Part shown: piece by piece, positions 1 through 64,000 of the stretch | How the letters are laid out: each line of letters opens with the position of its first letter | Position numbering within the stretch: position 1 is the first letter of the stretch | Source of the DNA: a virus | Lineage: Duplodnaviria; Caudoviricetes | Reading direction: 5' to 3' (one strand) | DNA length: 64,000 nucleotides | Virus record (IMG/VR): IMGVR_UViG_2974623408_000001 | Coordinates: 1 to 64,000 of that record | The notes under the pieces: generated by a model | Seen by the model: the letters and a program-made list of their open reading frames with translations, nothing else | Told to the model about the DNA's origin: nothing | The model's database searches: none | Position numbers and translations under genes: made by a program

Positions 1-37
1 AGCAGACCCTAAAAGATGGTCTCTGACCTCTGGAGCG

Positions 38-385
38 GTGATTCTAGCCATTTCTAGGGCTTCTACGGCAAAAGAGCCGCCACTCACCGCGTCACAGATA
101 GTAGAAGCGGTGTTAAAAACACCCGAACCTTATAAGACAGCAGAAGATCATGAGATTTGGGAAAAATCGCGCCTTCTACTGGATTCTCCGGCTGAGATAC
201 TTGATTTATTGAGTGTATTGTGCGGTGAGGGCGAAAACTACCCAGAAGCGCCTGTATATACAGACGGCACGGTGTTTATGCTCACAGAAGCGGGTAAAGC
301 AGCCGCCGAGCAGATGGATTCAGACTGGCGCCAGTACTGCGGCAAGAGACTGGCTGAGAAGCCCGCCGGGATACGGGCACTCTAG
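38..385 (+). CDS. hypothetical protein, possibly winged-helix
   Basis: 115 aa ORF in a low-GC segment; TASQIVEAV and FMLTEAGKAAAE resemble wHTH ends; weak. Confidence 0.45.
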   Translation: MILAISRASTAKEPPLTASQIVEAVLKTPEPYKTAEDHEIWEKSRLLLDSPAEILDLLSVLCGEGENYPEAPVYTDGTVFMLTEAGKAAAEQMDSDWRQYCGKRLAEKPAGIRAL

Positions 386-447
386 AAATGGTTATTAACA
401 ATGGTCATTTAGTCGATTTATGGTTAATACCATTGTATCATTGTGTT

Positions 448-1050
448 ATGGCTAAACCAAAACGCATTAAATCATTTACTTCTACCGACGAATTGAACGC
501 AGAAATCACCCGGTGGGCTGGTTATTACCGCATTTCTGAATCAGAACTAATACGTAATACCCTAGATTCCTTCGTTAAGCGGTGCGAAAAACAATGCGCT
601 GACAACGGCACATTACCGCCGCCAGCCGTACCGCCGTTGCCCGTGCCTCAAAAGGGGAAGGCGTGGATATACGGGTTATACCTCGATAACCAGTGCTTTT
701 ACGTTGGTCAGACCACTAAACTCTACACTCGAGAAGGTCAACATCGAACAAAATACGGTGCTGATTTCGATTTTGAAGTGCTAGAAGAGGTTAATAACCA
801 CGAAAAATTAGATGCTGAACAGGATTGGATTCGTCATCTTCAGGCGCAAGGACACAAGCTCGATAACAAATGGTACCGCGGACCGGGCCGAAAACGAGAA
901 GGTATTACCCGCGATCCGATGATGCCACCGTGGGAGGAGCCTTGCTATATCTGTAATGATGGCACATGGCATCCGCCTAAGAGCAAAAATGAACTCGACA
1001 AAGAAGCAGAAATTGCGTCGTTGTTTAAAGGCGAAATAGCCGGGCCGTAA
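448..1050 (+). CDS. GIY-YIG endonuclease with N-terminal ribbon-helix-helix-like segment
   Basis: WIYGL...FYVGQT...R...E-QDWI GIY-YIG signature; ATG 448 lies 6 nt after a TATCAT -10 box (leaderless start); lower GC than flanks. Confidence 0.75.
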   Translation: MAKPKRIKSFTSTDELNAEITRWAGYYRISESELIRNTLDSFVKRCEKQCADNGTLPPPAVPPLPVPQKGKAWIYGLYLDNQCFYVGQTTKLYTREGQHRTKYGADFDFEVLEEVNNHEKLDAEQDWIRHLQAQGHKLDNKWYRGPGRKREGITRDPMMPPWEEPCYICNDGTWHPPKSKNELDKEAEIASLFKGEIAGP

Positions 1051-1436
1051 GGAAAAATGAAATGACAGGAAAAGCAGAATCTGCGTCGTCGTCTGAGACA
1101 GCGTTACCCCGCAAAGGCACAGACGTCCAAATAGATGCGCCCTTGTGGGAGTGGGCTCCGCCCTTCAAAGGCACCAAGCGCTCGCACCAGTCCGCCCGGG
1201 AAAAGGCGAAGGCGACAACATGGCTAGACACCAGAGACCAGCGGTGGTGGATCAACGCCAAGCATCTCGAGGGTCTGCCGCCCAAGCGTGTACTGCGCAC
1301 CAAGTTCACCTACCGCCAGTTCCTTCACTTGCTCTGGACCAGCTCTGAACTGTATGTCCATGCCCGTGTTGCTTTTGAAACTGGGACGCCTATCACCGAA
1401 CTTGACGCGTCTCGAAAAGCAGAAATTTCGTCGTTG
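1004..1436 (+). repeat. three copies of a 20-bp motif AAGCAGAAwyTkCGTCGTyG
   Basis: aagcagaaattgcgtcgttg 1004-1023; aagcagaatctgcgtcgtcg 1072-1091; aagcagaaatttcgtcgttg 1417-1436. Confidence 0.75.
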
Positions 1437-2510
1437 CGCAAGCGCCTGCGTCCGGTGAGAAACTTCTCCAAGCTGGTGCTGAACGGCGGCCCTGAAGGGC
1501 AATGGCTGGGCAAAACCCTGCGCCCTGAGGATGTCCATGAGGAGGTCGTCAAGCTGCACGCGAGCGGGTCACCAGGCTTCGACGCCATGACCGTTGCGGC
1601 ATCGTCAACGGCATGGGAAATGTTCGCCGAGGACACCATCTCAGTCGAGGAATACGCCCTCCTGAAGCAGCGTAAAGACCTTCCCGGTGTCCAGACCAAG
1701 GAAGGCTACGACCTGCACCGGCTCGCGAAGCATGCCGCCCGTGCCGAGACTAGCCTGGTTAGGGCAGAACCGCACACCGTCCGTGAGTACATGCCTGACA
1801 CCGGGATGTACGCCGGCGTCGGGTCTGAACTGGCCAAGAAGATCACCAACCCGCTCGAGGCGAGTGGCGTCGTCGACCCTGCCACGGGTGAGATCAAACA
1901 CGTACGGTGCCAGTTCGTCTTCACCCGTGACGTCCTCGAGGCGATGGGCAGCTCGGTTGTGCACCGTGACGTCAAAGAAAACTCACAATGCGCGAACATG
2001 GCTGTGCCTGGGACGATCAGATGTGAGATGCACGGTGGCCTGTACGCGTCACCGGATGAGACCCGCCGTCTGGTTGTGTCCAGCCAGCTGAAGATGTTCA
2101 CCCTGGCCGACCAGGCTGTCGCTACGATCGCTGACATCATGATGCATGGCACAAACGAGGCCACCCGACTGCGTGCCGCTGAGACCATTCTGAACCGCTC
2201 CGGGATCACCGAGGGTAACGACTTCGAGATGCCTTCGCTCGAGGGCAAGAAACAGGGCGCCGGCGAGGATGCCACCGACAAGATCAAGCGACGCCTGCAG
2301 AAACTGGCGAGCGTCACCGATGAGGACCTGGAGCGTATCCGTGCCGAGCGTGACGAGCGTACCGCTCAGCAGCGTGCCGACCATGAACAGCACCGTGCCC
2401 CCGGTCACGAGGTGATCGAGGGCGAGGTGGTTGAAGGGTCAGCCGAAGTGGGCCCAGATGAACGGGAGGGCGGCGATGGTACCGCCGATCACACCGGCGA
2501 TGATGAGTAG
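1062..2510 (+). CDS. putative terminase small subunit-like protein (C...CxMHGG domain)
   Basis: QCANMAVPGTIRCEMHGG followed by helical AVATIADIM...RLRAAETILNRSG, a pattern typical of actinophage TerS-like proteins; aagga RBS. Confidence 0.45.
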   Translation: MTGKAESASSSETALPRKGTDVQIDAPLWEWAPPFKGTKRSHQSAREKAKATTWLDTRDQRWWINAKHLEGLPPKRVLRTKFTYRQFLHLLWTSSELYVHARVAFETGTPITELDASRKAEISSLRKRLRPVRNFSKLVLNGGPEGQWLGKTLRPEDVHEEVVKLHASGSPGFDAMTVAASSTAWEMFAEDTISVEEYALLKQRKDLPGVQTKEGYDLHRLAKHAARAETSLVRAEPHTVREYMPDTGMYAGVGSELAKKITNPLEASGVVDPATGEIKHVRCQFVFTRDVLEAMGSSVVHRDVKENSQCANMAVPGTIRCEMHGGLYASPDETRRLVVSSQLKMFTLADQAVATIADIMMHGTNEATRLRAAETILNRSGITEGNDFEMPSLEGKKQGAGEDATDKIKRRLQKLASVTDEDLERIRAERDERTAQQRADHEQHRAPGHEVIEGEVVEGSAEVGPDEREGGDGTADHTGDDE

Positions 2511-2517
2511 CGTCATG

Positions 2518-2610
2518 TCACCTCCCTCGTAGTGCGATCCAGTAGATGAGTGCCATGACTCCGCACCATCCGACGAACAAAAGCACGTCGACCCAGTTGA
2601 TGTCGTGCAT
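2518..2610 (-). CDS. 30 aa single-TM micropeptide
   Basis: hand translation MHDINWVDVLLFVGWCGVMALIYWIALRGR; TAATG overlap with upstream stop. Confidence 0.55.
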   Translation of the reverse strand: MHDINWVDVLLFVGWCGVMALIYWIALRGR

Positions 2611-2969
2611 TACGGCTCCACGATCGATCGGAGGGTGTACTCGATGTCACCGGCGCGAGCTGTCCAAATCCAGACGAATGACCCGTTGGTGACCCTGTTC
2701 GGTGTCTGTCGTTGCCACCGTACGGCGTCGTGGAGCGCTACGCGTCGTGCGTCGGCTTGCCGCCGGTACGAGTCGATCACACCGGGTGACCGATGGGGCA
2801 GGAGCGAGGAATCCACGGCGTTCTGCACTTCGTCGTTGATGTACGCGACGACCGAATCCTTGGCGGTCTGCCAGTCGTCGGTTGTGGCGATGTTCACGTG
2901 GCACATGGCGGCGTGTTCGTCGTTGCTCGGGTTGACGTGGTCACGGGTGCCGTAGTACTTGGTGGACAT
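2610..2969 (-). CDS. hypothetical protein
   Basis: start reassigned to MSTKYY at the TGATG overlap with the upstream gene. Confidence 0.65.
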   Translation of the reverse strand: MSTKYYGTRDHVNPSNDEHAAMCHVNIATTDDWQTAKDSVVAYINDEVQNAVDSSLLPHRSPGVIDSYRRQADARRVALHDAVRWQRQTPNRVTNGSFVWIWTARAGDIEYTLRSIVEP

Positions 2970-3187
2970 CACGCACCCCGGATTTCGTCGATCTTCGCCT
3001 GGGCGATGACGTTGTTGGCTTCGTCCCGGAGCACGTACAGCGACGTCGTGCCAGCCATGCCGTGCTCTTCGAAACCCAGAGCCTGCGCCGTGTTGAAGGC
3101 GTGGACGAACGACTCGCACGTGGTCGTGGTGGTGATGATGTCCTCATCCGTCGGGACGATGACGGTCAGGAGGTGTGGTGTTGCCAT
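2969..3187 (-). CDS. hypothetical protein (first gene of a promoter cassette)
   Basis: leader acaccacgaaaggaaaaacaATG and promoter 3224-3256 upstream. Confidence 0.75.
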   Translation of the reverse strand: MATPHLLTVIVPTDEDIITTTTTCESFVHAFNTAQALGFEEHGMAGTTSLYVLRDEANNVIAQAKIDEIRGA

Positions 3188-3223
3188 TGTTTTTCCTTTC
3201 GTGGTGTTTTTGTTGATACGATG

Positions 3224-3256
3224 ATCGTATCACGTCACAACGCGGAGCGCAACCCC
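3224..3256 (-). promoter_or_regulatory. cassette promoter copy
   Basis: GGGG-overlapping TTGCGC-N17(ending CGTGA)-TACGAT. Confidence 0.8.
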
Positions 3257-3552
3257 GTAATCTCTTCGTATTCCTGCAGTGTGATCACTCTGCACGCGAT
3301 AGCACCGTGCAGCATGGCGTTGTAGGCGCCGTGCAGCGTGTCGTTGACGCCGCTTGTGATCTTGATACGCTCGATCCGCCCGTCGACACGGGTCCTGTAG
3401 TCGATGCTCCACAGCCACGCGGCACACGGGATGTTGTCCTCGTCGAGCGTGATGTCGTCCAGCTCGATGGCTGCCGTGTACAGGTCCCCTTCGTCGATGC
3501 CGCCCTTCAGTACGGTCGTGAGGGTCTTGTCCCCGATCGTTTCCCAGTCCAT
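3235..3552 (-). CDS. hypothetical protein
   Basis: 105 aa, aaggag RBS; 3' end runs into the next promoter. Confidence 0.7.
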   Translation of the reverse strand: MDWETIGDKTLTTVLKGGIDEGDLYTAAIELDDITLDEDNIPCAAWLWSIDYRTRVDGRIERIKITSGVNDTLHGAYNAMLHGAIACRVITLQEYEEITGLRSAL

Positions 3553-3562
3553 GATGTTCTCC

Positions 3563-3634
3563 TTATGTTGTCGTTGCTGCCGTGAACGCCACGATGACGA
3601 TCACGATGAGGGCGAACCAGAGCCAGTCGTTCAC
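3563..3634 (-). CDS. 23 aa single-TM micropeptide
   Basis: VNDWLWFALIVIVIVAFTAATTT; GTGA overlap. Confidence 0.45.
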   Translation of the reverse strand: MNDWLWFALIVIVIVAFTAATTT

Positions 3635-3930
3635 ACGACCTCCTTGATCTCGTCGATCAGCTCGTCCCCGACCTGCTTGCTGTCGTCGCTGACGTCGCCG
3701 CCCATGTAGATTTCCCTGATGTAGTGAGCCAACACGTCGCGCGTCGTCGCGTACACCCGGTACACGGGTGTGCCTTCGCCGGAGAGGGCGTGCTTGTTCG
3801 GGATGGGCACGAATGACATCGTGCTGTCGTTCACGTCGTCCTCACCCGGGTCGTTCGCCGAAAACGGGAGGTCGATGTACACGGTCATGACGGGCTCGCC
3901 GTACCAGTTGGCGGAATATACTGCGTGCAT
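3631..3930 (-). CDS. hypothetical protein
   Basis: start at MHAVYS after leader acgaaaggcaccacaATG. Confidence 0.75.
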   Translation of the reverse strand: MHAVYSANWYGEPVMTVYIDLPFSANDPGEDDVNDSTMSFVPIPNKHALSGEGTPVYRVYATTRDVLAHYIREIYMGGDVSDDSKQVGDELIDEIKEVV

Positions 3931-3970
3931 TGTGGTGCCTTTCGTGGTGGTGTTCGTTGTTGATGCATTA

Positions 3971-4003
3971 ATCCTATCACGCACACGTGCACAGCGCAAC
4001 CCC
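3971..4003 (-). promoter_or_regulatory. cassette promoter copy
   Basis: TTGCGC-N17(CGTGA)-TAGGAT. Confidence 0.8.
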
Positions 4004-4035
4004 TCATTGCTACATTACCGGCCAGTAACATAGCG

Positions 4036-4077
4036 AAACCCCCGCCGGGGAGAACACCACGAAAACCCCGGCGGGGG
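4036..4077 (-). terminator. GC-rich hairpin, probable leftward intrinsic terminator
   Basis: 12-bp stem cccccgccgggg 4039-4050 / ccccggcggggg 4066-4077, followed by TTT on the minus strand. Confidence 0.7.
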
Positions 4078-4114
4078 CCGCCCTGCTCGACGCGCCAAAC
4101 GGCGCGGAGCGGGT

Positions 4115-4279
4115 CTAGAAGGGCATCACCTTCTTGGCTTGACGGTACATGCTGGTCTTGGCACGCGGTTTGCGTGGCTTGTGCTGGCTCAGTTCGTCCG
4201 TGAGCCCGTACGTGAACGATGTCCCGAGGGCGAACGCCTGGCCCGCTGAGCGAGCCATGCGATGTCGTCTGTTGCCCAT
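4115..4279 (-). CDS. 54 aa basic hypothetical protein
   Basis: hand translation MGNRRHRMARSAGQAFALG...KKVMPF; fills the gap between 4284 and the hairpins. Confidence 0.5.
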   Translation of the reverse strand: MGNRRHRMARSAGQAFALGTSFTYGLTDELSQHKPRKPRAKTSMYRQAKKVMPF

Positions 4280-4283
4280 CACG

Positions 4284-4484
4284 TCACCACGTGATCCGTG
4301 CGATCGCGGGCGATTCGCCGCCGTCGTTGTACACGTGGAACGAGCCCACGGGGTCCTGCGACTGGAGGCCCCAGCCCTGGTCGTGAACGAACCGGCTGAG
4401 GTTCTCCTCGGCGAACAGGTAGTTGGTGTGCGTCTCCTTGAAGAGCACGCGATTCTGGTGGTTGATCACCGTGGCTGTGAACAT
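4284..4484 (-). CDS. hypothetical protein
   Basis: gaaggag RBS, promoter upstream. Confidence 0.75.
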   Translation of the reverse strand: MFTATVINHQNRVLFKETHTNYLFAEENLSRFVHDQGWGLQSQDPVGSFHVYNDGGESPAIARITW

Positions 4485-4525
4485 GTTGTCTCCTTCGTTG
4501 GTGTTTGTGTGGTGTTCGTACGTTC

Positions 4526-4565
4526 ATCGTATCACGCGGGGCCACGATGCGCAACCCCGCGTGAT
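4526..4565 (-). promoter_or_regulatory. cassette promoter copy embedded in a stem-loop
   Basis: TTGCGC-N17-TACGAT; inverted repeat atcacgcgggg 4531-4541 / ccccgcgtgat 4555-4565. Confidence 0.8.
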
Positions 4566-4569
4566 GCAA

Positions 4570-4896
4570 TCACCGTACGAGGTCGACCAGCGTGCCGATC
4601 CAGTCGCTGTAGGCGATCTCCTCCATCTCAGCGGCGTCGAGCATCGCGCTCTCGTGATCGCAGTCAGCCTCGTCGAACATGTCTTCCGGTCGCACCGTCC
4701 CGATGAGGTCGTTTCGATGCGTCAGGGCGGCCAGCATGCCGCACCCGTTCGACCAGATGGTGATGAGCACGTCCTTGTAGCCGTGTGGCTCACCAATCGT
4801 CACCTCGGCGTAGTGCGAGGCGCCGCGGGCGCGGTAGATGACGGCGATGTTGTCCCAGTTGTCGACGATCGTGGTGGCGTTCAGTGGTGCGGTCAT
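4570..4896 (-). CDS. hypothetical protein
   Basis: leader acgaaaggacaccacaATG. Confidence 0.75.
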   Translation of the reverse strand: MTAPLNATTIVDNWDNIAVIYRARGASHYAEVTIGEPHGYKDVLITIWSNGCGMLAALTHRNDLIGTVRPEDMFDEADCDHESAMLDAAEMEEIAYSDWIGTLVDLVR

Positions 4897-4925
4897 TGTG
4901 GTGTCCTTTCGTTGTCGATGTATTC

Positions 4926-4958
4926 ATCCTATCACGTTCGCACGTGATGCGCAACCCC
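4926..4958 (-). promoter_or_regulatory. cassette promoter copy
   Basis: TTGCGC-N17(CGTGA)-TAGGAT. Confidence 0.8.
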
Positions 4959-5131
4959 TACGCTGGCTCCCGCACGATGGTCAGCTCGCCGCGATACACC
5001 TGGTCCTGCAGGGCGCTGACGTCTGTGACGGCCTTGGTGCCGTTGCTGTACGTGACCCGCACGGCGCGCCCTGAGCGCTCTGCTACGAGGATATTGCCGT
5101 TGCGTTCACGGTACCGGCTGGTGGTGATCAT
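4958..5131 (-). CDS. 57 aa hypothetical protein
   Basis: hand translation MITTSRYRERNGNILVAERSGRAVRVTY...; ggagg RBS. Confidence 0.6.
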   Translation of the reverse strand: MITTSRYRERNGNILVAERSGRAVRVTYSNGTKAVTDVSALQDQVYRGELTIVREPA

Positions 5132-5132
5132 G

Positions 5133-5222
5133 TCAGAATACCTCCGCGATCTCGTCCGCGATGACGGCGAACATGAGGAACAGTGTGGTGATGGTGATGA
5201 TGAGTGTGGCTGTGGTGTTCAT
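5133..5222 (-). CDS. 29 aa leaderless TM micropeptide
   Basis: MNTTATLIITITTLFLMFAVIADEIAEVF; ATG 6 nt after TATGAT. Confidence 0.55.
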   Translation of the reverse strand: MNTTATLIITITTLFLMFAVIADEIAEVF

Positions 5223-5228
5223 GCATTA

Positions 5229-5287
5229 ATCATAACACGCCCCACAACGAAACGCAACCCCCGATCTGGTGTGATCAGGGGTTGCGT
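5229..5287 (-). promoter_or_regulatory. cassette promoter copy with overlapping stem-loop
   Basis: TTGCGT-N17-TATGAT; hairpin acgcaacccc...ggggttgcgt 5252-5287. Confidence 0.8.
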
Positions 5288-5307
5288 GGGCGGCCAGGCC
5301 CGAGAGC

Positions 5308-5550
5308 TCAGTAATCCTCCTCATCATCGTCGCCGAAGGCGAACGTTTCGTACGCGCTGATCTTGCCCCAGCTGGCGCCGTAGCGATTGTCCTTGTCGTG
5401 GGTGACGACGATCGCGTCCTCGCCGAAATCGCCGATCGCGTTCTCGACGGCCGCCAGCAGGTCGCCCAGCGTCATGCGGGATTCGGCCTGGTCGGCGGCG
5501 TAGCCGCGGTTGGCGCTGACGTTCATGACGGCGTAGGTCTGGTCGGACAT
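5308..5550 (-). CDS. hypothetical acidic protein
   Basis: leader acgaaaggcaccacaATG. Confidence 0.75.
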   Translation of the reverse strand: MSDQTYAVMNVSANRGYAADQAESRMTLGDLLAAVENAIGDFGEDAIVVTHDKDNRYGASWGKISAYETFAFGDDDEEDY

Positions 5551-5597
5551 TGTGGTGCCTTTCGTTCGTGGTGTGGTGTGTTTTTGTTTGTACGTTG

Positions 5598-5639
5598 ATC
5601 ATATCACGGGGGCGCGTCAAGCGCAACCCCCGTGATATG
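5598..5639 (-). promoter_or_regulatory. cassette promoter copy embedded in a 13-bp stem-loop
   Basis: TTGCGC-N17-TATGAT; catatcacggggg 5600-5612 / cccccgtgatatg 5627-5639. Confidence 0.8.
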
Positions 5640-5645
5640 CGATTG

Positions 5646-6059
5646 TCAGCCCAGCTGGAACGTGGGCGTGGCTGCCTTGACGAGGCTCACCTTCGGGGCC
5701 GGGGCGAAGGCGATGCGCTGACGCGCGTTGGCGAGGCCCAGCAGCACCGCGTTGCGCACGCGATCCTCGGTCGCGCCGTAGCAGAGCGCCTTGGCTGCAG
5801 CCCGCTGAATGCGCGTGATCTGCGCGTCGAAGGCGTCGCTCATCGCGTACGTGCCCTGCTTGAAGGCGATCAGCTCGCGATGACGCTCGACATGAACGGC
5901 GACCCGGGCGACGTTCTTGCTGGCTCGATTGCTGTTCGGGCCGACGGGCAGCCCCGCGTCGATGCGATCATTGATCCGGGCGGCCGCCTCATCGATGGCG
6001 TCGGCCACGACGGCCTGGGCGATGATGGCGTTCACGTTGTTGGTGGTGATGGCGTTCAT
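5646..6059 (-). CDS. hypothetical Ala-rich helical protein
   Basis: start MNAITT; 27 bp of leader plus start codon (6057-6083) identical to 5548-5574. Confidence 0.75.
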   Translation of the reverse strand: MNAITTNNVNAIIAQAVVADAIDEAAARINDRIDAGLPVGPNSNRASKNVARVAVHVERHRELIAFKQGTYAMSDAFDAQITRIQRAAAKALCYGATEDRVRNAVLLGLANARQRIAFAPAPKVSLVKAATPTFQLG

Positions 6060-6106
6060 TGTGGTGCCTTTCGTTCGTGGTGTCGATCGTTTTTCGATCT
6101 GGTATA

Positions 6107-6219
6107 ACCATATCAAGCCCCAGCGCAACGCGCAACCCCTATTTGGGAATTACAACGAACGTTGTCACGTAAAATTTTTTGCGCAGCCTATTGCGCAACG
6201 CGCCCACGCTTGATAGGAT
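6107..6219. promoter_or_regulatory. divergent pair of cassette promoters
   Basis: minus: TTGCGC-N17-TATGGT (6107-6139); plus: TTGCGC 6191-N17-TAGGAT 6214-6219. Confidence 0.8.
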
Positions 6220-6225
6220 TGTGTC

Positions 6226-6441
6226 ATGACAACGAACACCAGCCCCCGCCACACGCGCTACGACATCGACCCGCGCACCGGACGTTACCACTGCGATGAA
6301 TGTCATTGCTTCCTCGCCGAGGGCGACGCGTACCACGACATCGGTCACGACGAGGACGGCCCGTACGCCGACCTCATCATTGACTGCCGCAATTGCGGCC
6401 ACCACCAGATGGTGCGCCCCCTGACCCGAGAGGACCGCTGA
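6226..6441 (+). CDS. leaderless zinc-ribbon protein (CxxC...CxxC)
   Basis: CDEC...CRNCGH; ATG 6 nt after the -10 box. Confidence 0.7.
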   Translation: MTTNTSPRHTRYDIDPRTGRYHCDECHCFLAEGDAYHDIGHDEDGPYADLIIDCRNCGHHQMVRPLTREDR

Positions 6442-6699
6442 CATGCGCGCCCTTCGCCGGCTCTGGACGAGCCCGGAGCAGCGCCGCCTTGAGCATCTGG
6501 CCGCCTCATTCGAGTCCAGAATCCAGCACCCCGCCTACATCGCACAACGAGAAAGGGAGGCAGAAAAGATCGCCCAGTGGCTGAACCAGCGCCCCTAGCG
6601 GCGCGTACTAATAGAAGGCACGTGCGCCCTACCCCAGGGCTGATGCCCGGGGCAAGGGCGGGCGCTCTCAGCAGCGACGACAGACACCAAAAGAAAGGG

Positions 6700-6728
6700 T
6701 TGCGAAACGCACGAAAACACGATATGAT
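6700..6728 (+). promoter_or_regulatory. cassette promoter copy
   Basis: TTGCGA-N17-TATGAT, ATG follows at 6735. Confidence 0.75.
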
Positions 6729-6734
6729 AGACGT

Positions 6735-6881
6735 ATGAACACAAACACCAACCCCCAGCCCACCGCCTACGATCTGGCCCACCTCACGGACACCGTGTCC
6801 GAGGACGGCACCACCTGTGAGTGCGGGCAGGACGTATCAGACTGTGCGGCCACGCCCAACACGTGGAGGGAGACCATCTGA
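6735..6881 (+). CDS. 48 aa leaderless hypothetical protein
   Basis: hand translation MNTNTNPQPTAYDLAHLTDTVSEDGTTCECGQDVSDCAATPNTWRETI. Confidence 0.6.
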   Translation: MNTNTNPQPTAYDLAHLTDTVSEDGTTCECGQDVSDCAATPNTWRETI

Positions 6882-6884
6882 GAG

Positions 6885-7186
6885 CCCGCCCTGGGGCGCC
6901 CTACTATAAGGGTGCCCTAGGGGCAAGGGCCCTGCCACCTACAGGGCAGCATGCCCTGCCCACTACCACGGCAGCGATGCCTGGTTGGTACACAGGGCAC
7001 TAATTTGTGTCGTGTGCAGAAGCACTATTTGCGTCGTATGCCTGCAGGGGTAGCACCACCAGGGTGGTGGGTGGCAGGACCTGGGAGTACCAGGGTGGCA
7101 GTGCCCCCTGGGCAGCAGGGCGGAGGGCAGGCAGGCAGGCAGGCGAGTGCCCCACCCTGCAGGCGCAGGGCAGGGCAGCTGGTGCC
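6885..7186. repeat. non-coding G-skewed region of CAGGG/GCAG repeats
   Basis: many cagggca/ggca units, several GGG tracts and few CG dinucleotides; lies between convergent transcription units. Confidence 0.6.
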
Positions 7187-7444
7187 TCAGTGGAGCTTCG
7201 TGATCACGATGCGGGTGCGACCGTCAATCGTCGTCGTCGTGAACGTGCGTGCCTCTGCGTCGTACACAGGCGCCGCGTCGATGACATCGAACTCGCCGCT
7301 GTCGTACACCTCGTGCAGGGCAGCAGCGACGTCGGCCACGTAATAGTGGTAGCGATTGTTCGGGTTGACGACGCTGGTGACGGCGATGCTGGCGCCGAAC
7401 TGGCTGAAATCGGCGGCGAGCTGGGGGCGGGCGTGTGCGGTCAT
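7187..7444 (-). CDS. hypothetical protein
   Basis: aaggag RBS; promoter 7484-7516. Confidence 0.75.
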   Translation of the reverse strand: MTAHARPQLAADFSQFGASIAVTSVVNPNNRYHYYVADVAAALHEVYDSGEFDVIDAAPVYDAEARTFTTTTIDGRTRIVITKLH

Positions 7445-7483
7445 TTCGGGCTCCTTGGTGGTGTTCGTTTTCGTTGTACGTTT

Positions 7484-7516
7484 ATCGTATCACGCCAGCG
7501 CGCAACGCGCAACCCC
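7484..7516 (-). promoter_or_regulatory. cassette promoter copy
   Basis: TTGCGC-N17(CGTGA)-TACGAT. Confidence 0.8.
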
Positions 7517-7660
7517 TTTGCCATAAAAAATTCGACATTTGCTAAAGTGAAATCGCTCGCGGCGGCGCCTACGGGCGGCACTTCGCCACTTACCGAGTCA
7601 GACCCTATACAAGCCTTTCGGTGTGCACCTGAAAGTGTCATCTCTCCCCTCCCCTCCTTG

Positions 7661-7912
7661 TCACATCTCTGTCGTTGCTTCACCCCACCCGTTGATGTCT
7701 TTCCCCTCCAGGTGTTTGCACACAACCTTGTCTGCGTTCCATTTCTGAAACAGTCGGACGGATTTCCACCCGCAGACGCAACGTGCTTGGTAGGATGGTC
7801 GTCCGTCTCGTGGGTCCTCCTCGTACGGATGGTAGCTGTCGCGACCGATACCTCTGTGCATGGTCACACGGTGCATCATCTGGTTTCTGTGTAGTAGTGT
7901 CTCTATCACCAT
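7661..7912 (-). CDS. H-CxC-H array paralogue 21
   Basis: MVIETLLHRNQMMH...QARCVCGW-x17-H. Confidence 0.85.
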   Translation of the reverse strand: MVIETLLHRNQMMHRVTMHRGIGRDSYHPYEEDPRDGRPSYQARCVCGWKSVRLFQKWNADKVVCKHLEGKDINGWGEATTEM

Positions 7913-7924
7913 TCCACCGTCATT

Positions 7925-8185
7925 TCATCGTCCCAACACCCTCATCATCTTGCCTTCGAAACTATTGTCCCCACCCTCGGTGTGATTCTTCATGTATAGT
8001 CGGGCAACTCGTTCAACGTAGACGCGTCGTGACCACCAGCCGCACACGCATCTACCCTGGAAGGTTTCTTGACCATCTTCAGGGTCTTCCTGGTACACGT
8101 CATGGCGGCTTCTGCCTAAACCCTGGTGTACGTGACCCTGGTGCATGCTTTTATGACAGTCACGTGTGGTTTGAATCGCCATCAC
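7925..8185 (-). CDS. H-CxC-H array paralogue 20
   Basis: MAIQTTRDCHKSMH...QGRCVCGW...KNH. Confidence 0.85.
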   Translation of the reverse strand: MMAIQTTRDCHKSMHQGHVHQGLGRSRHDVYQEDPEDGQETFQGRCVCGWWSRRVYVERVARLYMKNHTEGGDNSFEGKMMRVLGR

Positions 8186-8235
8186 TCACGCCTCTCACTC
8201 ACGTCTCTCGCTCATCCACTCACCCACTTGCGCCC

Positions 8236-8490
8236 TCATATCCCGACATCCGGCTTACCAGCCAGCTGGCACTTGATGTGCTCTTTCGCGTAACGGTCCG
8301 CAAGCGGGAACAGGTAGAAACGTTTCGACATCCATCCGCACGTGCACCTGGATTGCAAGGTTGTGGTGCGGTCTGTGCGAGCGTCACTGTCTGTCGGTTC
8401 CTTGTACGGGTCACGCGGGTCACGCCCTATCCCTTTGTGCTTTGATATGACGTGCATCGTCGTCACGCATTCTGGTGTTGTCCGAATCAC
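8236..8490 (-). CDS. H-CxC-H array paralogue 19
   Basis: MIRTTPECVTTMH...QSRCTCGW...KEH. Confidence 0.85.
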   Translation of the reverse strand: MIRTTPECVTTMHVISKHKGIGRDPRDPYKEPTDSDARTDRTTTLQSRCTCGWMSKRFYLFPLADRYAKEHIKCQLAGKPDVGI

Positions 8491-8666
8491 GACATCACCA
8501 CCAGCGAGTCATCCGTACGCCAGCAACGGCACCGTTTCACCAGACACCCGTCCGCACCGTGTAAACACCATGCGTGCCCGCAGTCATCACACTGGGGCCA
8601 CCCGGGAGGGCTGCACACGATCCCGTCTGTCTTCTTGTCTGTTCTGTCTACACGCGTCTTGCTCAT
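8487..8666 (-). CDS. 59 aa Cys-rich protein of a different family inside the array
   Basis: hand translation MSKTRVDRTDKKTDGIVCSPPGWPQCDDCGHAWCLHGADGCLVKRCRCWRTDDSLVVMS; GTGA overlap at 8487-8490. Confidence 0.7.
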   Translation of the reverse strand: MSKTRVDRTDKKTDGIVCSPPGWPQCDDCGHAWCLHGADGCLVKRCRCWRTDDSLVVMS

Positions 8667-8707
8667 GTCTTACTCATTCACTGTCACTGTCACTGTCACT
8701 TTCATCC

Positions 8708-8938
8708 TCAGTATCCTGACGACGAGTACGAAAGTCTGTTAGGCATCGGACGCCCGATGTTGTGCTGCATCCATACGTGCCGATTCACCCATTTGAACGC
8801 CGTTCTAGAGCCGTTGAACGTGCACGTCGCACCGCATGTGCACTTTCCCTCGTAGTTGTACAGGTTAATACCGATAGGTATCTTGACGGTCGTGGCGCGG
8901 TGGTATTCGCTGATCTTCTCTGTGGTGGTAATTATCAC
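8708..8938 (-). CDS. H-CxC-H array paralogue 18
   Basis: VIITTTEKISEYH...CTCG...NRH; GTGA overlap. Confidence 0.85.
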   Translation of the reverse strand: MIITTTEKISEYHRATTVKIPIGINLYNYEGKCTCGATCTFNGSRTAFKWVNRHVWMQHNIGRPMPNRLSYSSSGY

Positions 8939-9150
8939 AATAGTCCTATCGGCATGGCACGGTGACTGTTCAGGGTTAGCCAGCGATGTCGTTGTATCCA
9001 TTTGTCCAGGGACTCACTTCTCAAATACCGTCTTGAGGTACCGCAACTGCATGAACCTCTATGCTCGTACACCTTGTAGTGATAATCCCACACCGTTTCC
9101 ACGGTGATCTTGTGCATGGCGTCGACTTTCCGCTCTGTGGTTTCAATCAT
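8935..9150 (-). CDS. H-CxC-H array paralogue 17
   Basis: MIETTERKVDAMH...CSCG...QRH. Confidence 0.85.
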   Translation of the reverse strand: MIETTERKVDAMHKITVETVWDYHYKVYEHRGSCSCGTSRRYLRSESLDKWIQRHRWLTLNSHRAMPIGLL

Positions 9151-9367
9151 GCGCGGTACCGTACCTACTGCCACAGCCGTACGTGGCGCCGTACTTGGTG
9201 TGATTATCCGCCCAGGCGACAGAATCACCCCAGCTGTGGAACTCTTCTACCCTGCCGCACGTGCACGACGCTTCGTAGTATTTTTCCCCGCTGTACAAGG
9301 TGTCACGACCTGTCTTCCACGACACTTGGTGTAGTAACTTGACCTGGCGTTCTGTTGTGACGATCAC
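9143..9367 (-). CDS. H-CxC-H array paralogue 16
   Basis: VIVTTERQVKLLH...CTCG...WADNH. Confidence 0.85.
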   Translation of the reverse strand: MIVTTERQVKLLHQVSWKTGRDTLYSGEKYYEASCTCGRVEEFHSWGDSVAWADNHTKYGATYGCGSRYGTAHD

Positions 9368-9392
9368 TTGTCATGCACCTCTCACGAAACTG

Positions 9393-9596
9393 TCACGCAC
9401 CTCTCAGCGACGGCGGCCTTGGACCCCACTTGTGAATGTCTGCCCATTCTGAGGCGGCTGTAGTCTGTAGAAACCGATCTGTTGCCCCGCACGAGCACAC
9501 AGCACGGTACACCCAGGTGTAGCCGTTGCCTGCGACGTACGCGTCGAACGTCACGGTGTGCATCATGCGCACTTGGTCTATTGTTGTGGTGATCAT
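9393..9596 (-). CDS. H-CxC-H array paralogue 15
   Basis: MITTTIDQVRMMH...CSCG...WADIHKWG; ATGA overlap. Confidence 0.85.
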   Translation of the reverse strand: MITTTIDQVRMMHTVTFDAYVAGNGYTWVYRAVCSCGATDRFLQTTAASEWADIHKWGPRPPSLRGA

Positions 9597-9811
9597 CTGT
9601 GCGCACTCATCCTCAACATTCTTGTCCTTGCCAGCCAACCCCACTTGTGTTCGGCTGCCCAGGCGAGTACGTCTCTCTTACTCAAGTACGCGCCGTACGC
9701 GCCGCACGTACATGTGGCTCGGTTAACCCAGTTGCCTGAGGGGTTGACGAAGGTGTCAAAAGACACAGTGTGCAGGGCGTTGACTGCATTATTTGTATGG
9801 ACGAACATCAT
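9593..9811 (-). CDS. H-CxC-H array paralogue 14
   Basis: MMFVHTNNAVNALH...CTCG...WAAEHKWG; ATGA overlap. Confidence 0.85.
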   Translation of the reverse strand: MMFVHTNNAVNALHTVSFDTFVNPSGNWVNRATCTCGAYGAYLSKRDVLAWAAEHKWGWLARTRMLRMSAHR

Positions 9812-10023
9812 CTACCCGCATCTATCCACCGGAACGGTTGCTGAAGGTGAAAGTCGATCATCCGATTAACATCCGCTGTGCTGTACGCGTAATAGGTTGC
9901 GCCGCACGCGCACCATATCTGATACTCTTCGCCCATATTCTCGTAACCCGGTCCGTTACGGTCTGTGAGTGCACAATCCATGACATGCATGGCTGCCACG
10001 GTGCGTTGTGTGGTGTGAATCAT
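9808..10023 (-). CDS. H-CxC-H array paralogue 13
   Basis: MIHTTQRTVAAMH...CACG...DFH; ATGA overlap. Confidence 0.85.
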   Translation of the reverse strand: MIHTTQRTVAAMHVMDCALTDRNGPGYENMGEEYQIWCACGATYYAYSTADVNRMIDFHLQQPFRWIDAGR

Positions 10024-10226
10024 ACTCGTTGTTCCCACTCTGTGATTATGTGCCGGTGGGCGCGCTGTTTGGCTGAACTTGCTGTGGTGGAAGAAATAGA
10101 CTCCCAACCACATCGGCATTTCGCGGTGTATCGCCGTATCTGCACACCGGTTGCGGTTTCCACAGGATACTCGAACACACGACCCGAATGCAACACTTTG
10201 ACGGTGTCAAACAGTGTGGCGATCAC
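10020..10226 (-). CDS. H-CxC-H array paralogue 12
   Basis: VIATLFDTVKVLH...CRCGW...HRH; GTGA overlap. Confidence 0.85.
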   Translation of the reverse strand: MIATLFDTVKVLHSGRVFEYPVETATGVQIRRYTAKCRCGWESISSTTASSAKQRAHRHIITEWEQRV

Positions 10227-10429
10227 TTTGAACTCTCATCCATCCAGGTTCTCCACAAAGTTTCATGATTCTGCATGGCAAGTTCTGCGCCTCTTCTTGA
10301 GTGGTAACCAGACGTGTACCATCCACATCTACAGGCACCGCTGTACGGCAGACCGTCACCACCGCCTAGGGTTATCTTCAGAGACGTTTTATGGAGCATA
10401 GGGAAGAGCACGACGTATCTTTCAATCAC
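10223..10429 (-). CDS. H-CxC-H array paralogue 11
   Basis: VIERYVVLFPMLH...CRCGW...QNH; GTGA overlap. Confidence 0.85.
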   Translation of the reverse strand: MIERYVVLFPMLHKTSLKITLGGGDGLPYSGACRCGWYTSGYHSRRGAELAMQNHETLWRTWMDESSK

Positions 10430-10626
10430 CAGTCGGCCCTTCCGTGATCACCTGTCTGCACATAGTATTCGTGCATCCATTTCCGGTCTCTCGCGGATTT
10501 GATGTCTGCCAGCCAGCCGGACACACGACCGCATGTGCATCTGTACCTATGTACTGGCGAACTGTCACTGCTTTCGATGCGTGTCTGGTGTACGCTTCTG
10601 GCGTGGTTTTCTAGTTCAATGATCAT
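10426..10626 (-). CDS. H-CxC-H array paralogue 10
   Basis: MIIELENHARSVH...CTCG...WMH. Confidence 0.85.
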   Translation of the reverse strand: MIIELENHARSVHQTRIESSDSSPVHRYRCTCGRVSGWLADIKSARDRKWMHEYYVQTGDHGRADW

Positions 10627-10633
10627 TAGAAGA

Positions 10634-10897
10634 TCACTTCATCTCCCCTACCCATTCGCCCTCTGGTGTACACACAGTGTGAAAATCGCCGCCAACGCGT
10701 GACCCGAGATGTGCGAGAAGCCGGAACTTGGCACTCGGAAGTCGATCCTCCTGGTACCACGGACGTTCGACCTCGGACCGGGATTCGGGATGAATGCACG
10801 GGCACACGAATTCCCAGCCAGGTACGCCTGACCTGTACGCTCGTACCAATCGCGCTGGATGCATGGAGCGTGCACACTGTGCTAGTTCGACGATCAT
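10634..10897 (-). CDS. H-CxC-H array paralogue 9
   Basis: MIVELAQCARSMH...CPC...LAH; ATGA overlap. Confidence 0.8.
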   Translation of the reverse strand: MIVELAQCARSMHPARLVRAYRSGVPGWEFVCPCIHPESRSEVERPWYQEDRLPSAKFRLLAHLGSRVGGDFHTVCTPEGEWVGEMK

Positions 10898-11181
10898 AGA
10901 GGCACTCCCCGTTGAGTGCACGCGGTCACGAAGTATTCGCCTCGTTTTGCGTCGCCGTTGTAGCAATAGGTGAGATCAACTGCAACCAAATGATGAAACA
11001 CAGCTGTTAGATGCACGGCGATACGTTGCTTTGCGTGGGCGAGTGACTGGTGCGCGTATCCTGCATCGTGTACGCCGCACGGGCATTCGATATTCCATTG
11101 ATCGAATCCATGTCTGTCCTGTCCGCAGATAATCTTAGTTTGGTGTATCGCGGCAGCGTGACGCATCAACAGTGTCACCAT
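10894..11181 (-). CDS. H-CxC-H array paralogue 8
   Basis: MVTLLMRHAAAIH...CPCG...AVH; aggag RBS. Confidence 0.8.
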   Translation of the reverse strand: MVTLLMRHAAAIHQTKIICGQDRHGFDQWNIECPCGVHDAGYAHQSLAHAKQRIAVHLTAVFHHLVAVDLTYCYNGDAKRGEYFVTACTQRGVPL

Positions 11182-11357
11182 TGCATTTCTCCTGTTTTCG
11201 CCCAGTGCATATGACGAGATTCTTCCCGTATCACCTCTCTGTGACTTGTGCTGACGTACATGAACTCGCACGAACACTGCACACGGTAGTACGGATGGTC
11301 GAATACGAAATTTGTTCTGTGCATGTCCAGAATGCACACGGGCAACTCGATGAACAC
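11175..11357 (-). CDS. H-CxC-H array paralogue 7
   Basis: VFIELPVCILDMH...CSC...RHMH; TAGTG overlap. Confidence 0.8.
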   Translation of the reverse strand: MFIELPVCILDMHRTNFVFDHPYYRVQCSCEFMYVSTSHREVIREESRHMHWAKTGEMQW

Positions 11358-11626
11358 TAGAGGTCCCTGCCCAACACCTGACGCGCTATTCCGACACTGT
11401 ACAGCGATATCTCTGCCTCACCGTTGCACGCTTTGAAAACCTCACGGATGTGATGGTAACCCCAAGAGTTTTCTGCTTTCTCCTTTGTGACGCTGTCATA
11501 ACCCGCGGAGCCGTTCCAACCACAGGTGCATCGTGCTTGATACGACCTGACTGTCCACGGGTCTGGTACAGATATGATGTTCGGCTGATGAAAGGCGGAC
11601 ACCATCAACGGCAGGACTTGGATCAT
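11357..11626 (-). CDS. H-CxC-H array paralogue 6
   Basis: MIQVLPLMVSAFH...CTCGW...YHH; ATGA overlap. Confidence 0.85.
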   Translation of the reverse strand: MIQVLPLMVSAFHQPNIISVPDPWTVRSYQARCTCGWNGSAGYDSVTKEKAENSWGYHHIREVFKACNGEAEISLYSVGIARQVLGRDL

Positions 11627-11892
11627 CGGACTGGCTTTCGTGTACGCGCGATTCGTTCTTTCGACCGTGTCATCGGACGATTCGGTTCACCGGCCAGAAC
11701 ATAGTTGAGGTGCAGAAAGTGAAACGTCACAGCCTGTCTCTTCGTCACGAAACCGCGTTTACCTTCCCACCCGCACGAACACCATGCGCCCCATTTCATG
11801 TCTGGACGTCCGTATATCCGCTCGTTCGGTTTCAGCTTGCGGGTCAGATCCTGATGTGTCTTCGCGATGAAGTTTTTCGGAGTGTCGATCAT
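11623..11892 (-). CDS. H-CxC-H array paralogue 5
   Basis: MIDTPKNFIAKTH...CSCGW...HFLH; ATGA overlap. Confidence 0.85.
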   Translation of the reverse strand: MIDTPKNFIAKTHQDLTRKLKPNERIYGRPDMKWGAWCSCGWEGKRGFVTKRQAVTFHFLHLNYVLAGEPNRPMTRSKERIARTRKPVR

Positions 11893-12116
11893 GGTTGGTT
11901 TTTCCACCCTTGAAAACAGTATTCGATGTGCAGGTCGCCTAGGTAACGTGCATAGTCTTTCTTTGTCTGCGGTGAGTACGTCCAGCCGCATGAGCAGCGG
12001 GCTTCGTACAGAATCATGGTTCTATGAACACCACGTGAACTGCTGACAGTGGTCACGTGTGTGGCACGTATTCGGTCACACACTCGCATGCTCAAATCTG
12101 TTGTTGTAATGATCAT
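11889..12116 (-). CDS. H-CxC-H array paralogue 4
   Basis: MIITTT...ATH...CSCGW...DLH; ATGA overlap. Confidence 0.85.
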   Translation of the reverse strand: MIITTTDLSMRVCDRIRATHVTTVSSSRGVHRTMILYEARCSCGWTYSPQTKKDYARYLGDLHIEYCFQGWKNQP

Positions 12117-12334
12117 CGTGGCATCCAGGGTTCACCGCGGGTACACCACTCGATGTGCATATTGCAGTACATCTCGCAGCTGACCCTGGCTGTGAACGTT
12201 GCGTATAGATTCCAGCCGCACGAACACACGGGGCGCCATTCCTCGATTTCGGATTCCCACTCAGTTGATGTGCGATGTTCTTCGTTGACCTTCGCGTGCA
12301 CCGAGTGTTTGATCTCGTACGTTGTCTGTATCAT
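12113..12334 (-). CDS. H-CxC-H array paralogue 3
   Basis: MIQTTYEIKHSVH...CSCGW...NMH. Confidence 0.85.
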   Translation of the reverse strand: MIQTTYEIKHSVHAKVNEEHRTSTEWESEIEEWRPVCSCGWNLYATFTARVSCEMYCNMHIEWCTRGEPWMPR

Positions 12335-12385
12335 GTCATGTCGATTCTGTCCAGTCTGTCAGTCTGTCTACCAGTACGTTTGTCG

Positions 12386-12574
12386 TCAGTATGCGTCGCT
12401 GAGTACACCGTTGTGGTGGTTGCGCACCGCTCTGTCCACGTACGTCGTGAACACGGATCGATTCCAGCCACAGCCGCAAACTAATTGCGATATAGCTCGT
12501 CCTCTTTCGCTAATGCCGTGCGTGATCCACACCTTATGCGTGTTTTCGACGTGTTGGACGGTTGTGACGATCAT
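12386..12574 (-). CDS. H-CxC-H array paralogue 2 (leaderless)
   Basis: MIVTTVQHVENTH...CGCGW...RNHH. Confidence 0.85.
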   Translation of the reverse strand: MIVTTVQHVENTHKVWITHGISERGRAISQLVCGCGWNRSVFTTYVDRAVRNHHNGVLSDAY

Positions 12575-12580
12575 GCAGTT

Positions 12581-12609
12581 ACCATATCATACTGTCCTTG
12601 TCACTACAA
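12581..12609 (-). promoter_or_regulatory. internal array promoter
   Basis: TTGTAG-N17(ending TGA)-TATGGT-6 nt-ATG 12574. Confidence 0.65.
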
Positions 12610-12855
12610 CAGTTGACGAACAAACGAGTTCTGCAGGCCGCCATGAAACTCGTTGTTGTGGTCTGCAGCTTCTACCTTTGCCCTGAAATATCGCCAGCTT
12701 GGCGTAGCAAACCAGAAACATGCGCCGCATATCGCGCGGTACTGCACCCTGGATTTCGTGGCTAATGACCGGGAGCGATTGAACGAGTACGTGTGCACAA
12801 CTGCGTGCGCCGGTGACTCCATCGTGGTGGACAGCAGGTCAGTGAGAAAAATCAT
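12604..12855 (-). CDS. H-CxxC-H array paralogue 1
   Basis: MIFLTD...PAH...YRAICGACFW...ADH; ATGA overlap. Confidence 0.8.
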   Translation of the reverse strand: MIFLTDLLSTTMESPAHAVVHTYSFNRSRSLATKSRVQYRAICGACFWFATPSWRYFRAKVEAADHNNEFHGGLQNSFVRQLL

Positions 12856-13277
12856 AGTCTTGTGTATGACGGGCCGTACCGAATGAACCGTTCTTTCCAT
12901 ATTTCTGCTTCACTCGCGGACCACGTAAACGGTGGTGTCACGCGTGCGACGTCGATAGGGTCATGGAACAGCTGGTACGTATACGGCGAGCCGCCGGCTA
13001 GTGACCCCATCAGCTTTTCAAGTGAAACAGATGAGAACAGAGTACTTCGCATACTTTCTGCTTCGGACAGTTCGTCATTCTCGTAGAAACAGTGAATTCT
13101 CGTAGCGCTCATGAACGCCGGGTTGTCGGGTGACATAAGTGTGACGTGATAGATTTTCCACCGATCCACACTGCTGGACGTGAGGTTTCGTTTGAGACGG
13201 GTGTCATTCCTGGCGACCACGCCATTGATCCAATCTGTGTACAGAGTTGGAGCGCAACGATCGTACTGCAGGATCAT
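12852..13277 (-). CDS. hypothetical protein, second gene of the array operon
   Basis: 141 aa; MI..YD and RWKI shared with the 13274-13711 product. Confidence 0.7.
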   Translation of the reverse strand: MILQYDRCAPTLYTDWINGVVARNDTRLKRNLTSSSVDRWKIYHVTLMSPDNPAFMSATRIHCFYENDELSEAESMRSTLFSSVSLEKLMGSLAGGSPYTYQLFHDPIDVARVTPPFTWSASEAEIWKERFIRYGPSYTRL

Positions 13278-13711
13278 GACACCACCGAGGCGAGATACTT
13301 GACGTGTTCGTACTTGCTGACGACACGATCAAAAGCGCCGTCAAAACGAGGAACCAGTTCGCCGTGACCCTCGCACGAACATTCGACTAGCTGCGTGATG
13401 GTGGCACCGCCGGTTGAGTCGAAAAGATGCATGAACGACGCCAACGAGATAGCGCTGACTCGAGTGTCCTGAGTTTGGTCTTTGGCGGATTCGCAGTAGC
13501 AGATGAGAGTGGAATTCTCAACATCTACTTGTGTTCTTTCTGGCCCGACGTTTAGCCATTTGATCTTGAAAGTGATGATCTTCCAGCGTGACTCTTCGAA
13601 GTTACGAAAACCAGGCTGTGGACTCATCACGAGATGGGCGTTACCGCGAAGCACGGTCATGAGAACATGACGTGCTGCTACGTCGTAGCGTTGATCGTAG
13701 GTGTCTATCAT
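13274..13711 (-). CDS. hypothetical protein heading the array (C-terminal CSC...H)
   Basis: near-leaderless start MIDTYDQ 7 nt after the -10 box; ends VECSCEG...YEH. Confidence 0.7.
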   Translation of the reverse strand: MIDTYDQRYDVAARHVLMTVLRGNAHLVMSPQPGFRNFEESRWKIITFKIKWLNVGPERTQVDVENSTLICYCESAKDQTQDTRVSAISLASFMHLFDSTGGATITQLVECSCEGHGELVPRFDGAFDRVVSKYEHVKYLASVVS

Positions 13712-13718
13712 GATCGTT

Positions 13719-13780
13719 ACGGTATCACGGTACACGACATCTGTAAACCTATTGCGTACACGTCATGTCCCTGATACGAT
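13719..13780. promoter_or_regulatory. divergent promoter pair driving the array (left) and accessory operon (right)
   Basis: minus: TTTACA-N17(CGTGA)-TACCGT; plus: TTGCGT 13752-N17-TACGAT 13775-13780. Confidence 0.75.
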
Positions 13781-13835
13781 CATGTCACTTGACAGGCACG
13801 ATACTATGGATATCAACGACGAAAGGTAATCCAGT

Positions 13836-14213
13836 ATGACCGAATTTGACCCGGGTAACCTCCCGAGTATGGACGATCTCGCAGGAGGGCTCACCAAGCC
13901 GGGCTTTGGTGTATCCGGTGTGCCCGACGAATCCACCGACGAGGTCAAACACGCAACGATCGCAGGTCCAACCGCGATGGGTGGTGCGGTAGCCCCGACA
14001 CCACCGGAACCGGTGGACAAGATCGACATGACCGTCACAGTGCGGAACGAGGGTGGCGACCGATTGACGCTGGCGTTCACCGCGCACATCAGTCAGTGGC
14101 CGCGCCTCATGCAAGAGATGGGGTCCGAGGAGTGGCACCGGCAGGTTTCGACCGCGCTGCAGCGCATGTACGAGGACCGAGTTGCAGCCGCGGAAGAGCA
14201 AGGACGATCATGA
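13836..14213 (+). CDS. hypothetical protein
   Basis: acgaaagg RBS. Confidence 0.7.
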   Translation: MTEFDPGNLPSMDDLAGGLTKPGFGVSGVPDESTDEVKHATIAGPTAMGGAVAPTPPEPVDKIDMTVTVRNEGGDRLTLAFTAHISQWPRLMQEMGSEEWHRQVSTALQRMYEDRVAAAEEQGRS

Positions 14214-14246
14214 CTACAGGGTATTCCTGTTCGGTTGGGAGTGATC

Positions 14247-14528
14247 ATGTCTGATGACAAGAAGAAGGTACGCGTCCAGGTCGCTGGTATCGGCCAGCTG
14301 GCTATGGGTTTCTCTGCACTCGTGGCTGAGAATCGCGCAGACGACTGGTCAGCGTTGTACAGCAGCTTGTCGCAGGAAGAGCGTATCAACATGACCATGG
14401 CGATGGCTCAGATTCTCGGTGCGTGCGCCCAGGCGATCATCGATTTCAAGGACGAAGACCTGGAACCCGCGGAGTGGTTGCGCGCACGCGGTGAGGAAAT
14501 GTTGTCGAACGCCTATAGGGAAGATTGA
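14247..14528 (+). CDS. hypothetical protein
   Basis: ggag RBS before MSDD. Confidence 0.65.
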   Translation: MSDDKKKVRVQVAGIGQLAMGFSALVAENRADDWSALYSSLSQEERINMTMAMAQILGACAQAIIDFKDEDLEPAEWLRARGEEMLSNAYRED

Positions 14529-14659
14529 TGGCACGCGCCGACTACTACTGCACGGACTGTGGCAAGACGCACGACGAATGCTATTGCGACTGGGACATGG
14601 ACAACACTCGACAGGAAGACGACGATGATTTGGGACCCGAAGAAGGTCAACAGGATTGA
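14528..14659 (+). CDS. 43 aa Cys-rich acidic microprotein
   Basis: hand translation MARADYYCTDCGKTHDECYCDWDMDN...; TGATG overlap. Confidence 0.55.
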   Translation: MARADYYCTDCGKTHDECYCDWDMDNTRQEDDDDLGPEEGQQD

Positions 14660-14837
14660 GGTCATTGACCACAGCCTGATCCCGACCAAAGGTACTGCAT
14701 CCGCCTATCATGGTGAGGGTGTACGCGTTTCCGTACACCTGCAGGACGACGGTCGAACGATGAAGATTTTTGTGACGCATGACGGCGAGCCGGTTGTGCG
14801 TCCAGAGGGCTGGTTGTCGGAGCGTCACGATGATTGA
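14625..14837 (+). CDS. hypothetical protein
   Basis: start MIWDPK; RIEVIDH...LQDDGRTMKIF. Confidence 0.6.
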   Translation: MIWDPKKVNRIEVIDHSLIPTKGTASAYHGEGVRVSVHLQDDGRTMKIFVTHDGEPVVRPEGWLSERHDD

Positions 14838-15123
14838 GACGCAGTATCCGAGCATGACCTTGTACATTCGTAGACAGTTGTTCAACTTCTTTCTCCATGG
14901 TGACGGCTCTGACGACGACGTTCGTCAAGCATCGAAGAGAACCGACGACTGGTTCGATCTCGAATCCCGGTACAGAGTTGACGACATGCTTGCCGCTGCA
15001 GGGATCACCCGAGACGAACTGACAGTCAGATGGTGGTTGTCGTGTCCTCTCGGCGCTCGTCATCACGGATTCGAAGACGACTTGTACTGGAAACTAGCGT
15101 ACCGGTTCAAGAAAGACGGCTGA
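14830..15123 (+). CDS. hypothetical protein
   Basis: start MIETQY, ggag RBS. Confidence 0.6.
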   Translation: MIETQYPSMTLYIRRQLFNFFLHGDGSDDDVRQASKRTDDWFDLESRYRVDDMLAAAGITRDELTVRWWLSCPLGARHHGFEDDLYWKLAYRFKKDG

Positions 15124-15142
15124 GAAGAGGTATGGGACAAGG

Positions 15143-15412
15143 ATGCCAAGTAGCAAAGACCAGATTTACCGCGACATCGTGGAGGAAGCCGCGAAAACAA
15201 CCGAAGCGCGGACTGGTCGCAAGCACCGCGATAAGACGGGTAAGGAACTCTATCAGGAGTACTACCCGCCGCACGAAGAACTCGACAACGACAAAAAGCG
15301 CCACGCCGTCAAGGTGATCTGCGGGATCGCGGACAACGCCGAAGACGCACAGACAGTACTCAACGCCTTGAATCTTGACCCTTCCGAATTGTTTGGAGAC
15401 GATGATGCTTGA
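15143..15412 (+). CDS. hypothetical protein
   Basis: 89 aa ORF in operon order. Confidence 0.65.
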   Translation: MPSSKDQIYRDIVEEAAKTTEARTGRKHRDKTGKELYQEYYPPHEELDNDKKRHAVKVICGIADNAEDAQTVLNALNLDPSELFGDDDA

Positions 15413-15872
15413 ACTCGCTCTATGGATCGGCATACCGTTGTTGTGGATTCTCAGCGGCATGCTTTCGTTTCGCTGGTACAACCTGGCGACGGGCAACAAG
15501 CCAGAAGACGAATTTGTCTGGATAATGGGACCGATCGTCCTTCCGATTCTTCCACTAGTTGCTGTAGTCTGTGGCGTCGCCTACGTGGTTTCACGAGACA
15601 AGCTGGGTATACCCACAGCAATCAAGACGTTCATGCTTCCACTCGAATACGACAAAAATGAGTACTCCAGCTTAGGTCAAGACCTGCGGAAACGTGAAAG
15701 TGAGGCGCGTACGTTCGCTTCCAACGCGAAGAGCGACACCGAGCGACAAATCTTCGTGGAGGCGGCGAATCGATACGGCGAGCTGGGACGTGAAGCACGC
15801 AACCGAGGAGGATGGTATAGCGGCAACACTGAGAGGGTGAAGAAGTTCAAGAAGAAGAACAACCTGACGTAA
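15402..15872 (+). CDS. membrane protein (2 TM)
   Basis: hydrophobic N-terminal segments. Confidence 0.65.
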   Translation: MMLELALWIGIPLLWILSGMLSFRWYNLATGNKPEDEFVWIMGPIVLPILPLVAVVCGVAYVVSRDKLGIPTAIKTFMLPLEYDKNEYSSLGQDLRKRESEARTFASNAKSDTERQIFVEAANRYGELGREARNRGGWYSGNTERVKKFKKKNNLT

Positions 15873-15876
15873 CCTG

Positions 15877-15905
15877 TTTACATCACGACTCGTTCGTGAT
15901 ACTGT
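15877..15905 (+). promoter_or_regulatory. promoter of the same class as 13719-13747
   Basis: TTTACA-N17(CGTGA)-TACTGT. Confidence 0.7.
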
Positions 15906-15946
15906 AGCAATCACTGGACAACACGACACCTCGAAAGGTACACACC

Positions 15947-16687
15947 ATGCCAGTAATGAACATCGCCGGAGTCAACGTGACACTCACGGTGGACGAGCTA
16001 CTCGACTACCAGAATCGTGTGTCGGCTCAGGCACGACTCGACCGGAACCCGAAGGCCAAAGCGGCCATCGTCGAAGGTGACAAGGACGAATCCAATCCCG
16101 TCCTCATCGACAACGACGCACTCTCGCGGGTCGTCAAGCATCACAAGGGACCGGGACGTCCGAAGTCCGACAAGTCGCACGTCCCGCACTGGAAGCAGCG
16201 TCTGAGCCAGCTCAAGGCCGCCGGCTACCGGATGCCCTCGAACGCCCAGACCACCGCGCGTCTCCTGGCCCAGTTCGTCAACCAGTACAAGGTCACGGAC
16301 GTTCCCGTACCGTCCGATCCCGAGCACGCGTTCAACTGGCTGATTGACGATCTCTCGCACCGCAGCATCTTCAACACCCTCACGGTGTTCGTGGATCGGG
16401 TCGGCAAGAACGACGACGAGCGACTGTGGAACTCGGCCGCGATGACCGCAGCGCTGTACATCGCGGCGCAGCGACATGGACGTGACGCCGTGGCCGTCCT
16501 GATCACCGCTCTCGAGAACACCGAGAGTCCTCTCCGCAAGGTCGTCGACCGGGAGAACAAGGACTACTATTCGAAGACCGTGACCCACGGCAATCGTCGT
16601 TTCGGCGACGACGCGGATCGTCTCGCACTCGTCTGGCTCCTGACCGAGCACATGGACGAGGTCATCGAAGCGGCGGCCAAGCTGTGA
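15947..16687 (+). CDS. hypothetical protein with AT-hook-like GPGRPK
   Basis: gaaagg RBS; 246 aa. Confidence 0.7.
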   Translation: MPVMNIAGVNVTLTVDELLDYQNRVSAQARLDRNPKAKAAIVEGDKDESNPVLIDNDALSRVVKHHKGPGRPKSDKSHVPHWKQRLSQLKAAGYRMPSNAQTTARLLAQFVNQYKVTDVPVPSDPEHAFNWLIDDLSHRSIFNTLTVFVDRVGKNDDERLWNSAAMTAALYIAAQRHGRDAVAVLITALENTESPLRKVVDRENKDYYSKTVTHGNRRFGDDADRLALVWLLTEHMDEVIEAAAKL

Positions 16688-16806
16688 ACGAGCTACTACT
16701 GCTGGCTGCGGAACAGTCCAGCAACGAAACCAGCTGGCCGGATGTGATCCTGATGCTCGGATTCTTTGCAATCTGCGCGTTCATGTTGTGGATCGTGCTC
16801 CGATGA
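16684..16806 (+). CDS. 40 aa single-TM micropeptide
   Basis: VNELLLLAAEQSSNETSWPDVILMLGFFAICAFMLWIVLR; GTGA and ATGA overlaps at both ends. Confidence 0.6.
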   Translation: MNELLLLAAEQSSNETSWPDVILMLGFFAICAFMLWIVLR

Positions 16807-17243
16807 CCTTCTACCGCAAACAGGGTGACATGTTCAGCGAGCACGCTGACGCGTACGCCCACGGTGTGAACACGATGGGTCGTATGGGTGCCGGTGTCGC
16901 AAAGATCGTCGCGGACACCTGGCCCGAGTGTCGCGATGCGTACATCGCGATGTGCGCACACGGATTCAACCCGGGTGAAACGTACGCATGGCGATCGGAC
17001 ACCGGTATCTGGGTGTACAACGTGGCCAGCCAGCGCTTTCCGGGACGTGACGCACGTCTGTACTGGTTGAAGGACGGACTTGAGGACATGTACCTACATG
17101 CACGTGGAAACCTCGTGAAGTCCATCTCAATGCCGGTTATCGGGGGAGGTATCGGAGGGCTCGACCCGAACGACTGCATCACCACAATCGAGAACGTCGC
17201 GGCTCAGTACCCCGATGTCACCACCACAGTCTGGGAGTACTGA
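16803..17243 (+). CDS. macro domain ADP-ribose glycohydrolase (DarG/TARG1-like)
   Basis: GDMF...AHGVN..GRMGAGVA...SISMPVIGGGIGGL macro motifs. Confidence 0.85.
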   Translation: MTFYRKQGDMFSEHADAYAHGVNTMGRMGAGVAKIVADTWPECRDAYIAMCAHGFNPGETYAWRSDTGIWVYNVASQRFPGRDARLYWLKDGLEDMYLHARGNLVKSISMPVIGGGIGGLDPNDCITTIENVAAQYPDVTTTVWEY

Positions 17244-17632
17244 TGCGCACGACCAAACTCGAATTGAAATCGGCTCGACAGATCAAGGTCGCACGAGTGC
17301 TGTTGACGATCGCTCAGATCATGTCACTGGCTGTAGCCACCGCGCCGGCTGCGTTGTTCGGGATGTGGGCGGGCAGCGATATTCCGTATCTCAAGCAGTG
17401 GGGTTTCGTGGACTGGTGGATAACCATCATCATCCTCGCGGTGATCATCGTGTCCATCAAGGTCGCTGACGCGTTGTCCAAGCTGTTCGGCGACGTTGAC
17501 AAAGAGCTGGGTGTGGCTCTCGAGCAACACGTGGCGATCGAAGAGGCGATCAAGCGAGGCGACAAGGCCGCGTACGACAGCAAGGGCCAACTGATCATGC
17601 GAATCGACAAGGAAGGCAAGCCACTCGAGTGA
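17243..17632 (+). CDS. membrane protein (2 TM)
   Basis: two hydrophobic helices. Confidence 0.65.
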   Translation: MRTTKLELKSARQIKVARVLLTIAQIMSLAVATAPAALFGMWAGSDIPYLKQWGFVDWWITIIILAVIIVSIKVADALSKLFGDVDKELGVALEQHVAIEEAIKRGDKAAYDSKGQLIMRIDKEGKPLE

Positions 17633-17636
17633 GTGG

Positions 17637-17665
17637 TTGCGTTTACGGAATGTCCGTGTCATAAT
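17637..17665 (+). promoter_or_regulatory. promoter copy
   Basis: TTGCGT-N17(CGTGT)-CATAAT. Confidence 0.6.
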
Positions 17666-17708
17666 CATGACACGGACATTTTCGTACAGAGACAAGGAAA
17701 GACACACC

Positions 17709-18209
17709 ATGGACACGCAGATCGTGTACGGAATCGGCCTAGGGTTTTCGGTCGGCTGGAACATCATCCAGTTCTGCCGGATCAGGGGTTTCAAAAAGCG
17801 AGTCGAACCCGAGAAGAAAACCTCCGATCCGGTCAAGACATACGGTCACCCACGTGATCCCGTGGCCGATCTGCGCAAGCGTCTTCCCGACCTGGAATGG
17901 CCGTGCGTGTGGGAGACGTGGGTCGAAGAGGACGAGCAGTGCCGATTCATTTTCCAGGTCGTGGACGTGACCGACGACAGTGACGAGCACGACGCCCTTG
18001 CACACGGGTCCATCGGATTGACCCACACCAAGGAAGGCAAATCGTGGACGAGCATCTACCGTGTAAGAAGTGCGTGGCCGTACGAGGACGAGATGCAGTA
18101 CTACACCAGCTATCTCATCGGGTGCGAAGCAACCATGCGTAAAGTCGCGACACTCGCCGCGAAGAAGATCGACAAAGAAGTCAAGGTCAACTACAAGATG
18201 GGAAAGTGA
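17709..18209 (+). CDS. hypothetical protein with N-terminal TM
   Basis: aagga RBS before MDTQ. Confidence 0.65.
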   Translation: MDTQIVYGIGLGFSVGWNIIQFCRIRGFKKRVEPEKKTSDPVKTYGHPRDPVADLRKRLPDLEWPCVWETWVEEDEQCRFIFQVVDVTDDSDEHDALAHGSIGLTHTKEGKSWTSIYRVRSAWPYEDEMQYYTSYLIGCEATMRKVATLAAKKIDKEVKVNYKMGK

Positions 18210-18210
18210 G

Positions 18211-18723
18211 ATGGTCAAGAAGGCCGAACGACGCAACGACAGTGTGTTGCTGCTGAACGTCGACTACACGGCGCTTGAAACCATCACATGGCAGCGCGCC
18301 ATTGTGTTGCTGGTGCTGGGTGAAGCCGAGATGGTTGACCCTGCGGTGCCTCATCGTGTGGTGCATTCCCAGCACCTGGAAGTCGTGGTGCCCAAAACCA
18401 TTCGTCTCAACCGGTACGTCCACATCGTGTACGACATACAGATGATCGACGAGGGTTCGTCTGCGACGTTGCCAGCGGTGCTGCGACGTGACAAGAACGT
18501 GTGTGGATACTGCGGTGACTTCGCGACAACCGTCGACCACATTTTCCCCCAGTCCCGCGGTGGCCCCAACACCTGGGGTAACCTGATCGCTGCGTGTTTC
18601 GATTGCAACAACCTGAAGGACAACCGTACACCTGAGGAGGCTGGCATGAAGTTGCTGTGGCCACCGAAAGCGCCGAAGTTCGACGAGGTGCTGCAGAAGC
18701 ACGTCTGGAGAGACCTGAAGTGA
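18211..18723 (+). CDS. HNH endonuclease (McrA-like)
   Basis: VLLLNVDY...RD..VCGYCG...TVDHIFPQSRGG.NTWGNL..AC..CN..K. Confidence 0.9.
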   Translation: MVKKAERRNDSVLLLNVDYTALETITWQRAIVLLVLGEAEMVDPAVPHRVVHSQHLEVVVPKTIRLNRYVHIVYDIQMIDEGSSATLPAVLRRDKNVCGYCGDFATTVDHIFPQSRGGPNTWGNLIAACFDCNNLKDNRTPEEAGMKLLWPPKAPKFDEVLQKHVWRDLK

Positions 18724-18932
18724 TCGAATTGGATGGTCACTGGATCAGCTACGAGTGGGGTGTTCAGTTCGAGGTAGACGTGGAGACAGATACGGGTATT
18801 CACGAAGAAACCGAAACGCGAGTTTGTTCAGAACGTATCGCGCATCGCGCTGTGGTGTACGGTATGCCGAAAACTGGAAAAAATCATCGGGTAGTACGTC
18901 GCGTGGTTGCAGACTGGAAAGAAGTAAAGTGA
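18720..18932 (+). CDS. hypothetical protein, tandem paralogue a
   Basis: EWGVQFE...NHRVVRRVVADWKEV. Confidence 0.75.
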   Translation: MIELDGHWISYEWGVQFEVDVETDTGIHEETETRVCSERIAHRAVVYGMPKTGKNHRVVRRVVADWKEVK

Positions 18933-19132
18933 TCGAGAAGAGTCGCAACGTCGAATGGGGTATTCGATTCGAGGAAGATGACATCGACATGAGTGGCTCG
19001 CACGAGAAAACGACGACAATGGTCTCTAGCGAACAAGTGGCGCGAAACGCGAAGCGAATGGGAATTCCGAGAAAAGGACGAAATCACCGTGTGGTACGCC
19101 GCATGGTCGCAGATTGGGAAGAAGTGGAATGA
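18929..19132 (+). CDS. hypothetical protein, tandem paralogue b
   Basis: EWGIRFE...NHRVVRRMVADWEEV. Confidence 0.75.
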   Translation: MIEKSRNVEWGIRFEEDDIDMSGSHEKTTTMVSSEQVARNAKRMGIPRKGRNHRVVRRMVADWEEVE

Positions 19133-19482
19133 GTCTCGAAGAGAGGTTCGGCAAGAAAATACCGAGCCGTGAAGAATTACTCGCCATGTGGGACGAAGAA
19201 GACAAGAAGCACAAGGAGAAGGTACGCGAGTTCGAACCCAAGGCCAAGATTTTGTACGGCCTTGGTAAGCCGCTAGTGAACTGTCACTGTCGAATGTGTA
19301 CGGACGTGTGGCTTGACATCATGGACGAACTCGAGCCCGACGGATGGCTCCGGCGTGAATCGTCAATCGGCATGATCCTGTGCCCGACATGCGGCAACAA
19401 GAGGTGCCCGCACGCAACCAACCACGAACTCGACTGCACTGGTTCGAACGAACCAGGCCAGAAGGGATCGGCGTATGAGTGA
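19129..19482 (+). CDS. Cys-rich zinc-binding protein
   Basis: CHCRMC...CPTCGNKRCPHATNHELDC. Confidence 0.7.
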   Translation: MSLEERFGKKIPSREELLAMWDEEDKKHKEKVREFEPKAKILYGLGKPLVNCHCRMCTDVWLDIMDELEPDGWLRRESSIGMILCPTCGNKRCPHATNHELDCTGSNEPGQKGSAYE

Positions 19483-19741
19483 CGTCGAGATGAACAGAGC
19501 AAGTCAGATATCCATTTCCTATGGTGTCGAGTATTACGACAAGACCGACAAGAAGTGGACGCCACTGGCGATGCACGGCACCGAACTCAGCGAAGCCGAC
19601 GAGACCTTCGAAATGATGCAGAGGCAGGGCTACGAAGTCCGTCTCATGCAATACCAGATGGAGGTCATCCGTACAGGAAGGATGATGAGATCAACAAATA
19701 CGACCGACGAAAAGTTAATGTCCACCGACAAGTTGACGTAG
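19475..19741 (+). CDS. hypothetical protein
   Basis: 88 aa ORF in operon order. Confidence 0.6.
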   Translation: MSDVEMNRASQISISYGVEYYDKTDKKWTPLAMHGTELSEADETFEMMQRQGYEVRLMQYQMEVIRTGRMMRSTNTTDEKLMSTDKLT

Positions 19742-19850
19742 TTTCTGACGTACTATTTGATCATCTCGGTGAGGACGCCAAATGGGTGTCCGAGCTAGTC
19801 GTGGAACATCTGCGCAACGAGAACATGGAAATCACATGGAGAACAAACAA

Positions 19851-20066
19851 ATGACCGAAAAAGAACAAGAAGAACTCAAAAAAGTTCTGATGGAGAAGGT
19901 CGGCGATGACAAGGACGCCGCGTTCAAACTGGTTTCGGCTCTCGTGATCGCGCTTTCGAAACGACTCGACTCGATGCAAACGCAACTGCAGGCTATCATC
20001 GAGCGTGTCGAAGAACTCGAGGAGGAAGCTGCTAGTCAACCACGAGGTAAAATCTTCGATGATTGA
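19851..20066 (+). CDS. coiled-coil hypothetical protein
   Basis: ggag RBS; heptad pattern. Confidence 0.6.
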   Translation: MTEKEQEELKKVLMEKVGDDKDAAFKLVSALVIALSKRLDSMQTQLQAIIERVEELEEEAASQPRGKIFDD

Positions 20067-20214
20067 GGTGTTCGACACTAAGATGTGCTGCGCAAAGTGC
20101 CCTAACGTTGCCGCAAAACGAACGAACTTCAATGACGGTAGCGAAGAATGGTATTACTGCGCTCGTCACGCTGAAACTATGTCCATGCATCTTATAGACC
20201 TGGCGGTGAATTGA
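20059..20214 (+). CDS. small CxxC...CxxH protein
   Basis: CAKC...YYCARH. Confidence 0.55.
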   Translation: MIEVFDTKMCCAKCPNVAAKRTNFNDGSEEWYYCARHAETMSMHLIDLAVN

Positions 20215-20510
20215 TGATTGAGGGACTTCCTGATCTCGACGAATGGGCAGCAGTTGATCGAGGCGACAAGATCGAACACATCGCACCTGACATGATGATC
20301 GTCACACCCGCGCCTCGACCTACTTCGATCGATCACAGTTTCATCATCGAGAAGACGCCTCCGTTGAGCGAAGACCACGGCAAAACCTTCTACCACCTGT
20401 GGCAAGCAAGTTGCACCACATGCGGTTGGTGGAGCGAGGCGTGCGATAAAGAACGTGCCAAATCGTGGGGTCACTGGCACCACACGTCGGAGAACCTGCG
20501 ACCAAGCTAA
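20214..20510 (+). CDS. orphan H-CxxC-H array homologue
   Basis: internal MIVTPAPRPTSIDH...WQASCTTCGWWS...AKSWGHWH. Confidence 0.75.
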   Translation: MIEGLPDLDEWAAVDRGDKIEHIAPDMMIVTPAPRPTSIDHSFIIEKTPPLSEDHGKTFYHLWQASCTTCGWWSEACDKERAKSWGHWHHTSENLRPS

Positions 20511-20549
20511 ATCGCGCTTTGAGCTGACGCGCGATACTGTCTTTCCACT

Positions 20550-22244
20550 ATGGAAAGACAGACATACAAGCCCAGAAAAGGCATCGGCCTGTACATTCCT
20601 CCTGAGGAGGATTTGTCCCTGGCTGACATCGTTGCGCGCCTTCCGGAAAGCGAACGTGAAGAAGCGCTCGCCGACCTGGACATGGATGACCTCGAGTACA
20701 ACTTCAATTTCTGGGGACGTCCCTCACAGCTAGCAGCCGTCAACTCTGACAAGTGGTTGACGGTTTTGCTGTCTGGTCGTGGTTTCGGTAAGACCCGTGT
20801 TTTGTCCCAGGCTATGCACAAGAAGGCCATGGACAATCCAGGATGTCGTATCGCGCTGGTTGGCCGATCTGTTGCCGACGTTCGAGACATTCTTGTAACT
20901 GGTGAATCGGGTTTGTTGAACGTCGTACCACCCAGCGAGAAGCCCGAATACAAACAGACCATGCGCCGTATCATCTGGCCCAACGGCTCAGAGGCGATGA
21001 CGTTCACCGCTGATATTCCAGACCAGTTGCGTGGTCCTCAGTTCCACTTCGCGTTCGGAGACGAGCTGGGTTCCTGGCGTGTAAAAGCCACCGGTACCGG
21101 CATGGTCAACGCGTGGTCACAGCTGCAGATTGCCACACGTCTCGGTGACAATCCACAAATCTTCATCGCAACAACACCACGACGCGTACCGATGATTGTC
21201 GATTGCGTGAAAATGGCTGACTACGAGCCTGATCGCGTTCTTCTCATTCGCGGTTCGACATTCGCTAACCGCCACCTCGGTACCAAATACCGTGAGGCAA
21301 TCATCGGTTTGTACGAGGGAACAACTCTTGGACAACAGGAGCTTGAAGGTGAACTTCTCAGCGACGTTGAGGGCGCGCTTTTGACCCCTGACGTTATTGA
21401 AGATTCACGATTGACAGACCTGGAAGAAACGTTCTGGAAAACGCTTCCTAATCGCATTGTCGGCGTCGACCCTACGGTGTCTGCAACCCCTGGCGACGAG
21501 TGTGGAATCGTCGTAGCTGGAGCCACAGGCGAAAAGAAAATGTACAACAGACGCGCCTATGTTCTCGAGGATGCGTCGTTGCAGGGTCCGCCCGAGGTGT
21601 GGGCTAGACGTGTCGTTGAAATGGCGCGCAAGTACCGTGCTGCTGTCGTAGCCGAGGACAACCAGGGCGGTGAAATGGTGCGTATGGTCATCAACGCCCA
21701 GGACCCGCGCGTGCCTGTCACCCTAGTCAAGTCGAAGGCCGGTAAGTACGCTCGTGCCGAGCCGGTTGCACACGCCTATCAGCAGGGCCGCGTCCACCAC
21801 ATGCGTGAGTTCGACATGCTGGAAGACCAGCTGACTACATGGGTTCCAGACGAGGGCATGAAATCGCCTGACCGTCTTGACGCCGCGGTGCACTGTCTCA
21901 CCGCGCTACTGGTCGTGAAGCCCAAGGAATGGATCGGTGGAGTGTCGATCGCCGGCACAGGCGCACGCCGTCGGATCAACGTCATCAACCATGACCCATA
22001 CCAGCAGATCGTCCCGGGATCGAACGGTCCTGGAAACACACGAGCCAAGATTCTCGAACGACTACGTCCGCTGGACGGATTCAACATCGAAGAATTCGAC
22101 GGCACCGAAGAAGAAACCGAAGAGGAGAAAGAACAATTCAAGCGGCTACGGAAAGCTAACCGCTCTCCGCGTCTGCCTATTCACGCGAGAAACCGTAAGT
22201 ACGATCCGTACGGGGCTCCAAGAATACGCAGGCGACAGGGTTAA
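20550..22244 (+). CDS. terL: terminase large subunit
   Basis: Walker A GRGFGKT, Walker B FGDE, ATTP coupling motif, nuclease VGVDP...SPDRLDA. Confidence 0.95.
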   Translation: MERQTYKPRKGIGLYIPPEEDLSLADIVARLPESEREEALADLDMDDLEYNFNFWGRPSQLAAVNSDKWLTVLLSGRGFGKTRVLSQAMHKKAMDNPGCRIALVGRSVADVRDILVTGESGLLNVVPPSEKPEYKQTMRRIIWPNGSEAMTFTADIPDQLRGPQFHFAFGDELGSWRVKATGTGMVNAWSQLQIATRLGDNPQIFIATTPRRVPMIVDCVKMADYEPDRVLLIRGSTFANRHLGTKYREAIIGLYEGTTLGQQELEGELLSDVEGALLTPDVIEDSRLTDLEETFWKTLPNRIVGVDPTVSATPGDECGIVVAGATGEKKMYNRRAYVLEDASLQGPPEVWARRVVEMARKYRAAVVAEDNQGGEMVRMVINAQDPRVPVTLVKSKAGKYARAEPVAHAYQQGRVHHMREFDMLEDQLTTWVPDEGMKSPDRLDAAVHCLTALLVVKPKEWIGGVSIAGTGARRRINVINHDPYQQIVPGSNGPGNTRAKILERLRPLDGFNIEEFDGTEEETEEEKEQFKRLRKANRSPRLPIHARNRKYDPYGAPRIRRRQG

Positions 22245-22269
22245 CTTTTTGTCCCGTTTGTGTTATAGT
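22241..22269 (+). promoter_or_regulatory. promoter for a leaderless gene
   Basis: TTAACT-N17(TGTGT)-TATAGT-6 nt-ATG 22276. Confidence 0.65.
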
Positions 22270-22275
22270 AGAACC

Positions 22276-23679
22276 ATGATAGAAGCTGTAGATAAAAAAC
22301 CTGCATATAAGCCAAGTTTGACCGCACTCAAGGACACTGATCCGCTTGTCAAAAGCGTCATCGATGCAATTGTCCAGGACAAGATACTGTACATCGGCAC
22401 TCCGGTCAAGGGCTCCAATTTCGAGACACTGACAACCAACGAGCTGATCAACTTCGAGACAACTCGTCACGAGATCGTCTGCCGACCGTCATCCACGACG
22501 TCAGGTGACCTCGCGGTAGTTCGATTCCTTCACGCTGGTCGAATCAAGAAAAAGCTCGATGAGGTCGCGGACGAGGACCTGCGGAGACGTTACCGATGCG
22601 TCGTCGCAGTATTGCTGCTTCAACTCAGCTGGCCTGTTGCAAGCATCTCCGAGGCAGTAGGCGTCAGTCGACAAGCCTTGACACCGAGAATGCACGACAA
22701 CCTGGACAAACCGTTGACCACGACAGAGATCGACTTTTTGAACGAAATCTCACGTGATCGAACCAGTCCAACGTACGGTTGGGGTGATTACGGTTCCGAG
22801 TACCAGAAGTACAATCGCACAGGTCTCGAATGGAACAAGGTTCACGTTCTTCCGACACCGTCGGCAGCAACCGTCATGCAAGCGTTGTGGCGTCTTGCGT
22901 GGAGAGCTCGTGGCGACAAGTCAGTTTCTGACGCTGCATACTGCTCCAAGGTGCTCGACATGTACTTGGGTACCATGTTGGCCCGCGGTGTAACGGGATT
23001 CAATCTGGCGCAGATGCTACAGGTCCAGCATGCTGCAATTTTCCAGCGAATCCGAAATATCGATTATGGTGTAGAAATGCGTAAGGAAGCGCAGGCAGCA
23101 CCGCATCTTATGGACAACAGTCTGGGTCGTTACAAGTACACAGCAAACGTGGATCATCCTGCAACTCGTGGAATGTATCTACTCAGATCAACACTCACAG
23201 ACAACGGTTCGTTGGTTTTGAGTACGTTGACTGATTCTCTAGGAATCGCACAGATCGATTTGGCAAGAGCAAGCCAGAAACGCTATCTTGTCGATAGCAT
23301 TCTTCCGAATCATAGCATTCCAGGTACGTGGACTTCGGACACTCTCGTGCCAGTGGACACGTATTTCGCTCAAGCGTCTCACGGATACCATGAACGCACG
23401 CGACGCGAAGCGTTTTATTTCATTCCTGAGACGGGATTCTCCTCTGTGTACATCACGCAGAATGCGCCACAACACATCAAGTCTCATGTAAGAAACATGG
23501 ATAAGATATCGACCATGACTCCGTGGTTTAGCGACTATTTTGACAAGACGCTCGATCTTCCTCAGGTACTCAAAGGTGAGGCAAAGACGATGTTCGCGAA
23601 GAGTAGAGTTCTTGAACGATGCTTTACAGAACCGTACAGTATCTTGGAAGAATACGACGCACCAGCGCGCAGAAAGTAA
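22276..23679 (+). CDS. helix-turn-helix DNA-binding protein (two HTH-like motifs)
   Basis: WPVASISEAVGVSRQAL and VTGFNLAQMLQVQHAAI; start moved from 21937. Confidence 0.6.
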   Translation: MIEAVDKKPAYKPSLTALKDTDPLVKSVIDAIVQDKILYIGTPVKGSNFETLTTNELINFETTRHEIVCRPSSTTSGDLAVVRFLHAGRIKKKLDEVADEDLRRRYRCVVAVLLLQLSWPVASISEAVGVSRQALTPRMHDNLDKPLTTTEIDFLNEISRDRTSPTYGWGDYGSEYQKYNRTGLEWNKVHVLPTPSAATVMQALWRLAWRARGDKSVSDAAYCSKVLDMYLGTMLARGVTGFNLAQMLQVQHAAIFQRIRNIDYGVEMRKEAQAAPHLMDNSLGRYKYTANVDHPATRGMYLLRSTLTDNGSLVLSTLTDSLGIAQIDLARASQKRYLVDSILPNHSIPGTWTSDTLVPVDTYFAQASHGYHERTRREAFYFIPETGFSSVYITQNAPQHIKSHVRNMDKISTMTPWFSDYFDKTLDLPQVLKGEAKTMFAKSRVLERCFTEPYSILEEYDAPARRK

Positions 23680-23683
23680 TCGC

Positions 23684-24049
23684 ATGGAACTCATGGACTT
23701 GGTCGAGGACGGCGTAGTGCGCGCTGCTGCGTCGATGTTTCCTGTTGAAGTCACCGTAGACAGCGCGGGTTTCGCCACAGCACGATTCATCTTGGCGAAG
23801 TCACCCGATGACGACTGGTACGCATTAGGATGGCGACTCGATAACATGGGCAAGCCATCCATGTTCGTGTACACCAAGGTGATCGACATCGTATCCTTCC
23901 GAACGTCGTTGATAGACGTCAACACTGAGGCAGGGCGCATTCTCGTTCGACCGTCATCAGGCGGATGCTGCGGCAATCGTCTGAAGACGTACAACCCATT
24001 TGGACCCTCGGTGTCACTAGCTAGAGTGCCCGTGAGCAAAGAAGGATAG
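23684..24049 (+). CDS. hypothetical protein
   Basis: start MELMDL; GGCCG motif. Confidence 0.6.
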   Translation: MELMDLVEDGVVRAAASMFPVEVTVDSAGFATARFILAKSPDDDWYALGWRLDNMGKPSMFVYTKVIDIVSFRTSLIDVNTEAGRILVRPSSGGCCGNRLKTYNPFGPSVSLARVPVSKEG

Positions 24050-24051
24050 AG

Positions 24052-24342
24052 ATGGTTCGACGCAAGAAACAAGTTGAGGTTGTTCCTGACGACATGGAAC
24101 AAAAGAACATCGTGTGGATACGGACACGCTCAGCCGAGGGGTTCTATACTAACCCGGCAGAATGGAAATCACGATACCGCGGACTCGATCTTCGACTGGA
24201 GAGACAGACCCACGAAAAGTACCTTTACCAGATACACCGCGATGGCGAAGAACTAGGAAACGGAATCGCGTCAGAGTGTTTCGCGCACTGGAACGCTGGT
24301 GACGTCGTGAAGAAACATTTGGTATCCGAAAATCTGATATAA
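24052..24342 (+). CDS. hypothetical protein
   Basis: aagga RBS. Confidence 0.6.
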   Translation: MVRRKKQVEVVPDDMEQKNIVWIRTRSAEGFYTNPAEWKSRYRGLDLRLERQTHEKYLYQIHRDGEELGNGIASECFAHWNAGDVVKKHLVSENLI

Positions 24343-24364
24343 CGTAGCCGCATGGCTACCGAAG

Positions 24365-24404
24365 CAACACCCGTTGACACCGTCGACGGGTGTTGTTTCA
24401 TTTT
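24365..24404 (+). terminator. intrinsic terminator
   Basis: caacacccgttgac / gtcgacgggtgttg stem followed by tttcatttt. Confidence 0.65.
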
Positions 24405-24413
24405 CGGAGTATC

Positions 24414-24695
24414 ATGAAACCGCTGTTATACGTGTTGGCTACAAAGAGATTAACTCGACTGGTCGTTGAAGACGAAATCACGCGTCCAATTCGTGAAAGT
24501 GTCGAGGAAAACTACTGGTTGAATTACTTAGTCAATTGTAAGAAATGCACGTCTGTTTGGGCGGCTGCTGCCGTGCTGATTCTCGGGCATGTTTTGCCGG
24601 GTAAATTCATAATTTGTACTCTAGGAATCAGTGAAGCAGTTCTGCTGGCGGATGAATTGCTCAGCAAGACGTCCGACGACCCGCTTTGGAGCTGA
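24414..24695 (+). CDS. DUF1360-like membrane protein
   Basis: RLTRLVVEDEITRPIR...LVNCKKCTSVW. Confidence 0.7.
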   Translation: MKPLLYVLATKRLTRLVVEDEITRPIRESVEENYWLNYLVNCKKCTSVWAAAAVLILGHVLPGKFIICTLGISEAVLLADELLSKTSDDPLWS

Positions 24696-24697
24696 CT

Positions 24698-26512
24698 ATG
24701 AAATTTGGCGAAGTCATCAGAACAGCAGCCGATCCTGACCGTGTGACATCAGGATTCACAGCAGCCATGGCTGCACGTCCGGTCAACTATCCACGCCCTC
24801 TCGTCGCTTCAGGCGAGAAGATTTCTATTAAGAACCCTGATGAAGTTATATCATTGCGAAACAGGGTCTATACAGAATGGCAGAACGATGCGTGGGCGTA
24901 CTACGATGCGATCGGTGAGATCAAATACGGATTCGGTTTGGTGGGTGCTGTTACGTCACGCCTACGTCTCTATCCAGCGATTTCGGTGGATCAAGACGGA
25001 GTACCGATCTCGACGTCAGACTACCGCAGACGCCAGCTTGAGCAGTCCAAGCCCGAGCTCGAGAAAGACATCAAGAGCGAACTCGCTGTCCCCAAACGTG
25101 TTACAAAGGATGTTCTGGAACACCTGGACCGTCTTGTTCTTGATCTGTTTGGAGGCCCGGCAGGAAGTTCCGGCTTTCTTCGTTCGTATGCACTCAACAT
25201 GTGTGTTGCGGGCGAGTGCTACCTTGTCAACTACAAGGATCGGTGGCTGGTTAAATCTACGTCCGAGCTCACCGCCGATCCGTCTGGCAAACTGTACATG
25301 CGCGGTCTGCGCACCGGAAGCATGGGCAGCACGACGACAGGCGCGAATGGAACATTTGGCGAGATTGAGCTCCCTAAGAACACCTTCGTCGCCCGAATCT
25401 GGAGAGAGCACCCCCGATACTCTCTAGAGCCTGAGTCGTCCATGCTCGGCCTGCGTGAGACGTGTGACGAGTTGATCACTCTCCAGCGCATGATTCGTTC
25501 TCTGGCCCGCTCACGCATGAACGCGGGTATCCTGTTCGTACCTGACGGACTATCTGCGGCTGGATCAACTGTAGCTGAGGACATCGCAGACGAAGAAGAG
25601 CTGGACGACGAGTTGATTTCGTCTATCTACGACACCGTGTCTGCACCGATCGAAGATGAGACCAATGCTGCGTCTGTGTTCCCAACAATCATGCGCGGTC
25701 CTGAAAGTGCCGGTAAGGCTCTACAGCATTTGATGATGTCGCGTGACTCGGATCAGTTCCTAGTTGAGCGATGCGACCGTGCGTTGGATCGCATTCTTCA
25801 GGGTCTCGACATGCCGAAGGACGTCGTATCTGGCATGTCGAACGTCAAGTACAGCAACGCAATCCAGGTCGATGACAGTCTGTACAAGGGCCACATCGAA
25901 CCGCTGGCGTTGATGTTGTGTGACGCTTTGACCACGGTGTACATCCGTCCGATGTTGAAGAAGAAGTTCCCTCAGCTGGAAGACAGCGATCTGGACTTCC
26001 TGCGTATCTGGTACGATCCGTCAGAGATTGTCAGCAAGTCTGACCCTGCTCAGTCGGCCAACACAGGACACGATAACTTCGCGATCAGCGATGCTGCATG
26101 GCGTGCTGCACACGGGTTCTCGGACACGGACGCTCCGTCAGAGCGTGAGATGGCTATTCGTTGGCTACGCCAGGTTCCACCGTCGCCTGAGGTTCAGGAC
26201 ATGCTCATCAAGGAAGCATTCCCGACGATCATCGAACGACAGCGTGCGGCGAACATCCAGGCTTCGCCTGTTCCGATGCCCGAGTCGGCCCAGGAGATGG
26301 TCTACGGCAAGGTTGTATCACCTGTCAGCGACACGACACGCGACGCGCAGAATCCGCAGATTTCACCGCGTGATGTATCTACGGTAGGCTCTAAATCTGA
26401 AGATCAAAGCGGTATGCCAGCTGGTTTCAAGTCAGCCACGCCAACCGCCGGGAAACCAGTCGATCCGTCCACGGTTACTGACGAGGACGAAGAACGTAAA
26501 AAGACTGCCTAA
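24698..26512 (+). CDS. portal protein
   Basis: WQNDAWAYYDAIGE, RIWREHP, ARSRMNAGILFVP, IWYDPS; follows terminase. Confidence 0.85.
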   Translation: MKFGEVIRTAADPDRVTSGFTAAMAARPVNYPRPLVASGEKISIKNPDEVISLRNRVYTEWQNDAWAYYDAIGEIKYGFGLVGAVTSRLRLYPAISVDQDGVPISTSDYRRRQLEQSKPELEKDIKSELAVPKRVTKDVLEHLDRLVLDLFGGPAGSSGFLRSYALNMCVAGECYLVNYKDRWLVKSTSELTADPSGKLYMRGLRTGSMGSTTTGANGTFGEIELPKNTFVARIWREHPRYSLEPESSMLGLRETCDELITLQRMIRSLARSRMNAGILFVPDGLSAAGSTVAEDIADEEELDDELISSIYDTVSAPIEDETNAASVFPTIMRGPESAGKALQHLMMSRDSDQFLVERCDRALDRILQGLDMPKDVVSGMSNVKYSNAIQVDDSLYKGHIEPLALMLCDALTTVYIRPMLKKKFPQLEDSDLDFLRIWYDPSEIVSKSDPAQSANTGHDNFAISDAAWRAAHGFSDTDAPSEREMAIRWLRQVPPSPEVQDMLIKEAFPTIIERQRAANIQASPVPMPESAQEMVYGKVVSPVSDTTRDAQNPQISPRDVSTVGSKSEDQSGMPAGFKSATPTAGKPVDPSTVTDEDEERKKTA

Positions 26513-26521
26513 GGAACGACT

Positions 26522-29500
26522 ATGGGTCACACCGCTCAGGGATGGCGCGAGGCGCTGACCGCTGCGTTCAAAATTCGACGCGGCGATTGGAACGAAGCGC
26601 TGCATCCCCGCGGTGCTGACGGTCGTTGGATCGACAAGCTTGGCTCAGTTAAATGGAAGGGTCTGTCAGGTCTCTGGGAGACTGGAACCGTAGAGTCTTG
26701 GAATGACAAGGGCGCGGTTACGGTCAAGAAGCCTGACGGCACTAAGATAATCCAGCCGGCGAAAAAGTTGTACAGCGCTCGCCAGCAGGTTGTCAAGATG
26801 CCTACCAAGCTGACTACATCGTCAAATCCACGCGGTCTGAGCGGTTCGAATCCTGGTGGTGTCATGCAGGAACCATCAGGCGACAAGTGGTATGTCAAGA
26901 CTCCGCAAAGCGCAGCGCACACAGCGAACGAGATTGCGGGACATAAGATGTACGCGCTCGCTGGCGTTCCTGTGCCGACGACAGCGATGTCGAGTGACGG
27001 CAAGAAGTTCGCGTCCAAGCTAGAGGACGCGGAAGACTGGAACCGTCTGACAGGCACCGATCTGGACGAAGCCAAGGCCGAGATTCGCAAGAACTTCGTA
27101 GTCGACGCATGGCTAGCCAACTGGGATGCACCAGCGAACGACAACATCCGTGTGAACAGTGATGGCGTGCCACTGCGCGTGGACACAGGTGGTTCCCTAG
27201 ACTTCCGTGCACGTGGTGGCCGTCGTACACTGACGATGGACGTTCCTGAACTCAAGACAATGCGTGATCCACGCGTTTCTCCGTCAGGTTCACGACTGTA
27301 CGACGGATTGACTCGCGCGGAGGAAGAAGACGCCGTACGACGCATTCTAGGTGTCACTCCTGACGCCATCCGTGAGGCTATCAAGGATGCTGGCGCTCCG
27401 TCACGTCTAGCTGACGATCTGATCACACGTCGCGCGTGGCTGGCGAACAACTACGGGTACGAACTTCCGGAGGAGACAAAGGCTGGCAAGGACGCCATCG
27501 CTGCTGCGAAGAAGGCCAACCCTGACGGCGCTGCACCTAACCTGACGCCAATCGTGCGTCGCTCTACATCTGCATCTCCTCTCGCGCCAAACTCTCCTGT
27601 CTGGTTGAAGAACAAGAAGAAGTATGGCGAGAAGGACGACACCTGGATTATCAACAGTGTGGCCGCGGACAAGAAAACTGCCCAGCTGCGACAGCGTGTA
27701 GGCGGTAAAACCGTTGACGTTGATGTGGCAGACTTCGAGTTGCTGCGCGACAACTTTGCGTCTGTGAACGCGAAATACACTGGCGGAGAGTCTGTCGAAG
27801 TTGGCGACAAGGTTCTCACAGCCAAGGGTGACACGGGTGAGATCACAGAGATCTTCCCGATGTACGCCAAGGTCAAGATCGACGGTACCAATCGTTCGCA
27901 GGTTCTTGCTGTCAAGAAGATGACACGTACCAAGGGTGCGCTTCCTGATGCTGCGACAAGTGTGGCTCCAGCGGTGACACCACCTGCGCAGAAGAACGAT
28001 GCGCTGTACAACAACGGATATCAGGACGCCTGGGGCAAACTGCAGACCACACACCGTGGTATGGCAGAACGCTACGTGCGTAATGGTGTTGCGTCGAAGA
28101 AAACGTTTGACCTGAACGACGTACGACCAACACAGCCTGAAGACACGTCAACGACAAGCGGTTCTGGTTCCGGAGCCAAGGACCTTGATCCGATCGTCGC
28201 GCAGATCAACGGTGAATTGTACCTGATGGACGGCCATCACCGTGCGCTGGCATCTGACGGCAAGCTGGATGCACACTTCGTCGACTTTGATTCGATCAAG
28301 GTCGACCCGTCTGGTCTCGAGTTCGATTTCTCGGCACACGATTTCACCAAGACTCCGCATCCTAAAGTGTACTCGCTGACCCACAACAAAGAGCTGGCAG
28401 TCTTCAAGTACGACTCAGCTCAAAACGAGGTACTTGTCGTTACACCTGATGGCATGGTTGGTCCGATCACACGTGACAAGGTTCGTGACCCTAAGACCGT
28501 TGATCATGACGGATGGGTGGCTGCTCAGGCTGCTGCAGCGGCTGGATCGACAGGACGAAAGCGTAAAGGCAGCAACGCTCCTCAGTTGACTCCGCAGGAG
28601 AAGCGCCAGCAGAAAATTGACAACATGACGTCCGCAGACGTGGCGAAGATGAAGCCACAGGCTGTGAACGTCAAGTATCCAGCCGCTGGTGGTTCGGCGC
28701 AGGTCATGCTCGATCCTGGTATGCGTGCGATCAAGTTCGATAATGCTATTTTCGTGTGGGACACACGTGACGATTCTGTCAAGTTCGTTGGCAAGTCCAC
28801 AAAGAGTGACACATCAGCGACGTATTCTTTGCAGCTTCACACCAGTGTGCCGGCAAATCGTGATATGTCGGGCACATTCCTACAGGCTCTTGCCGGAGGA
28901 AGAATCTACGACGTCAAGGAACTAACCGCTCCGGAAGGTGTCAAAGCTGCTCAGATTCTTGCGAAGGACAACGGACGTACTATTTCTAACGTTGACGATC
29001 TAGCCGGTAAAGCAAAGTACCGTCTTCTGACAGTAACGGCAAAGCTTCCCGACGAAGTACTTCCCAAGGTTTCTAGCAAGCCTGACCACAAGCTAGTCAC
29101 ACACGCACTGGGTATGTCGGCGTCGTGGGACGAAGCCGAGAAACCTTTGTTTCTGCAGTCAGGTTCTGGTGATGATGCTGATTTCTATTATTACGGCACT
29201 GGTGCCAATCCTCTTGATACGCCTGTTAAGCTGACTGACACGCAGAAAAATTATTACTTCGAGGCGTCTTCTGCCTACGGCGGGTCACAGACCTGGTACG
29301 AAATACGCGGCAGCATGTCGACTACCACACCAGATGTGGACGATTCAAAGTTGTTGACGTACAACGGAAAGCCGTTGCGCGTATCGGATGCCAACTCGTA
29401 CCAGTCGGGTAGTCGCTACGTTCGCAGCATCGCACCTGTGTACAGAATGATGAACGACCCTGTAGACAAGTCAATTGCGAATTCTAACGTTGCCGGCACT

Positions 29501-30961
29501 ACGCAGGTTCCAGCACCAGGTACACGTTCGTCGTCTGCCGCTGCTCCGTCGAACAAGAACAACGAAGAACTTGAAGCCGGTAAAATCCACAAAGGATTCG
29601 CATTCCCACGACCTAAATTCAAGCTGTCGCCAACTGAAGCGCTGAGCTACAAGATCACCGCGTCACGTGAAGCGATGAACAACGGCGAGTACGACGACCA
29701 GTTCCTAGAATTCTCTCTCGGTGACCGACTTGAGGTAGCTTCTTCTGGCCCTAAGGGCATTGCTAAGGACGGAACTCCACAGTACGACCCGATGATGTAC
29801 GAGTTCGTGCAGTCTCATGGTGGTGACGCGGTTCCTCCACGTCTGTCTAAGAGCGACTTTGATCAGTACGTCATTGACAACAGCAGACCAGAACTCTACC
29901 GCGGTGTGAAGAGTACCACGGCTGCAGGTACCAGTGCATCGGGCGTAGAACTACGAAACGAGCTGCAGAGGGGCGCTCACTTCGCGGGTCGCGGTGTGTA
30001 CGGTAACGGTACGTACGCTGCAACAAGCCGAACTGAAGCTAGCCACTACGGATCAGCGATTACACGCATGACGTACCGACCTGACGCCAAGGTGGGGTTG
30101 ATGTCGGAGGTCGTTGGTGACCAGATGGAAGAATACGGTACTCAGTCTGACATGATCGAGAAGGGTCTTGCCGATCGCGGACTACTCCCAAAGAAGTCAG
30201 ACGCCACAGAACTTCCACAATCTGACATCGATAACGCTGCCAATTGGGGGTCAAGCAAGGGAGCGGTTGATCGATTCTACGACGTGCAGAATATGTACAT
30301 CGGATACAACCTGCCTTCGCAGTATCACGACGACTACAGAGCAGCTGTTCTCAAAGAACGCAAAGCACTTGCAGCACGTGCCAAGGAACTGCACGACTTC
30401 TACAAGTCCAAAGGCTACGCTTCGGTGAGTGTACGTTTCGACGAGGGAACAACCGAAAGCACAGCCGAAGTGATGATCACGGACGCCAACGGCGACACGC
30501 ACACTATCGGTTATAAGTCATCGATGGGTCCATACGAGTTCTCAATGGCGTACGCGTCTGCGAAGAAGAAACTACCTAAGCCATACCGTACGCTGCAGAT
30601 CAAAGAGCAGCGTCGTTCGTGGGGACGAGATACGAGTGACCCTACGTCCACCGAGACGTCGAGTTCGAGCTACGGTAAGACAATGACTCCGCAGCGAATG
30701 GTTCGTCTAGCTGCCCTAGCAGACAAGACGTATGATGGACTTGAGCCTGTAGACGAGTACAAAAAGTCACCGGATGCACGTTCGCAAAATTACAAGAATC
30801 TCGAGTCTTTGTTCAAGATTGCGGCTAGAATGCAATATATTCAGGACCCAGCGCGTTTTGGATTTATAGCCGGATACGACGGATATACACTCGACAGTAG
30901 ATCAAGCTACCACGTGTTCACACATCGTGCGCCGCTTATCTTCCAGAACGGAGCTGGATAA
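26522..30961 (+). CDS. head-associated multidomain protein: kinase-like + ParB-like + ADP-ribosyltransferase-like
   Basis: N-terminal LHPRGADGRW; KWYVK...NE...DAWLANWD..NDNI..VDTGGSL (HipA/PI3-4K-like); LYLMDGHHR (ParB/Srx-like); LYRG...GVYGNGTY..EASHY (ART-like); MuF position after portal. Confidence 0.65.
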   Translation: MGHTAQGWREALTAAFKIRRGDWNEALHPRGADGRWIDKLGSVKWKGLSGLWETGTVESWNDKGAVTVKKPDGTKIIQPAKKLYSARQQVVKMPTKLTTSSNPRGLSGSNPGGVMQEPSGDKWYVKTPQSAAHTANEIAGHKMYALAGVPVPTTAMSSDGKKFASKLEDAEDWNRLTGTDLDEAKAEIRKNFVVDAWLANWDAPANDNIRVNSDGVPLRVDTGGSLDFRARGGRRTLTMDVPELKTMRDPRVSPSGSRLYDGLTRAEEEDAVRRILGVTPDAIREAIKDAGAPSRLADDLITRRAWLANNYGYELPEETKAGKDAIAAAKKANPDGAAPNLTPIVRRSTSASPLAPNSPVWLKNKKKYGEKDDTWIINSVAADKKTAQLRQRVGGKTVDVDVADFELLRDNFASVNAKYTGGESVEVGDKVLTAKGDTGEITEIFPMYAKVKIDGTNRSQVLAVKKMTRTKGALPDAATSVAPAVTPPAQKNDALYNNGYQDAWGKLQTTHRGMAERYVRNGVASKKTFDLNDVRPTQPEDTSTTSGSGSGAKDLDPIVAQINGELYLMDGHHRALASDGKLDAHFVDFDSIKVDPSGLEFDFSAHDFTKTPHPKVYSLTHNKELAVFKYDSAQNEVLVVTPDGMVGPITRDKVRDPKTVDHDGWVAAQAAAAAGSTGRKRKGSNAPQLTPQEKRQQKIDNMTSADVAKMKPQAVNVKYPAAGGSAQVMLDPGMRAIKFDNAIFVWDTRDDSVKFVGKSTKSDTSATYSLQLHTSVPANRDMSGTFLQALAGGRIYDVKELTAPEGVKAAQILAKDNGRTISNVDDLAGKAKYRLLTVTAKLPDEVLPKVSSKPDHKLVTHALGMSASWDEAEKPLFLQSGSGDDADFYYYGTGANPLDTPVKLTDTQKNYYFEASSAYGGSQTWYEIRGSMSTTTPDVDDSKLLTYNGKPLRVSDANSYQSGSRYVRSIAPVYRMMNDPVDKSIANSNVAGTTQVPAPGTRSSSAAAPSNKNNEELEAGKIHKGFAFPRPKFKLSPTEALSYKITASREAMNNGEYDDQFLEFSLGDRLEVASSGPKGIAKDGTPQYDPMMYEFVQSHGGDAVPPRLSKSDFDQYVIDNSRPELYRGVKSTTAAGTSASGVELRNELQRGAHFAGRGVYGNGTYAATSRTEASHYGSAITRMTYRPDAKVGLMSEVVGDQMEEYGTQSDMIEKGLADRGLLPKKSDATELPQSDIDNAANWGSSKGAVDRFYDVQNMYIGYNLPSQYHDDYRAAVLKERKALAARAKELHDFYKSKGYASVSVRFDEGTTESTAEVMITDANGDTHTIGYKSSMGPYEFSMAYASAKKKLPKPYRTLQIKEQRRSWGRDTSDPTSTETSSSSYGKTMTPQRMVRLAALADKTYDGLEPVDEYKKSPDARSQNYKNLESLFKIAARMQYIQDPARFGFIAGYDGYTLDSRSSYHVFTHRAPLIFQNGAG

Positions 30962-30962
30962 A

Positions 30963-31217
30963 ATGGGACCGATGTTCTCTGATGTGTCACCTGTGATGAG
31001 CAAGGTGTTCGCGTACGTTGTGGACGACATGGACCCGTTCTCACGCATGGCGTTCATCACGCAACTGGAAGAGCTGGTCGACTACAACGACATCACAGGT
31101 AAGCCAGTGCTGGATCATGTCGAGGACATTCCGCATTCGTTCCGTCTGCAGTACGACATCGACTCCAACTTTGAGCGTCTAGAAAGATACATCCGTAAGG
31201 AACAAAGCGATGCCTGA
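30963..31217 (+). CDS. small acidic protein
   Basis: starts 1 nt after the large gene's stop. Confidence 0.6.
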   Translation: MGPMFSDVSPVMSKVFAYVVDDMDPFSRMAFITQLEELVDYNDITGKPVLDHVEDIPHSFRLQYDIDSNFERLERYIRKEQSDA

Positions 31218-31455
31218 ACCAACTGGAAAATACATCGCGTTTGTCGATGACACTCAAGTGGTGTGCGGTCTTATGCTCGCCACCGATTATGGATGCTATT
31301 ATCGTGACGAGGGCGACTGGATTCCCATGGACCCGGATGACGAGTTCTCCGAGTGGATCGAAGATTGGGACGCTATAGATACCGACGCGTTCGCAGTCAA
31401 GTTGTACGACTTCGCCGAGAAGTCGGATGGCAGACTAACACGCTCTGACGTGTAG
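31210..31455 (+). CDS. small acidic protein
   Basis: aagga RBS; D/E-rich. Confidence 0.65.
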   Translation: MPEPTGKYIAFVDDTQVVCGLMLATDYGCYYRDEGDWIPMDPDDEFSEWIEDWDAIDTDAFAVKLYDFAEKSDGRLTRSDV

Positions 31456-31521
31456 TTTTTCGTGTAGCGGAATTTCGATTACTCTGAGTTCCAATATGCT
31501 GCGCGAAAGTGAGAGTCTGCC

Positions 31522-32304
31522 ATGCACATCAATCCCATTCACAACCGTGAAGAGTTAGTTGCTGCAATCAAGTCAGGTGGAAGTCCGCGCTGGTACGTCG
31601 AACGTCTTGCTAAAGCCTACGGTGTCGATATTGACACAACCACAGCTGTGAAGCCTGACTTCCGCGAGCAGTCTGAAGAAGACACCGTGGACAAGGAACT
31701 GGCTGACGCGATGGAAGATTACGCGTCGGGCGAGGCCAATCTTGAGCAGACTGAAACTATGGTTGCTGCGATCGTTGCACGCAACTACCGTGAAGGCGAG
31801 ACGGTAGAGTCAATCAAGGAAGCGTTCGACAAAGAGGTCTACGGATTTCTTGAGCACGGTCGTATCTCTAACGATGAATACGCCACACTTGTTGCCGCCG
31901 TTACGAAGACAGTTCGTACACGTGAAGGTCAGGAACGTTTCGGACAGCCGTTAAACACGGTGATTGAGCGTGACAAAGACGAACCAGGTGCACCAGGTAA
32001 CAAGGGTCCAGAGCCGGTTGCACGTCTGGACGAGGTGCCTGTTCGCAGACAGCCAGCACCTGTTGATCGCGAAGAACCACAGAACTCTGGTGCCATTACA
32101 GAGATGCGTGAGCAGTTCAACAACGTGACGAACGTGAAGGCGAAGAAGACGATGGACGAAGTCCATGTCGCTCTCGAAAACGCTGATCCTGTGACGAAGG
32201 CTGGGTTTGCACCGAGCGAGTCGGACGTGGATGACGATCGTCCTGATGATGTTCGCGAGAAGTTTCTAAAGGCTCTACGTAAGAGCGCGAAAACTGAAGG
32301 CTAA
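31522..32304 (+). CDS. head-module hypothetical protein
   Basis: VRT.EG..RFGQP motif; position in head genes. Confidence 0.6.
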   Translation: MHINPIHNREELVAAIKSGGSPRWYVERLAKAYGVDIDTTTAVKPDFREQSEEDTVDKELADAMEDYASGEANLEQTETMVAAIVARNYREGETVESIKEAFDKEVYGFLEHGRISNDEYATLVAAVTKTVRTREGQERFGQPLNTVIERDKDEPGAPGNKGPEPVARLDEVPVRRQPAPVDREEPQNSGAITEMREQFNNVTNVKAKKTMDEVHVALENADPVTKAGFAPSESDVDDDRPDDVREKFLKALRKSAKTEG

Positions 32305-32307
32305 TTC

Positions 32308-33738
32308 ATGACTGCAGATGTCGTAATCACTCCTCCATCTCGCACATATCGTGTTCCGATGGCTCTCACAGCGTCTATCGGCAAGGAACAAGCTACACTT
32401 GACGACGTGTTTGATGCGCTGGAGTCAAACCCAGCTGCACGCGGGTGGGCTGAGAAGATCATCAACGGCGTCCAGCGTGACGAAACCAACAGGGCGCAAA
32501 CACTTCTCGCAAGCATCGGTTACGACCCTGAGACGTACCTGTACTGGGGTTTCACAGCGTCAGCAGACGACGACTTCGTTTTCGCCATCGCACGATGTGC
32601 ACACGATGACTTGAATCTTGCGAAGTCAGAACAGCTTGTCAACGGCGAATGGAAGCCTGTTCCCGAGGCCATGGCAGCTGTGTCACACGGTGTGTCGATG
32701 GATCGTGAGTTACTGGCGTTCACCGCGTCCGCGTTCAAAGATGGTTGTCGTGGTGTGTACCTCGTCTATGGCGAACCTGTGATGTTCTTCCCAGAACAGC
32801 CGTTGCTCGCCGCTGGTCCACCGGATGCGATCGGTTCAGAGGGCCACGTCTACGCCGTTGTCGATGGCACGGACACCACCGCGATCATGGACGTCATCAT
32901 GATCAAGCCTGGACCAGAGGTCTATCGCCGCGACGCTGGATCGTGGGTCGTAGACAACGCCACACTTGATTCGCTGATGGGCGTGCAGCCGCCGCCGATG
33001 GTCGAACTCGAGGGCGACACTCTGAACAAGGTGCTAGAGCAGGTCGACATGGTTGCCGCACAACAGGTTCAACCAGATTCTGAGGGCGGGGCCAGTGAAG
33101 GTCAGATGCTCGAGGTAAATCAGATGGAACTTGACCCGAAGAGCAAAGACGCTTCGGACAAGATGAAGACCGACGTGCAGAAAGAAAAGAAGGCCAATCA
33201 GGACAAGCGCGCCTATCAGAACAGGTCGCATGACACGTACAAATCCAATCAGGACAAGTCCCAGTTGAAGGACGGTTCGACCGCGCAGGCTGTTGTTTCT
33301 TCCGTGGTTTCGAAGATGAACGACGCCAATTTTGAAGCTCAAGTAGCGTCCGGTCCGTTGTGTCCAGAGCGTGTTAAAACTGATGCTGTTGTTGCGAAAA
33401 AAGAGGCTCTCAGTTCGCTTCTCGCAGCCTCAAATCATCTTCGTGGACAAATACATGCGTACGAAAACGTGTTCCTACCTGCACTTATAGCTGATGCGCA
33501 GTCAGTTCACGACGCGACACCGAATCAGAAGAAAGCATCCAACCTCCGCAAGTACTGGGTGCGTGGAGTCGGGGCGGCGAAGATCAAATGGGGTGCTCCG
33601 GGAGACTTCCGACGATGCGTCCGACAACTACGCAAACACCTCGGCACACGTGCCGAAGGATACTGCGCAAAACGCCACAAAGAGGTTAACGGGTTCTGGC
33701 CAGGTGACAAGAAAAACACCGGAAAGAAGAAAGATTGA
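32308..33738 (+). CDS. head-module protein with C-terminal YW..G.GAAKI.W..PGDF.RC...C..H domain
   Basis: motif and position. Confidence 0.6.
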   Translation: MTADVVITPPSRTYRVPMALTASIGKEQATLDDVFDALESNPAARGWAEKIINGVQRDETNRAQTLLASIGYDPETYLYWGFTASADDDFVFAIARCAHDDLNLAKSEQLVNGEWKPVPEAMAAVSHGVSMDRELLAFTASAFKDGCRGVYLVYGEPVMFFPEQPLLAAGPPDAIGSEGHVYAVVDGTDTTAIMDVIMIKPGPEVYRRDAGSWVVDNATLDSLMGVQPPPMVELEGDTLNKVLEQVDMVAAQQVQPDSEGGASEGQMLEVNQMELDPKSKDASDKMKTDVQKEKKANQDKRAYQNRSHDTYKSNQDKSQLKDGSTAQAVVSSVVSKMNDANFEAQVASGPLCPERVKTDAVVAKKEALSSLLAASNHLRGQIHAYENVFLPALIADAQSVHDATPNQKKASNLRKYWVRGVGAAKIKWGAPGDFRRCVRQLRKHLGTRAEGYCAKRHKEVNGFWPGDKKNTGKKKD

Positions 33739-34061
33739 AGCTAGATGAAGACGACGCTTTGCTTCAAGAACTTGAAGTAGTGATCGAAAACAACATGTGG
33801 CTCGGCAATGTTCTGTCTGTAGAAGACGATCACGCGGTGTGTGAGTACGGTGCGATTTACTGGTCAAGCTGCGGCGTCTTCGCGTTGCCGATAAAAATTT
33901 TAGATGTATACGCTGAGAATGCGTATGAATCTGGTCCACTTGGATATCCAACAGGACCCCGCGAATTTACGCAGAGTGGTATAAAACAACCATTCCAGGG
34001 TGGAATGGTACACCGAGATAAAGACCAGCGCGGTACGATCGAATGGTCCAAGAATGCGTGA
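33735..34061 (+). CDS. stand-alone LGFP-repeat protein
   Basis: YESGPLGYPTG...QPFQGG matches the lysin repeats in this window. Confidence 0.7.
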   Translation: MKLDEDDALLQELEVVIENNMWLGNVLSVEDDHAVCEYGAIYWSSCGVFALPIKILDVYAENAYESGPLGYPTGPREFTQSGIKQPFQGGMVHRDKDQRGTIEWSKNA

Positions 34062-34116
34062 TTGATACGCATTGACGTATCGTGCATTTAAGTATCAAAC
34101 GGCAAGGAATACTGTC

Positions 34117-35109
34117 ATGGGCTATAAAGATGGAACCTACGAACAGATCGTAGATGATTCAACGGAAATCGTCCGTGCACTTGTTGCCGGCGCGGCTCCA
34201 ATGTATCCACCAACCGAGTGGTTTGAAGACCCTAAGTTGTCGAAGACCACTCCGATCACTGTGACCGCTGACGGTCGGGTGTACGGCCACATTGCGGACT
34301 GGAACCAGGACCACATCGGTCTACCAGAGCGACGCGCACCACGTAGCCAAAGCAACTACGCATTCTTCAAGACTGGCGTCGTCAAGACCGCTGAAGGTAC
34401 CGAAGTTCCTGTCGGTAACCTGACCCTCGCCGGAGGTCACGCACCGCTCAACGCTTCTGCCGGCGACGCCGTTGCTCACTACGACGACACAGCATCCGCG
34501 ATCGCTGACGTCAACGTTGGTGAGGACGCACACGGTATCTGGGTCAGTGGTGGACTCCGTCCAAACGTAGACGAGGGACAGATTCGCGCTCTCCGCGCTT
34601 CCGCACCGTCTGGTGACTGGCGACCTATCAACCGTAGTCTTGAGCTTGTAGCTGTATGCCAGGTCAACACTCCAGGCTTCCCAATCGCACGCTCGCTGGT
34701 AGCCAGCGGCGAAATCATGTCACTCGTCGCTGCGGGTGCTTCGTCAATCTACGAACTGCAGCAGGAACGCGTTGTGATGGAGAGCGTTCGACGTCTAGCC
34801 GATCGTGTTGAAGAGCTGGAAGCTGTTGTAGCGGGTGGAGCCAAGAAGAAGTTTGGCGACAACGAAGACCCTGCCAAGGATTCCGACGGTGCAACCGACG
34901 ACTCGGGTGACGACTCACGAGACGGCGAAGACAAGACGGACGTCAACAAGAAGTCTGCACCAAACAAGACTCCTGCTGATTCTGAGAAGCCAGAGGTCAA
35001 CGAGAAGTCGAGTGGACGCAAGATTCCTGAGAAGTCTGCACCACTGAAGAAGGGCGAAAAGTCGTCCGCAGATTTGCGCGCTGCATTCGATAAGAAAAAG
35101 AAGAAATAG
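34117..35109 (+). CDS. capsid maturation protease-like protein
   Basis: GRVYGHIA, GEDAHGIWVSG, SGDWR...LELVA..VN.PGFP; upstream of capsid. Confidence 0.7.
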   Translation: MGYKDGTYEQIVDDSTEIVRALVAGAAPMYPPTEWFEDPKLSKTTPITVTADGRVYGHIADWNQDHIGLPERRAPRSQSNYAFFKTGVVKTAEGTEVPVGNLTLAGGHAPLNASAGDAVAHYDDTASAIADVNVGEDAHGIWVSGGLRPNVDEGQIRALRASAPSGDWRPINRSLELVAVCQVNTPGFPIARSLVASGEIMSLVAAGASSIYELQQERVVMESVRRLADRVEELEAVVAGGAKKKFGDNEDPAKDSDGATDDSGDDSRDGEDKTDVNKKSAPNKTPADSEKPEVNEKSSGRKIPEKSAPLKKGEKSSADLRAAFDKKKKK

Positions 35110-35166
35110 CGCGTGTACATTGGTGATTGACAACTGCATCCCATCGTTGCATGGAGCGAATCACCA

Positions 35167-35424
35167 ATGAGTCTGTCTGATCGTATTCAACAAAATCGTA
35201 AAGTCGTTGTTGGCCCCACCTGCGCTACAGGTAGGTGGGTATCCAATCTCAACGACGCGGATCATGAATCATATTCCCGCGCGATTCAAGAAATTGCTGA
35301 CGGAACGCTCATGCGTTCCGATCTGTACACTGCGTGTGTTGACGAGGGTTTGACAACTAGCATTTCGTCTTTCTACCGACACTTAAAACATTTGTGCGGT
35401 TGTCCTGTAACGGAGTCAAAGTGA
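35167..35424 (+). CDS. small Cys/His protein coupled to the phosphoesterase
   Basis: PTC...YRHLKHLCGC; GTGA overlap. Confidence 0.65.
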   Translation: MSLSDRIQQNRKVVVGPTCATGRWVSNLNDADHESYSRAIQEIADGTLMRSDLYTACVDEGLTTSISSFYRHLKHLCGCPVTESK

Positions 35425-36566
35425 GTCTCGACGACGCAATCAAGAATACAGCATCCAAAACTTCACCGGTACTAGCATCCACTGAGTTTGATGGCACCGA
35501 GGGTTTTATCCAGACAGGGCCGCTGCATTCACAGCCGCAAACCACATCTGACTTCACCGATCTACTCCGACAGTTTGGCTACGACCCAGAGACTGTAGAG
35601 ATCGTTGGTCCAGCCAGAATCTCGAAATGGCAGCAGAGACCAGACAGTGAATTTCTGTCAGCATACCGGTTCCGTATTGCCACCAGACGCGAGTGCATTG
35701 ATCTACCAGCACTGTACGCGGCTGTTGAGAAGACAGTTCAGCCTGAAGTTTCAGCCACTGGAGACGGTCCAGTGGCTGTTGTTGTCTTCGCGGACCCTCA
35801 GATCGGCAAGACAGATGCGCGTGGTGGCACACCACAGTTGATCGAACGACTCGAGCAAAAGCGCGAAGCGTTGCAGGAATGGATCACCAAAATCGGTCCA
35901 GCTAAGTGTGTGTTCGTTGACGCTGGCGATGGTGTCGAATCGTTCGAAAACACAGGGTCACAGCCGTTTACAAACGATCTGTCGTTCCCGCAGCAGTTGG
36001 ATATGTACTCGACCGAGGTCTTCAAGTTCGTCTCGGTGTTGTGTAAGAGCGCGCCGACCACTTCGTTGATCGTTCCGTCCAACCACGGTGCGTGGCGAAA
36101 TGGCAAGCAAAACCTCGGCAATCCCCAAGACGACTGGGGACTGTTCGTACACCGTCAGGTGGCCAAGCAAGCGCAGGCAATCGACATGCCGTTGACATGT
36201 CTGATGCCTGAGGATTACAACGAGTCGCTCGTCTTCGATGCGGGACCAGCCACTCTAGGTGTCACACACGGACACCAGGTAGGTTCACCAGACAGATTCC
36301 CTCATTGGTGGGCTGAGCAGACACACGGCGGCCAACCGATGGCTACCGCTGATGTCGCAATCACGGGACATTTCCATCACCTTCGTGTGCAGCCTACAGG
36401 ACGAAATGCGTTGTCCGGGCGTGCAAAATGGTGGATTCAGGCTCCCACACTCGACAACGGTTCCAGCTGGTTCGTCAACCGCAGAGGTGACGAGTCTGAT
36501 CCTGGAATGGTAGTCTTCACTCTCAATTCTGAGGGATTCAACCTCCAGTCTTTGGAAGTTCTCTAG
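35421..36566 (+). CDS. calcineurin-like metallophosphoesterase (Mre11/SbcD-like)
   Basis: DPQIG, GDGVE, SNHG, THGH, GHFHH. Confidence 0.85.
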   Translation: MSLDDAIKNTASKTSPVLASTEFDGTEGFIQTGPLHSQPQTTSDFTDLLRQFGYDPETVEIVGPARISKWQQRPDSEFLSAYRFRIATRRECIDLPALYAAVEKTVQPEVSATGDGPVAVVVFADPQIGKTDARGGTPQLIERLEQKREALQEWITKIGPAKCVFVDAGDGVESFENTGSQPFTNDLSFPQQLDMYSTEVFKFVSVLCKSAPTTSLIVPSNHGAWRNGKQNLGNPQDDWGLFVHRQVAKQAQAIDMPLTCLMPEDYNESLVFDAGPATLGVTHGHQVGSPDRFPHWWAEQTHGGQPMATADVAITGHFHHLRVQPTGRNALSGRAKWWIQAPTLDNGSSWFVNRRGDESDPGMVVFTLNSEGFNLQSLEVL

Positions 36567-36703
36567 AACTTTTCTAAACTTTTTTCACAGTAAATTTGCG
36601 TAAGTAAAACTAACGCGTTTACTGTACTCAATTGAGCGCCCGTTCTCTTATTCTTCGGTACCTCGGTAAATGACAGAAGTTCATTTTACTTTCTGGAGGA
36701 CCG

Positions 36704-38413
36704 ATGAGCGACAAGCCCACCGTTGAGGACGTGCAAGAGCGTCTCAAGGTAGAGAACGTCGTCCTTCTCAATGCTGAGCAGCGCAAGGAACTCCGCGACG
36801 ACATCGAAGCGGTTTTCAACAGTGCTGAAGCAGCGGAGGACAAGGACACAATGTCTTCGATGCTTGAGTCCGTAACCGCTTTGAACAACTACGAAGCGAT
36901 TATCGAGCAGGTGTCAAACATCGAATCGAAGACTGAAGAAACCGAAGAGGAATCTGAGGAATCTGCCGAAGCTACCGAGGAAAAGCCTGAAGAGGCTGAG
37001 ACCGAGGAAAAGGCTGAGACAGAAGCAGAAGAAACCGCTGAAGAAACTTCGTCGGCTACTGAAGAAGTAGCTGAAAAGGAATCTGAGGAATCAGCACCCG
37101 TGGCTGAAACCGAAGCCACCGAAGCAGTTGCAGATGCTGCAGAGGAAACCGTTGAAACTGCTCCCGAGGAGGTTGCCATGGCTGCATCTGCTATTTCGGG
37201 CGACGACGCTACAAACGAGGAAAAGAAGCCCGCTCCTCGCGTGCAGGTCGTTGCACAGGTCGGATCGGACATCAAGGGTGGATTCACCGCTGGTGCCGAG
37301 TTCCGTAGCCTTGACGAAGTGAACAAGGCGTTCATCAACAAGCTTGACGCAATCCGCGGTGTTCGCACCTCGGAGGCTGAACAGCGTGCTGTTGTTTCGC
37401 TCGTAGCTTCGATCGGCGAGGACCGTTACCTCGACCATGATCTCTACGCGAACATGGAGAAGATCGACGCAGCTACCGGAGAGCAGGCACTTGTCGCTTC
37501 CGGTGGATACTGTGCTCCTCTTCCAGTGAACTACGACATCTTCGGCGTTGGATCGTCGATCCGTCCAGTTCGCGATTCGCTACCAACGTTCGCCGCAAAC
37601 CGCGGTGGTATCCGATACATCGCTCCTCCAGTTCTTGGTGCGTACAACTCGGCTATCTCGCTGTGGACTGCAGCTAACGACGCGAACCCAACTGACCCAA
37701 CTACGAAGCCTGTGCTTAAGGTAGCCTGCGCCTCGGAGCAGACAGCCACAGCTGACGCTGTGACGTTGAGCCTCGAGTTCGGTAACCTTATGGCCCGCGC
37801 CTTCCCAGAGTTGGTGCAGCGTCACAACCAGCTAGCTCTTATCCAGCACGCACGTTTCGCTGAGCGTACGCTTCTGAACAAGATCTCTGCTGCTTCGACG
37901 AAGGTAACCGTAGAGCATGAGTTGGGTGCAACCCGCGACTTGCTACACGCTATCGCCCGCGCTTCGGCTGCTTACCGCAACCGTCACCGTATCCCACGCC
38001 CAATCAAGCTTCGCGCTATCCTCCCAGAGTGGACACGCGACTTGCTACGCGAGGATATCGCCTCGAACATGGCGATTGAGAACCTGGACGTCTCTGACGG
38101 ACAGCTTGATTCGTGGTTCTCTTCGCGCGGACTGAGCATCAGCTGGCACGTTGATGACACGTTCGCAACTCAGACCAACAACACTGAGTTGAACCCATTC
38201 CCAGACTCGATCAAGTTCTGGGTATTCGCTGAGGGAACATTCTTGTTCCTTGACGGCGGAACACTTGACCTGGGCGTAATCCGCGACTCTGACCTTGTCG
38301 GAACCAACGATTACCGTACCTTCGTCGAGACGTTCGAGGGTATCGCTAAGGTTGGAATCGAGGCTCTCGAAGTTTCGGCTGACGTGGCAATTGGTGTTAA
38401 CTCGGGATCGTAA
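36704..38413 (+). CDS. major capsid protein with N-terminal scaffold-like acidic region
   Basis: ggagg RBS; ALVASGGYCAP...RGGIRY...LDLGVIRDS..NDY..F.E.FEG. Confidence 0.85.
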   Translation: MSDKPTVEDVQERLKVENVVLLNAEQRKELRDDIEAVFNSAEAAEDKDTMSSMLESVTALNNYEAIIEQVSNIESKTEETEEESEESAEATEEKPEEAETEEKAETEAEETAEETSSATEEVAEKESEESAPVAETEATEAVADAAEETVETAPEEVAMAASAISGDDATNEEKKPAPRVQVVAQVGSDIKGGFTAGAEFRSLDEVNKAFINKLDAIRGVRTSEAEQRAVVSLVASIGEDRYLDHDLYANMEKIDAATGEQALVASGGYCAPLPVNYDIFGVGSSIRPVRDSLPTFAANRGGIRYIAPPVLGAYNSAISLWTAANDANPTDPTTKPVLKVACASEQTATADAVTLSLEFGNLMARAFPELVQRHNQLALIQHARFAERTLLNKISAASTKVTVEHELGATRDLLHAIARASAAYRNRHRIPRPIKLRAILPEWTRDLLREDIASNMAIENLDVSDGQLDSWFSSRGLSISWHVDDTFATQTNNTELNPFPDSIKFWVFAEGTFLFLDGGTLDLGVIRDSDLVGTNDYRTFVETFEGIAKVGIEALEVSADVAIGVNSGS

Positions 38414-38456
38414 TCCGAGTAACAAAGTCTACTAAAACTGGAGTCTGGAGGACCAC

Positions 38457-39149
38457 GTGGCACGTTTCTTTGAAACCTTCAACATCGTTGAAGGTGACGG
38501 CTCGTGGTCTTCCGGACCCCAGCCAGTAGACACACTGGCGTGCGGTTTCGCTATCGACTCGTACGATATCTGCGAGCCGGATGCGCCGGACCCGTTAGAG
38601 GATACACCGCTGGGAATTGACGCTACGCCCTTCGCAATAAAGGCGTATCAGGAAGTTCCCACACGATGTGCGCCTGCTGACATTGAGCAGTGGGTGGATG
38701 ACGCTATGCGAGCATCCACTGAATACATGGTTACCAAATCACTTTGGTACGGAGCCAACGGAAATACAAGCAAGATGTACATGCACGACCCTGACATTCT
38801 TGTCATGGATCGTGGAGCAAACGACGTGAAAACGTTGGGAGCATGTCTCGAAGCGCTGTACGCCAAGGCCCCAATGGTACGCCCAACAATCCACCTTGGA
38901 TTTGAAGCAGCCATGGCCATGCAGCTTGGACTTGACACACTGAAGATTCCGTTTGTTGTCGGTCCGGGTTATCCTCCTGATGCTATCGCGGTGTCAGGAA
39001 TGATCACTGTCAATCTTGGATCAGTGCAGACAATCGGCAGTGTCAATCCAGGGAACAACCGTAAGCAAATCGAATCTTCAAGACTTGCGCGAATCGTGTT
39101 CGATCCGTGCATGGTAGTCCGAGCGGCAGACTCGGGTACTGGCTCATAA
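38457..39149 (+). CDS. second capsid-type protein (possible pentamer/minor capsid)
   Basis: between capsid and major tail; synteny as in cluster-B-like actinophages. Confidence 0.5.
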   Translation: MARFFETFNIVEGDGSWSSGPQPVDTLACGFAIDSYDICEPDAPDPLEDTPLGIDATPFAIKAYQEVPTRCAPADIEQWVDDAMRASTEYMVTKSLWYGANGNTSKMYMHDPDILVMDRGANDVKTLGACLEALYAKAPMVRPTIHLGFEAAMAMQLGLDTLKIPFVVGPGYPPDAIAVSGMITVNLGSVQTIGSVNPGNNRKQIESSRLARIVFDPCMVVRAADSGTGS

Positions 39150-39163
39150 AATAAGGAGAGACA

Positions 39164-39817
39164 ATGGCTACTGATCATGCTGCCAGCGTCCAGGGTGTTG
39201 CTCTGCGAGTCTGCAAACTGGACACAGATGGCACACCACTTGTAGGTACAAAGACCTGCTTCGTAACTTCGGCGTTCATGTCGTTCGGGTTTACGCCTGA
39301 ATACACTGAAGGTGAAGAAATCGAAGAGAAGGGCGCAGACGGTTCGGTCTGTGTCTACTACCAGGCTCCGGACGTTCTGAAGCGCGTTACATTCTCGCTT
39401 CAGATTTGCGACCCTTCGCCTGAGCTCTCTGAGATTCTCGCCGGTGGTACGTTGCTTCTACCAGGTGTAGGAACAGACCCAGTCGGATACGCTGCTCCAG
39501 AGCAGGGTGTCGATGCGACTCCTAACGGCGTTGCCTTCGAGGTTTGGTCACGCGCGATCGTTAAGGGTAAGCCCGCTGCGGTCAACCCTTACTGGCGCTG
39601 GGTATTCCCTTACGCCAAGATGAAGTTCACCGGAGACCGTATGCTTGAGAACGGTATGATGGCGAACGAGTTCGAGGGTTGGGGCGTAGGAAACGAAGAA
39701 TACGATGCGGGACCTGCCGGCGACTGGGAGTACACCAGCGCACGTCCGTTCCAGTACGCTCGTGATGCTTCTGCACCAGTTGGTGTCAACGACTACGTTG
39801 CCGTAACCGGTTCGTAA
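39164..39817 (+). CDS. major tail protein
   Basis: LRVCKLD..G, EGEEIEEK.ADG.VC, YWRWVFP. Confidence 0.8.
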   Translation: MATDHAASVQGVALRVCKLDTDGTPLVGTKTCFVTSAFMSFGFTPEYTEGEEIEEKGADGSVCVYYQAPDVLKRVTFSLQICDPSPELSEILAGGTLLLPGVGTDPVGYAAPEQGVDATPNGVAFEVWSRAIVKGKPAAVNPYWRWVFPYAKMKFTGDRMLENGMMANEFEGWGVGNEEYDAGPAGDWEYTSARPFQYARDASAPVGVNDYVAVTGS

Positions 39818-39843
39818 TCGACGCGCACACTTCAACAGTCGAG

Positions 39844-39883
39844 ATGCGTCGGGACAGTCACAGGCTGTTCCGGCGCATTTTGC
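39844..39883 (+). terminator. intrinsic terminator after major tail gene
   Basis: atgcgtcgggacagtc / ggctgttccggcgcat then ttt. Confidence 0.65.
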
Positions 39884-39896
39884 TTAGGGATGAAAG

Positions 39897-40520
39897 ATGC
39901 CTCTAGAGGATTTTGTAGCTGACGCTCCAGACATCGCTGCTCGTGTCATGTACGAGTTGCTAGGTCGTCGTTGGGTATGGCCTCCTGTCACCACGACAGA
40001 TCGTGTAGAAATCCCGTCGAACCAGAACTTCCTTATTCTCGAGGGCAGACCAGTTATTGACGTCATCGAGTGCGTTCTGTATCGCGGCACCAGTCCTGCT
40101 GAAGATCTTGAGTACGTCGTAGAAAACAAGCACAGACTACGATTCACAGACATTCCACAGCTGCACAATTCGTTTTGCTGGGGTTCGTCAAACTCAATTG
40201 AGGTGACGTACACGTACGGTTCACCACCACCGAAGGAAGTCGAAGCAGCTATTGAGGCGCTGACTCAAGAACTGATCATGGCGTACAACGGCGATGAAGA
40301 ATGCGCTTTGCCAGAGCGTGTTCAATCATTGACCCGTAATGGTATTTCGATTCAGTTCGCCGCGGACGATTTTCTCGAGCACGGTCGCACAGGAATCGAA
40401 CGTGTAGACTCGGCACTGCGTCACTTCAATCCCGGTAACGCGAAAAGACGTGCTAGGGTATACTCTATTAATAATCCGCCTCCACGCAGACGAAACACGT
40501 CACAACAGGCGGGTTCCTAA
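39897..40520 (+). CDS. head-to-tail adaptor
   Basis: VTYTYGSPPP...C.LP.RVQSLTRNG...TGI..VD. Confidence 0.75.
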   Translation: MPLEDFVADAPDIAARVMYELLGRRWVWPPVTTTDRVEIPSNQNFLILEGRPVIDVIECVLYRGTSPAEDLEYVVENKHRLRFTDIPQLHNSFCWGSSNSIEVTYTYGSPPPKEVEAAIEALTQELIMAYNGDEECALPERVQSLTRNGISIQFAADDFLEHGRTGIERVDSALRHFNPGNAKRRARVYSINNPPPRRRNTSQQAGS

Positions 40521-40535
40521 AAAGGAGAAACGGTA

Positions 40536-41048
40536 ATGGCAAGAATCGATATTGACCCGGATACTGGGTACCCTGAGGGCGTGGCTCAGCGTCCCGACGC
40601 TCCGTTCCCAGAGGCTTCAAACGTCCCCGCTGATGTTCCACCTCAGCTGGAGGACCCCGATCGTAACCCAGACGCGTTTGGTTCAGCCAAGACGGCTGCA
40701 CCAGACGGTGTTGAGGACGCAACGATTGAGGAAGGAGACGGTCACGAGGTTCCGAAGGAACCGGTAAAGGCAGCGGAAGTACTCAACGACGGCAAGCATG
40801 AAGTCGGTAACGAGTACGAGAATACCTCGGTGGCTGGATACCACGAGGCGAACACAACCAACGCTGAGACTCTGTCTCAGGACCCTAAGTTCGAAGCTGT
40901 ACAGACCACACCGAACGCGAGCGGTAAGGTCGAGGTCAACGACAACACCGAGCCTAAGAAGGCTCCACGTCGTGGACGTCGTCCAGCTGCTGAAAAGCTG
41001 GCAGAGCCAGAAGAGAAGCTGACCGACGCGGACGCCAAGAACAAGTAA
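40536..41048 (+). CDS. acidic, likely disordered protein
   Basis: aaggag RBS; P/E/D-rich. Confidence 0.7.
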   Translation: MARIDIDPDTGYPEGVAQRPDAPFPEASNVPADVPPQLEDPDRNPDAFGSAKTAAPDGVEDATIEEGDGHEVPKEPVKAAEVLNDGKHEVGNEYENTSVAGYHEANTTNAETLSQDPKFEAVQTTPNASGKVEVNDNTEPKKAPRRGRRPAAEKLAEPEEKLTDADAKNK

Positions 41049-41060
41049 ATAGTATTTCCC

Positions 41061-41097
41061 GAAATGGCGCGCTAGTTTTACTAGCGCGTCATTTCTT
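41061..41097 (+). terminator. intrinsic terminator
   Basis: gaaatggcgcgctagt / actagcgcgtcatttc stem. Confidence 0.7.
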
Positions 41098-41111
41098 GTA
41101 ACATCGACTAC

Positions 41112-42437
41112 ATGGCTATTGATTTGTCGATACTTGTATGTTCCACGAACACTCGTTGGAACAACTTTGGACGAGCGATTCAGGAACAGATTTGGACACA
41201 GTACGATGATCTGCCTGATGACTACAAAGAACGCATTGAAATTCAGATACTTACAGATAACAAAAAACTGATGCTGGGTGAGAAACGTAATATCATGGTG
41301 GATTCTGCACAAGGAAAATACGTGCAATTCATCGATGATGACGACCGCATAGAACCTGACATGTTCAAAACTCTACTAGATACAATTGCTGAGCATGACA
41401 CGGACGTCATTACTTTTTTAGCCAGCGTTGTACTCGACGGTGGCGAACCGAAAATTTGCCGCTACAGCATAAATTACTCACGTGACCACAACACTTCAAC
41501 TGAATACCACCGTCTTCCTAACCACATCTGTTGCGTGAAACGTGACTTGGCCAAGCAGGTGAGTTTTCCCAATGTCCTCTACGGTGAAGATTCCGGATAT
41601 TCAAAACTATTAAAGCGTCGTCTAAAGTCTGAGTATGCAATCAATCGTGTTCTGTACCACTACGACTACAACAGTGAAACTACTGAGACACAACTACACA
41701 GACGTGCGTCTGTACGACGGAAGCGTCTTCGTCAGACACCACTAGTTGACGTTGTAGTCCTTTCTAACGCGTCAACACAGAAACTTCAACAGATGACCCA
41801 GCACACTATCGACACCTGTCTCGCAGGTGCTAACGGTCTGTCAGTTAACGTCATCGTAATGGAACAAGCATCAGTTATCCGATACAAAGATGCGGTTACC
41901 CATTGGACTCCTGACACTTTTCACTACAATCGTTTTGCAAACGCAGGTGCGAATACGGGCAGCGCAGAATGGATCATGATAGCCAATAATGACTTGGTAT
42001 TTCATGACGGATGGCTCCATGAACTACTTGCAGCAGAACATCCGGTAGTGTCTCCTCACAATCCGGGTGATCCACGACAACGTGCGCTGTACAAAAACGA
42101 AGTCGGAACACGAAACGGCAGACATTTTTCTGGATGGTGTTTCATGGTTAAACGCGAACTTTGGAAAGAAATTGGTGGATTCGATGAGTGTGTAAGTTTT
42201 TGGTGCTCCGACGATGTGGTAATCGAGCAGGTTAAAGCTCTTGATGTTCATCCTATGATCGTGCCAAAATCCGTAGTAAAGCATTTAGGATCAGTTACAT
42301 TGAACGATCAGGGTAAACCAGATTCGTTGACCTGGGAACAGTACCATATCTACGTCAACAAATACAATGTTACTGAGCATGATTTACTGAATAATCCACG
42401 ATACCGAAGATGGAAGAAACAAGCAGGTGTGGCATGA
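41112..42437 (+). CDS. tandem GT-A (family 2-like) glycosyltransferase
   Basis: FIDDDD and GED in domain 1; IANNDL, SGWCF, IGGFDE in domain 2. Confidence 0.85.
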   Translation: MAIDLSILVCSTNTRWNNFGRAIQEQIWTQYDDLPDDYKERIEIQILTDNKKLMLGEKRNIMVDSAQGKYVQFIDDDDRIEPDMFKTLLDTIAEHDTDVITFLASVVLDGGEPKICRYSINYSRDHNTSTEYHRLPNHICCVKRDLAKQVSFPNVLYGEDSGYSKLLKRRLKSEYAINRVLYHYDYNSETTETQLHRRASVRRKRLRQTPLVDVVVLSNASTQKLQQMTQHTIDTCLAGANGLSVNVIVMEQASVIRYKDAVTHWTPDTFHYNRFANAGANTGSAEWIMIANNDLVFHDGWLHELLAAEHPVVSPHNPGDPRQRALYKNEVGTRNGRHFSGWCFMVKRELWKEIGGFDECVSFWCSDDVVIEQVKALDVHPMIVPKSVVKHLGSVTLNDQGKPDSLTWEQYHIYVNKYNVTEHDLLNNPRYRRWKKQAGVA

Positions 42438-43039
42438 CTGAAATCAGTTACGTAGTAGTCGGAGATTCACGACGAGCACGACGTGCGTACAACTTGGCTG
42501 GTCGTCTTGGAGCGTCGGTTGCACTCGATCTGGAAGGCAAGTGGGGTCCAGGGATCAACCATCGTAGAGCCTGGATTCTCGGCAACACTGAGAAATGTGA
42601 CTGGATCGTGGTCATGGAAGACGACGCGATACTGTGCACCAATTTCTTAGAGAAGGCAGAAAAAGCACTCGTCGACGCCCCGACGGACATCGTGAGTTTC
42701 TATCTTGGCACCGGCTACCCCCTGCAGCATCAGAGTGAAATTCGCCGACGCGTGGCTATTGCGGACGAAACTGACGCTTCGTGGATTCAGATGCGCTCTA
42801 TGAATCACGCGGTGTGCATCGCAATGAAGCAAGAACTGGTCACACCGATGCTGGATCACGTGGCAACATCGCGAAAGCCCATCGACGAAGCGATCGGCAA
42901 ATGGGCACGCACACAGCAGATTCTTGTCAGCTATCCAGTTGAAAGTCTTGTGGATCATGCCGACGAGGAAACATTGATCAAGCACCCGGACGGAATTGCT
43001 CGGACAAAACCACGCAGAGCTATCAGATTTGCGGGTTAA
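42434..43039 (+). CDS. glycosyltransferase (GT25-like)
   Basis: NHRRAW...VMEDDAIL...PIDE...SLVDH. Confidence 0.75.
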   Translation: MTEISYVVVGDSRRARRAYNLAGRLGASVALDLEGKWGPGINHRRAWILGNTEKCDWIVVMEDDAILCTNFLEKAEKALVDAPTDIVSFYLGTGYPLQHQSEIRRRVAIADETDASWIQMRSMNHAVCIAMKQELVTPMLDHVATSRKPIDEAIGKWARTQQILVSYPVESLVDHADEETLIKHPDGIARTKPRRAIRFAG

Positions 43040-43125
43040 AATGAAGTGATCACATAATAGACCCATAACTTAATACCTCGGACTTTCTAGTGCTGTCAGG
43101 CTAGAACGTTCGAGAGGAGAAGACC

Positions 43126-43626
43126 GTGGCCGACATTAACACCGTCGAGGGCGGTCTTTCTTTGTATGCGCGTGCCCAGGAAATTCTGGAGACTGTTGTC
43201 GACCAGGCGGCCGCGCACCTCTACGACATCCCATCACGTCAGTACGTGACCACTGGTGCCCCGGTGTACGACTGCGAGGCTGTGTCCGTTACCGTGATGC
43301 GCGTTCAAACAGGTAACAACGGACCTGAGACTGAACTGTTCGCGGCTGGACCAGGATGCGCTGTCGCATGGTCGATCATCGTTGAGATTGCGATCACGCG
43401 CTGCGCAACCGTGATGAGCCGCGGCGGAACAGTGTCAGCCGCAAAGCTGAACAAGGCGTTTGAAATCTCGTCGCGTGACACCCACCTGCTGCAGGAAGTC
43501 ATCGACGATCTTTTACTGAAATCGGTCGGTAACATGGGCGCACTCATTGTCCCTAACGAACCCAGCGGTGAGTTTGTGGCTACCGTGGCGCAGATCACAC
43601 TCAGTGCGGAGAGTGCGCCATGGTAA
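43126..43626 (+). CDS. tail terminator / neck protein
   Basis: synteny; gagga RBS. Confidence 0.55.
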   Translation: MADINTVEGGLSLYARAQEILETVVDQAAAHLYDIPSRQYVTTGAPVYDCEAVSVTVMRVQTGNNGPETELFAAGPGCAVAWSIIVEIAITRCATVMSRGGTVSAAKLNKAFEISSRDTHLLQEVIDDLLLKSVGNMGALIVPNEPSGEFVATVAQITLSAESAPW

Positions 43627-44033
43627 GCGTCTCGTACAGTTCCGATGCACGGTTGAACATCAACGACACAGAGTTCAACCGCTACTTCAATACTTGGCAC
43701 GGCCCTGTCGGTCGTGACCTTGCTCGACGTGGACAGAAAGTAGCGATGCTGGCGCGTGCAAGTGCTGGTATGAAGACAGGTCAGCTACGTGCCAGCATTG
43801 GCGTGATCTACAACGTACCAAAACCAGGTGTGTTGTCGCTCGATGTTGTCGCGTCCGCACCACATGCTGCGATTCATCACGAAGGTGCTGCGCCGCACAT
43901 CATCGTGCCGAATCGCGCACGATACTTGAGATTTGAATATCAAGGGAGGATTGTCTATAGAACAATGGTAAGACATCCAGGACATAGACCAAATCCGTTT
44001 TTAGCGAAACATATTAGAGAGATAATGAGATGA
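43620..44033 (+). CDS. HK97 gp10-like neck protein
   Basis: TGQLRASI...HEG..PH...VRHPG..PNPFL. Confidence 0.7.
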   Translation: MVSVSYSSDARLNINDTEFNRYFNTWHGPVGRDLARRGQKVAMLARASAGMKTGQLRASIGVIYNVPKPGVLSLDVVASAPHAAIHHEGAAPHIIVPNRARYLRFEYQGRIVYRTMVRHPGHRPNPFLAKHIREIMR

Positions 44034-44485
44034 GAAACAGACGCAAGTTTGGATCAAACATTCCACTTCCCGTCGAGGGTCTTGAGCTTGAGCTGAATGA
44101 TCAGGTATTCAAGGTTCGCGGTGAGATGTCAGGTGCGCGACTACTTAAGGTTGTTGCGGACATGGACGGCGACAACGAGGCAGCTTCGGCTCGGGCTATG
44201 CTTGAGTTCCTGGAGTCATCGTTCTTGTTGGAGGATCGTGAGCGAGGTATGGATTATCTGTACAACTCTGATCCGCCAATCGGCTTTGATACGCTTCAGG
44301 AAATCATCGAATGGTTGATTGAGTCGTACACAAAAAAAGCTACAGAACAGTCGCCACAGTCATCAGCTGGGCAGACAGTGAACACTGGTCCTACTATTAC
44401 GGAGCTGCCCTTAGAGACGGCATCGACTTACTCGGTCCCACCTGTAGAGCAGACCAGTTCATCGCAGTACTCATCAGCTACATAA
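44030..44485 (+). CDS. tail assembly chaperone (short form)
   Basis: upstream of tape measure; contains a slippery heptamer. Confidence 0.8.
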   Translation: MRNRRKFGSNIPLPVEGLELELNDQVFKVRGEMSGARLLKVVADMDGDNEAASARAMLEFLESSFLLEDRERGMDYLYNSDPPIGFDTLQEIIEWLIESYTKKATEQSPQSSAGQTVNTGPTITELPLETASTYSVPPVEQTSSSQYSSAT

Positions 44486-44694
44486 CCGACAATGCGATGA
44501 AGACAAAGGAAGAGGCCCAGCAGTTCGAGAAGATTCACAAGATCATTCATGGTACGAATCTTCCAGAACTTGACACTGACGCCGGGCCGGGAGTACCACC
44601 TGAGCATAATGCTCCGGTGTACTCACCAGAGGAATTCCGAGCTCAACGAGATTTCGGAATTCCAGATGGCATCAAGGAGATGCCAGTAGGCTAG
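44332..44694 (+). other. -1 programmed frameshift site and extension of the tail assembly chaperone
   Basis: A AAA AAA at 44332-44338 in X XXY YYZ phase; the -1 frame (SYRTVATVISWAD...) is open through 44694. Confidence 0.85.
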
Positions 44695-44707
44695 AGAGGA
44701 GGCACGA

Positions 44708-47700
44708 ATGGCGTCTAGGTTCGCAGCACGCGGCGTCAGCGTAGGTTCGGCTTATGTCGTCGTTCGTGCCCTAGTCAAGGATGCTAAGAAGGACATCACC
44801 AAGGGATTCCAAGAAGGATTCAAGGGTGCGTCCGAAATTGCTGAGCGTGAAGGTCAGAAATCTGGTAACAGATTCGCCCGTGCGTTCAGCAAAAACGCCA
44901 ACAAAGGCGTTGCTCAGTCTAGCAAGAAGCTGATCGAACTCAAGCGAAAGCTTGAGGAAGCTGATCTTGCGCTGGTTCGTGCCGGCGAAAAAGTCAACAA
45001 GATTCAACGTCAGATTACCAAGAACACTGACGACACAGCAAATGCTACTAGTGCGCTGAACGAAGCTATCCGTAAGGCGCAAGAGAATCTTGACGGGTAT
45101 ACTGGCAAGATCAAAAAAGCGACCCTCGCTCAGGAAGACGGTCGTATCGCTCTGGGTAGAGCGCGTGAAGAATTAGACAAGTTCAAGCGAACTAACCATG
45201 GCATTAAGTTCTTCGCAGCCGAGAACAACGTCAAAAAAGCTATCGCTGACATGGAGAACCTTGGCAAGAAGGCCAAGGAACTCGCGGTCAATCAGCGTGC
45301 GGCTGAGCTTGCTGTGCAGAAGAGCCGCGCTCGTCTGAAGAATCTCAAGGATGCTGGCGGAAAGCCAGGCAACCTAGACTACGACATCGCCGCCAACAAC
45401 GTTGACAAGGCTGTCGTAAAACTGGACAAGATCAAGAAGTCCATCAAGGACTTGACGATCAGCCAGGAAGCAGCGCGTATCGCGCTGAACAAAACCAAGG
45501 ATGCTCTCAACGGTCTGTCACAGACGCAGGACGGCATCAATCTTGCTGCTGCGCAACAGAATGTGGAAAAGCTTGAAGCCGCGTACGAACGACTTCAGGC
45601 GCAGCGTGAGAAGCTTGTAAACCAGGCTGAACGCGAGCGTGCTGCTGGTGTCGAAGGCACAGAAGCAGTCATCCGCGCGAAGAACAAACTTATTGCTCTG
45701 TCGGAAAAAGAAATCGACCTAGAGCAGAAGCTTCGCGATGCCCGTAACACGGTAAAGACTCGTGAAATCACAATCGGTGGCATCAAGTCTGACATCGCTG
45801 AGGCTGAGTCTAATCGCTCCGGTGAGCGTGCAGGTAGAATCTTTGCGAAGGCGTTCCTTACCACTGTTGGTGGTGGACTGCAGGCTATTCGCGGTACACT
45901 GAAGGCGTTGTCACTTCTCGCCACAACAGCGTTCATCGCGATGTCGGGGCAGGTTGCTGTCGCTGGCTTGACGACGATCATCGCTTCGTTGTCACAGATA
46001 GCAGGACTATTAGCAGGTCTGCCAGCGCTGGCTAATGCGTTCATAGCTGTGTTCGCTACTGGCGCCCTTGCCTTCTCAGGCATCAGTGACGCGTTCAAGG
46101 AAATGGGCAAAGAGCAGCAGAACGCTGCTCAGACTGCGAAAGCTGTTGCAGCCGCACAGCGTCAGGTTGTGTCTGCACAGCGTGCACTTGAGGATGCGCA
46201 CGAAGGTGTGGCTGACGCGATCGACGGTGTCACGGACGCTGAGATTGCTGCCGAACGTGCGCACCGCGACAAGCTTGAGGCGATCAAAGACCTCAGTGAC
46301 GCGTACAAGGAGGCCGAGGAACGACTAGAAGACCTTGACCTTCGTGTTCGTGGTGCCGCTCTCAGTGAAGAGGGTGCGGTTCTTCGTGTCCGTAGAGCCC
46401 GTGAGCGACTTGCGAACATGCCAGCTGGTTCGACTGCGTTGGACTATGACGAAGAGCGTCTCAACCTGCGTGAGGCGCTGCATAACCTTGATGAGGTTCG
46501 TGAGTCGAATGGTGATCTTCGTGAAGAGTACGCGAAGGCGCGTAAGGAAGGCGTCGAAGGTTCCCAGGAAGTAGCTGACGGTAAGAAGAAGGTTGCCGAC
46601 GCAGCTGAAGCTGAGACTGCCGCGCAGCGCAACGTTGTACAGGCACAACGTAATTTGGCGAACGCCCAGGAACGTGTCACCGAGGCAACCGAAGATCTTG
46701 CCGAGGCTATGCGCGGTGTTAGCGAGGCAGCTAACAGTGGTGGTGTCAACAAGTTCAAGGAAGCTCTCGACAAGCTTGCACCGAACGCTCGCAACTTTGT
46801 CCTGACTATCAAAGAACTTGTACCGCAGTTCAAGAACCTACGAAACATTGTGCAGAACAACATGTTCGCCGGGTTCTCTGAGGATGTTCGCAGTCTAGCC
46901 GGTCGTTACCTACCGATTCTTGAAACGGGAATGGGTAAGCTGTCGACGGTTATGAACCGTACGATCCGCGAGTTCGTCGGTGGATTTAACACAGACGAAG
47001 CAGCTGGAAACTTCGGTACGTTGCTGGACCGTATCAGCAACATGCTTGACGCCATGCGTCCGGGTCTCAACGCCTTCGGTGCTGCGTGGCGCAACCTGTC
47101 GATGATCGGTTCAGAGTTCCTGGGACGTTTGGGAATCAGCTTCACTGTCCTGATGCAGCGTTTCGAAATCTGGACACAAAACACCCAGAACGTCCGTAAC
47201 GTCATCGAACGCGCGATCCAGTCGACTAAGAGCTGGTTCGCTGCGATTGGCGCTATCGGCGGAGCACTGAACCACATCGGAAAGATCGCTCTGCAAAGCG
47301 GTCTCATGGATTCGATCTTCGGTATCGCACACTCGATGGAACGTGTGACGAAGAGCACCGAGGGTACACGCGCACTGACAGAGTTCTTCACTAACGCTGG
47401 CGTAGCAGCGAAGGCTCTGGAACCTGTGTTCGGCAAGCTTCTGCTGTTGATCTCTGACATTGGTGGAAAGCTGGCTTTGCTCGGTGCTGACATGGCACCT
47501 GGATTCACTGTGTTCTTGCAGGGAATCCGAAACGTGTTGCTGGAGATCAGCCCTGCGCTGGAAAAGCTTGGTCCGATGTTCAGCGACGTGTTCGCTGCTG
47601 TGGGCGAACAGGGACCAGCTATCGGTCAGGCGTTGAACTCGTTGCTTATCGCGTTTGCACCATGGTTCAGCATCATCTCGGTGCTTGCACGTACACTTCT

Positions 47701-50700
47701 ACCAACCGTAGCCAAAGTGATCGAAGCAATGGCTCCGGTCATTTCTGCGCTCGCTCCTGTGATTATCGGCCTTGTTGTGGCGTGGAAAGCCTACAACATG
47801 GTGCTTGCAATCAACACAGCACTGAACCGCACCGCCGCTGGTTCGTGGATTGCGTCGAAGATTGCGCTGGGTCTCAAGACTGTGGCCCTCGGTGTTGCCA
47901 AGGTGGCTTTGATCGTCTACAACGCCACTTTGGGTAAGGCAATCCTAGCGGCTCGTTCGTTCACAACATGGATTGGGTACAAGAAGGCCGCAATCCATGC
48001 ATCCACAGGCGCAACAAACATCAGCACCGCGGCGATCATCCGTCAGACGATCGCTGAAAAAGCACGCGCCGTAGCGACAAAGATTTCCACAGCTGCACAG
48101 TGGGCTCTCAACACCGCGATGCGCGCTAACCCGATCATCTTGATCCTGTCGCTGATCGTGGCGCTGGGTGCTGGTCTTGTACTACTGTACAAGAAAAATG
48201 AGACGTTCCGTAATATCGTTCAGGGTGCCTGGAGAGGTATCAAGAACGTCATTGGCGGAGTCTACAACTGGTTGAAGGACAACGTCTTCCCAGTTCTCAA
48301 GGCTGGCCTGGAGGCTATCGGTAAGGCAGCCAAGTGGCTGTGGGAGAAGGCTATCCAGCCAGCGTTCAAGGCGTTGAGCAAGGTTGTCGACTTCGTCAAG
48401 GAACGCTGGAAGCTGTTCGCGGGTATTCTACTCGTGGTCACCGGGCCAGTCGGCTGGCTGATCGGCCTTGTCGCGTTGCTGGTCAAGAACTTTGACAAGT
48501 TCAAGCCTGTACTTGCCGCTGTGGGTAACGCCATTAAGTGGTGGTGGCAGAACATCACTATGCCTGCGCTCAAGGCTATCGCCGCGATCTTTAAGTGGGC
48601 GTGGGACAGCGTCATCAAGCCAGTCTTCAACGCGCTGGTATGGTTCATCAAGAATGTAACCATTCCTGTAATCACGTTCTTGTGGAAGAACGTGATCTCG
48701 CCTGCGTTCAAGGCTATTGGTGCTATAATCGAGTTCGCGTGGAACAACGTTATCAAGCCAATCTGGACTGTTCTTGTTTGGTGGATCAAGAACGTAATTG
48801 TTCCTGCGGTCATGTGGCTGTGGAAGAACATCATCGAACCGGCGTTCAAAACCATCGGTGCGATCATCAAATGGGTTTGGGAAAATGTCATCAAGCCTGC
48901 TTGGGAATCGCTAACTCTTACACTCGACGCACTTGGTAAGTTCTTCAAGTGGGTGTGGGAAGAGGTTATCAAGCCTGCGTGGGACGGACTTGGTAACGGT
49001 ATCAGCTGGGTTATCGACAACGTTATCGTTCCTGCGTTCAACTGGTTGAAGGATCGTCTCGACGACGTAAAGGAATTCTTCAAGACCACAGTCGACGGTA
49101 TCGGTAAGCTGTGGGATGGCTTGAAGAGTCTTCTTGCCAAGCCTCTTCGCTTCTTTGTCGACAAGGTTTACAACCCGGTCATTGCTGGATTGTGGAACAA
49201 GGTTGCTGACATTGTTGGCATCGACAAGAAGCTTCCAACAGTCGATCCGAACTCGATGAACTTCGCCAAGGGCGGAGTGTTCAAGACTGGCGGAGTCACA
49301 CCTGGGTACACACCAGGTCGAGACGTCCATCAGTACGTGTCGCCGACTGGCGGACGACTTGCGTTGTCCGGCGGCGAAGCGATCATGCGTCCGGAATGGA
49401 CACGTGCTGTTGGTGGTCCTAAGGCTGTCGCACAAATGAATAAGGCTGCCATTCGCGGTGCGAAATGGCAGAAGATGCAGAAGGACATCCAAAAGGAACA
49501 CGGATACGCTAAGGGTGGCGTGTTCGGCGCTCAGCGCTACGCGATGGGTGGTGTTACACCTCGTGAGGCACAGCAGCTTGGTGGAGCCGCGATTAACACC
49601 TCGCTGTGGCGAACAATCAAGGGAGCCTTCCCTAGCGCTCAATTGAACTCGGGTATGACCGACCACTTCGTCGACAACGGATACCACCCTCGTGGTGCCG
49701 CTATCGACATTGGTGGTCCAAACATGCTGGGCATGAACCACTGGATTTTCGACAGACTGAAAAACCAAACAGCCCAGCTGATCCACGCTCCTGTACCTCC
49801 AGCGCGAGTTGTGTTGAACTCTGCGCTATCTGGTCGTATTCCACACACTGACCAGGCTGGTATCGCTGCAGCCTACGGTGGCAACCCAACACTTGGTGGT
49901 CACGGTAACCACATCCACTGGGCTGCGGACGCACCAATCTCTGAACGCCCTGACGGTAGCTTCTACAGCACCGCAGGATACCAGCTTGGTGGTATCGGCG
50001 CTCAGGCTGGTGGTGGCATCCTGGGTGCCGTCATGCAGACGATCAAAGACCAAGTGATCGAAACGTTCACAACGCCTCTGCGTGCAGCAATCAACGCGAT
50101 GCCAAACGCCAAGGCACCGTACGCTCAGCTGCCTAAGAAGATGGCCTCGAAGATGGCCGACGGTCTGATCAACAAGGCCGAGAAGGAAGGCGAAAAGCAG
50201 GACGCTGCAAATCCTTCAGGCTCAGGAATTGGTGCAGGATTCCAGAGCTGGAACGGTCCAGCAGACGCGAGTGTTGTTGCGAAGGTACAGAAAGCGTTCG
50301 CTGAAGCTGGCTGGGGCGAGGGTCCTGAGTGGGAAGCTGCTAAGTGGATCATCGGTAAAGAGTCGACTTGGAATCCAACAGCTGTTAACCCGTCGTCGGG
50401 AGCTTGGGGTCTGTTCCAGTTCCTAGGATCGACGAAAGATTCGTACTACCCAAGTAACGATCCTGATCCGTACAAGCAGGCGCAAGCTGGTGCCCGGTAC
50501 ATGCGTGATCGTTACGGTAGCCCGACAAAGGCTAAGGCGTTCTGGGAAGCCAACGGTTGGTATGACCGTGGTGGAATAATCAAGCCAGGCAAGACACTCG
50601 TCAACAACGAGTCTGGAAAACCAGAAGCGCTGTTGTCGAACAGCCAGTGGGCGTTGATGCGCAAGCAGGCTGACAATAACGCTGAGCAGCTAAAGCAGAA

Positions 50701-51373
50701 CGAGGAAGAAAAGAAGGACGAAGAGCAGAAGAAGCTCGACGACGACGCTGATAAGAAGGACGAAGAGAAGAAGACTGAGGAGGAGAAAAAGCAGGAGGCT
50801 GAGGAGAAGAGAAAGCAGGCTGAGGACGAAAAGAAGTCCAAGGAAGAAGAAGCCAAAAAGCTCCGCGACGAAGCCCGCAAGAATCCTACAACTGAAAACC
50901 GTATGCTGCGTGGTATCAAGCGTAACCAGCTTGACTGGGACGCCGCAAACCATTGGGCTGAAACAACTTTGCCTCAGCAGGGACTTGACTATGCTCGCGA
51001 AACAACTAAGGAAATCGCGGGTCAGTTCCTTGAGCCACTTGGTCTTGAAGGAATCGTTGGCAAGCTGATCGATCTCGGCTTTGAAGCGAACAAGCCAAAA
51101 GACCAGAACGGCGAAAACAGCGACGGCTACAAGAGCGAATACGGACCATCTGGTGTTGAGGACGACGCAGCAACGTCACGTGACCCAGCGAACAACGCGA
51201 ACCCTAAGGACGATCCAGCCAAGAAGGACGACAAGAAGAATCAGCCTGTAGAGCCAAACAAGGTCGCAGACACGATCCAGTTCTTCGGTATGGACCCCAA
51301 GAAAGTCATGGAAGAAATTAGACGTGAACAGAATAAGCGTGCTGCGTACACATCACGCTATGTGAGAGGGTAA
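44708..51373 (+). CDS. tape measure protein with C-terminal peptidase-like and lytic transglycosylase domains
   Basis: 2221 aa; Trp-periodic repeats; YHPRGAAID...HGNHIH; KESTWNP.AVNPSSGA.GLFQ. Confidence 0.95.
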   Translation: MASRFAARGVSVGSAYVVVRALVKDAKKDITKGFQEGFKGASEIAEREGQKSGNRFARAFSKNANKGVAQSSKKLIELKRKLEEADLALVRAGEKVNKIQRQITKNTDDTANATSALNEAIRKAQENLDGYTGKIKKATLAQEDGRIALGRAREELDKFKRTNHGIKFFAAENNVKKAIADMENLGKKAKELAVNQRAAELAVQKSRARLKNLKDAGGKPGNLDYDIAANNVDKAVVKLDKIKKSIKDLTISQEAARIALNKTKDALNGLSQTQDGINLAAAQQNVEKLEAAYERLQAQREKLVNQAERERAAGVEGTEAVIRAKNKLIALSEKEIDLEQKLRDARNTVKTREITIGGIKSDIAEAESNRSGERAGRIFAKAFLTTVGGGLQAIRGTLKALSLLATTAFIAMSGQVAVAGLTTIIASLSQIAGLLAGLPALANAFIAVFATGALAFSGISDAFKEMGKEQQNAAQTAKAVAAAQRQVVSAQRALEDAHEGVADAIDGVTDAEIAAERAHRDKLEAIKDLSDAYKEAEERLEDLDLRVRGAALSEEGAVLRVRRARERLANMPAGSTALDYDEERLNLREALHNLDEVRESNGDLREEYAKARKEGVEGSQEVADGKKKVADAAEAETAAQRNVVQAQRNLANAQERVTEATEDLAEAMRGVSEAANSGGVNKFKEALDKLAPNARNFVLTIKELVPQFKNLRNIVQNNMFAGFSEDVRSLAGRYLPILETGMGKLSTVMNRTIREFVGGFNTDEAAGNFGTLLDRISNMLDAMRPGLNAFGAAWRNLSMIGSEFLGRLGISFTVLMQRFEIWTQNTQNVRNVIERAIQSTKSWFAAIGAIGGALNHIGKIALQSGLMDSIFGIAHSMERVTKSTEGTRALTEFFTNAGVAAKALEPVFGKLLLLISDIGGKLALLGADMAPGFTVFLQGIRNVLLEISPALEKLGPMFSDVFAAVGEQGPAIGQALNSLLIAFAPWFSIISVLARTLLPTVAKVIEAMAPVISALAPVIIGLVVAWKAYNMVLAINTALNRTAAGSWIASKIALGLKTVALGVAKVALIVYNATLGKAILAARSFTTWIGYKKAAIHASTGATNISTAAIIRQTIAEKARAVATKISTAAQWALNTAMRANPIILILSLIVALGAGLVLLYKKNETFRNIVQGAWRGIKNVIGGVYNWLKDNVFPVLKAGLEAIGKAAKWLWEKAIQPAFKALSKVVDFVKERWKLFAGILLVVTGPVGWLIGLVALLVKNFDKFKPVLAAVGNAIKWWWQNITMPALKAIAAIFKWAWDSVIKPVFNALVWFIKNVTIPVITFLWKNVISPAFKAIGAIIEFAWNNVIKPIWTVLVWWIKNVIVPAVMWLWKNIIEPAFKTIGAIIKWVWENVIKPAWESLTLTLDALGKFFKWVWEEVIKPAWDGLGNGISWVIDNVIVPAFNWLKDRLDDVKEFFKTTVDGIGKLWDGLKSLLAKPLRFFVDKVYNPVIAGLWNKVADIVGIDKKLPTVDPNSMNFAKGGVFKTGGVTPGYTPGRDVHQYVSPTGGRLALSGGEAIMRPEWTRAVGGPKAVAQMNKAAIRGAKWQKMQKDIQKEHGYAKGGVFGAQRYAMGGVTPREAQQLGGAAINTSLWRTIKGAFPSAQLNSGMTDHFVDNGYHPRGAAIDIGGPNMLGMNHWIFDRLKNQTAQLIHAPVPPARVVLNSALSGRIPHTDQAGIAAAYGGNPTLGGHGNHIHWAADAPISERPDGSFYSTAGYQLGGIGAQAGGGILGAVMQTIKDQVIETFTTPLRAAINAMPNAKAPYAQLPKKMASKMADGLINKAEKEGEKQDAANPSGSGIGAGFQSWNGPADASVVAKVQKAFAEAGWGEGPEWEAAKWIIGKESTWNPTAVNPSSGAWGLFQFLGSTKDSYYPSNDPDPYKQAQAGARYMRDRYGSPTKAKAFWEANGWYDRGGIIKPGKTLVNNESGKPEALLSNSQWALMRKQADNNAEQLKQNEEEKKDEEQKKLDDDADKKDEEKKTEEEKKQEAEEKRKQAEDEKKSKEEEAKKLRDEARKNPTTENRMLRGIKRNQLDWDAANHWAETTLPQQGLDYARETTKEIAGQFLEPLGLEGIVGKLIDLGFEANKPKDQNGENSDGYKSEYGPSGVEDDAATSRDPANNANPKDDPAKKDDKKNQPVEPNKVADTIQFFGMDPKKVMEEIRREQNKRAAYTSRYVRG

Positions 51374-51376
51374 GAC

Positions 51377-52333
51377 ATGCCTGTTCTAGGACCATCAGCG
51401 GGACACCAAGTCCGTATGCAGCTGATTCGACGTGATCGCACGCCGAACAGCCCTACCTACGGTCAGAACCTGAAGACAATCGAAGTATACGGAGACGCAA
51501 CAGCTGACGGAGTCTGCCTGATGAAGGGCTTCTCCGGCCTGATGCACGCACCGCGATCACACGTCAAGGATTCCTGGGCTTACCAGGAGGGTGTGACTTT
51601 GTCCGACTTCCCGCGTGTCGATGAACGCATTGTGGACCTGAAGCTGGCCACAAAAGGGAAGTCCCCGCAGGATTGGGAGAACGTCGAGTCAAACCTGTGG
51701 GACGTTCTCGGGTTCAAGGAGGACGCCGTATTACGCGTTACTTTCAACGGCAAGAGCCGTGAACTGAACGTCCGTCTGGAACGTAAACCTGATGACGCGA
51801 TGGACTACTTTCCAGGTGAAACCAAATACATGATCTGGAATATCACTCTGATCGCCTGCGACCCGTGGTGGTACTCAAACACTCTATCTAGCTCATGGAC
51901 TCGCGGTGCAACCGTTGCTGACGGTTCAGGTTGGTACAACGGTGCCGTCAACATCATCAACCCTGCCGATCAGGACTGCTGGCTAGAGTGGTCGAACCGT
52001 GAGATCACCGTGGCTGAGCAGTGGAAACTCCCTGACGCCAACGCGAAATACCCTACCGGCCACGTGAACGCGGGCCAGCAGGTAATGCACACACTTCCCA
52101 ACTTGGGTGTCGGTAAGTCCTTCCTGGTGCAGACACATCCACTGCGGGAAACCTTGATGGTAATGGACAATTCACTGGAATGGGCCAAGATGCGAGCCGA
52201 AGATTTTGTGTTTCCACTTGCAGCGAAGACGAACAACCCGATCACGGTTCCTGTCGCGCTCAAGGGTGGTACCACAGACTCTAAGGTCACCGTGTTCATG
52301 GTGCAGCGACACGATAGACCTTGGGGTGACTAA
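51377..52333 (+). CDS. minor tail protein (distal tail)
   Basis: follows TMP; LIACDPWW. Confidence 0.8.
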   Translation: MPVLGPSAGHQVRMQLIRRDRTPNSPTYGQNLKTIEVYGDATADGVCLMKGFSGLMHAPRSHVKDSWAYQEGVTLSDFPRVDERIVDLKLATKGKSPQDWENVESNLWDVLGFKEDAVLRVTFNGKSRELNVRLERKPDDAMDYFPGETKYMIWNITLIACDPWWYSNTLSSSWTRGATVADGSGWYNGAVNIINPADQDCWLEWSNREITVAEQWKLPDANAKYPTGHVNAGQQVMHTLPNLGVGKSFLVQTHPLRETLMVMDNSLEWAKMRAEDFVFPLAAKTNNPITVPVALKGGTTDSKVTVFMVQRHDRPWGD

Positions 52334-52335
52334 TC

Positions 52336-53952
52336 ATGCCGATGGAACCAGCAGAAATTCGGTCGAAACTCTTACAGCGCACGATTCTTGACACGTACCT
52401 TCGCAGACAGAGACCACTAGTTCGTTTGTTCGACAAGGACTGGGAACAGGTCGGTATTCTTCAGGGTGAGGTCGAGGCGTCGTTCGAGTCACGCATGTTC
52501 GACACTGGTGAGGGCAACATCAAGTTGATGGGCGATCACAAGTGGCGCGAATGGCTTGTGTACGAACTGGAAGAAGAGGAAGACGTCCATATTGTTGTGG
52601 ACGTACCGGGGATTCGTTGGTCTGGCAAGGTCTCGACTATCCAGGACATCGAAACTGACAACGGTCTCAAATATGTCAACCTCACCATTCTGGACGATCG
52701 TGAGCACCTGAAGAAGATCATCTGCTACTCGAACCCGCTGTTCCCAGCTGAGTTCCAGTGGCCGAAGATGTTCCTGTGGGCTGGCCCTGCGGTGTTCGGC
52801 ATCAAAGCCATGATCTTCCTGAACCTGATGCGTCGTTTCGTTCCGTTCTTCTGGACGTTGCCGGAGAACATCTTTGACCCTGCGTCATGGCTGGCCAACC
52901 TGAACCCACTGAACTGGCCGATCATGGTGGCGCCTGGAAACTTCTTCACCGACACATCGATGTGGTGTGTTCTCACAACACGTTTCGGCAACCTGCACGA
53001 CGTCATCACACCCACGTTGAAGGACGCCGGATTGATGGTGACGACACAGCGCTGGCTACCAGGTGACCCTCAGCCGTTTAGCACACACGCTACAATTACA
53101 AAGCCCACGTTGATCTTTGACATCGTGGACAAATCTGGTGTGCGCGGACCTACAGGTACAGTGTTCGACGGTCTGTTGAAGCTGGGCCGCACAATCCTTG
53201 AGGATGGTATCAGTGAAGAGATTAGCATTCTGCCCACTGGTGAGGCTCCCGCTGGCTACGGTACGCCTAACACGTTCTTCACTGATAAAGATTGGCCATG
53301 GGTTGTATGGCGAAACGGTATGCGCACTGGCCTTTCCGGAGTGTCCTCTTGGGAAATGACGATACACAAGCCTCTGGCGGGGGCGATCGTCACAGGGGGT
53401 CGAAGCCCCGAGTGGGTCAACGCCGGAATTAAATTGCTACTCAACGCTGGCCTGGGATACTTGGGCATGCTGATAGGTAACCCAGCACTAGGGCTGGGCA
53501 TCTTCGAGGATCAAGTTACAGACGTTGTGCTGGCGTTCCACCGTATCCCGCACCCAATCCGTCAGGCTGCTATGGGTCGTGGTCAGTACGGTGAGGCGTG
53601 GGAGAACGCTGGCGGAACCGGATTCTCGTTGTCCGCATTGCAGGCGATCCGTACTGGTATGTGGAGAACGCGTGCGTACACCAGCTTCAAGGTCACCGTA
53701 GTCAATGGTGCTCCATACTGGGTAGGCAAGCACTTTACCCTCGGCGATCGAGTTGCCGCCGAGATTGGTACATCCGGCCAGCTGTACGTCGACCAGGTGA
53801 ACGCGTTGAAGCTTAGCTGGAGTCGCGATCAGGACCCTAAGTGGGAAATTTCTATCGGTGACGATGAGGCTGAGGAGGAGCGTGGTGCTGTTCTCGGGCG
53901 TCAGCTTGAGCAGGTCCGTGCGTTTGTCCAGAGTCTTGGAGTCGATTCATAA
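52336..53952 (+). CDS. minor tail protein (baseplate hub)
   Basis: RLFDKDW, RWSG, NPLFPAEFQWP, LGDRV. Confidence 0.85.
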   Translation: MPMEPAEIRSKLLQRTILDTYLRRQRPLVRLFDKDWEQVGILQGEVEASFESRMFDTGEGNIKLMGDHKWREWLVYELEEEEDVHIVVDVPGIRWSGKVSTIQDIETDNGLKYVNLTILDDREHLKKIICYSNPLFPAEFQWPKMFLWAGPAVFGIKAMIFLNLMRRFVPFFWTLPENIFDPASWLANLNPLNWPIMVAPGNFFTDTSMWCVLTTRFGNLHDVITPTLKDAGLMVTTQRWLPGDPQPFSTHATITKPTLIFDIVDKSGVRGPTGTVFDGLLKLGRTILEDGISEEISILPTGEAPAGYGTPNTFFTDKDWPWVVWRNGMRTGLSGVSSWEMTIHKPLAGAIVTGGRSPEWVNAGIKLLLNAGLGYLGMLIGNPALGLGIFEDQVTDVVLAFHRIPHPIRQAAMGRGQYGEAWENAGGTGFSLSALQAIRTGMWRTRAYTSFKVTVVNGAPYWVGKHFTLGDRVAAEIGTSGQLYVDQVNALKLSWSRDQDPKWEISIGDDEAEEERGAVLGRQLEQVRAFVQSLGVDS

Positions 53953-54155
53953 TGATCACGAAAGTAAGACGCTGGATTGGTGAGAACAATCACAAGATAC
54001 AAGGATACATCTGGATTTTTCTTGGAATTCCGACAATTGTGTGGTGGAAAGACTCTGTGCTATGGGTTGCGTTGATGAGTATTTACGCAAACGCTGAAGC
54101 ATCATTTTCCGCTGACCAGGCTAAAGAAGCTAGAAAAGAGAACAAAGACAAATGA
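53952..54155 (+). CDS. small membrane protein
   Basis: WIFLGIPTIVWWKDSVLWVALMSIYAN. Confidence 0.6.
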   Translation: MITKVRRWIGENNHKIQGYIWIFLGIPTIVWWKDSVLWVALMSIYANAEASFSADQAKEARKENKDK

Positions 54156-54793
54156 GTGACTGGCAGATGAAGACGCGACCGGAACCGCGTGCGAAGAAGA
54201 AAAAGCGTATACGACTTCCGGCGTACACGATGCCGCATCGCTATCTTCCACTCGTCCGTGGTGTACCGATGCGCGACCACAATCAACCGACAACGGCATC
54301 CACGAAGCTTCCGCCAATGAGCCTTCCGATCGAAGCGCAGAATTCCCTGGCCTACCATTTGGAAATGGCAGGACTGGTTCACGTGGAAGACTTGAAGAAG
54401 CTGGCAGACGAGAACGGGATGATTCATGTAGATCAACTCCCGCCAGTTTACTTGGTGCATCTTGCGCCGGAGCACGGCCCTGACATTCAATTGAATCCAG
54501 GTACATGGGTCACACCAGAAGAGGCCGCAGCACACGCAGTAGTCTCACCTCCTGTGACCGAGGTGGAACTACCAAAGACAGAGGAGATAGCTGATGCTTC
54601 GTACGAACAGCTGGCTGCTCTGGAAGCGACTGCTCGCGCGGCTAGAATACAGCGTATTCGTGAACAGCAAGTGGACGCTTTCGTGGAGCCAAATCCAGCA
54701 CCACCAGGGGACAATGATTCAGTGGACGTGTCCCGAGTGCCAGGCGTGGTGGATGATCAAGAACAAGGAACCGGACAAGTACCGTCTGATTAA
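54152..54793 (+). CDS. DUF2744-like tail-region protein
   Basis: LA.HL...G, LNPGTWV; usual position. Confidence 0.6.
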   Translation: MSDWQMKTRPEPRAKKKKRIRLPAYTMPHRYLPLVRGVPMRDHNQPTTASTKLPPMSLPIEAQNSLAYHLEMAGLVHVEDLKKLADENGMIHVDQLPPVYLVHLAPEHGPDIQLNPGTWVTPEEAAAHAVVSPPVTEVELPKTEEIADASYEQLAALEATARAARIQRIREQQVDAFVEPNPAPPGDNDSVDVSRVPGVVDDQEQGTGQVPSD

Positions 54794-54827
54794 ACTACAG
54801 CGACACCATTTGCCGAGGAGGTGACTA

Positions 54828-56522
54828 ATGGGTACATCACCAGACATGTACATGCCGCCGAATGCGTGGACTGGTTCAACGATCTCTGATCTACAGGATC
54901 AGACAAAAGAAAACGCAGCCACCCAAGCTAACGCTGACGTCGTGGACATGATGGACGACGTCTTTGATGCGTTGATCGACAACCTTTTCGGTGGTTTCGG
55001 GGACATCGTCCAGGCTGTCGTAGCTGGCATCAACGACTTCATTGGTGACCTTGTAGAGATCTTTACCGATGTTCTCAGTGGTGTACCTATTATTGGTGGT
55101 GCTCTCGGGGACCTAGCTGACAGTTTGTTGGGTCTAAAGGAAAATGTCGATTCCAATACTGTTGTTGTGCAGCAAACTACAACGCAGATCGAATCAGTAC
55201 AGCAGATCATTGCTGTTCAGTCTGGTATTGGTGTTTGGGAATCAGGCCCTGACCCTACAGGTATGGTGTCTTTTCCGTTTGCGTACTTAGCGACGAATTT
55301 GCCATCAATCAGCATAGAAGGCGGCTCGCACGGCCACAATATTACCGGTAGCACATCAGCTGCCACTGCTGCAGGCGATTCGCACACACACAGCAACGGT
55401 TCTTTGTCTGCGTCCAGCTCATCACACTCGCACACAGCCACAGTTACTAACTCTTTGCCTACGATCAACGCTACAACGACGTACGCGCCATGGGCGTCTG
55501 TACGATTCAGTGCGACAGCGGAACGTAAAATGCTTCGGTATATCGCCGGTAAAACTGGAACTGTCTCGTCGTTCTATATTGACTTGTATAAGCAAGAAAC
55601 AGACGGAAGTTCCACACTATTGTATTCATCTCCCGATCAGTCGGGTATCGTAGTAGGAGCGATGGCCTGGCGTGAATTGAGTCTTGGATACACGATCAAC
55701 TCTAATATTGGTGATGTATTCGAAGTACAGTTTAGATCATCAGGTACCGGTTCGATTCAAATTGCAGGAATCGATTTTCCCTACTATGCACCTATTTCAG
55801 GTTATCGACCTTACGCTCCTGGATCAGCACGTAACGCCTCGTCTACGCCAGCGCCATCGACAATCGACACAGCGACACGAGATGCGATGTACGTAGGACC
55901 TACTCCGTTCGTGTCTATCGGTATCGATCCAGGTATCGTTATCCCACGATCGCATTACATCTCATTTGACAACGGTTCATGGGCAAACTGGTACAGATTC
56001 AACGACGCCAGCGGACAGAACCTGCGTATTAATGATGGTCGTGTGGATATCCCTGCACTTTCAGCAGACGGATGGCGACACGCTGTCTATCTTCTTTCAA
56101 CTGCGTCTGACAAGATGGAAACCATCTTCGATGTACTTGGAGTCGACAACGATCGTCCCGCTGGTGGCGGTATCTGCGCCACGGCCAGCGGTCTTAATGG
56201 CTGCTTGCTTATCGTCAACAATGCCAACGTGCGTCTGATGAAGATGACAGCCGCGGGCACAATGACCACACTTGCTACAAGTACCGCGATTAAAGGCACA
56301 GGCACTTACCGCGTGCAGTACGACCCTGCTACCAACAAGTTCATCGGGTACAAGGCTAGCGGATCAACGTGGACACAAGGGATCGAGTTCACGGACTCGT
56401 CGAACACGATCACTCATGGCGCAGCGAAGCGTTTCGGAACAATTTCTATCTATCGAAACGACTTCAACAGTGGTGGTGAGATCGATAACGTCTACATTCG
56501 TGACTACGATGATGACGAGTAA
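54828..56522 (+). CDS. minor tail protein / receptor-binding candidate
   Basis: helical N-terminus, His-containing knob-like motifs (HGHNITG, HTH, HSH), beta-rich C-terminus. Confidence 0.7.
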   Translation: MGTSPDMYMPPNAWTGSTISDLQDQTKENAATQANADVVDMMDDVFDALIDNLFGGFGDIVQAVVAGINDFIGDLVEIFTDVLSGVPIIGGALGDLADSLLGLKENVDSNTVVVQQTTTQIESVQQIIAVQSGIGVWESGPDPTGMVSFPFAYLATNLPSISIEGGSHGHNITGSTSAATAAGDSHTHSNGSLSASSSSHSHTATVTNSLPTINATTTYAPWASVRFSATAERKMLRYIAGKTGTVSSFYIDLYKQETDGSSTLLYSSPDQSGIVVGAMAWRELSLGYTINSNIGDVFEVQFRSSGTGSIQIAGIDFPYYAPISGYRPYAPGSARNASSTPAPSTIDTATRDAMYVGPTPFVSIGIDPGIVIPRSHYISFDNGSWANWYRFNDASGQNLRINDGRVDIPALSADGWRHAVYLLSTASDKMETIFDVLGVDNDRPAGGGICATASGLNGCLLIVNNANVRLMKMTAAGTMTTLATSTAIKGTGTYRVQYDPATNKFIGYKASGSTWTQGIEFTDSSNTITHGAAKRFGTISIYRNDFNSGGEIDNVYIRDYDDDE

Positions 56523-56581
56523 TTGATCCAAATTGCACTTGGAAATAAGATAACAACCAGTTCCCACCGTAAGGATTAATC

Positions 56582-57016
56582 ATGGCCGTAACCGCGGGTA
56601 TCTACCCTAAGATGTTCGAGTCAGCTTTGCTCGAAGAAATCAAACTAGACACAGACACTGTTAAGGTAATGCTGTGCACCAGCGCATCGAATGCGTACTC
56701 AGGCCGCAACACCGTGAAGTACAAAGCTGACGTGACCAACGAAGTAACCGGTACAGGATACACCGCTGGTGGTGTGACACTGTCAGGTACTCGTATCTCG
56801 TCTGCGACCGGCGCTGTCTATACGTTCGACTTCAGCACCGACCCTGTTTGGACGACGTCCACAATTACTGCACGTTACGCGGTGTTCTACGACGACACCC
56901 CTACTAATAAGCCGTTGCTTGTATGGTGGGATTTTGGTCAGGATGAAATTTCCAGCTCGGGTAACTTCACACTTACCTTGTCGGCATCTGGTATCTTCAC
57001 ACTGACAGCGTCATAA
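56582..57016 (+). CDS. minor tail protein
   Basis: EV.GTGYTAGG...ARYAV.Y...DFG. Confidence 0.7.
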   Translation: MAVTAGIYPKMFESALLEEIKLDTDTVKVMLCTSASNAYSGRNTVKYKADVTNEVTGTGYTAGGVTLSGTRISSATGAVYTFDFSTDPVWTTSTITARYAVFYDDTPTNKPLLVWWDFGQDEISSSGNFTLTLSASGIFTLTAS

Positions 57017-57049
57017 TCTAGCACCAATTCTATTTCTTGAGGAGGTGCT

Positions 57050-57331
57050 ATGTACGACTGCTATAACAAAGATCCTGACGCTGTTCTTGATTACGGCCTG
57101 GAATGGGACGACTGGGTGATTGGTGGTGACACCATTGTATCTTCCTCATGGGAAGTTACAGGAACAGACTCGTCACTCGTTATTGACTCTGACTTCCAAG
57201 ATGTACTGACGACAGGTGTGTGGCTCTCAGGTGGGACTGTAGGTTCGCTATACATTCTGACAAATCATATCGAGACATCGGCCGGTAGAGAGGACGATCG
57301 CTCTTTCAGTGTCTACATAGTTGAAAGATAG
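57050..57331 (+). CDS. fibre-tail adaptor-like protein
   Basis: KDPDAVLDY...W...WLSGG...T..GR.DDRS. Confidence 0.65.
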   Translation: MYDCYNKDPDAVLDYGLEWDDWVIGGDTIVSSSWEVTGTDSSLVIDSDFQDVLTTGVWLSGGTVGSLYILTNHIETSAGREDDRSFSVYIVER

Positions 57332-57334
57332 TCC

Positions 57335-57886
57335 ATGGTCGAGTTCGAAGCGCGCGAACGGGATGTGCTACGCGATGAAAGATATCATCGCGTAGACGCT
57401 GATGTGCGTTTCAAGAAAGTGCACTTCGAAGATCGCGGAGCGTACGCTCGAATCGGCGAAATGATCGCAGGTGTACTGGCCACGGGCGTTGGCGTAGCTC
57501 ACCCAGGTACGGTCACCGCGGGTCGATCTGTCACAGTCACAGGCGTAACAGCGACAGGTGTCGGAACCGGTCATCCTGGAAACATCTCGACAAACGAAAT
57601 CATCCCTGGAACACAGGCGGTCGGCGTAGGCGTCGCACACCCCGGCACGGTCACAACGACACGCGTGGTCAACATCGCCGGTCCAGTCGCCGTGGGTGTC
57701 GGTGCCGTGGGTGCAGGTACCACTGTCGCAGCGATTCGTAACGCGTCGGTTGCTGGAAATGTGGCCACAGCGACAGCCAACGCGTTCGTCGGTGTCGCGA
57801 CAGCGATCAGAAACAAAATCGTCTCAGGAGTGGTCGCTCAAGCGGTCGCTAGCGCACCAGCGGGAGAGGTTGCAACAACTTCGTAA
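57335..57886 (+). CDS. tail fibre-like repeat protein, 5' part
   Basis: G.VA.G.G.A.PG.V repeats, cut mid-repeat by TAA 57884-57886. Confidence 0.65.
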   Translation: MVEFEARERDVLRDERYHRVDADVRFKKVHFEDRGAYARIGEMIAGVLATGVGVAHPGTVTAGRSVTVTGVTATGVGTGHPGNISTNEIIPGTQAVGVGVAHPGTVTTTRVVNIAGPVAVGVGAVGAGTTVAAIRNASVAGNVATATANAFVGVATAIRNKIVSGVVAQAVASAPAGEVATTS

Positions 57887-58868
57887 CGTCAACATCTCCG
57901 GTGTCGTAGCGACAGCCTCAGGCGTCGCTCACCCTGGTGACGTAGAAGACATGCTGCATGCCACGATTGCGGGTGTAGTAGCGAACGCTGACGGTGTGGC
58001 ACCTGCTGGAACTGTGCGTGTTTCGGACGGTGTCGCCGGTCTGCTGGCTGCAGCGATCGGTGTAGCCCCAGCAGGTACCGTACTTGCGGTTCGTAACGTG
58101 ACCCTCGGTGGAATTGTAGCCGCGGGTACAGGACAGGCTCCGGCCGGCACCGTGTCTGGTATTCGTAACCCGACGATCGCTGGTTTGATTGCTGGCGGAA
58201 TAGGTGCAGCGCCTGCAGGAACTGTTACTACCACACGCAGCACTGCAGTACCCGGTGTCGTGGCTACAGGTACTGGTACCGGCTATCCGGGAACGGTTGT
58301 TGCAGATTCTCCAGTCACCTACGACAACTCTACGTACAGTGACGGTTCAGGAACGACTAACCTAAGTCTTACTGTCGTAGCGAACTCTACTATCGTTGTT
58401 TACTCGGCTGGTTCGCAGCTCAGTGCTGCGACTGTCGACGGCAACGCGATGACTTTTGTCACTCACGGATCGTCTGGTGAGTCGACAATGTACGTGATGC
58501 ACGGAGTTTCAGCGGGATCGCACTCGATTCAGACTACGAGAAGCGGCAGCTCAGGACATATTGTTTCAGCAACTTCCTACACTAAAACTGGATCGGTAAT
58601 TACACATTCAAACGCCACAACTAGCAGCGGAACGAGCGTGACGCCTTCTGTCTCTCCTGCAGGTTCTAACGGAATTGTAGTTGGTGGATTCAACTTTGGT
58701 GCCAGCTCAGGTGAAATAGGTTCTGTTACTTCAAACGGAGACTTGAGAGTAAGATACCGACGAACTTCCGGAAACTGTCTGGGAGTATCCGACCGTTCTA
58801 GCACTCCGATAACACTGACTACGCCTTCGTCCGGAAGCTGGACTGCTATAGGAATTCGTCTAGTCTAG
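57882..58868 (+). CDS. tail fibre-like repeat protein, 3' part (+1 frame)
   Basis: same repeats resume at RNVNISGVVATASGVAHPG, then a beta-rich C-terminal domain. Confidence 0.6.
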   Translation, partial: RNVNISGVVATASGVAHPGDVEDMLHATIAGVVANADGVAPAGTVRVSDGVAGLLAAAIGVAPAGTVLAVRNVTLGGIVAAGTGQAPAGTVSGIRNPTIAGLIAGGIGAAPAGTVTTTRSTAVPGVVATGTGTGYPGTVVADSPVTYDNSTYSDGSGTTNLSLTVVANSTIVVYSAGSQLSAATVDGNAMTFVTHGSSGESTMYVMHGVSAGSHSIQTTRSGSSGHIVSATSYTKTGSVITHSNATTSSGTSVTPSVSPAGSNGIVVGGFNFGASSGEIGSVTSNGDLRVRYRRTSGNCLGVSDRSSTPITLTTPSSGSWTAIGIRLV

Positions 58869-58932
58869 TAAAGATGCTGTAGCAGTTTGGTAAACGTACA
58901 GTAATTCTGTACTACTTTCATTGGAGACATTC

Positions 58933-59997
58933 ATGGCTGATCCAATTTGGCTCGCCGACGTTTTACGTGCAGCTGGACTACGATGTGAAATCTATCCAGG
59001 AGCGTTCAACAACGGTCACGGCGACTTCGGAAATATATGGGGTGTCGTCGCACATCACACAGGCAGCAACAACGCGTCAGCTGGTTCGATCGCGCGACAC
59101 CCGTCCCTGGGTCTTGCATCCCAGCTACACTTATCACGTTCAGGTGTCTACACACTCTGCGGTGTCGGTATCGCGTGGCACGCGGGCAGCGGTTCATGGC
59201 CTGGACTACCAACCAACGGAGCAAACCAGTACACCATCGGTATCGAGGCAGCCAACGACGGAACATCAGGCTGGCCAGCAGCGCAGTACGACGCATACGT
59301 CCGTGGTGTAGCAGCGATTCTCCGACGACTTGGGCACAACGAGTCACGTGTGATCGGCCACAAGGAATGGGGCAAGGTCCAGGGTAAGTGGGACCCCGGA
59401 GGCATCGACATGAATCGATTCCGCGCGGACGTCAAACGCCACTTGTCCGGTGCTGCAGCGCCAGCACCGAAGCCCGTCAATCTGATCGACCAGTACGCTG
59501 CGGACAAGAAGAACGCGTGGATTGGCAAGCGCGTCAATCCAGCCAAACTGAGTGTCGAGAAGGTGTGTCCTGACGGTAAGGGACGCTGGGTCGAGTACGA
59601 GAATGCTCACCTGTACTACCACCCATCCGAGGGCGTACACGCTATTCCACATGCTGACCCTGCCATTACAGGTTCAGGGTTGTTTGAGACTTGGGGCAAA
59701 GACTACCGCTGGGAGGGTGGACCGCTCGGGTATCCTGTGCGCGACTTCACCAAGCTACCTGACGGCGCGGTGCAGTCGTTCCAGGGAGGAGTTCTGTACC
59801 GAAAGGACGGAGCTTCACAGGGGTTCTACGTCACCGGAAAGATTGGTGATCGTTGGGCTTCCGAAGGATACGAGAAGGGACCACTCGGTTACCCTGTCTC
59901 GAATGAATACCCGTACGATAAGGTTGGCAGACGCCAGGACTTTGAGCACGGTTCACTATTGCACCACCCATCCGGCGCAATCAAAGTAGAAAGGTAA
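58933..59997 (+). CDS. lysA: lysin A: N-acetylmuramoyl-L-alanine amidase + LGFP repeats
   Basis: VAHHTG, AWHAG, IGIE, GHKEW, KWDPG; two GPLGYPV repeats. Confidence 0.9.
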   Translation: MADPIWLADVLRAAGLRCEIYPGAFNNGHGDFGNIWGVVAHHTGSNNASAGSIARHPSLGLASQLHLSRSGVYTLCGVGIAWHAGSGSWPGLPTNGANQYTIGIEAANDGTSGWPAAQYDAYVRGVAAILRRLGHNESRVIGHKEWGKVQGKWDPGGIDMNRFRADVKRHLSGAAAPAPKPVNLIDQYAADKKNAWIGKRVNPAKLSVEKVCPDGKGRWVEYENAHLYYHPSEGVHAIPHADPAITGSGLFETWGKDYRWEGGPLGYPVRDFTKLPDGAVQSFQGGVLYRKDGASQGFYVTGKIGDRWASEGYEKGPLGYPVSNEYPYDKVGRRQDFEHGSLLHHPSGAIKVER

Positions 59998-60002
59998 GAA
60001 CA

Positions 60003-60236
60003 ATGGGCGTTTTCGGTTACAAAGTATCTGAAATCCGTAAGGCAGTTGTCTCTGTTCTCGGCTTCGCAATCATTCTGATTACGTCGCTTGGATCGGAGTT
60101 CGGCGCGTGGTTCTCGAACGACACTGCCTTGACTATCAACTCGGTTGTCGGATTCCTGACAGCTGTATCGGTGTATCTCGTGAAGAACGAGAAGACTATC
60201 GATGCTCTTGACGGTGTAAACGTTCACCGTAGATAG
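60003..60236 (+). CDS. holin
   Basis: 2 TM, RKAVV...LTA..VYLVKN, directly after lysin. Confidence 0.75.
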   Translation: MGVFGYKVSEIRKAVVSVLGFAIILITSLGSEFGAWFSNDTALTINSVVGFLTAVSVYLVKNEKTIDALDGVNVHRR

Positions 60237-60238
60237 TC

Positions 60239-60676
60239 ATGAATATAGATCAGGCCAGACGTAAAGTAGAAGCCGCGGAAGAATTCATCCACGGCTCTAC
60301 TCTGGTTCTTTCATTGTTCCAGATTGTCTACGGTCTGATCCTGATATTCAAGGGCACCGGGTTATGGACTGCTGATATCTACAGGGTAGCAGCGTCCGTA
60401 CCTGGTGCTCCCACGTCCTGGGGAATTGTCAGTGTACTCCTAGGAGTTATGCTCTACATTACGCAACGAAAGAAGTATTATAGGCTAATCAAATGGACGT
60501 GTAGAGGGTCCGCAGTGTGGGCGATGTGGTTAGCAATTGCGTTTACGATTAGTGGCTTCACAACGGAAGATCAAGAATACGACTGGACGAGTGCAACCCC
60601 ACTAGCTGTGTACAGCACTTTCGCTCTACTGTTCATCCTTAGAGAACGTTTAGCGAGAGCATGGGAGACGTCATGA
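60239..60676 (+). CDS. 4-TM membrane protein (lysis cassette)
   Basis: hydropathy and position. Confidence 0.7.
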   Translation: MNIDQARRKVEAAEEFIHGSTLVLSLFQIVYGLILIFKGTGLWTADIYRVAASVPGAPTSWGIVSVLLGVMLYITQRKKYYRLIKWTCRGSAVWAMWLAIAFTISGFTTEDQEYDWTSATPLAVYSTFALLFILRERLARAWETS

Positions 60677-61158
60677 GAACACCCTGGTCTGATTACGTCG
60701 ACCGACGCGATGGATTAAGCAAGCACGACAGACATTTTCGAAAAGTAAGTTCGGGTAGCTATCCGTACTACCGTCTTAGTGCTCTCTTGCTTGTTCTTTC
60801 GGCATTGATTCAATTTCACAAAGTACCTGCCAGTGTTGAACAGATCATGCCGGAGTACTTCTATTACGTGAACCCGGCTCTCCAGCTATTGGCTGGTGTA
60901 TTGATCGCCGCTGGACTATACTACAGACGAGACATCATCGGACTGTACATTGAACGGTCAGGTGTTGTCTTCGGTGCCACAAGCATGCTGGTGTACAACT
61001 GGATCGTGTTCAAGTATCAAGGATTCCCATCGGCACCTGGCGTGTGGCTGACGATCGCGTTCGGGCTGTACTGCGTATATCGTTTCTTTGAAAGCACGCG
61101 CGACATCAGAAACTTGGAGCGTATAGCGGAGCAGATTAAAGCAGAAAAAGAGGCGTAA
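60673..61158 (+). CDS. 4-TM membrane protein (lysis cassette)
   Basis: hydropathy, ATGA overlap. Confidence 0.7.
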   Translation: MRTPWSDYVDRRDGLSKHDRHFRKVSSGSYPYYRLSALLLVLSALIQFHKVPASVEQIMPEYFYYVNPALQLLAGVLIAAGLYYRRDIIGLYIERSGVVFGATSMLVYNWIVFKYQGFPSAPGVWLTIAFGLYCVYRFFESTRDIRNLERIAEQIKAEKEA

Positions 61159-61535
61159 TGAACGGCGCAGCCCTAATACAATTCATTGCAGCCATTGGTG
61201 GTTCGGCGGGTTTAGCCACACTCATTTCTGTTATCGCTTCACGTCGCAAGAACTCGGCTGAAGTAGCTGAGATTTGGAACAGACTAACCAAGGATGCTCT
61301 CGAACGCGAAGAGAAAAGCAAGAACGAGATTCGTGCAGAGCTTGAGGCCATGCGTCGCGAACGCGACGACATCAAAGCACAGTTAAAGTCGAACGAACAG
61401 CAAGTTCGTACCTGCGGTCACAAGTACGACAGGTTGGCCGGTCTAACACGGCGCTTGATACTAGAGATGCCTAACGAAACGAAGAGAGCTGAGTACGAAG
61501 CGGCTCTCAAGTTTATTGATGACTCAGTGGCGTAA
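61158..61535 (+). CDS. N-terminal TM + coiled-coil lysis protein
   Basis: single TM then heptads. Confidence 0.7.
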   Translation: MNGAALIQFIAAIGGSAGLATLISVIASRRKNSAEVAEIWNRLTKDALEREEKSKNEIRAELEAMRRERDDIKAQLKSNEQQVRTCGHKYDRLAGLTRRLILEMPNETKRAEYEAALKFIDDSVA

Positions 61536-61734
61536 CGTCGACCCATTCCCAGGCTCCACCCATGAACGCTTCGTCCACGTCGATACCTTCGACTGGACGA
61601 TAGCGGTACTCAGTGGCCCATTGACGTCCACATTGTGGGCACACCCAGGGTTTTGCGTGCCACATCATGAGAAACCACCTCGGACGCTGTGGGCACGGTG
61701 TCTCTGAGGTGCAGAGACGTCTCTTAAACATCAT
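61513..61734 (-). CDS. small zinc-binding protein
   Basis: WVCPQCGRQW. Confidence 0.55.
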   Translation of the reverse strand: MMFKRRLCTSETPCPQRPRWFLMMWHAKPWVCPQCGRQWATEYRYRPVEGIDVDEAFMGGAWEWVDVTPLSHQ

Positions 61735-61831
61735 CGTCGCCTTTGGCTACTACTCGTATGACAACCGACAACGCTGTGAGCACCACGAGTGCACACAGCG
61801 TTATCAGCAGTCCTAGTTCAGGAACAGTCAT
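61724..61831 (-). CDS. 35 aa single-TM micropeptide
   Basis: MTVPELGLLITLCALVVLTALSVVIRVVAKGDDDV; ATGA overlap. Confidence 0.55.
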   Translation of the reverse strand: MTVPELGLLITLCALVVLTALSVVIRVVAKGDDDV

Positions 61832-62157
61832 GTGATCCGGATGGTTGTAGACACTGACGGTTCTTTGTTGTACTGATCGTACGGCAGATCGGGATGATCG
61901 GCACGCAGTTTCTTCCAGTCGGTCCCGGTTACGAGTGATTCGTACACGGTCCCGAGTACTTGCTCGCCCTTCTTCAGCACCACGTCATGGTCGTCACCGA
62001 TGAGGTCGAGCAGGACGTCCTTGGCCGTCTCTTCCTCAGATGTGAGTCGCTTTTTCTCGTCCCGTATTTCACGGATGCGAGCGATCGCGTCCTCCATCTC
62101 CGGTGTGACCTGAACCGCTGCGCGGTCGATGTTCTTGTCAGAAGGGGGCTTCGTCAT
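61828..62157 (-). CDS. coiled-coil hypothetical protein
   Basis: ggagg RBS; D.KKLRADHPD..YDQY. Confidence 0.65.
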   Translation of the reverse strand: MTKPPSDKNIDRAAVQVTPEMEDAIARIREIRDEKKRLTSEEETAKDVLLDLIGDDHDVVLKKGEQVLGTVYESLVTGTDWKKLRADHPDLPYDQYNKEPSVSTTIRIT

Positions 62158-62371
62158 CGTCATCCTCCACACCCAGCAAATCCCCGAGTCGATCGGTTTC
62201 CTCAGCCATGATGTCACGAACGTGCTCGCTGATGAGACCAGTCTCCTCCAGTCTCAGGTACGCCAGCGCAACGGCTGACAACACCTTGAACATGTGCTCG
62301 TTGCCTGCGTCTCTGTTGACTTGTTCGACGAAATCGGAATCCTTGACTCCGACGTCCACCAAACTGGTCAT
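62138..62371 (-). CDS. hypothetical protein
   Basis: start MTSLVD at ATGA overlap. Confidence 0.6.
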   Translation of the reverse strand: MTSLVDVGVKDSDFVEQVNRDAGNEHMFKVLSAVALAYLRLEETGLISEHVRDIMAEETDRLGDLLGVEDDDDEAPF

Positions 62372-64000
62372 ACTCGTCCTCCTCGTGCGTTGCTGATGGC
62401 TTGCTTGATCGCTGTGGCTACACGGTTGACGTGATGCTCGACGAAATCGTTCGTGTTCGCCCGGTCCTGATCCAGATCGATCTGGACGTGTGCGGCCCCC
62501 GGAGGACACACCAGCAGATTGTTCCACTTCTGGTTCTTGGGTTCGCGTGTGATCCACACGACCGCGACGCCTGCTTGGTTCAACCGTCGCACCCATTCGG
62601 TGGCGCGTCCCTGCTCGCCTCTCATGACGAAGAAACCGTCAGTGATGACGAACAACAATCGTACGCCGCGTCCGCCGATCAGGTTCAGCATGACATCGAG
62701 TGTACCGATACCCTGGTCGAACGACTCGTGACCCTGATGCGCAGGAATCTCGATGCGATCTGTCGGGAATTCTCCGGGACGGAGCGTGGGTACGACGACT
62801 TCACCGAAGGCGACCGTCGCAACGCGACCGTTGACCTCGTGGACCGCGCGTGAGAGCACCCACGACAGGGTCGAGCTGAAGTGTGTTGCCCATCCCTGCG
62901 AACCGGACACGTCCGTGGCGACACCAACGGTCAACGGCGGGTTCAAATCCACCGTGGTCTTGTTGCGCTTCCACGGTTCGCTGGTCGGGATGCGACCGGT
63001 GCTTCGCTCCGCCGCACGCTGGACCGCAGCGCGTCCGCGCATACGACCCGGAGGTACGGTCGAGTTCACCTTAAACTTGTCGCGACCGATCAGCGAAAGC
63101 TTCTCCAGCTCACGCGCCAGTTTCTGAGCGATGCGCACCTCACGGGTGTTCACCTTCATTTTCTTGGCGCTGGAGTACCGCCACGATTCCTTCTCGTCCT
63201 TGAGCGTCTTGGCCATGGACACACGCGATGGTGTCGGTCCGGCCGGGTCCCAGTCGGTCTCGGCATTCGGGTCCTGGATCGCCTTACCGATCGCCTTGTC
63301 GACCGCGTCGGACAGAGCTTTGGTCCAGTCGGGTGTGCCGTAGCGTTCGCTGGACTTGACGGACATCGGACCACCATGCTTGTCCTTGCTGTCGCCCTTA
63401 CCGACACCCGCTTTGCCTTCGATCACACCACCCTTCTCATCGGTGGGATCGATCGCGATGCTCGAGATTTTACCCTCGCCGCAGGTGCAGGACTTACCCG
63501 AGCCCTCACCTTCGCCACCTTCGCCTTCGCCTTCGCCGGCTCCCTTGCCCTTGCCCTCGCCTTCTCCTTCGCCTTCCCCGTCTTCACCCTCGCCGCTTCC
63601 ACCTTCACCGTGGACAGGGCATTCACCCTCGCCTTCGCCTCCGCCGCCTCCGGGACGTTCCTCCTCCGGAAACAGTTCCTTCCAGCGGTCGACGCAGTCG
63701 ATGGCTTCCTTACCACCGTCGGCGTTGACGTCAGGGATGGCGACGTAGTCCTTCCAGATTTGTTTCATCGCCAGCAGCTTGGGCTTGGTCACGATGTCCT
63801 CGACCATCGACTCAACCTTGGTCAGCTCGTACGGCAACAGCGTACGGGTCTGAGCACGGCCGAGCATGAGTGTCGAGTTGAGTGCGATGGCAGCCGCGTC
63901 GATCTCACCGCCGTGTTCGCCAGCGTCCATGGCTTTGGACATGTCCGCAGCGAACCGGACAGGGTCGACGACGATCGGTAGAGCGATGCGCAGGAACCGA
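62368..64000 (-). CDS. VWA-domain (CobT-like) protein, probably 5'-truncated by the window
   Basis: MIDAS DVSGS, VITDG; G/E-rich linker. Confidence 0.8.
   Translation of the reverse strand, partial: RFLRIALPIVVDPVRFAADMSKAMDAGEHGGEIDAAAIALNSTLMLGRAQTRTLLPYELTKVESMVEDIVTKPKLLAMKQIWKDYVAIPDVNADGGKEAIDCVDRWKELFPEEERPGGGGGEGEGECPVHGEGGSGEGEDGEGEGEGEGKGKGAGEGEGEGGEGEGSGKSCTCGEGKISSIAIDPTDEKGGVIEGKAGVGKGDSKDKHGGPMSVKSSERYGTPDWTKALSDAVDKAIGKAIQDPNAETDWDPAGPTPSRVSMAKTLKDEKESWRYSSAKKMKVNTREVRIAQKLARELEKLSLIGRDKFKVNSTVPPGRMRGRAAVQRAAERSTGRIPTSEPWKRNKTTVDLNPPLTVGVATDVSGSQGWATHFSSTLSWVLSRAVHEVNGRVATVAFGEVVVPTLRPGEFPTDRIEIPAHQGHESFDQGIGTLDVMLNLIGGRGVRLLFVITDGFFVMRGEQGRATEWVRRLNQAGVAVVWITREPKNQKWNNLLVCPPGAAHVQIDLDQDRANTNDFVEHHVNRVATAIKQAISNARGGRV

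Follow-up and report, generated by a model that had tools for sequence, protein, structure and literature searches.

A tandem array of 21 divergent small genes in Gordonia phage GodonK: probable expansion of a putative metal-binding domain found in other actinobacterial phages

The stretch of DNA analysed here (the window, 64,000 nucleotides) is from Gordonia phage GodonK, to which it was assigned by a 100 % BFVD match; the GodonK record is 122.6 kb in length and has terminal repeats. Listing of the open reading frames, together with inspection of start codons, placed 24 consecutive genes on the minus strand at 7661-13711, of which 21, encoding proteins of 60-95 aa and tiling 7661-12855, are members of one family and three are unrelated to it. 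Two of the unrelated genes, both without a family match, are the first gene of the leftward block (13274-13711, 145 aa) and its neighbour at the head of the presumed operon (12852-13277, 141 aa); the third (8487-8666) lies inside the array and encodes a Cys-rich protein of 59 aa, the frame of which is conserved in the related phage Phendrix. In the direction of the genes, the family members are m21 (12604-12855, 83 aa), the most upstream and most divergent, in which CxxC replaces CxC; m20 (12386-12574, 62 aa); m19 (12113-12334, 73 aa); m18 (11889-12116, 75 aa), where residue 20 is the first His; m17 (11623-11892, 89 aa), with a very basic tail and a pI of 10.8; m16 (11357-11626, 89 aa); m15 (11175-11357, 60 aa), with the Cys knuckle CSCEF; m14 (10894-11181, 95 aa); m13 (10634-10897, 87 aa), with the knuckle CPCIH and thus without Gly; m12 (10426-10626, 66 aa); m11 (10223-10429, 68 aa); m10 (10020-10226, 68 aa); m9 (9808-10023, 71 aa); m8 (9593-9811, 71-72 aa); m7 (9393-9596, 67 aa); m6 (9143-9367, 74 aa); m5 (8935-9150, 71 aa); m4 (8708-8938, 76 aa); m3 (8236-8490, 84 aa); the hyper-divergent m2 (7925-8185, 86 aa); and m1 (7661-7912, 83 aa), the last gene of the array.

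An initial annotation of this DNA had described 24 small genes joined mostly by ATGA or GTGA stop-start overlaps. Our count agrees: 13 of the 23 junctions are 4-nt overlaps of this kind and three are overlaps of 1, 7 and 8 nt, the other seven being gaps of 7-51 nt. The same annotation had seen no repeated DNA between the genes, and indeed no intergenic repeat element was detected, the only direct repeats in the array being short, in-register coding homologies of 67-88 % identity. Given their tight leftward packing, in which the stop codon of one gene mostly overlaps the start of the next, the 21 members and the three unrelated genes of the block are probably co-expressed from a single polycistronic message, with translational coupling. 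Consensus promoter and terminator scans found no more sites than in shuffled sequence, so this single-operon reading derives from gene packing only. The array is probably expressed early in infection.

When the 21 proteins were aligned with MAFFT, mean column identity was 19 % and exactly four columns were invariant, namely H14, C45, C47 and H67 in m1 numbering. A single H-CxC-H architecture had been proposed for these genes, and the four ligand positions are the sole invariants that they share, with the qualification that CxC is present in 20 members and is replaced in m21 by CxxC (CGAC). The knuckle is followed by Gly in 18 of the 21 members and by Trp in ten; the spacing from the first His to Cys is mostly 19-22 residues, and that from the second Cys to the second His is 18-29 residues, mostly 19-20. 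The first His falls at position 13 of 17 members and at position 14, 15, 20 or 21 of the others, counts that depend on the start codons chosen; the fixed register noted previously is thus upheld, with 17 rather than 16 members showing it. In leave-one-out HMM tests, 20 of the 21 members were recovered with E <= 7.5e-4 and each left-out member ranked first or second among 592 ORFs of the window. The sole ORF to outrank any of them was a true relative on the plus strand (20211-20510), which was the best non-array match in every such test. The most divergent member, m21, was weak in this test (E 0.33) and matched the family outside GodonK in hhalign (probability 85.8 %, E 5e-6). The family resemblance among the 21 genes is therefore not due to chance. 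The plus-strand relative is a 99-aa ORF immediately upstream of the large terminase gene; its C-terminal half is a CxxC variant of the domain (hhalign against family alignment A3, 96.6 %, E 5e-10; match to phrog_25312, E 1e-9). Apart from the ligands and a few core residues, no positions are retained across the paralogues: loops and tails vary freely, pI spans 5.3-10.8 and charge -4 to +13.

A profile of the 21 GodonK members, searched against 1.84 billion representatives at a cut-off of E < 1e-3, retrieved 149 outside protein clusters with the signature H...CxCGW...A...H, in which H, CxCGW, A and H are invariant and the Cys-to-His spacing is 20 in 39 of 45 sequences. Alignment of the GodonK set (A1) with the outside set (A2) gave an hhalign probability of 98.7 % (E 1.7e-16) with the same four invariant columns, and the four ligand residues are invariant over 66 sequences with a mean identity of 12 %. 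By this profile comparison, the GodonK array is a divergent subfamily of a domain widespread in actinophages and actinobacteria. The expansion seen by the initial annotation is thus real, but the scaffold is not peculiar to GodonK. The outside family corresponds to phrog_5419, phrog_23779 and phrog_4656, whose function entry in PHROG is 'unknown'; 25 of 45 outside relatives match phrog_5419 and 19 match phrog_23779, and within the array phrog_5419 matches seven of the 21 members weakly (E 4e-4 to 8e-3) and phrog_23779 matches two. Members of these families, such as Mycobacterium phage Fruitloop gp39 and Wheeler gp95, have the same His, CxCGW knuckle, helix Ala and second-His spacing as the array and likewise lie in non-structural phage regions; unlike the array, they occur as one copy per genome, usually without the N-terminal helix or with the domain at the C terminus of a protein of approximately 113 aa. 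At least 104 phage records carry one copy each, 102 of them mycobacteriophages.

Outside GodonK the domain occurs as single-domain proteins of 50-70 aa, as proteins with two to four tandem domains and as fusions to HTH and AAA_24, the last two exemplified by P0057 (HTH_17) and P0050 (AAA_24). Relatives are located among small non-structural genes of phages and mobile elements, with Xis-type HTH, methylase and recombinase genes as neighbours; in one temperate-phage contig a gene encoding the domain alone overlaps an HTH_17 gene at the latter's end. In Micromonosporaceae and Nonomuraea a conserved protein of 158-176 aa consists of the domain followed by a C-terminal HTH (Pfam HTH matches below threshold), an architecture that recalls HicB. 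The domain is covered neither by a Pfam family nor by a solved structure, and we found no paper on it. No array member matched DUF7848 (PF25232) or DUF6349 (PF19876), to which outside relatives gave only 14-22 bits against gathering cut-offs of 24.5 and 25, and none of the 21 matched a PADLOC anti-phage defence model at E <= 0.01. Nor did we find a paper on the array, in keeping with the earlier view that no phage system of this layout had been described. The array is therefore real and previously undescribed, and its domain occurs singly in more than 100 other actinobacterial phages.

The AlphaFold (AF2) models of m1 and of the minimal domain had pLDDT values of 83.5 and 90.2, respectively, so that the shared fold that the initial annotation had proposed to look for was found as one confident prediction for the family. 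The predicted core, of approximately 45 residues, has the order beta1-beta2-beta3-alpha, with one His just before beta1, the CxC(G)(W) knuckle at the beta2/beta3 turn and the second His in the C-terminal helix approximately 20 residues further on; the GodonK type would add a 12-residue N-terminal helix (alpha-beta-beta-beta-alpha). In the model topology an antiparallel hairpin places the His before beta1 beside the end of beta2, and the case for the four residues converging derives from this topology only. Most likely, these residues hold one structural zinc ion. The models had no significant PDB match (best VIA Z 5.7; Foldseek E >= 0.87), and no structural match scored high enough to tell true relatedness from a commonly occurring arrangement. 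The best neighbour was HVO_2922 (Z 5.7, rmsd 2.1, 50 residues); dsRBD structures gave Z 4-5, HicB-like chains Z of approximately 4, and the HicB-like TTHA0281 a Foldseek TM of 0.60. The dsRBD, HicB N-terminal and DUF1508 (YegP/HVO_2922) folds have in common with the array the order (alpha-)beta-beta-beta-alpha, but they lack the metal site and any sequence similarity, and with scores that are not significant this is resemblance only.

C2H2, SWIM (CxCxnCxH) and CSL/DPH3 (CxCG...CxxC) domains are, like the array proteins, small modules in which a beta-hairpin knuckle bears a Cys pair and the following helix contributes a ligand; the CxCG knuckle of the array resembles that of SWIM and CSL, and in having two Cys and two His as its putative ligands the array corresponds to C2H2 fingers. 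Unlike all three, the array has the order His...CxC...His, with the first His approximately 20 residues upstream and a single helix ligand. A SWIM assignment was rejected, as the array helix lacks the CxH pair and PF04434 matched outside relatives only, below threshold (E 0.0076 and 0.14). The C2H2 pattern (Cx2-4C...Hx3-5H) was likewise rejected, one array His lying before beta1 and one in the helix, with Pfam C2H2 at noise level. Pfam matches to SWIM, Zn_ribbon_CSL and similar families were all sub-threshold and sporadic, and we do not assign the array to any of these families.

Comparison with Phendrix, which is 94.9 % identical to GodonK across the array, revealed gain and loss of whole units. 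Phendrix has 20 family members; m8 and m9 are absent from it, and its gp29 is additional, sharing less than 30 % identity with every GodonK member, while m2 and its counterpart gp21 are only 57 % identical in amino acid sequence. Pooled over orthologues, pN/pS was 0.27, and differences at the three codon positions numbered 25, 22 and 49. In this orthologue comparison the array genes are under purifying and not positive selection, and this pN/pS identifies them as real coding genes. Paralogues are 12-40 % identical, and adjacent ones are more alike than in random orderings (26.4 versus 21.8 % identity, p < 1e-4), which fits tandem duplication. In a metagenome, a 932-bp contig contains four overlapping genes of the GodonK-type subfamily, and a relative only approximately 50 % identical keeps the array architecture. 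The alignment and the paralogue comparison support the earlier suggestion that one scaffold was amplified some 20-fold and diversified with its ligands, spacing and tight packing retained. Very probably, then, the array is a lineage-specific expansion, by unit-wise tandem duplication, of a putative metal-binding domain widely found singly in actinobacteriophages and in mobile elements of actinobacteria.

That these genes are evolutionary debris, i.e. duplicated small ORFs drifting without function, or non-genes, might be suggested by the extreme divergence of the members and by the fact that two of them, as well as the Cys-rich gene, are unannotated in Phendrix. This is already largely refuted by the low pN/pS with its third-position excess, by frames intact in both phages, by ligand residues that survive at a mean identity of 12 % and by the retention of array architecture in the relative of approximately 50 % identity, and we give it almost no credence. 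As conservation is confined to the ligands and a few core residues, and charge, loops and tails vary, we propose that each paralogue presents the same zinc-stabilised scaffold to a different macromolecular target, of host or phage, acting during a non-structural, probably early, phase of infection, and that the array would be a diversified binder repertoire, turning over as entire genes are gained and lost. Taken whole, as tandem expansion, zinc scaffold and co-expressed diversified binders, this account is in our judgement a little better than evenly poised; that the repertoire binds proteins for host takeover or counter-defence is plausible but somewhat short of even. A more specific version, in which zinc-stabilised mini-binders on a beta-beta-beta-alpha scaffold like that of HicB-N or dsRBD each neutralise a different host factor, e.g. 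defence toxins or effectors, and whole gene units are gained, lost and replaced over evolution, is doubtful; if true, the single-copy relatives in more than 100 mycobacteriophages would be individual inhibitors of the same kind. Purifying selection on orthologues is not in itself a sign of an arms race, and the recurrent HTH fusion or adjacency and the AAA_24 fusion would be just as compatible with a nucleic-acid or regulatory role.

Such a role, in which the array supplies many DNA or RNA binders, each specific for sequence or structure, that would reprogram host or phage gene expression through a nucleic-acid-binding or regulator-associated module with three sheet strands and a helix, of AP2/ERF, integrase N-terminal or dsRBD type, draws on the independent P0057 and P0050 fusions, the overlap with an HTH_17 gene, the Micromonosporaceae and Nonomuraea protein, the tandem-domain proteins, which recall zinc-finger or AP2 arrays, the weak dsRBD/AP2 fold resemblance (Z 3.5-4.9) and a pI above 7.8 in 13 of the 21 members. 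However, the pI of six members is acidic to near neutral (5.3-6.9), the 21-member alignment has no conserved basic surface residues besides the ligands, the structural matches fall below relatedness even at their best, and next to an HTH partner the domain could equally be the part that does not bind DNA and instead senses or binds protein, as in HicB; we regard this role as somewhat unlikely. It is improbable that the proteins are interchangeable subunits or adaptors docking on one partner, or on each other, through the N-terminal helix to give alternative forms of one complex. The segment before the first His is predicted helical, is invariant at 12 residues in 17 of 21 members and three of the four metagenome-array genes and conserves the pattern M-I/V-x-T/L...hydrophobic...H, and co-translation from one operon would suit assembly; but the fixed N-terminal 13-mer to which docking had been ascribed turns out to be a subfamily addition outside the core, most outside relatives starting 2-3 residues before the first His. 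The helix would therefore be dispensable for the basic role of the domain. In the models it belongs to the fold and is not a free peptide, and no candidate partner is apparent, the two larger head genes having no family match. Ligation by two Cys and two His also occurs in Rieske-type and some other Fe-S centres, and the site might accordingly hold something other than structural zinc, e.g. iron or a Rieske-like 2Fe-2S cluster, in small redox or sensor proteins. Against this, motif order and spacing differ from those of Rieske proteins (CxH...CxxH), the one Pfam hit to an Fe-S family was sub-threshold noise (zf-CDGSH, E 0.076), structural zinc sites typically have the form seen here, a CxCG knuckle in a beta-beta-beta-alpha unit of 45 residues, and there is no obvious rationale for 21 redox proteins in one phage; we regard this alternative as highly improbable.

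Large lytic phages carry blocks of small host-takeover or accessory genes, e.g. the SPO1 host-takeover module and the early regions of T4 and T5. Like the array, these blocks are long and tightly packed, comprise small non-structural genes, lie near a genome end and are transcribed in the direction away from structural genes, but they consist mostly of unrelated genes, whereas 21 of the 24 genes described here are paralogues of one putative metal-binding scaffold.

The minus strand of the Gordonia phage GodonK genome, between positions 7661 and 13711, carries 24 small genes in succession, as established by ORF listing and start-codon inspection. Judged from their sequences, 21 of these (7661-12855; m1, the last gene, to m21, the most upstream) appear to be paralogues that arose by lineage-specific expansion of a small, putatively zinc-binding phage domain. 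When the 21 products were aligned, mean column identity was 19 % and exactly four columns were invariant, namely His, Cys, Cys and His. The initial annotation had described such a minus-strand array of H-CxC-H mini-proteins, and its existence was confirmed both by these invariant columns and by leave-one-out HMM tests, in which each left-out member ranked first or second among 592 ORFs of the window and 20 of the 21 were recovered at E ≤ 7.5e-4. The sole ORF ever to outrank a member (20211-20510, plus strand) is itself a relative of the family. Member m21 was weak in this test (E 0.33) but aligned over the whole domain with family proteins from outside the GodonK type (hhalign probability 85.8 %, E 5e-6). 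Details of the motif required some adjustment. The fixed register of the first His stood, but with the starts chosen in our analysis it is residue 13 in 17 of the 21 members and not in 16; the conserved Cys pair, or knuckle, is CxC in 20 members but CxxC in m21; and the second His, earlier placed usually 17-22 residues (28 in one copy) beyond the knuckle strand, lies 18-29 residues, mostly 19-20, after the second Cys. The knuckle is followed by Gly in 18 members and by Trp in 10. Net charge of the members spans -4 to +13 and pI 5.3 to 10.8, while the first loop is 15-36 residues long and the C-terminal tail 9-38.

The array members are genuine protein-coding genes under purifying selection. 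Across 12 GodonK/Phendrix orthologue pairs (Phendrix being another Gordonia phage), pooled pN/pS was 0.27, differences at codon positions 1, 2 and 3 numbered 25, 22 and 49, and every frame was intact, which together support this conclusion. The genes had been described as mostly joined by stop-start overlaps, and indeed 13 of the 23 junctions are ATGA/GTGA overlaps, with three other overlaps and seven gaps of 7-51 nt. The reported lack of repeated DNA between genes was likewise borne out, as no repeated intergenic DNA was found in the array and the few short direct repeats all correspond to in-register coding homology. Scans for consensus promoters and terminators returned sites no more commonly than in shuffled sequences, and RNA folding downstream of the array was unremarkable (z 0.86). 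A look-up of sequencing runs for the array listed none, either of RNA or of DNA. The three remaining genes of the block had no family match. One encodes a Cys-rich protein of 59 aa with eight Cys and two His (8487-8666, minus strand); it overlaps the start of m3 by 4 nt, has no PHROG match and is kept in frame in Phendrix (about 8686-8852 of that record), though unannotated there. The other two, of 141 and 145 aa, lie on the same strand at the head of the block and showed no significant similarity to one another (BLASTP, E 1.7).

The order of the paralogues is informative as to their origin. Identity between adjacent members is 26.4 %, compared with 21.8 ± 0.9 % in random order, a value reached in none of 10,000 permutations, and sub-clusters are formed by m1-m3, m4-m5, m6-m8, m12-m14 and m16-m19. 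This greater likeness of neighbours is the signature of tandem duplication, and since the highest identity between any two paralogues is 40 %, the duplications must be old. Copy number and selection in related phages had been proposed as a check and proved instructive: besides the pN/pS value, whole units were found to differ between GodonK and Phendrix (genus Godonkavirus), its sole near relative in the phage collection, which is 94.9 % identical over the array. Members m8 and m9 are missing from Phendrix, and Phendrix gp29 is an extra member with <30 % identity to every GodonK member. At m2 (7925-8185, minus strand) the Phendrix counterpart (8096-8380) is only 57 % identical in protein (74 % in DNA along part of its length), whereas the flanking DNA is 94-97 % identical; either a local replacement has occurred here or the position is hyper-variable. 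The array still gains and loses whole units, and this turnover, together with the hyper-divergence at m2, shows that the repertoire is not static. A 932-bp metagenome contig (SRR15706881, 1-932) carries four overlapping genes, all of the GodonK-type subfamily and about 50 % identical to their nearest Phendrix counterpart; the 12-residue helix that precedes the first His is present here too. This gene run indicates that the array architecture is also present in a third, more distant phage. Conservation of the array extends to at least three related phages.

The impression given initially, that the scaffold is unique to this array, did not hold, as it is widespread in single copy. The HMM search that had been recommended, conducted with a family profile against 1.84 billion cluster representatives, gave 149 clusters at E < 1e-3, and after GodonK-type sequences had been taken out three outside forms could be distinguished: single-domain proteins of 50-70 aa in which only two or three residues precede the first His, chains of two to four tandem domain copies, and proteins in which the domain is fused to another, such as an AAA_24 ATPase or HTH_17. 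In an alignment of 45 single-domain outsiders the four residues were again invariant, Gly-Trp almost always followed the knuckle, the helix carried a near-invariant Ala and the Cys-to-His spacing was exactly 20 in 39 of the 45; the profile of this alignment matched that of the GodonK members with 98.7 % probability (hhalign, E 1.7e-16). These outsiders were assigned to phrog_5419 (25/45), phrog_23779 (19/45) and phrog_4656 (11/45), all of 'unknown function'. A tblastn search with one outsider identified a single copy in each of 104 phage records (mycobacteriophages in 102 cases). Among them are Fruitloop gp39, whose gene is flanked by those for integrase and Xis, and Wheeler gp95, encoded near the right genome end; both are 113-aa proteins that carry the domain C-terminally. 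Metagenomic relatives sit in small-gene regions of phages or mobile elements, one overlapping the end of an HTH_17 gene and others near methylases and serine recombinases. In bacterial genomes, a degenerate DNA pattern scan followed by the family HMM detected mostly chance matches, with the true domain in 26 of 120 loci. Among these, Micromonosporaceae and Nonomuraea encode a conserved chromosomal protein of about 158-176 aa in which the domain is followed by a C-terminal HTH (plus strand of Micromonosporaceae loci L016, 2753-3229, and L092, 728-1249, and about a dozen other Micromonosporaceae loci), the Pfam HTH matches being below threshold. No model of Pfam, NCBIfam or PADLOC matched either the members or the outside relatives above threshold; the Pfam matches to DUF7848 and DUF6349 were weak, partial and below it. 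A tblastn search of plasmids gave no match, and word-indexed homologue searches added almost no homologues.

Structure prediction gave confident folds, but the Foldseek comparison suggested earlier yielded no significant PDB match. The two AlphaFold2 models, built with family alignments, were of m1 (pLDDT 83.5; helix 6-13, strands 16-22 and 39-45, helix 57-68), which matches a BFVD entry from GodonK with 100 % identity, and of a minimal 54-aa outsider (pLDDT 90.2; strands 5-9, 18-22 and 27-31, helix 34-50). The first His lies just before β1, the first Cys at the end of β2, the second Cys in the β2/β3 turn and the second His within the helix. Because the start of β1 adjoins the end of β2 in an antiparallel hairpin, the four residues are predicted to be plausibly able to converge. 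Searches of the PDB with both models (Foldseek and VIA-align) detected no significant solved relative; the top neighbour, HVO_2922 (DUF1508; Z 5.7), and the next, many dsRBDs, HicB-like and AP2 domains (Z 4-5), were all below significance. When the PDB was searched by sequence with a profile of 66 family sequences, nothing matched even at E 10, and BFVD matches were confined to other uncharacterised actinophage proteins.

The four ligand-type residues are invariant across all 66 sequences at a mean identity of 12 %, and this invariance, together with the CxCG knuckle and the tiny size of the unit, is best read as a putative structural metal site, most likely for zinc. Our current working hypothesis is that a single stable scaffold presents many differing surfaces, the paralogues being produced jointly by a leftward operon with tight coupling, which diverges from the structural genes and lies in the left arm, a region of small genes, of a genome with terminal redundancy; candidate targets would be nucleic acids, proteins of the host or components of its defences. 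The variation in charge, pI, loop and tail favours such a repertoire of binders, which we consider plausible as the function of the array, although the orthologue comparisons show purifying selection without an obvious arms-race signal. The main alternative, a nucleic-acid or regulatory role of the domain, draws on the recurrent HTH, AAA_24 and tandem-repeat architectures, and the HicB-like pairing of the fold with a C-terminal HTH offers a lead, and only that, towards a protein-neutralising role.

The domain family is already catalogued yet uncharacterised; what is new is the 21-gene tandem expansion of the scaffold with a subfamily-specific N-terminal helix. The initial annotation recognised no described system with this layout, and our literature searches (GodonK, Phendrix, DUF7848, CxCGW and tandem paralogue arrays in Gordonia phages) agreed in finding nothing relevant to domain or array. 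NormanBulbieJr gp39, a 48-aa cytotoxic protein encoded near an integrase (bioRxiv 10.64898/2025.12.12.693979), was considered as a possible characterised homologue and ruled out, since the motif is wholly missing from it. GodonK devotes about 4 % of its 122-kb genome (122,563 bp in the GodonK record, with direct terminal repeats) to 21 versions of one 45-residue scaffold. Though unstudied, this scaffold is present in >100 mycobacteriophages, and also in the chromosomes and mobile elements of actinobacteria. Should the members bind zinc and have one target per copy, the array would constitute a natural library for working out the function of the family; it could bring to light host targets, both in Gordonia and in Mycobacterium, and would offer a binding scaffold that is minimal and evolvable. 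An annotation blind spot is revealed as well: since no two paralogues exceed 40 % identity, methods that group genes into families by identity may have overlooked the array. Every annotated member, like every gene of the Phendrix array region, is designated 'hypothetical protein'. In the Phendrix GenBank record the orthologues of m11 and m20 are left unannotated (9993-10193 and 12399-12587), Phendrix gene 37 being called in a different frame at the latter site.

Searching GodonK with the profile of the 21 members recovered all of them and nothing further at E < 0.01. The orphan relative at 20211-20510 (plus strand; 99 aa) has a knuckle of the CxxC type and is extended at its N-terminus by an acidic stretch. 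It matches the family by hhalign (96.6 %, E 5e-10) and also phrog_25312, and is directly followed by the large terminase gene (20550-22244); with it, family copies per GodonK genome number 22. Adjoining it, a 69-aa ORF (20005-20214, plus strand) with a CCxxC ... C..H pattern and no PHROG match possibly encodes another small metal-binding protein. Outside the window, the whole-genome record contains a weak, sub-threshold Pfam DUF7848 match (108196-108333, plus strand; E 0.006). The window ORF at 16803-17243 (plus strand) has a Phendrix counterpart (gene 50) annotated as an ADP-ribosyltransferase.

Follow-up and report, generated by a model that had tools for sequence, protein, structure and literature searches.

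How did a bacteriophage come to carry 21 related small genes in a single row, and what has become of them since? We have analyzed this question in a 64,000-nucleotide stretch of DNA (the window), which covers the left half of a Gordonia phage genome of 122.6 kb, assigned to the genus Godonkavirus; matches in BFVD point to GodonK or to a phage very close to it. The initial annotation proposed accordion-style growth of the locus, by repeated local tandem duplication followed by rapid divergence and not by capture of foreign cassettes. Our analysis leads to a partly different picture: the array is probably an old birth-and-death multigene family that was built by local duplication and then kept by selection. 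No published paper mentions the array of GodonK or of its sister phage Phendrix.

The array and its protein family

The terminal repeat of the phage occupies positions 1-7581 (7.58 kb), and eighty bases inward of it begins one tandem array of 21 minus-strand family genes (7661-12855), transcribed leftward. The products are 60-95 aa long, and the genes are mostly translationally coupled, with 4-nt ATGA/GTGA overlaps at 11 of the 20 junctions. A promoter and terminator scan found sites no commoner than in shuffled sequence. The copies listed in the initial annotation are all present, but the array does not end with c15 (11175-11357), as first described; it runs on to 12855 through c16 (11357-11626), c17 (11623-11892), c18 (11889-12116), c19 (12113-12334) and c20 (12386-12574), all identified, like c15 itself and c11 (10223-10429), by motif and HMM. 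The earliest copy in transcription order is c21 (12604-12855), a CxxC variant recognized by motif, HMM and spacing. Two larger genes upstream, at 12852-13277 and 13274-13735, were considered as further members; membership was not detectable. In a genome-wide HMM scan the only member besides the 21 array copies was an orphan on the plus strand (20211-20510), another CxxC variant, which lies upstream of the large terminase gene (HMM E = 4e-7; hhalign probability 95.6%) and is found in Phendrix too.

All 21 array copies display the pattern H...CxC...H, with four invariant columns (His, Cys-x-Cys, His), and the H, C, C and H are invariant among 60 family sequences. AlphaFold predicts a confident alpha-beta-beta-alpha fold that is identical in the models of c10 (10020-10226; pLDDT 92.5) and c1 (7661-7912; pLDDT 87.1), with the surplus residues of c1 placed in the beta1-beta2 loop. 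Most likely, the four invariant residues of each protein hold one zinc ion, which would pin together helices 1 and 2 and the beta-hairpin of this small module. Variation lies in the loop of the hairpin and in the C-terminal tail.

The family represents a domain not described before: none of the 21 copies has a Pfam match, and PHROGs yielded only weak matches to phrog_5419 (5 copies, E at least 0.0016). Both DUF7848 (PF25232) and SpdB (PF05122) were rejected as assignments; the two models, run on the genome, gave no array match, and no array copy lies above the curated cut-offs. Foldseek found no match in the PDB at E <= 0.001. The dsRBDs of HYL1, DRB4 and HEN1, with an alpha-beta-beta-beta-alpha arrangement, scored Z 4.8-5.3 (Foldseek E at least 0.2), and the best Z in the VIA wide structure search was 5.4; we regard these fold matches as weak because a dsRBD-like Z of about 5 falls within the range of common arrangements.

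Relatedness along the array

That nearest neighbours are nearest relatives is well supported. The best match of a copy is an adjacent one in 12 of 21 cases, against 2.0 expected (permutation, p ~1e-5), and adjacent pairs have a mean Smith-Waterman score of 64.7, compared with 41.4 +/- 3.8 in shuffled orders (p ~1e-5). When an ML tree was set against gene order, as the initial annotation had suggested, the distances in position from each copy to its closest neighbour in the tree added up to 73 where 154 was expected (p = 2.5e-4). Spacing classes (p = 0.015) and loss of the Trp after CxCG (p = 0.011) are also clustered by position. The signal is strong in c1-c3 and c4-c9 and weak elsewhere (adjacency p = 0.005 for c9-c21 alone), and the global Mantel correlation of position with distance is weak (rho -0.13, p = 0.05). 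Well-supported clades of window copies, {c4,c5,c7,c8}, {c13,c14}, {c1-c3} and {c4-c9}, are all contiguous or nearly so.

The motifs, gene starts and regional Cys-to-His spacings first quoted for these copies are all there. Block A comprises c1, which has a long beta-hairpin loop, c2 (7925-8185) and c3 (8236-8490; assigned by motif, HMM and best-match comparison), which share H.G(I/L)GR...RC.CGW.S.R and a spacing of 19. Block B consists of six consecutive copies with a spacing of 18. Of these, c4 (8708-8938), which has lost the Trp, c5 (8935-9150) and c6 (9143-9367) were assigned by motif, spacing and tree; c5 and c6 begin MI.TTER.V, and c4 has TTEK. Next to them, c7 (9393-9596) and c8 (9593-9811), 43% identical to each other, share HTV.FD...C.CGA...WA..HKWG, and c9 (9808-10023) is placed in the block by its spacing and its CGA, with the tree. 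Farther upstream, c12 (10426-10626), c13 (10634-10897) and c15 have (I/V)EL at their starts; c13 is degenerate by motif, HMM and spacing (CPCIHP, spacing 28) and is the sister of c14 (10894-11181; tree support 96-99). Between the two blocks lies a minus-strand gene for a Cys-rich 59-aa protein (8487-8666), whose stop overlaps the start of c3. It exhibits no similarity to the family profile, and its reading frame is kept in Phendrix through an in-frame 3-nt indel and synonymous changes.

Since neighbouring copies are the closest relatives, these patterns argue that the array grew by local duplication. From the contiguous supported clades and the uniform GC, the block structure is explained most simply by local tandem duplication, which is also the best reading of the array's origin. 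Unequal recombination between neighbouring units would have produced new copies; copies born in this way would still have their descendants side by side, as in c1-c3, c4-c9, c12-c14 and c16-c19. The copies would then have diverged until the scaffold alone was recognisable, and purifying selection would have kept them since. The family has features expected of birth and death: it has many paralogues in one lineage, relatedness falls with distance in the array (weakly beyond the two main blocks), and purifying selection is accompanied by occasional loss, as described below.

The likeness of neighbours could be due to gene conversion between adjacent copies and not to recent common descent. Short stretches shared at gene starts (families D1 and D4; 18-26 nt) fit such a process, but no conversion tracts were seen and no nucleotide-identical tracts between neighbours were found here; the closest pair is 43% identical, with dS saturated, and the characters that define the blocks are indels and spacing, which conversion at such identity would not produce. 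We therefore consider concerted evolution highly improbable. It is also distinctly unlikely that the family began as a single long protein in which the domain was repeated many times, later split by stop and start codons into coupled genes. Outside the genus the domain does often occur 2-4 times per protein (P0008, P0017, P0025, P0026), and the 4-nt stop/start overlaps might be relics of such splitting; each copy, however, is initiated at a start codon of its own and carries the conserved N-terminal M-I-x-T-T helix, neighbours lie in different frames, and the sole other array found, on metagenome contig L002, also consists of separate genes. Fission in any case would bear on how the earliest few units came about and is compatible with later local duplication.

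Age of the copies, loss and exchange

Growth by local duplication does not imply recent growth, and on this point the initial annotation is not supported. The closest pair of copies is only 43% identical in amino acid sequence, far from the near-identity at the DNA level that marks a genomic accordion; synonymous sites are saturated among paralogues (dS from 1 to infinity), and direct DNA repeats do not exceed 29 nt. Comparison with the Phendrix orthologues yields a pooled dN/dS of 0.25, which indicates purifying selection, and thus rapid divergence is not borne out either. On contig L002, which is unrelated, a c12-like copy (36% identity) is followed side by side by a c10-like copy (52%), and c12 is the sister of L002_a in the tree; the presence of these two types in that order means that the array is, at least in part, older than the genus. 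Judged from such comparisons, the array copies are ancient and kept by purifying selection.

Phendrix has 20 copies plus the orphan, against 21 plus the orphan in the window, so that copy number differs between close relatives, as it does in accordions. It has neither c8 nor c9 and carries one additional copy (L001 6225-6473), lost from the window across a 237-nt gap; what is left is a 12-nt start-plus-stop scar, GTG ATC TTC TAA, on the minus strand at 10626-10637. The Phendrix counterpart of c2 is an old divergent allele, with 62-75% nucleotide identity (dS ~1.05) where the flanks on either side reach 95% identity. The divergent patch stops at the gene borders, and c2 is therefore an imported, cassette-precise foreign allele; the claim that capture played no part was too strict, for exchange does occur. 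More diverged patches were also seen in c10 and c13, adjoining the indels. The C-terminal extension of c10 in Phendrix was considered as a c10/c8 crossover product, a suggestive match only, as the tails align without conviction. Comparison with Phendrix shows that present turnover consists of whole-cassette loss and of single-cassette replacement by recombination with related phages. Between the window and Phendrix no fresh amplification was seen, only contraction.

With many paralogues in the window phage and Phendrix and zero copies in Boopy (Forzavirus, the next-nearest genus), the family can be described as a lineage-specific expansion; at other loci the domain occurs in one gene, or as 2-4 repeats inside one protein. 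Among 5.8 billion proteins searched through a word index, the only ones recovered were those of the phage itself and of Phendrix, and in tblastn searches of 50,697 phage records with c16 and c7 as queries, Phendrix was the only match. A related-locus search with c10 alone found nothing in viral or metagenome contigs, and the same search with a c10-type alignment found four loci with a single member each. According to the initial annotation, copies closer to foreign homologues than to their neighbours would have spoken against local growth. For every copy of c1-c8 the neighbours are at least as close as any outside homologue. Both c10 and c12 are closer to relatives on L002 than to any copy within the array. 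For c9-c21, outside homologues score 25-40 bits and the best paralogue 15-30 bits, all near noise. In a free tree of 70 usable columns the array is not recovered as a single clade, with deep branches unresolved; in an AU test, monophyly of the array with respect to 37 family members from elsewhere could not be rejected (p = 0.20).

These observations bear on whether the array was assembled mainly by recombination that imported cassettes or blocks, its alike neighbours being blocks duplicated elsewhere and imported together. The c2 allele bounded at gene borders, the diverged patches in c10 and c13, the closeness of c10 and c12 to L002 and the non-family gene at the border of blocks A and B are all consistent with import. 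In each exchange, however, a copy gives way to another of its type without change of position; this is therefore allelic exchange, which adds no family members. GC and GC3 are uniform among the copies; the order on L002 equals that in the window, in line with common descent from an array that already existed; monophyly, as stated, is not rejected; and tandem duplication of blocks would still be needed somewhere. We consider assembly by import unlikely, and retain local duplication, with later loss and allele exchange.

Possible role and comparison with known systems

The array proteins are likely to be early-made binders of different host or phage macromolecules, serving host takeover or counter-defence. 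A more specific and rather doubtful reading is that the array is a standing library of putative zinc-stapled binders, each tuned to a different target in host defence or takeover, expressed early and reshuffled cassette-wise among co-circulating Gordonia phages; early expression is suggested because the array adjoins the terminal repeat. Domain partners in outside multi-domain members (only AAA_24 and a sub-threshold DciA match) are too thin for function. The domain occurs in other actinophages and in actinobacterial mobile elements, and the annotation of many hypothetical proteins would follow from a function established here. DUF7848 and SpdB are likewise small proteins of actinobacterial mobile elements, to which a few outside family members match weakly (E = 0.0014 and 0.0066); one neighbour cluster in the ESM Atlas carries SpdB (score 0.88).

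Bacillus phage G has a lineage-specific expansion of about 35 zinc-ribbon proteins of unknown function, proposed to be transcription factors or DNA-binding proteins (Iyer et al. 2021, PMC7824862). As in phage G, many copies of one small (here putative) metal-binding protein are found in a single phage genome. The array differs in having H-CxC-H on an alpha-beta-beta-alpha module in place of a four-Cys ribbon, and in forming a single, strictly tandem, coupled array adjoining the terminal repeat of a 122-kb genome and not that of a jumbo phage.

Genomic accordions are known from segmental amplification of dmd-tifA in T4 (Srikant et al. 2022, PMC9391042) and from poxvirus K3L (Elde et al. 2012, as cited in PMC9391042). 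The array shares with them tandem copy-number change by recombination at short homologies, a count that varies between close relatives, and contraction scars. Accordion copies, though, are identical, transient and act by dosage, whereas the array copies are at most 43% identical with saturated dS, are each kept by selection and display contraction only. The label, which implies recent amplification for dosage, is thus to be corrected. The pattern is one of ancient local duplication with selection on each copy, in which today's turnover is cassette-precise loss and allele exchange. This evolutionary conclusion is what a specialist would expect of a tandem array; the locus provides a quantified example of a phage building up and keeping a large family of paralogues within the limit of a fixed capsid size.

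African swine fever virus carries multigene families (MGF110/360/505) near the genome ends of a large DNA virus. Like these, the array consists of diverged tandem paralogues beside terminal repeats, with birth and death and with gain and loss between isolates; unlike them it belongs to a bacterial virus, its proteins are far smaller and of unrelated fold, and it is not known to be linked to host range. If the array does serve as a library of binders, it would be the equivalent in a phage of the multigene families found at the genome ends of large eukaryotic DNA viruses.

Organization and setting of the array

The array consists of 21 minus-strand genes of 60-95 amino acids at 7661-12855, identified by ORF listing and alignment and numbered c1 to c21 from the low coordinate upward. 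The only invariant alignment columns of the 21 copies are a His, Cys-x-Cys and a second His. The genes typically start with Met-Ile, and successive copies overlap by 4 nt (ATGA or GTGA) at 11 of the 20 junctions and by 1, 7 or 8 nt at 4 others. A six-frame profile scan of the whole genome (122,563 bp) found exactly these 21 copies and one orphan on the plus strand at 20211-20510 (hhalign probability 95.6%). The orphan lies immediately upstream of the large terminase gene and has CxxC in place of CxC; CxxC is also present in c21, which heads the array. Profile comparison detected no family membership for the two larger genes upstream of the array.

The genome has a perfect direct terminal repeat of 7,581 bp, with its copies at window 1-7581 and genome 114983-122563. 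Starting 80 bp past the inner edge of this repeat, the array lies inside the unique region and is transcribed toward the repeat. The window matches Gordonia phage Phendrix (genus Godonkavirus), to which it is 95% identical over the array and 99% identical across the structural genes, and GodonK proteins are named among the BFVD structure matches.

AlphaFold models of c10 and c1 (pLDDT 92.5 and 87.1) share a topology of helix, beta-hairpin, short strand and helix. In this topology helix 1 and strand 1 flank the first His, CxC is placed at the end of strand 2, and the last His is part of helix 2. The additional residues of block A (c1-c3) make up the hairpin loop. Fold searches yielded no more than weak, dsRBD-like matches (Z about 5). 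Unannotated proteins of other actinophages share the modelled fold, and Pfam has no family for the array proteins. Zinc binding and function are putative.

Between c3 and c4, a minus-strand ORF of 59 amino acids (8487-8666) encodes an unrelated Cys-rich protein, C-x7-C-x2-C-x4-C-x-H-x4-C-x5-C-x-C, which is not detectable as a member of the array family. The stop codon of this ORF overlaps the start of c3, and the ORF is conserved, although unannotated, in Phendrix. Just upstream, at about 8675-8700, is a run of GTGACA hexanucleotides, with 4 units in the window versus 3 in Phendrix.

Relatedness of neighbouring copies

The initial annotation proposed that nearest neighbours are nearest relatives, and this is well supported. 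Alignment confirmed all the sequence motifs it quoted, as well as Cys-to-His spacings of 19 in c1-c3 and 18 in c4-c9. The pairwise score matrix contains blocks at c1-c3 (37-40% identity) and c4-c8 (26-43%), with weaker grouping of c12-c14 and c16-c19. Adjacent pairs have a mean score of 64.7, versus 41.4 +/- 3.8 in shuffled orders (p about 1e-5), and the best match is an adjacent copy in 12 of 21 cases, with 2.0 expected (p about 1e-5); adjacency retains p = 0.005 after removal of the first eight copies. In the ML tree, a check named beforehand, nearest tree neighbours are also close in position (p = 2.5e-4), and the supported clades are {c13,c14}, {c4,c5,c7,c8}, {c6,c7,c8}, {c4-c9} and {c1-c3}. 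Spacing class (p = 0.015) and loss of Trp after CxCG (p = 0.011) are likewise clustered by position. Over the whole array, a Mantel test gives only a weak correlation (rho -0.13, p = 0.05).

Age and turnover of the copies

No direct DNA repeat longer than 29 nt is found in the array, dS between closest paralogues is saturated (1.07 to infinity), and the Phendrix orthologues give dS 0.059, dN 0.015 and dN/dS 0.25 over 17 ungapped pairs. Because paralogue dS is saturated, long repeats are lacking and dN/dS against Phendrix is low, the array genes are functional, old and conserved at present. The initial interpretation is supported only in part: neighbours are related, but the rapid divergence it proposed finds no support.

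Phendrix has 20 array copies and the orphan, whereas Boopy, of the next genus (Forzavirus), has none. Identity to Phendrix is mosaic along the array, reaching 100% at about 10900-12600. It falls to 62-75% exactly across c2, versus 95% on either flank; c2 and its counterpart differ by dS of about 1.05 with dN/dS 0.31, and c2 is an old allele introduced through recombination. An additional Phendrix copy sits between c13 and c12, where the window has GTG ATC TTC TAA, a clear deletion scar made up of the two opening and two closing codons of the lost gene. Similarities of 18-26 nt recur at the gene starts of array copies and could serve as recombination substrates. Copies c8 and c9 are absent from Phendrix; at this point its c10 has a 6-residue C-terminal extension (window 10020-10050, Phendrix 5604-5640), which may be a c8-tail remnant of unequal crossover. 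The c11 and c20 orthologues are unannotated in the Phendrix record (5822-6028 and 8231-8431), and gene 37 is called there in a different frame across part of the latter.

Relatives and comparison with known systems

Searching 1.8 billion representative proteins with the family profile gave 138 matches, many with 2-4 domain copies inside a single protein. One 932-nt metagenome contig carries four separate tandem family genes. The first two group as sisters of c12 (36% identity) and c10 (52%), respectively, in the order of the window's transcription. At the other loci retrieved, which have mobile-element surroundings, the domain occurs in one gene or as repeats within a gene. On another metagenome contig, which encodes a 902-aa protein carrying the array domain, three neighbouring DUF6221 genes (4301-6240) form another small paralogue run. 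For c9-c21, outside proteins score level with the best paralogue, although all these scores are below 40 bits and the outside proteins are the best picks of a very large search. In a wide tree the order of the deep branches is not resolved, and array monophyly is not rejected (AU p = 0.20).

Genomic accordions are defined by near-identical recent copies, as at T4 tifA (Srikant et al. 2022, PMC9391042). The array lacks such copies, and this, together with its saturated dS and short repeats, speaks against the accordion-style growth initially proposed, although copy-number variation is common to both. Among published phage cases, the nearest counterpart is phage G, in which zinc-ribbon proteins have expanded to about 35 (Iyer et al. 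2021, PMC7824862). The array behaves as a birth-and-death multigene family.
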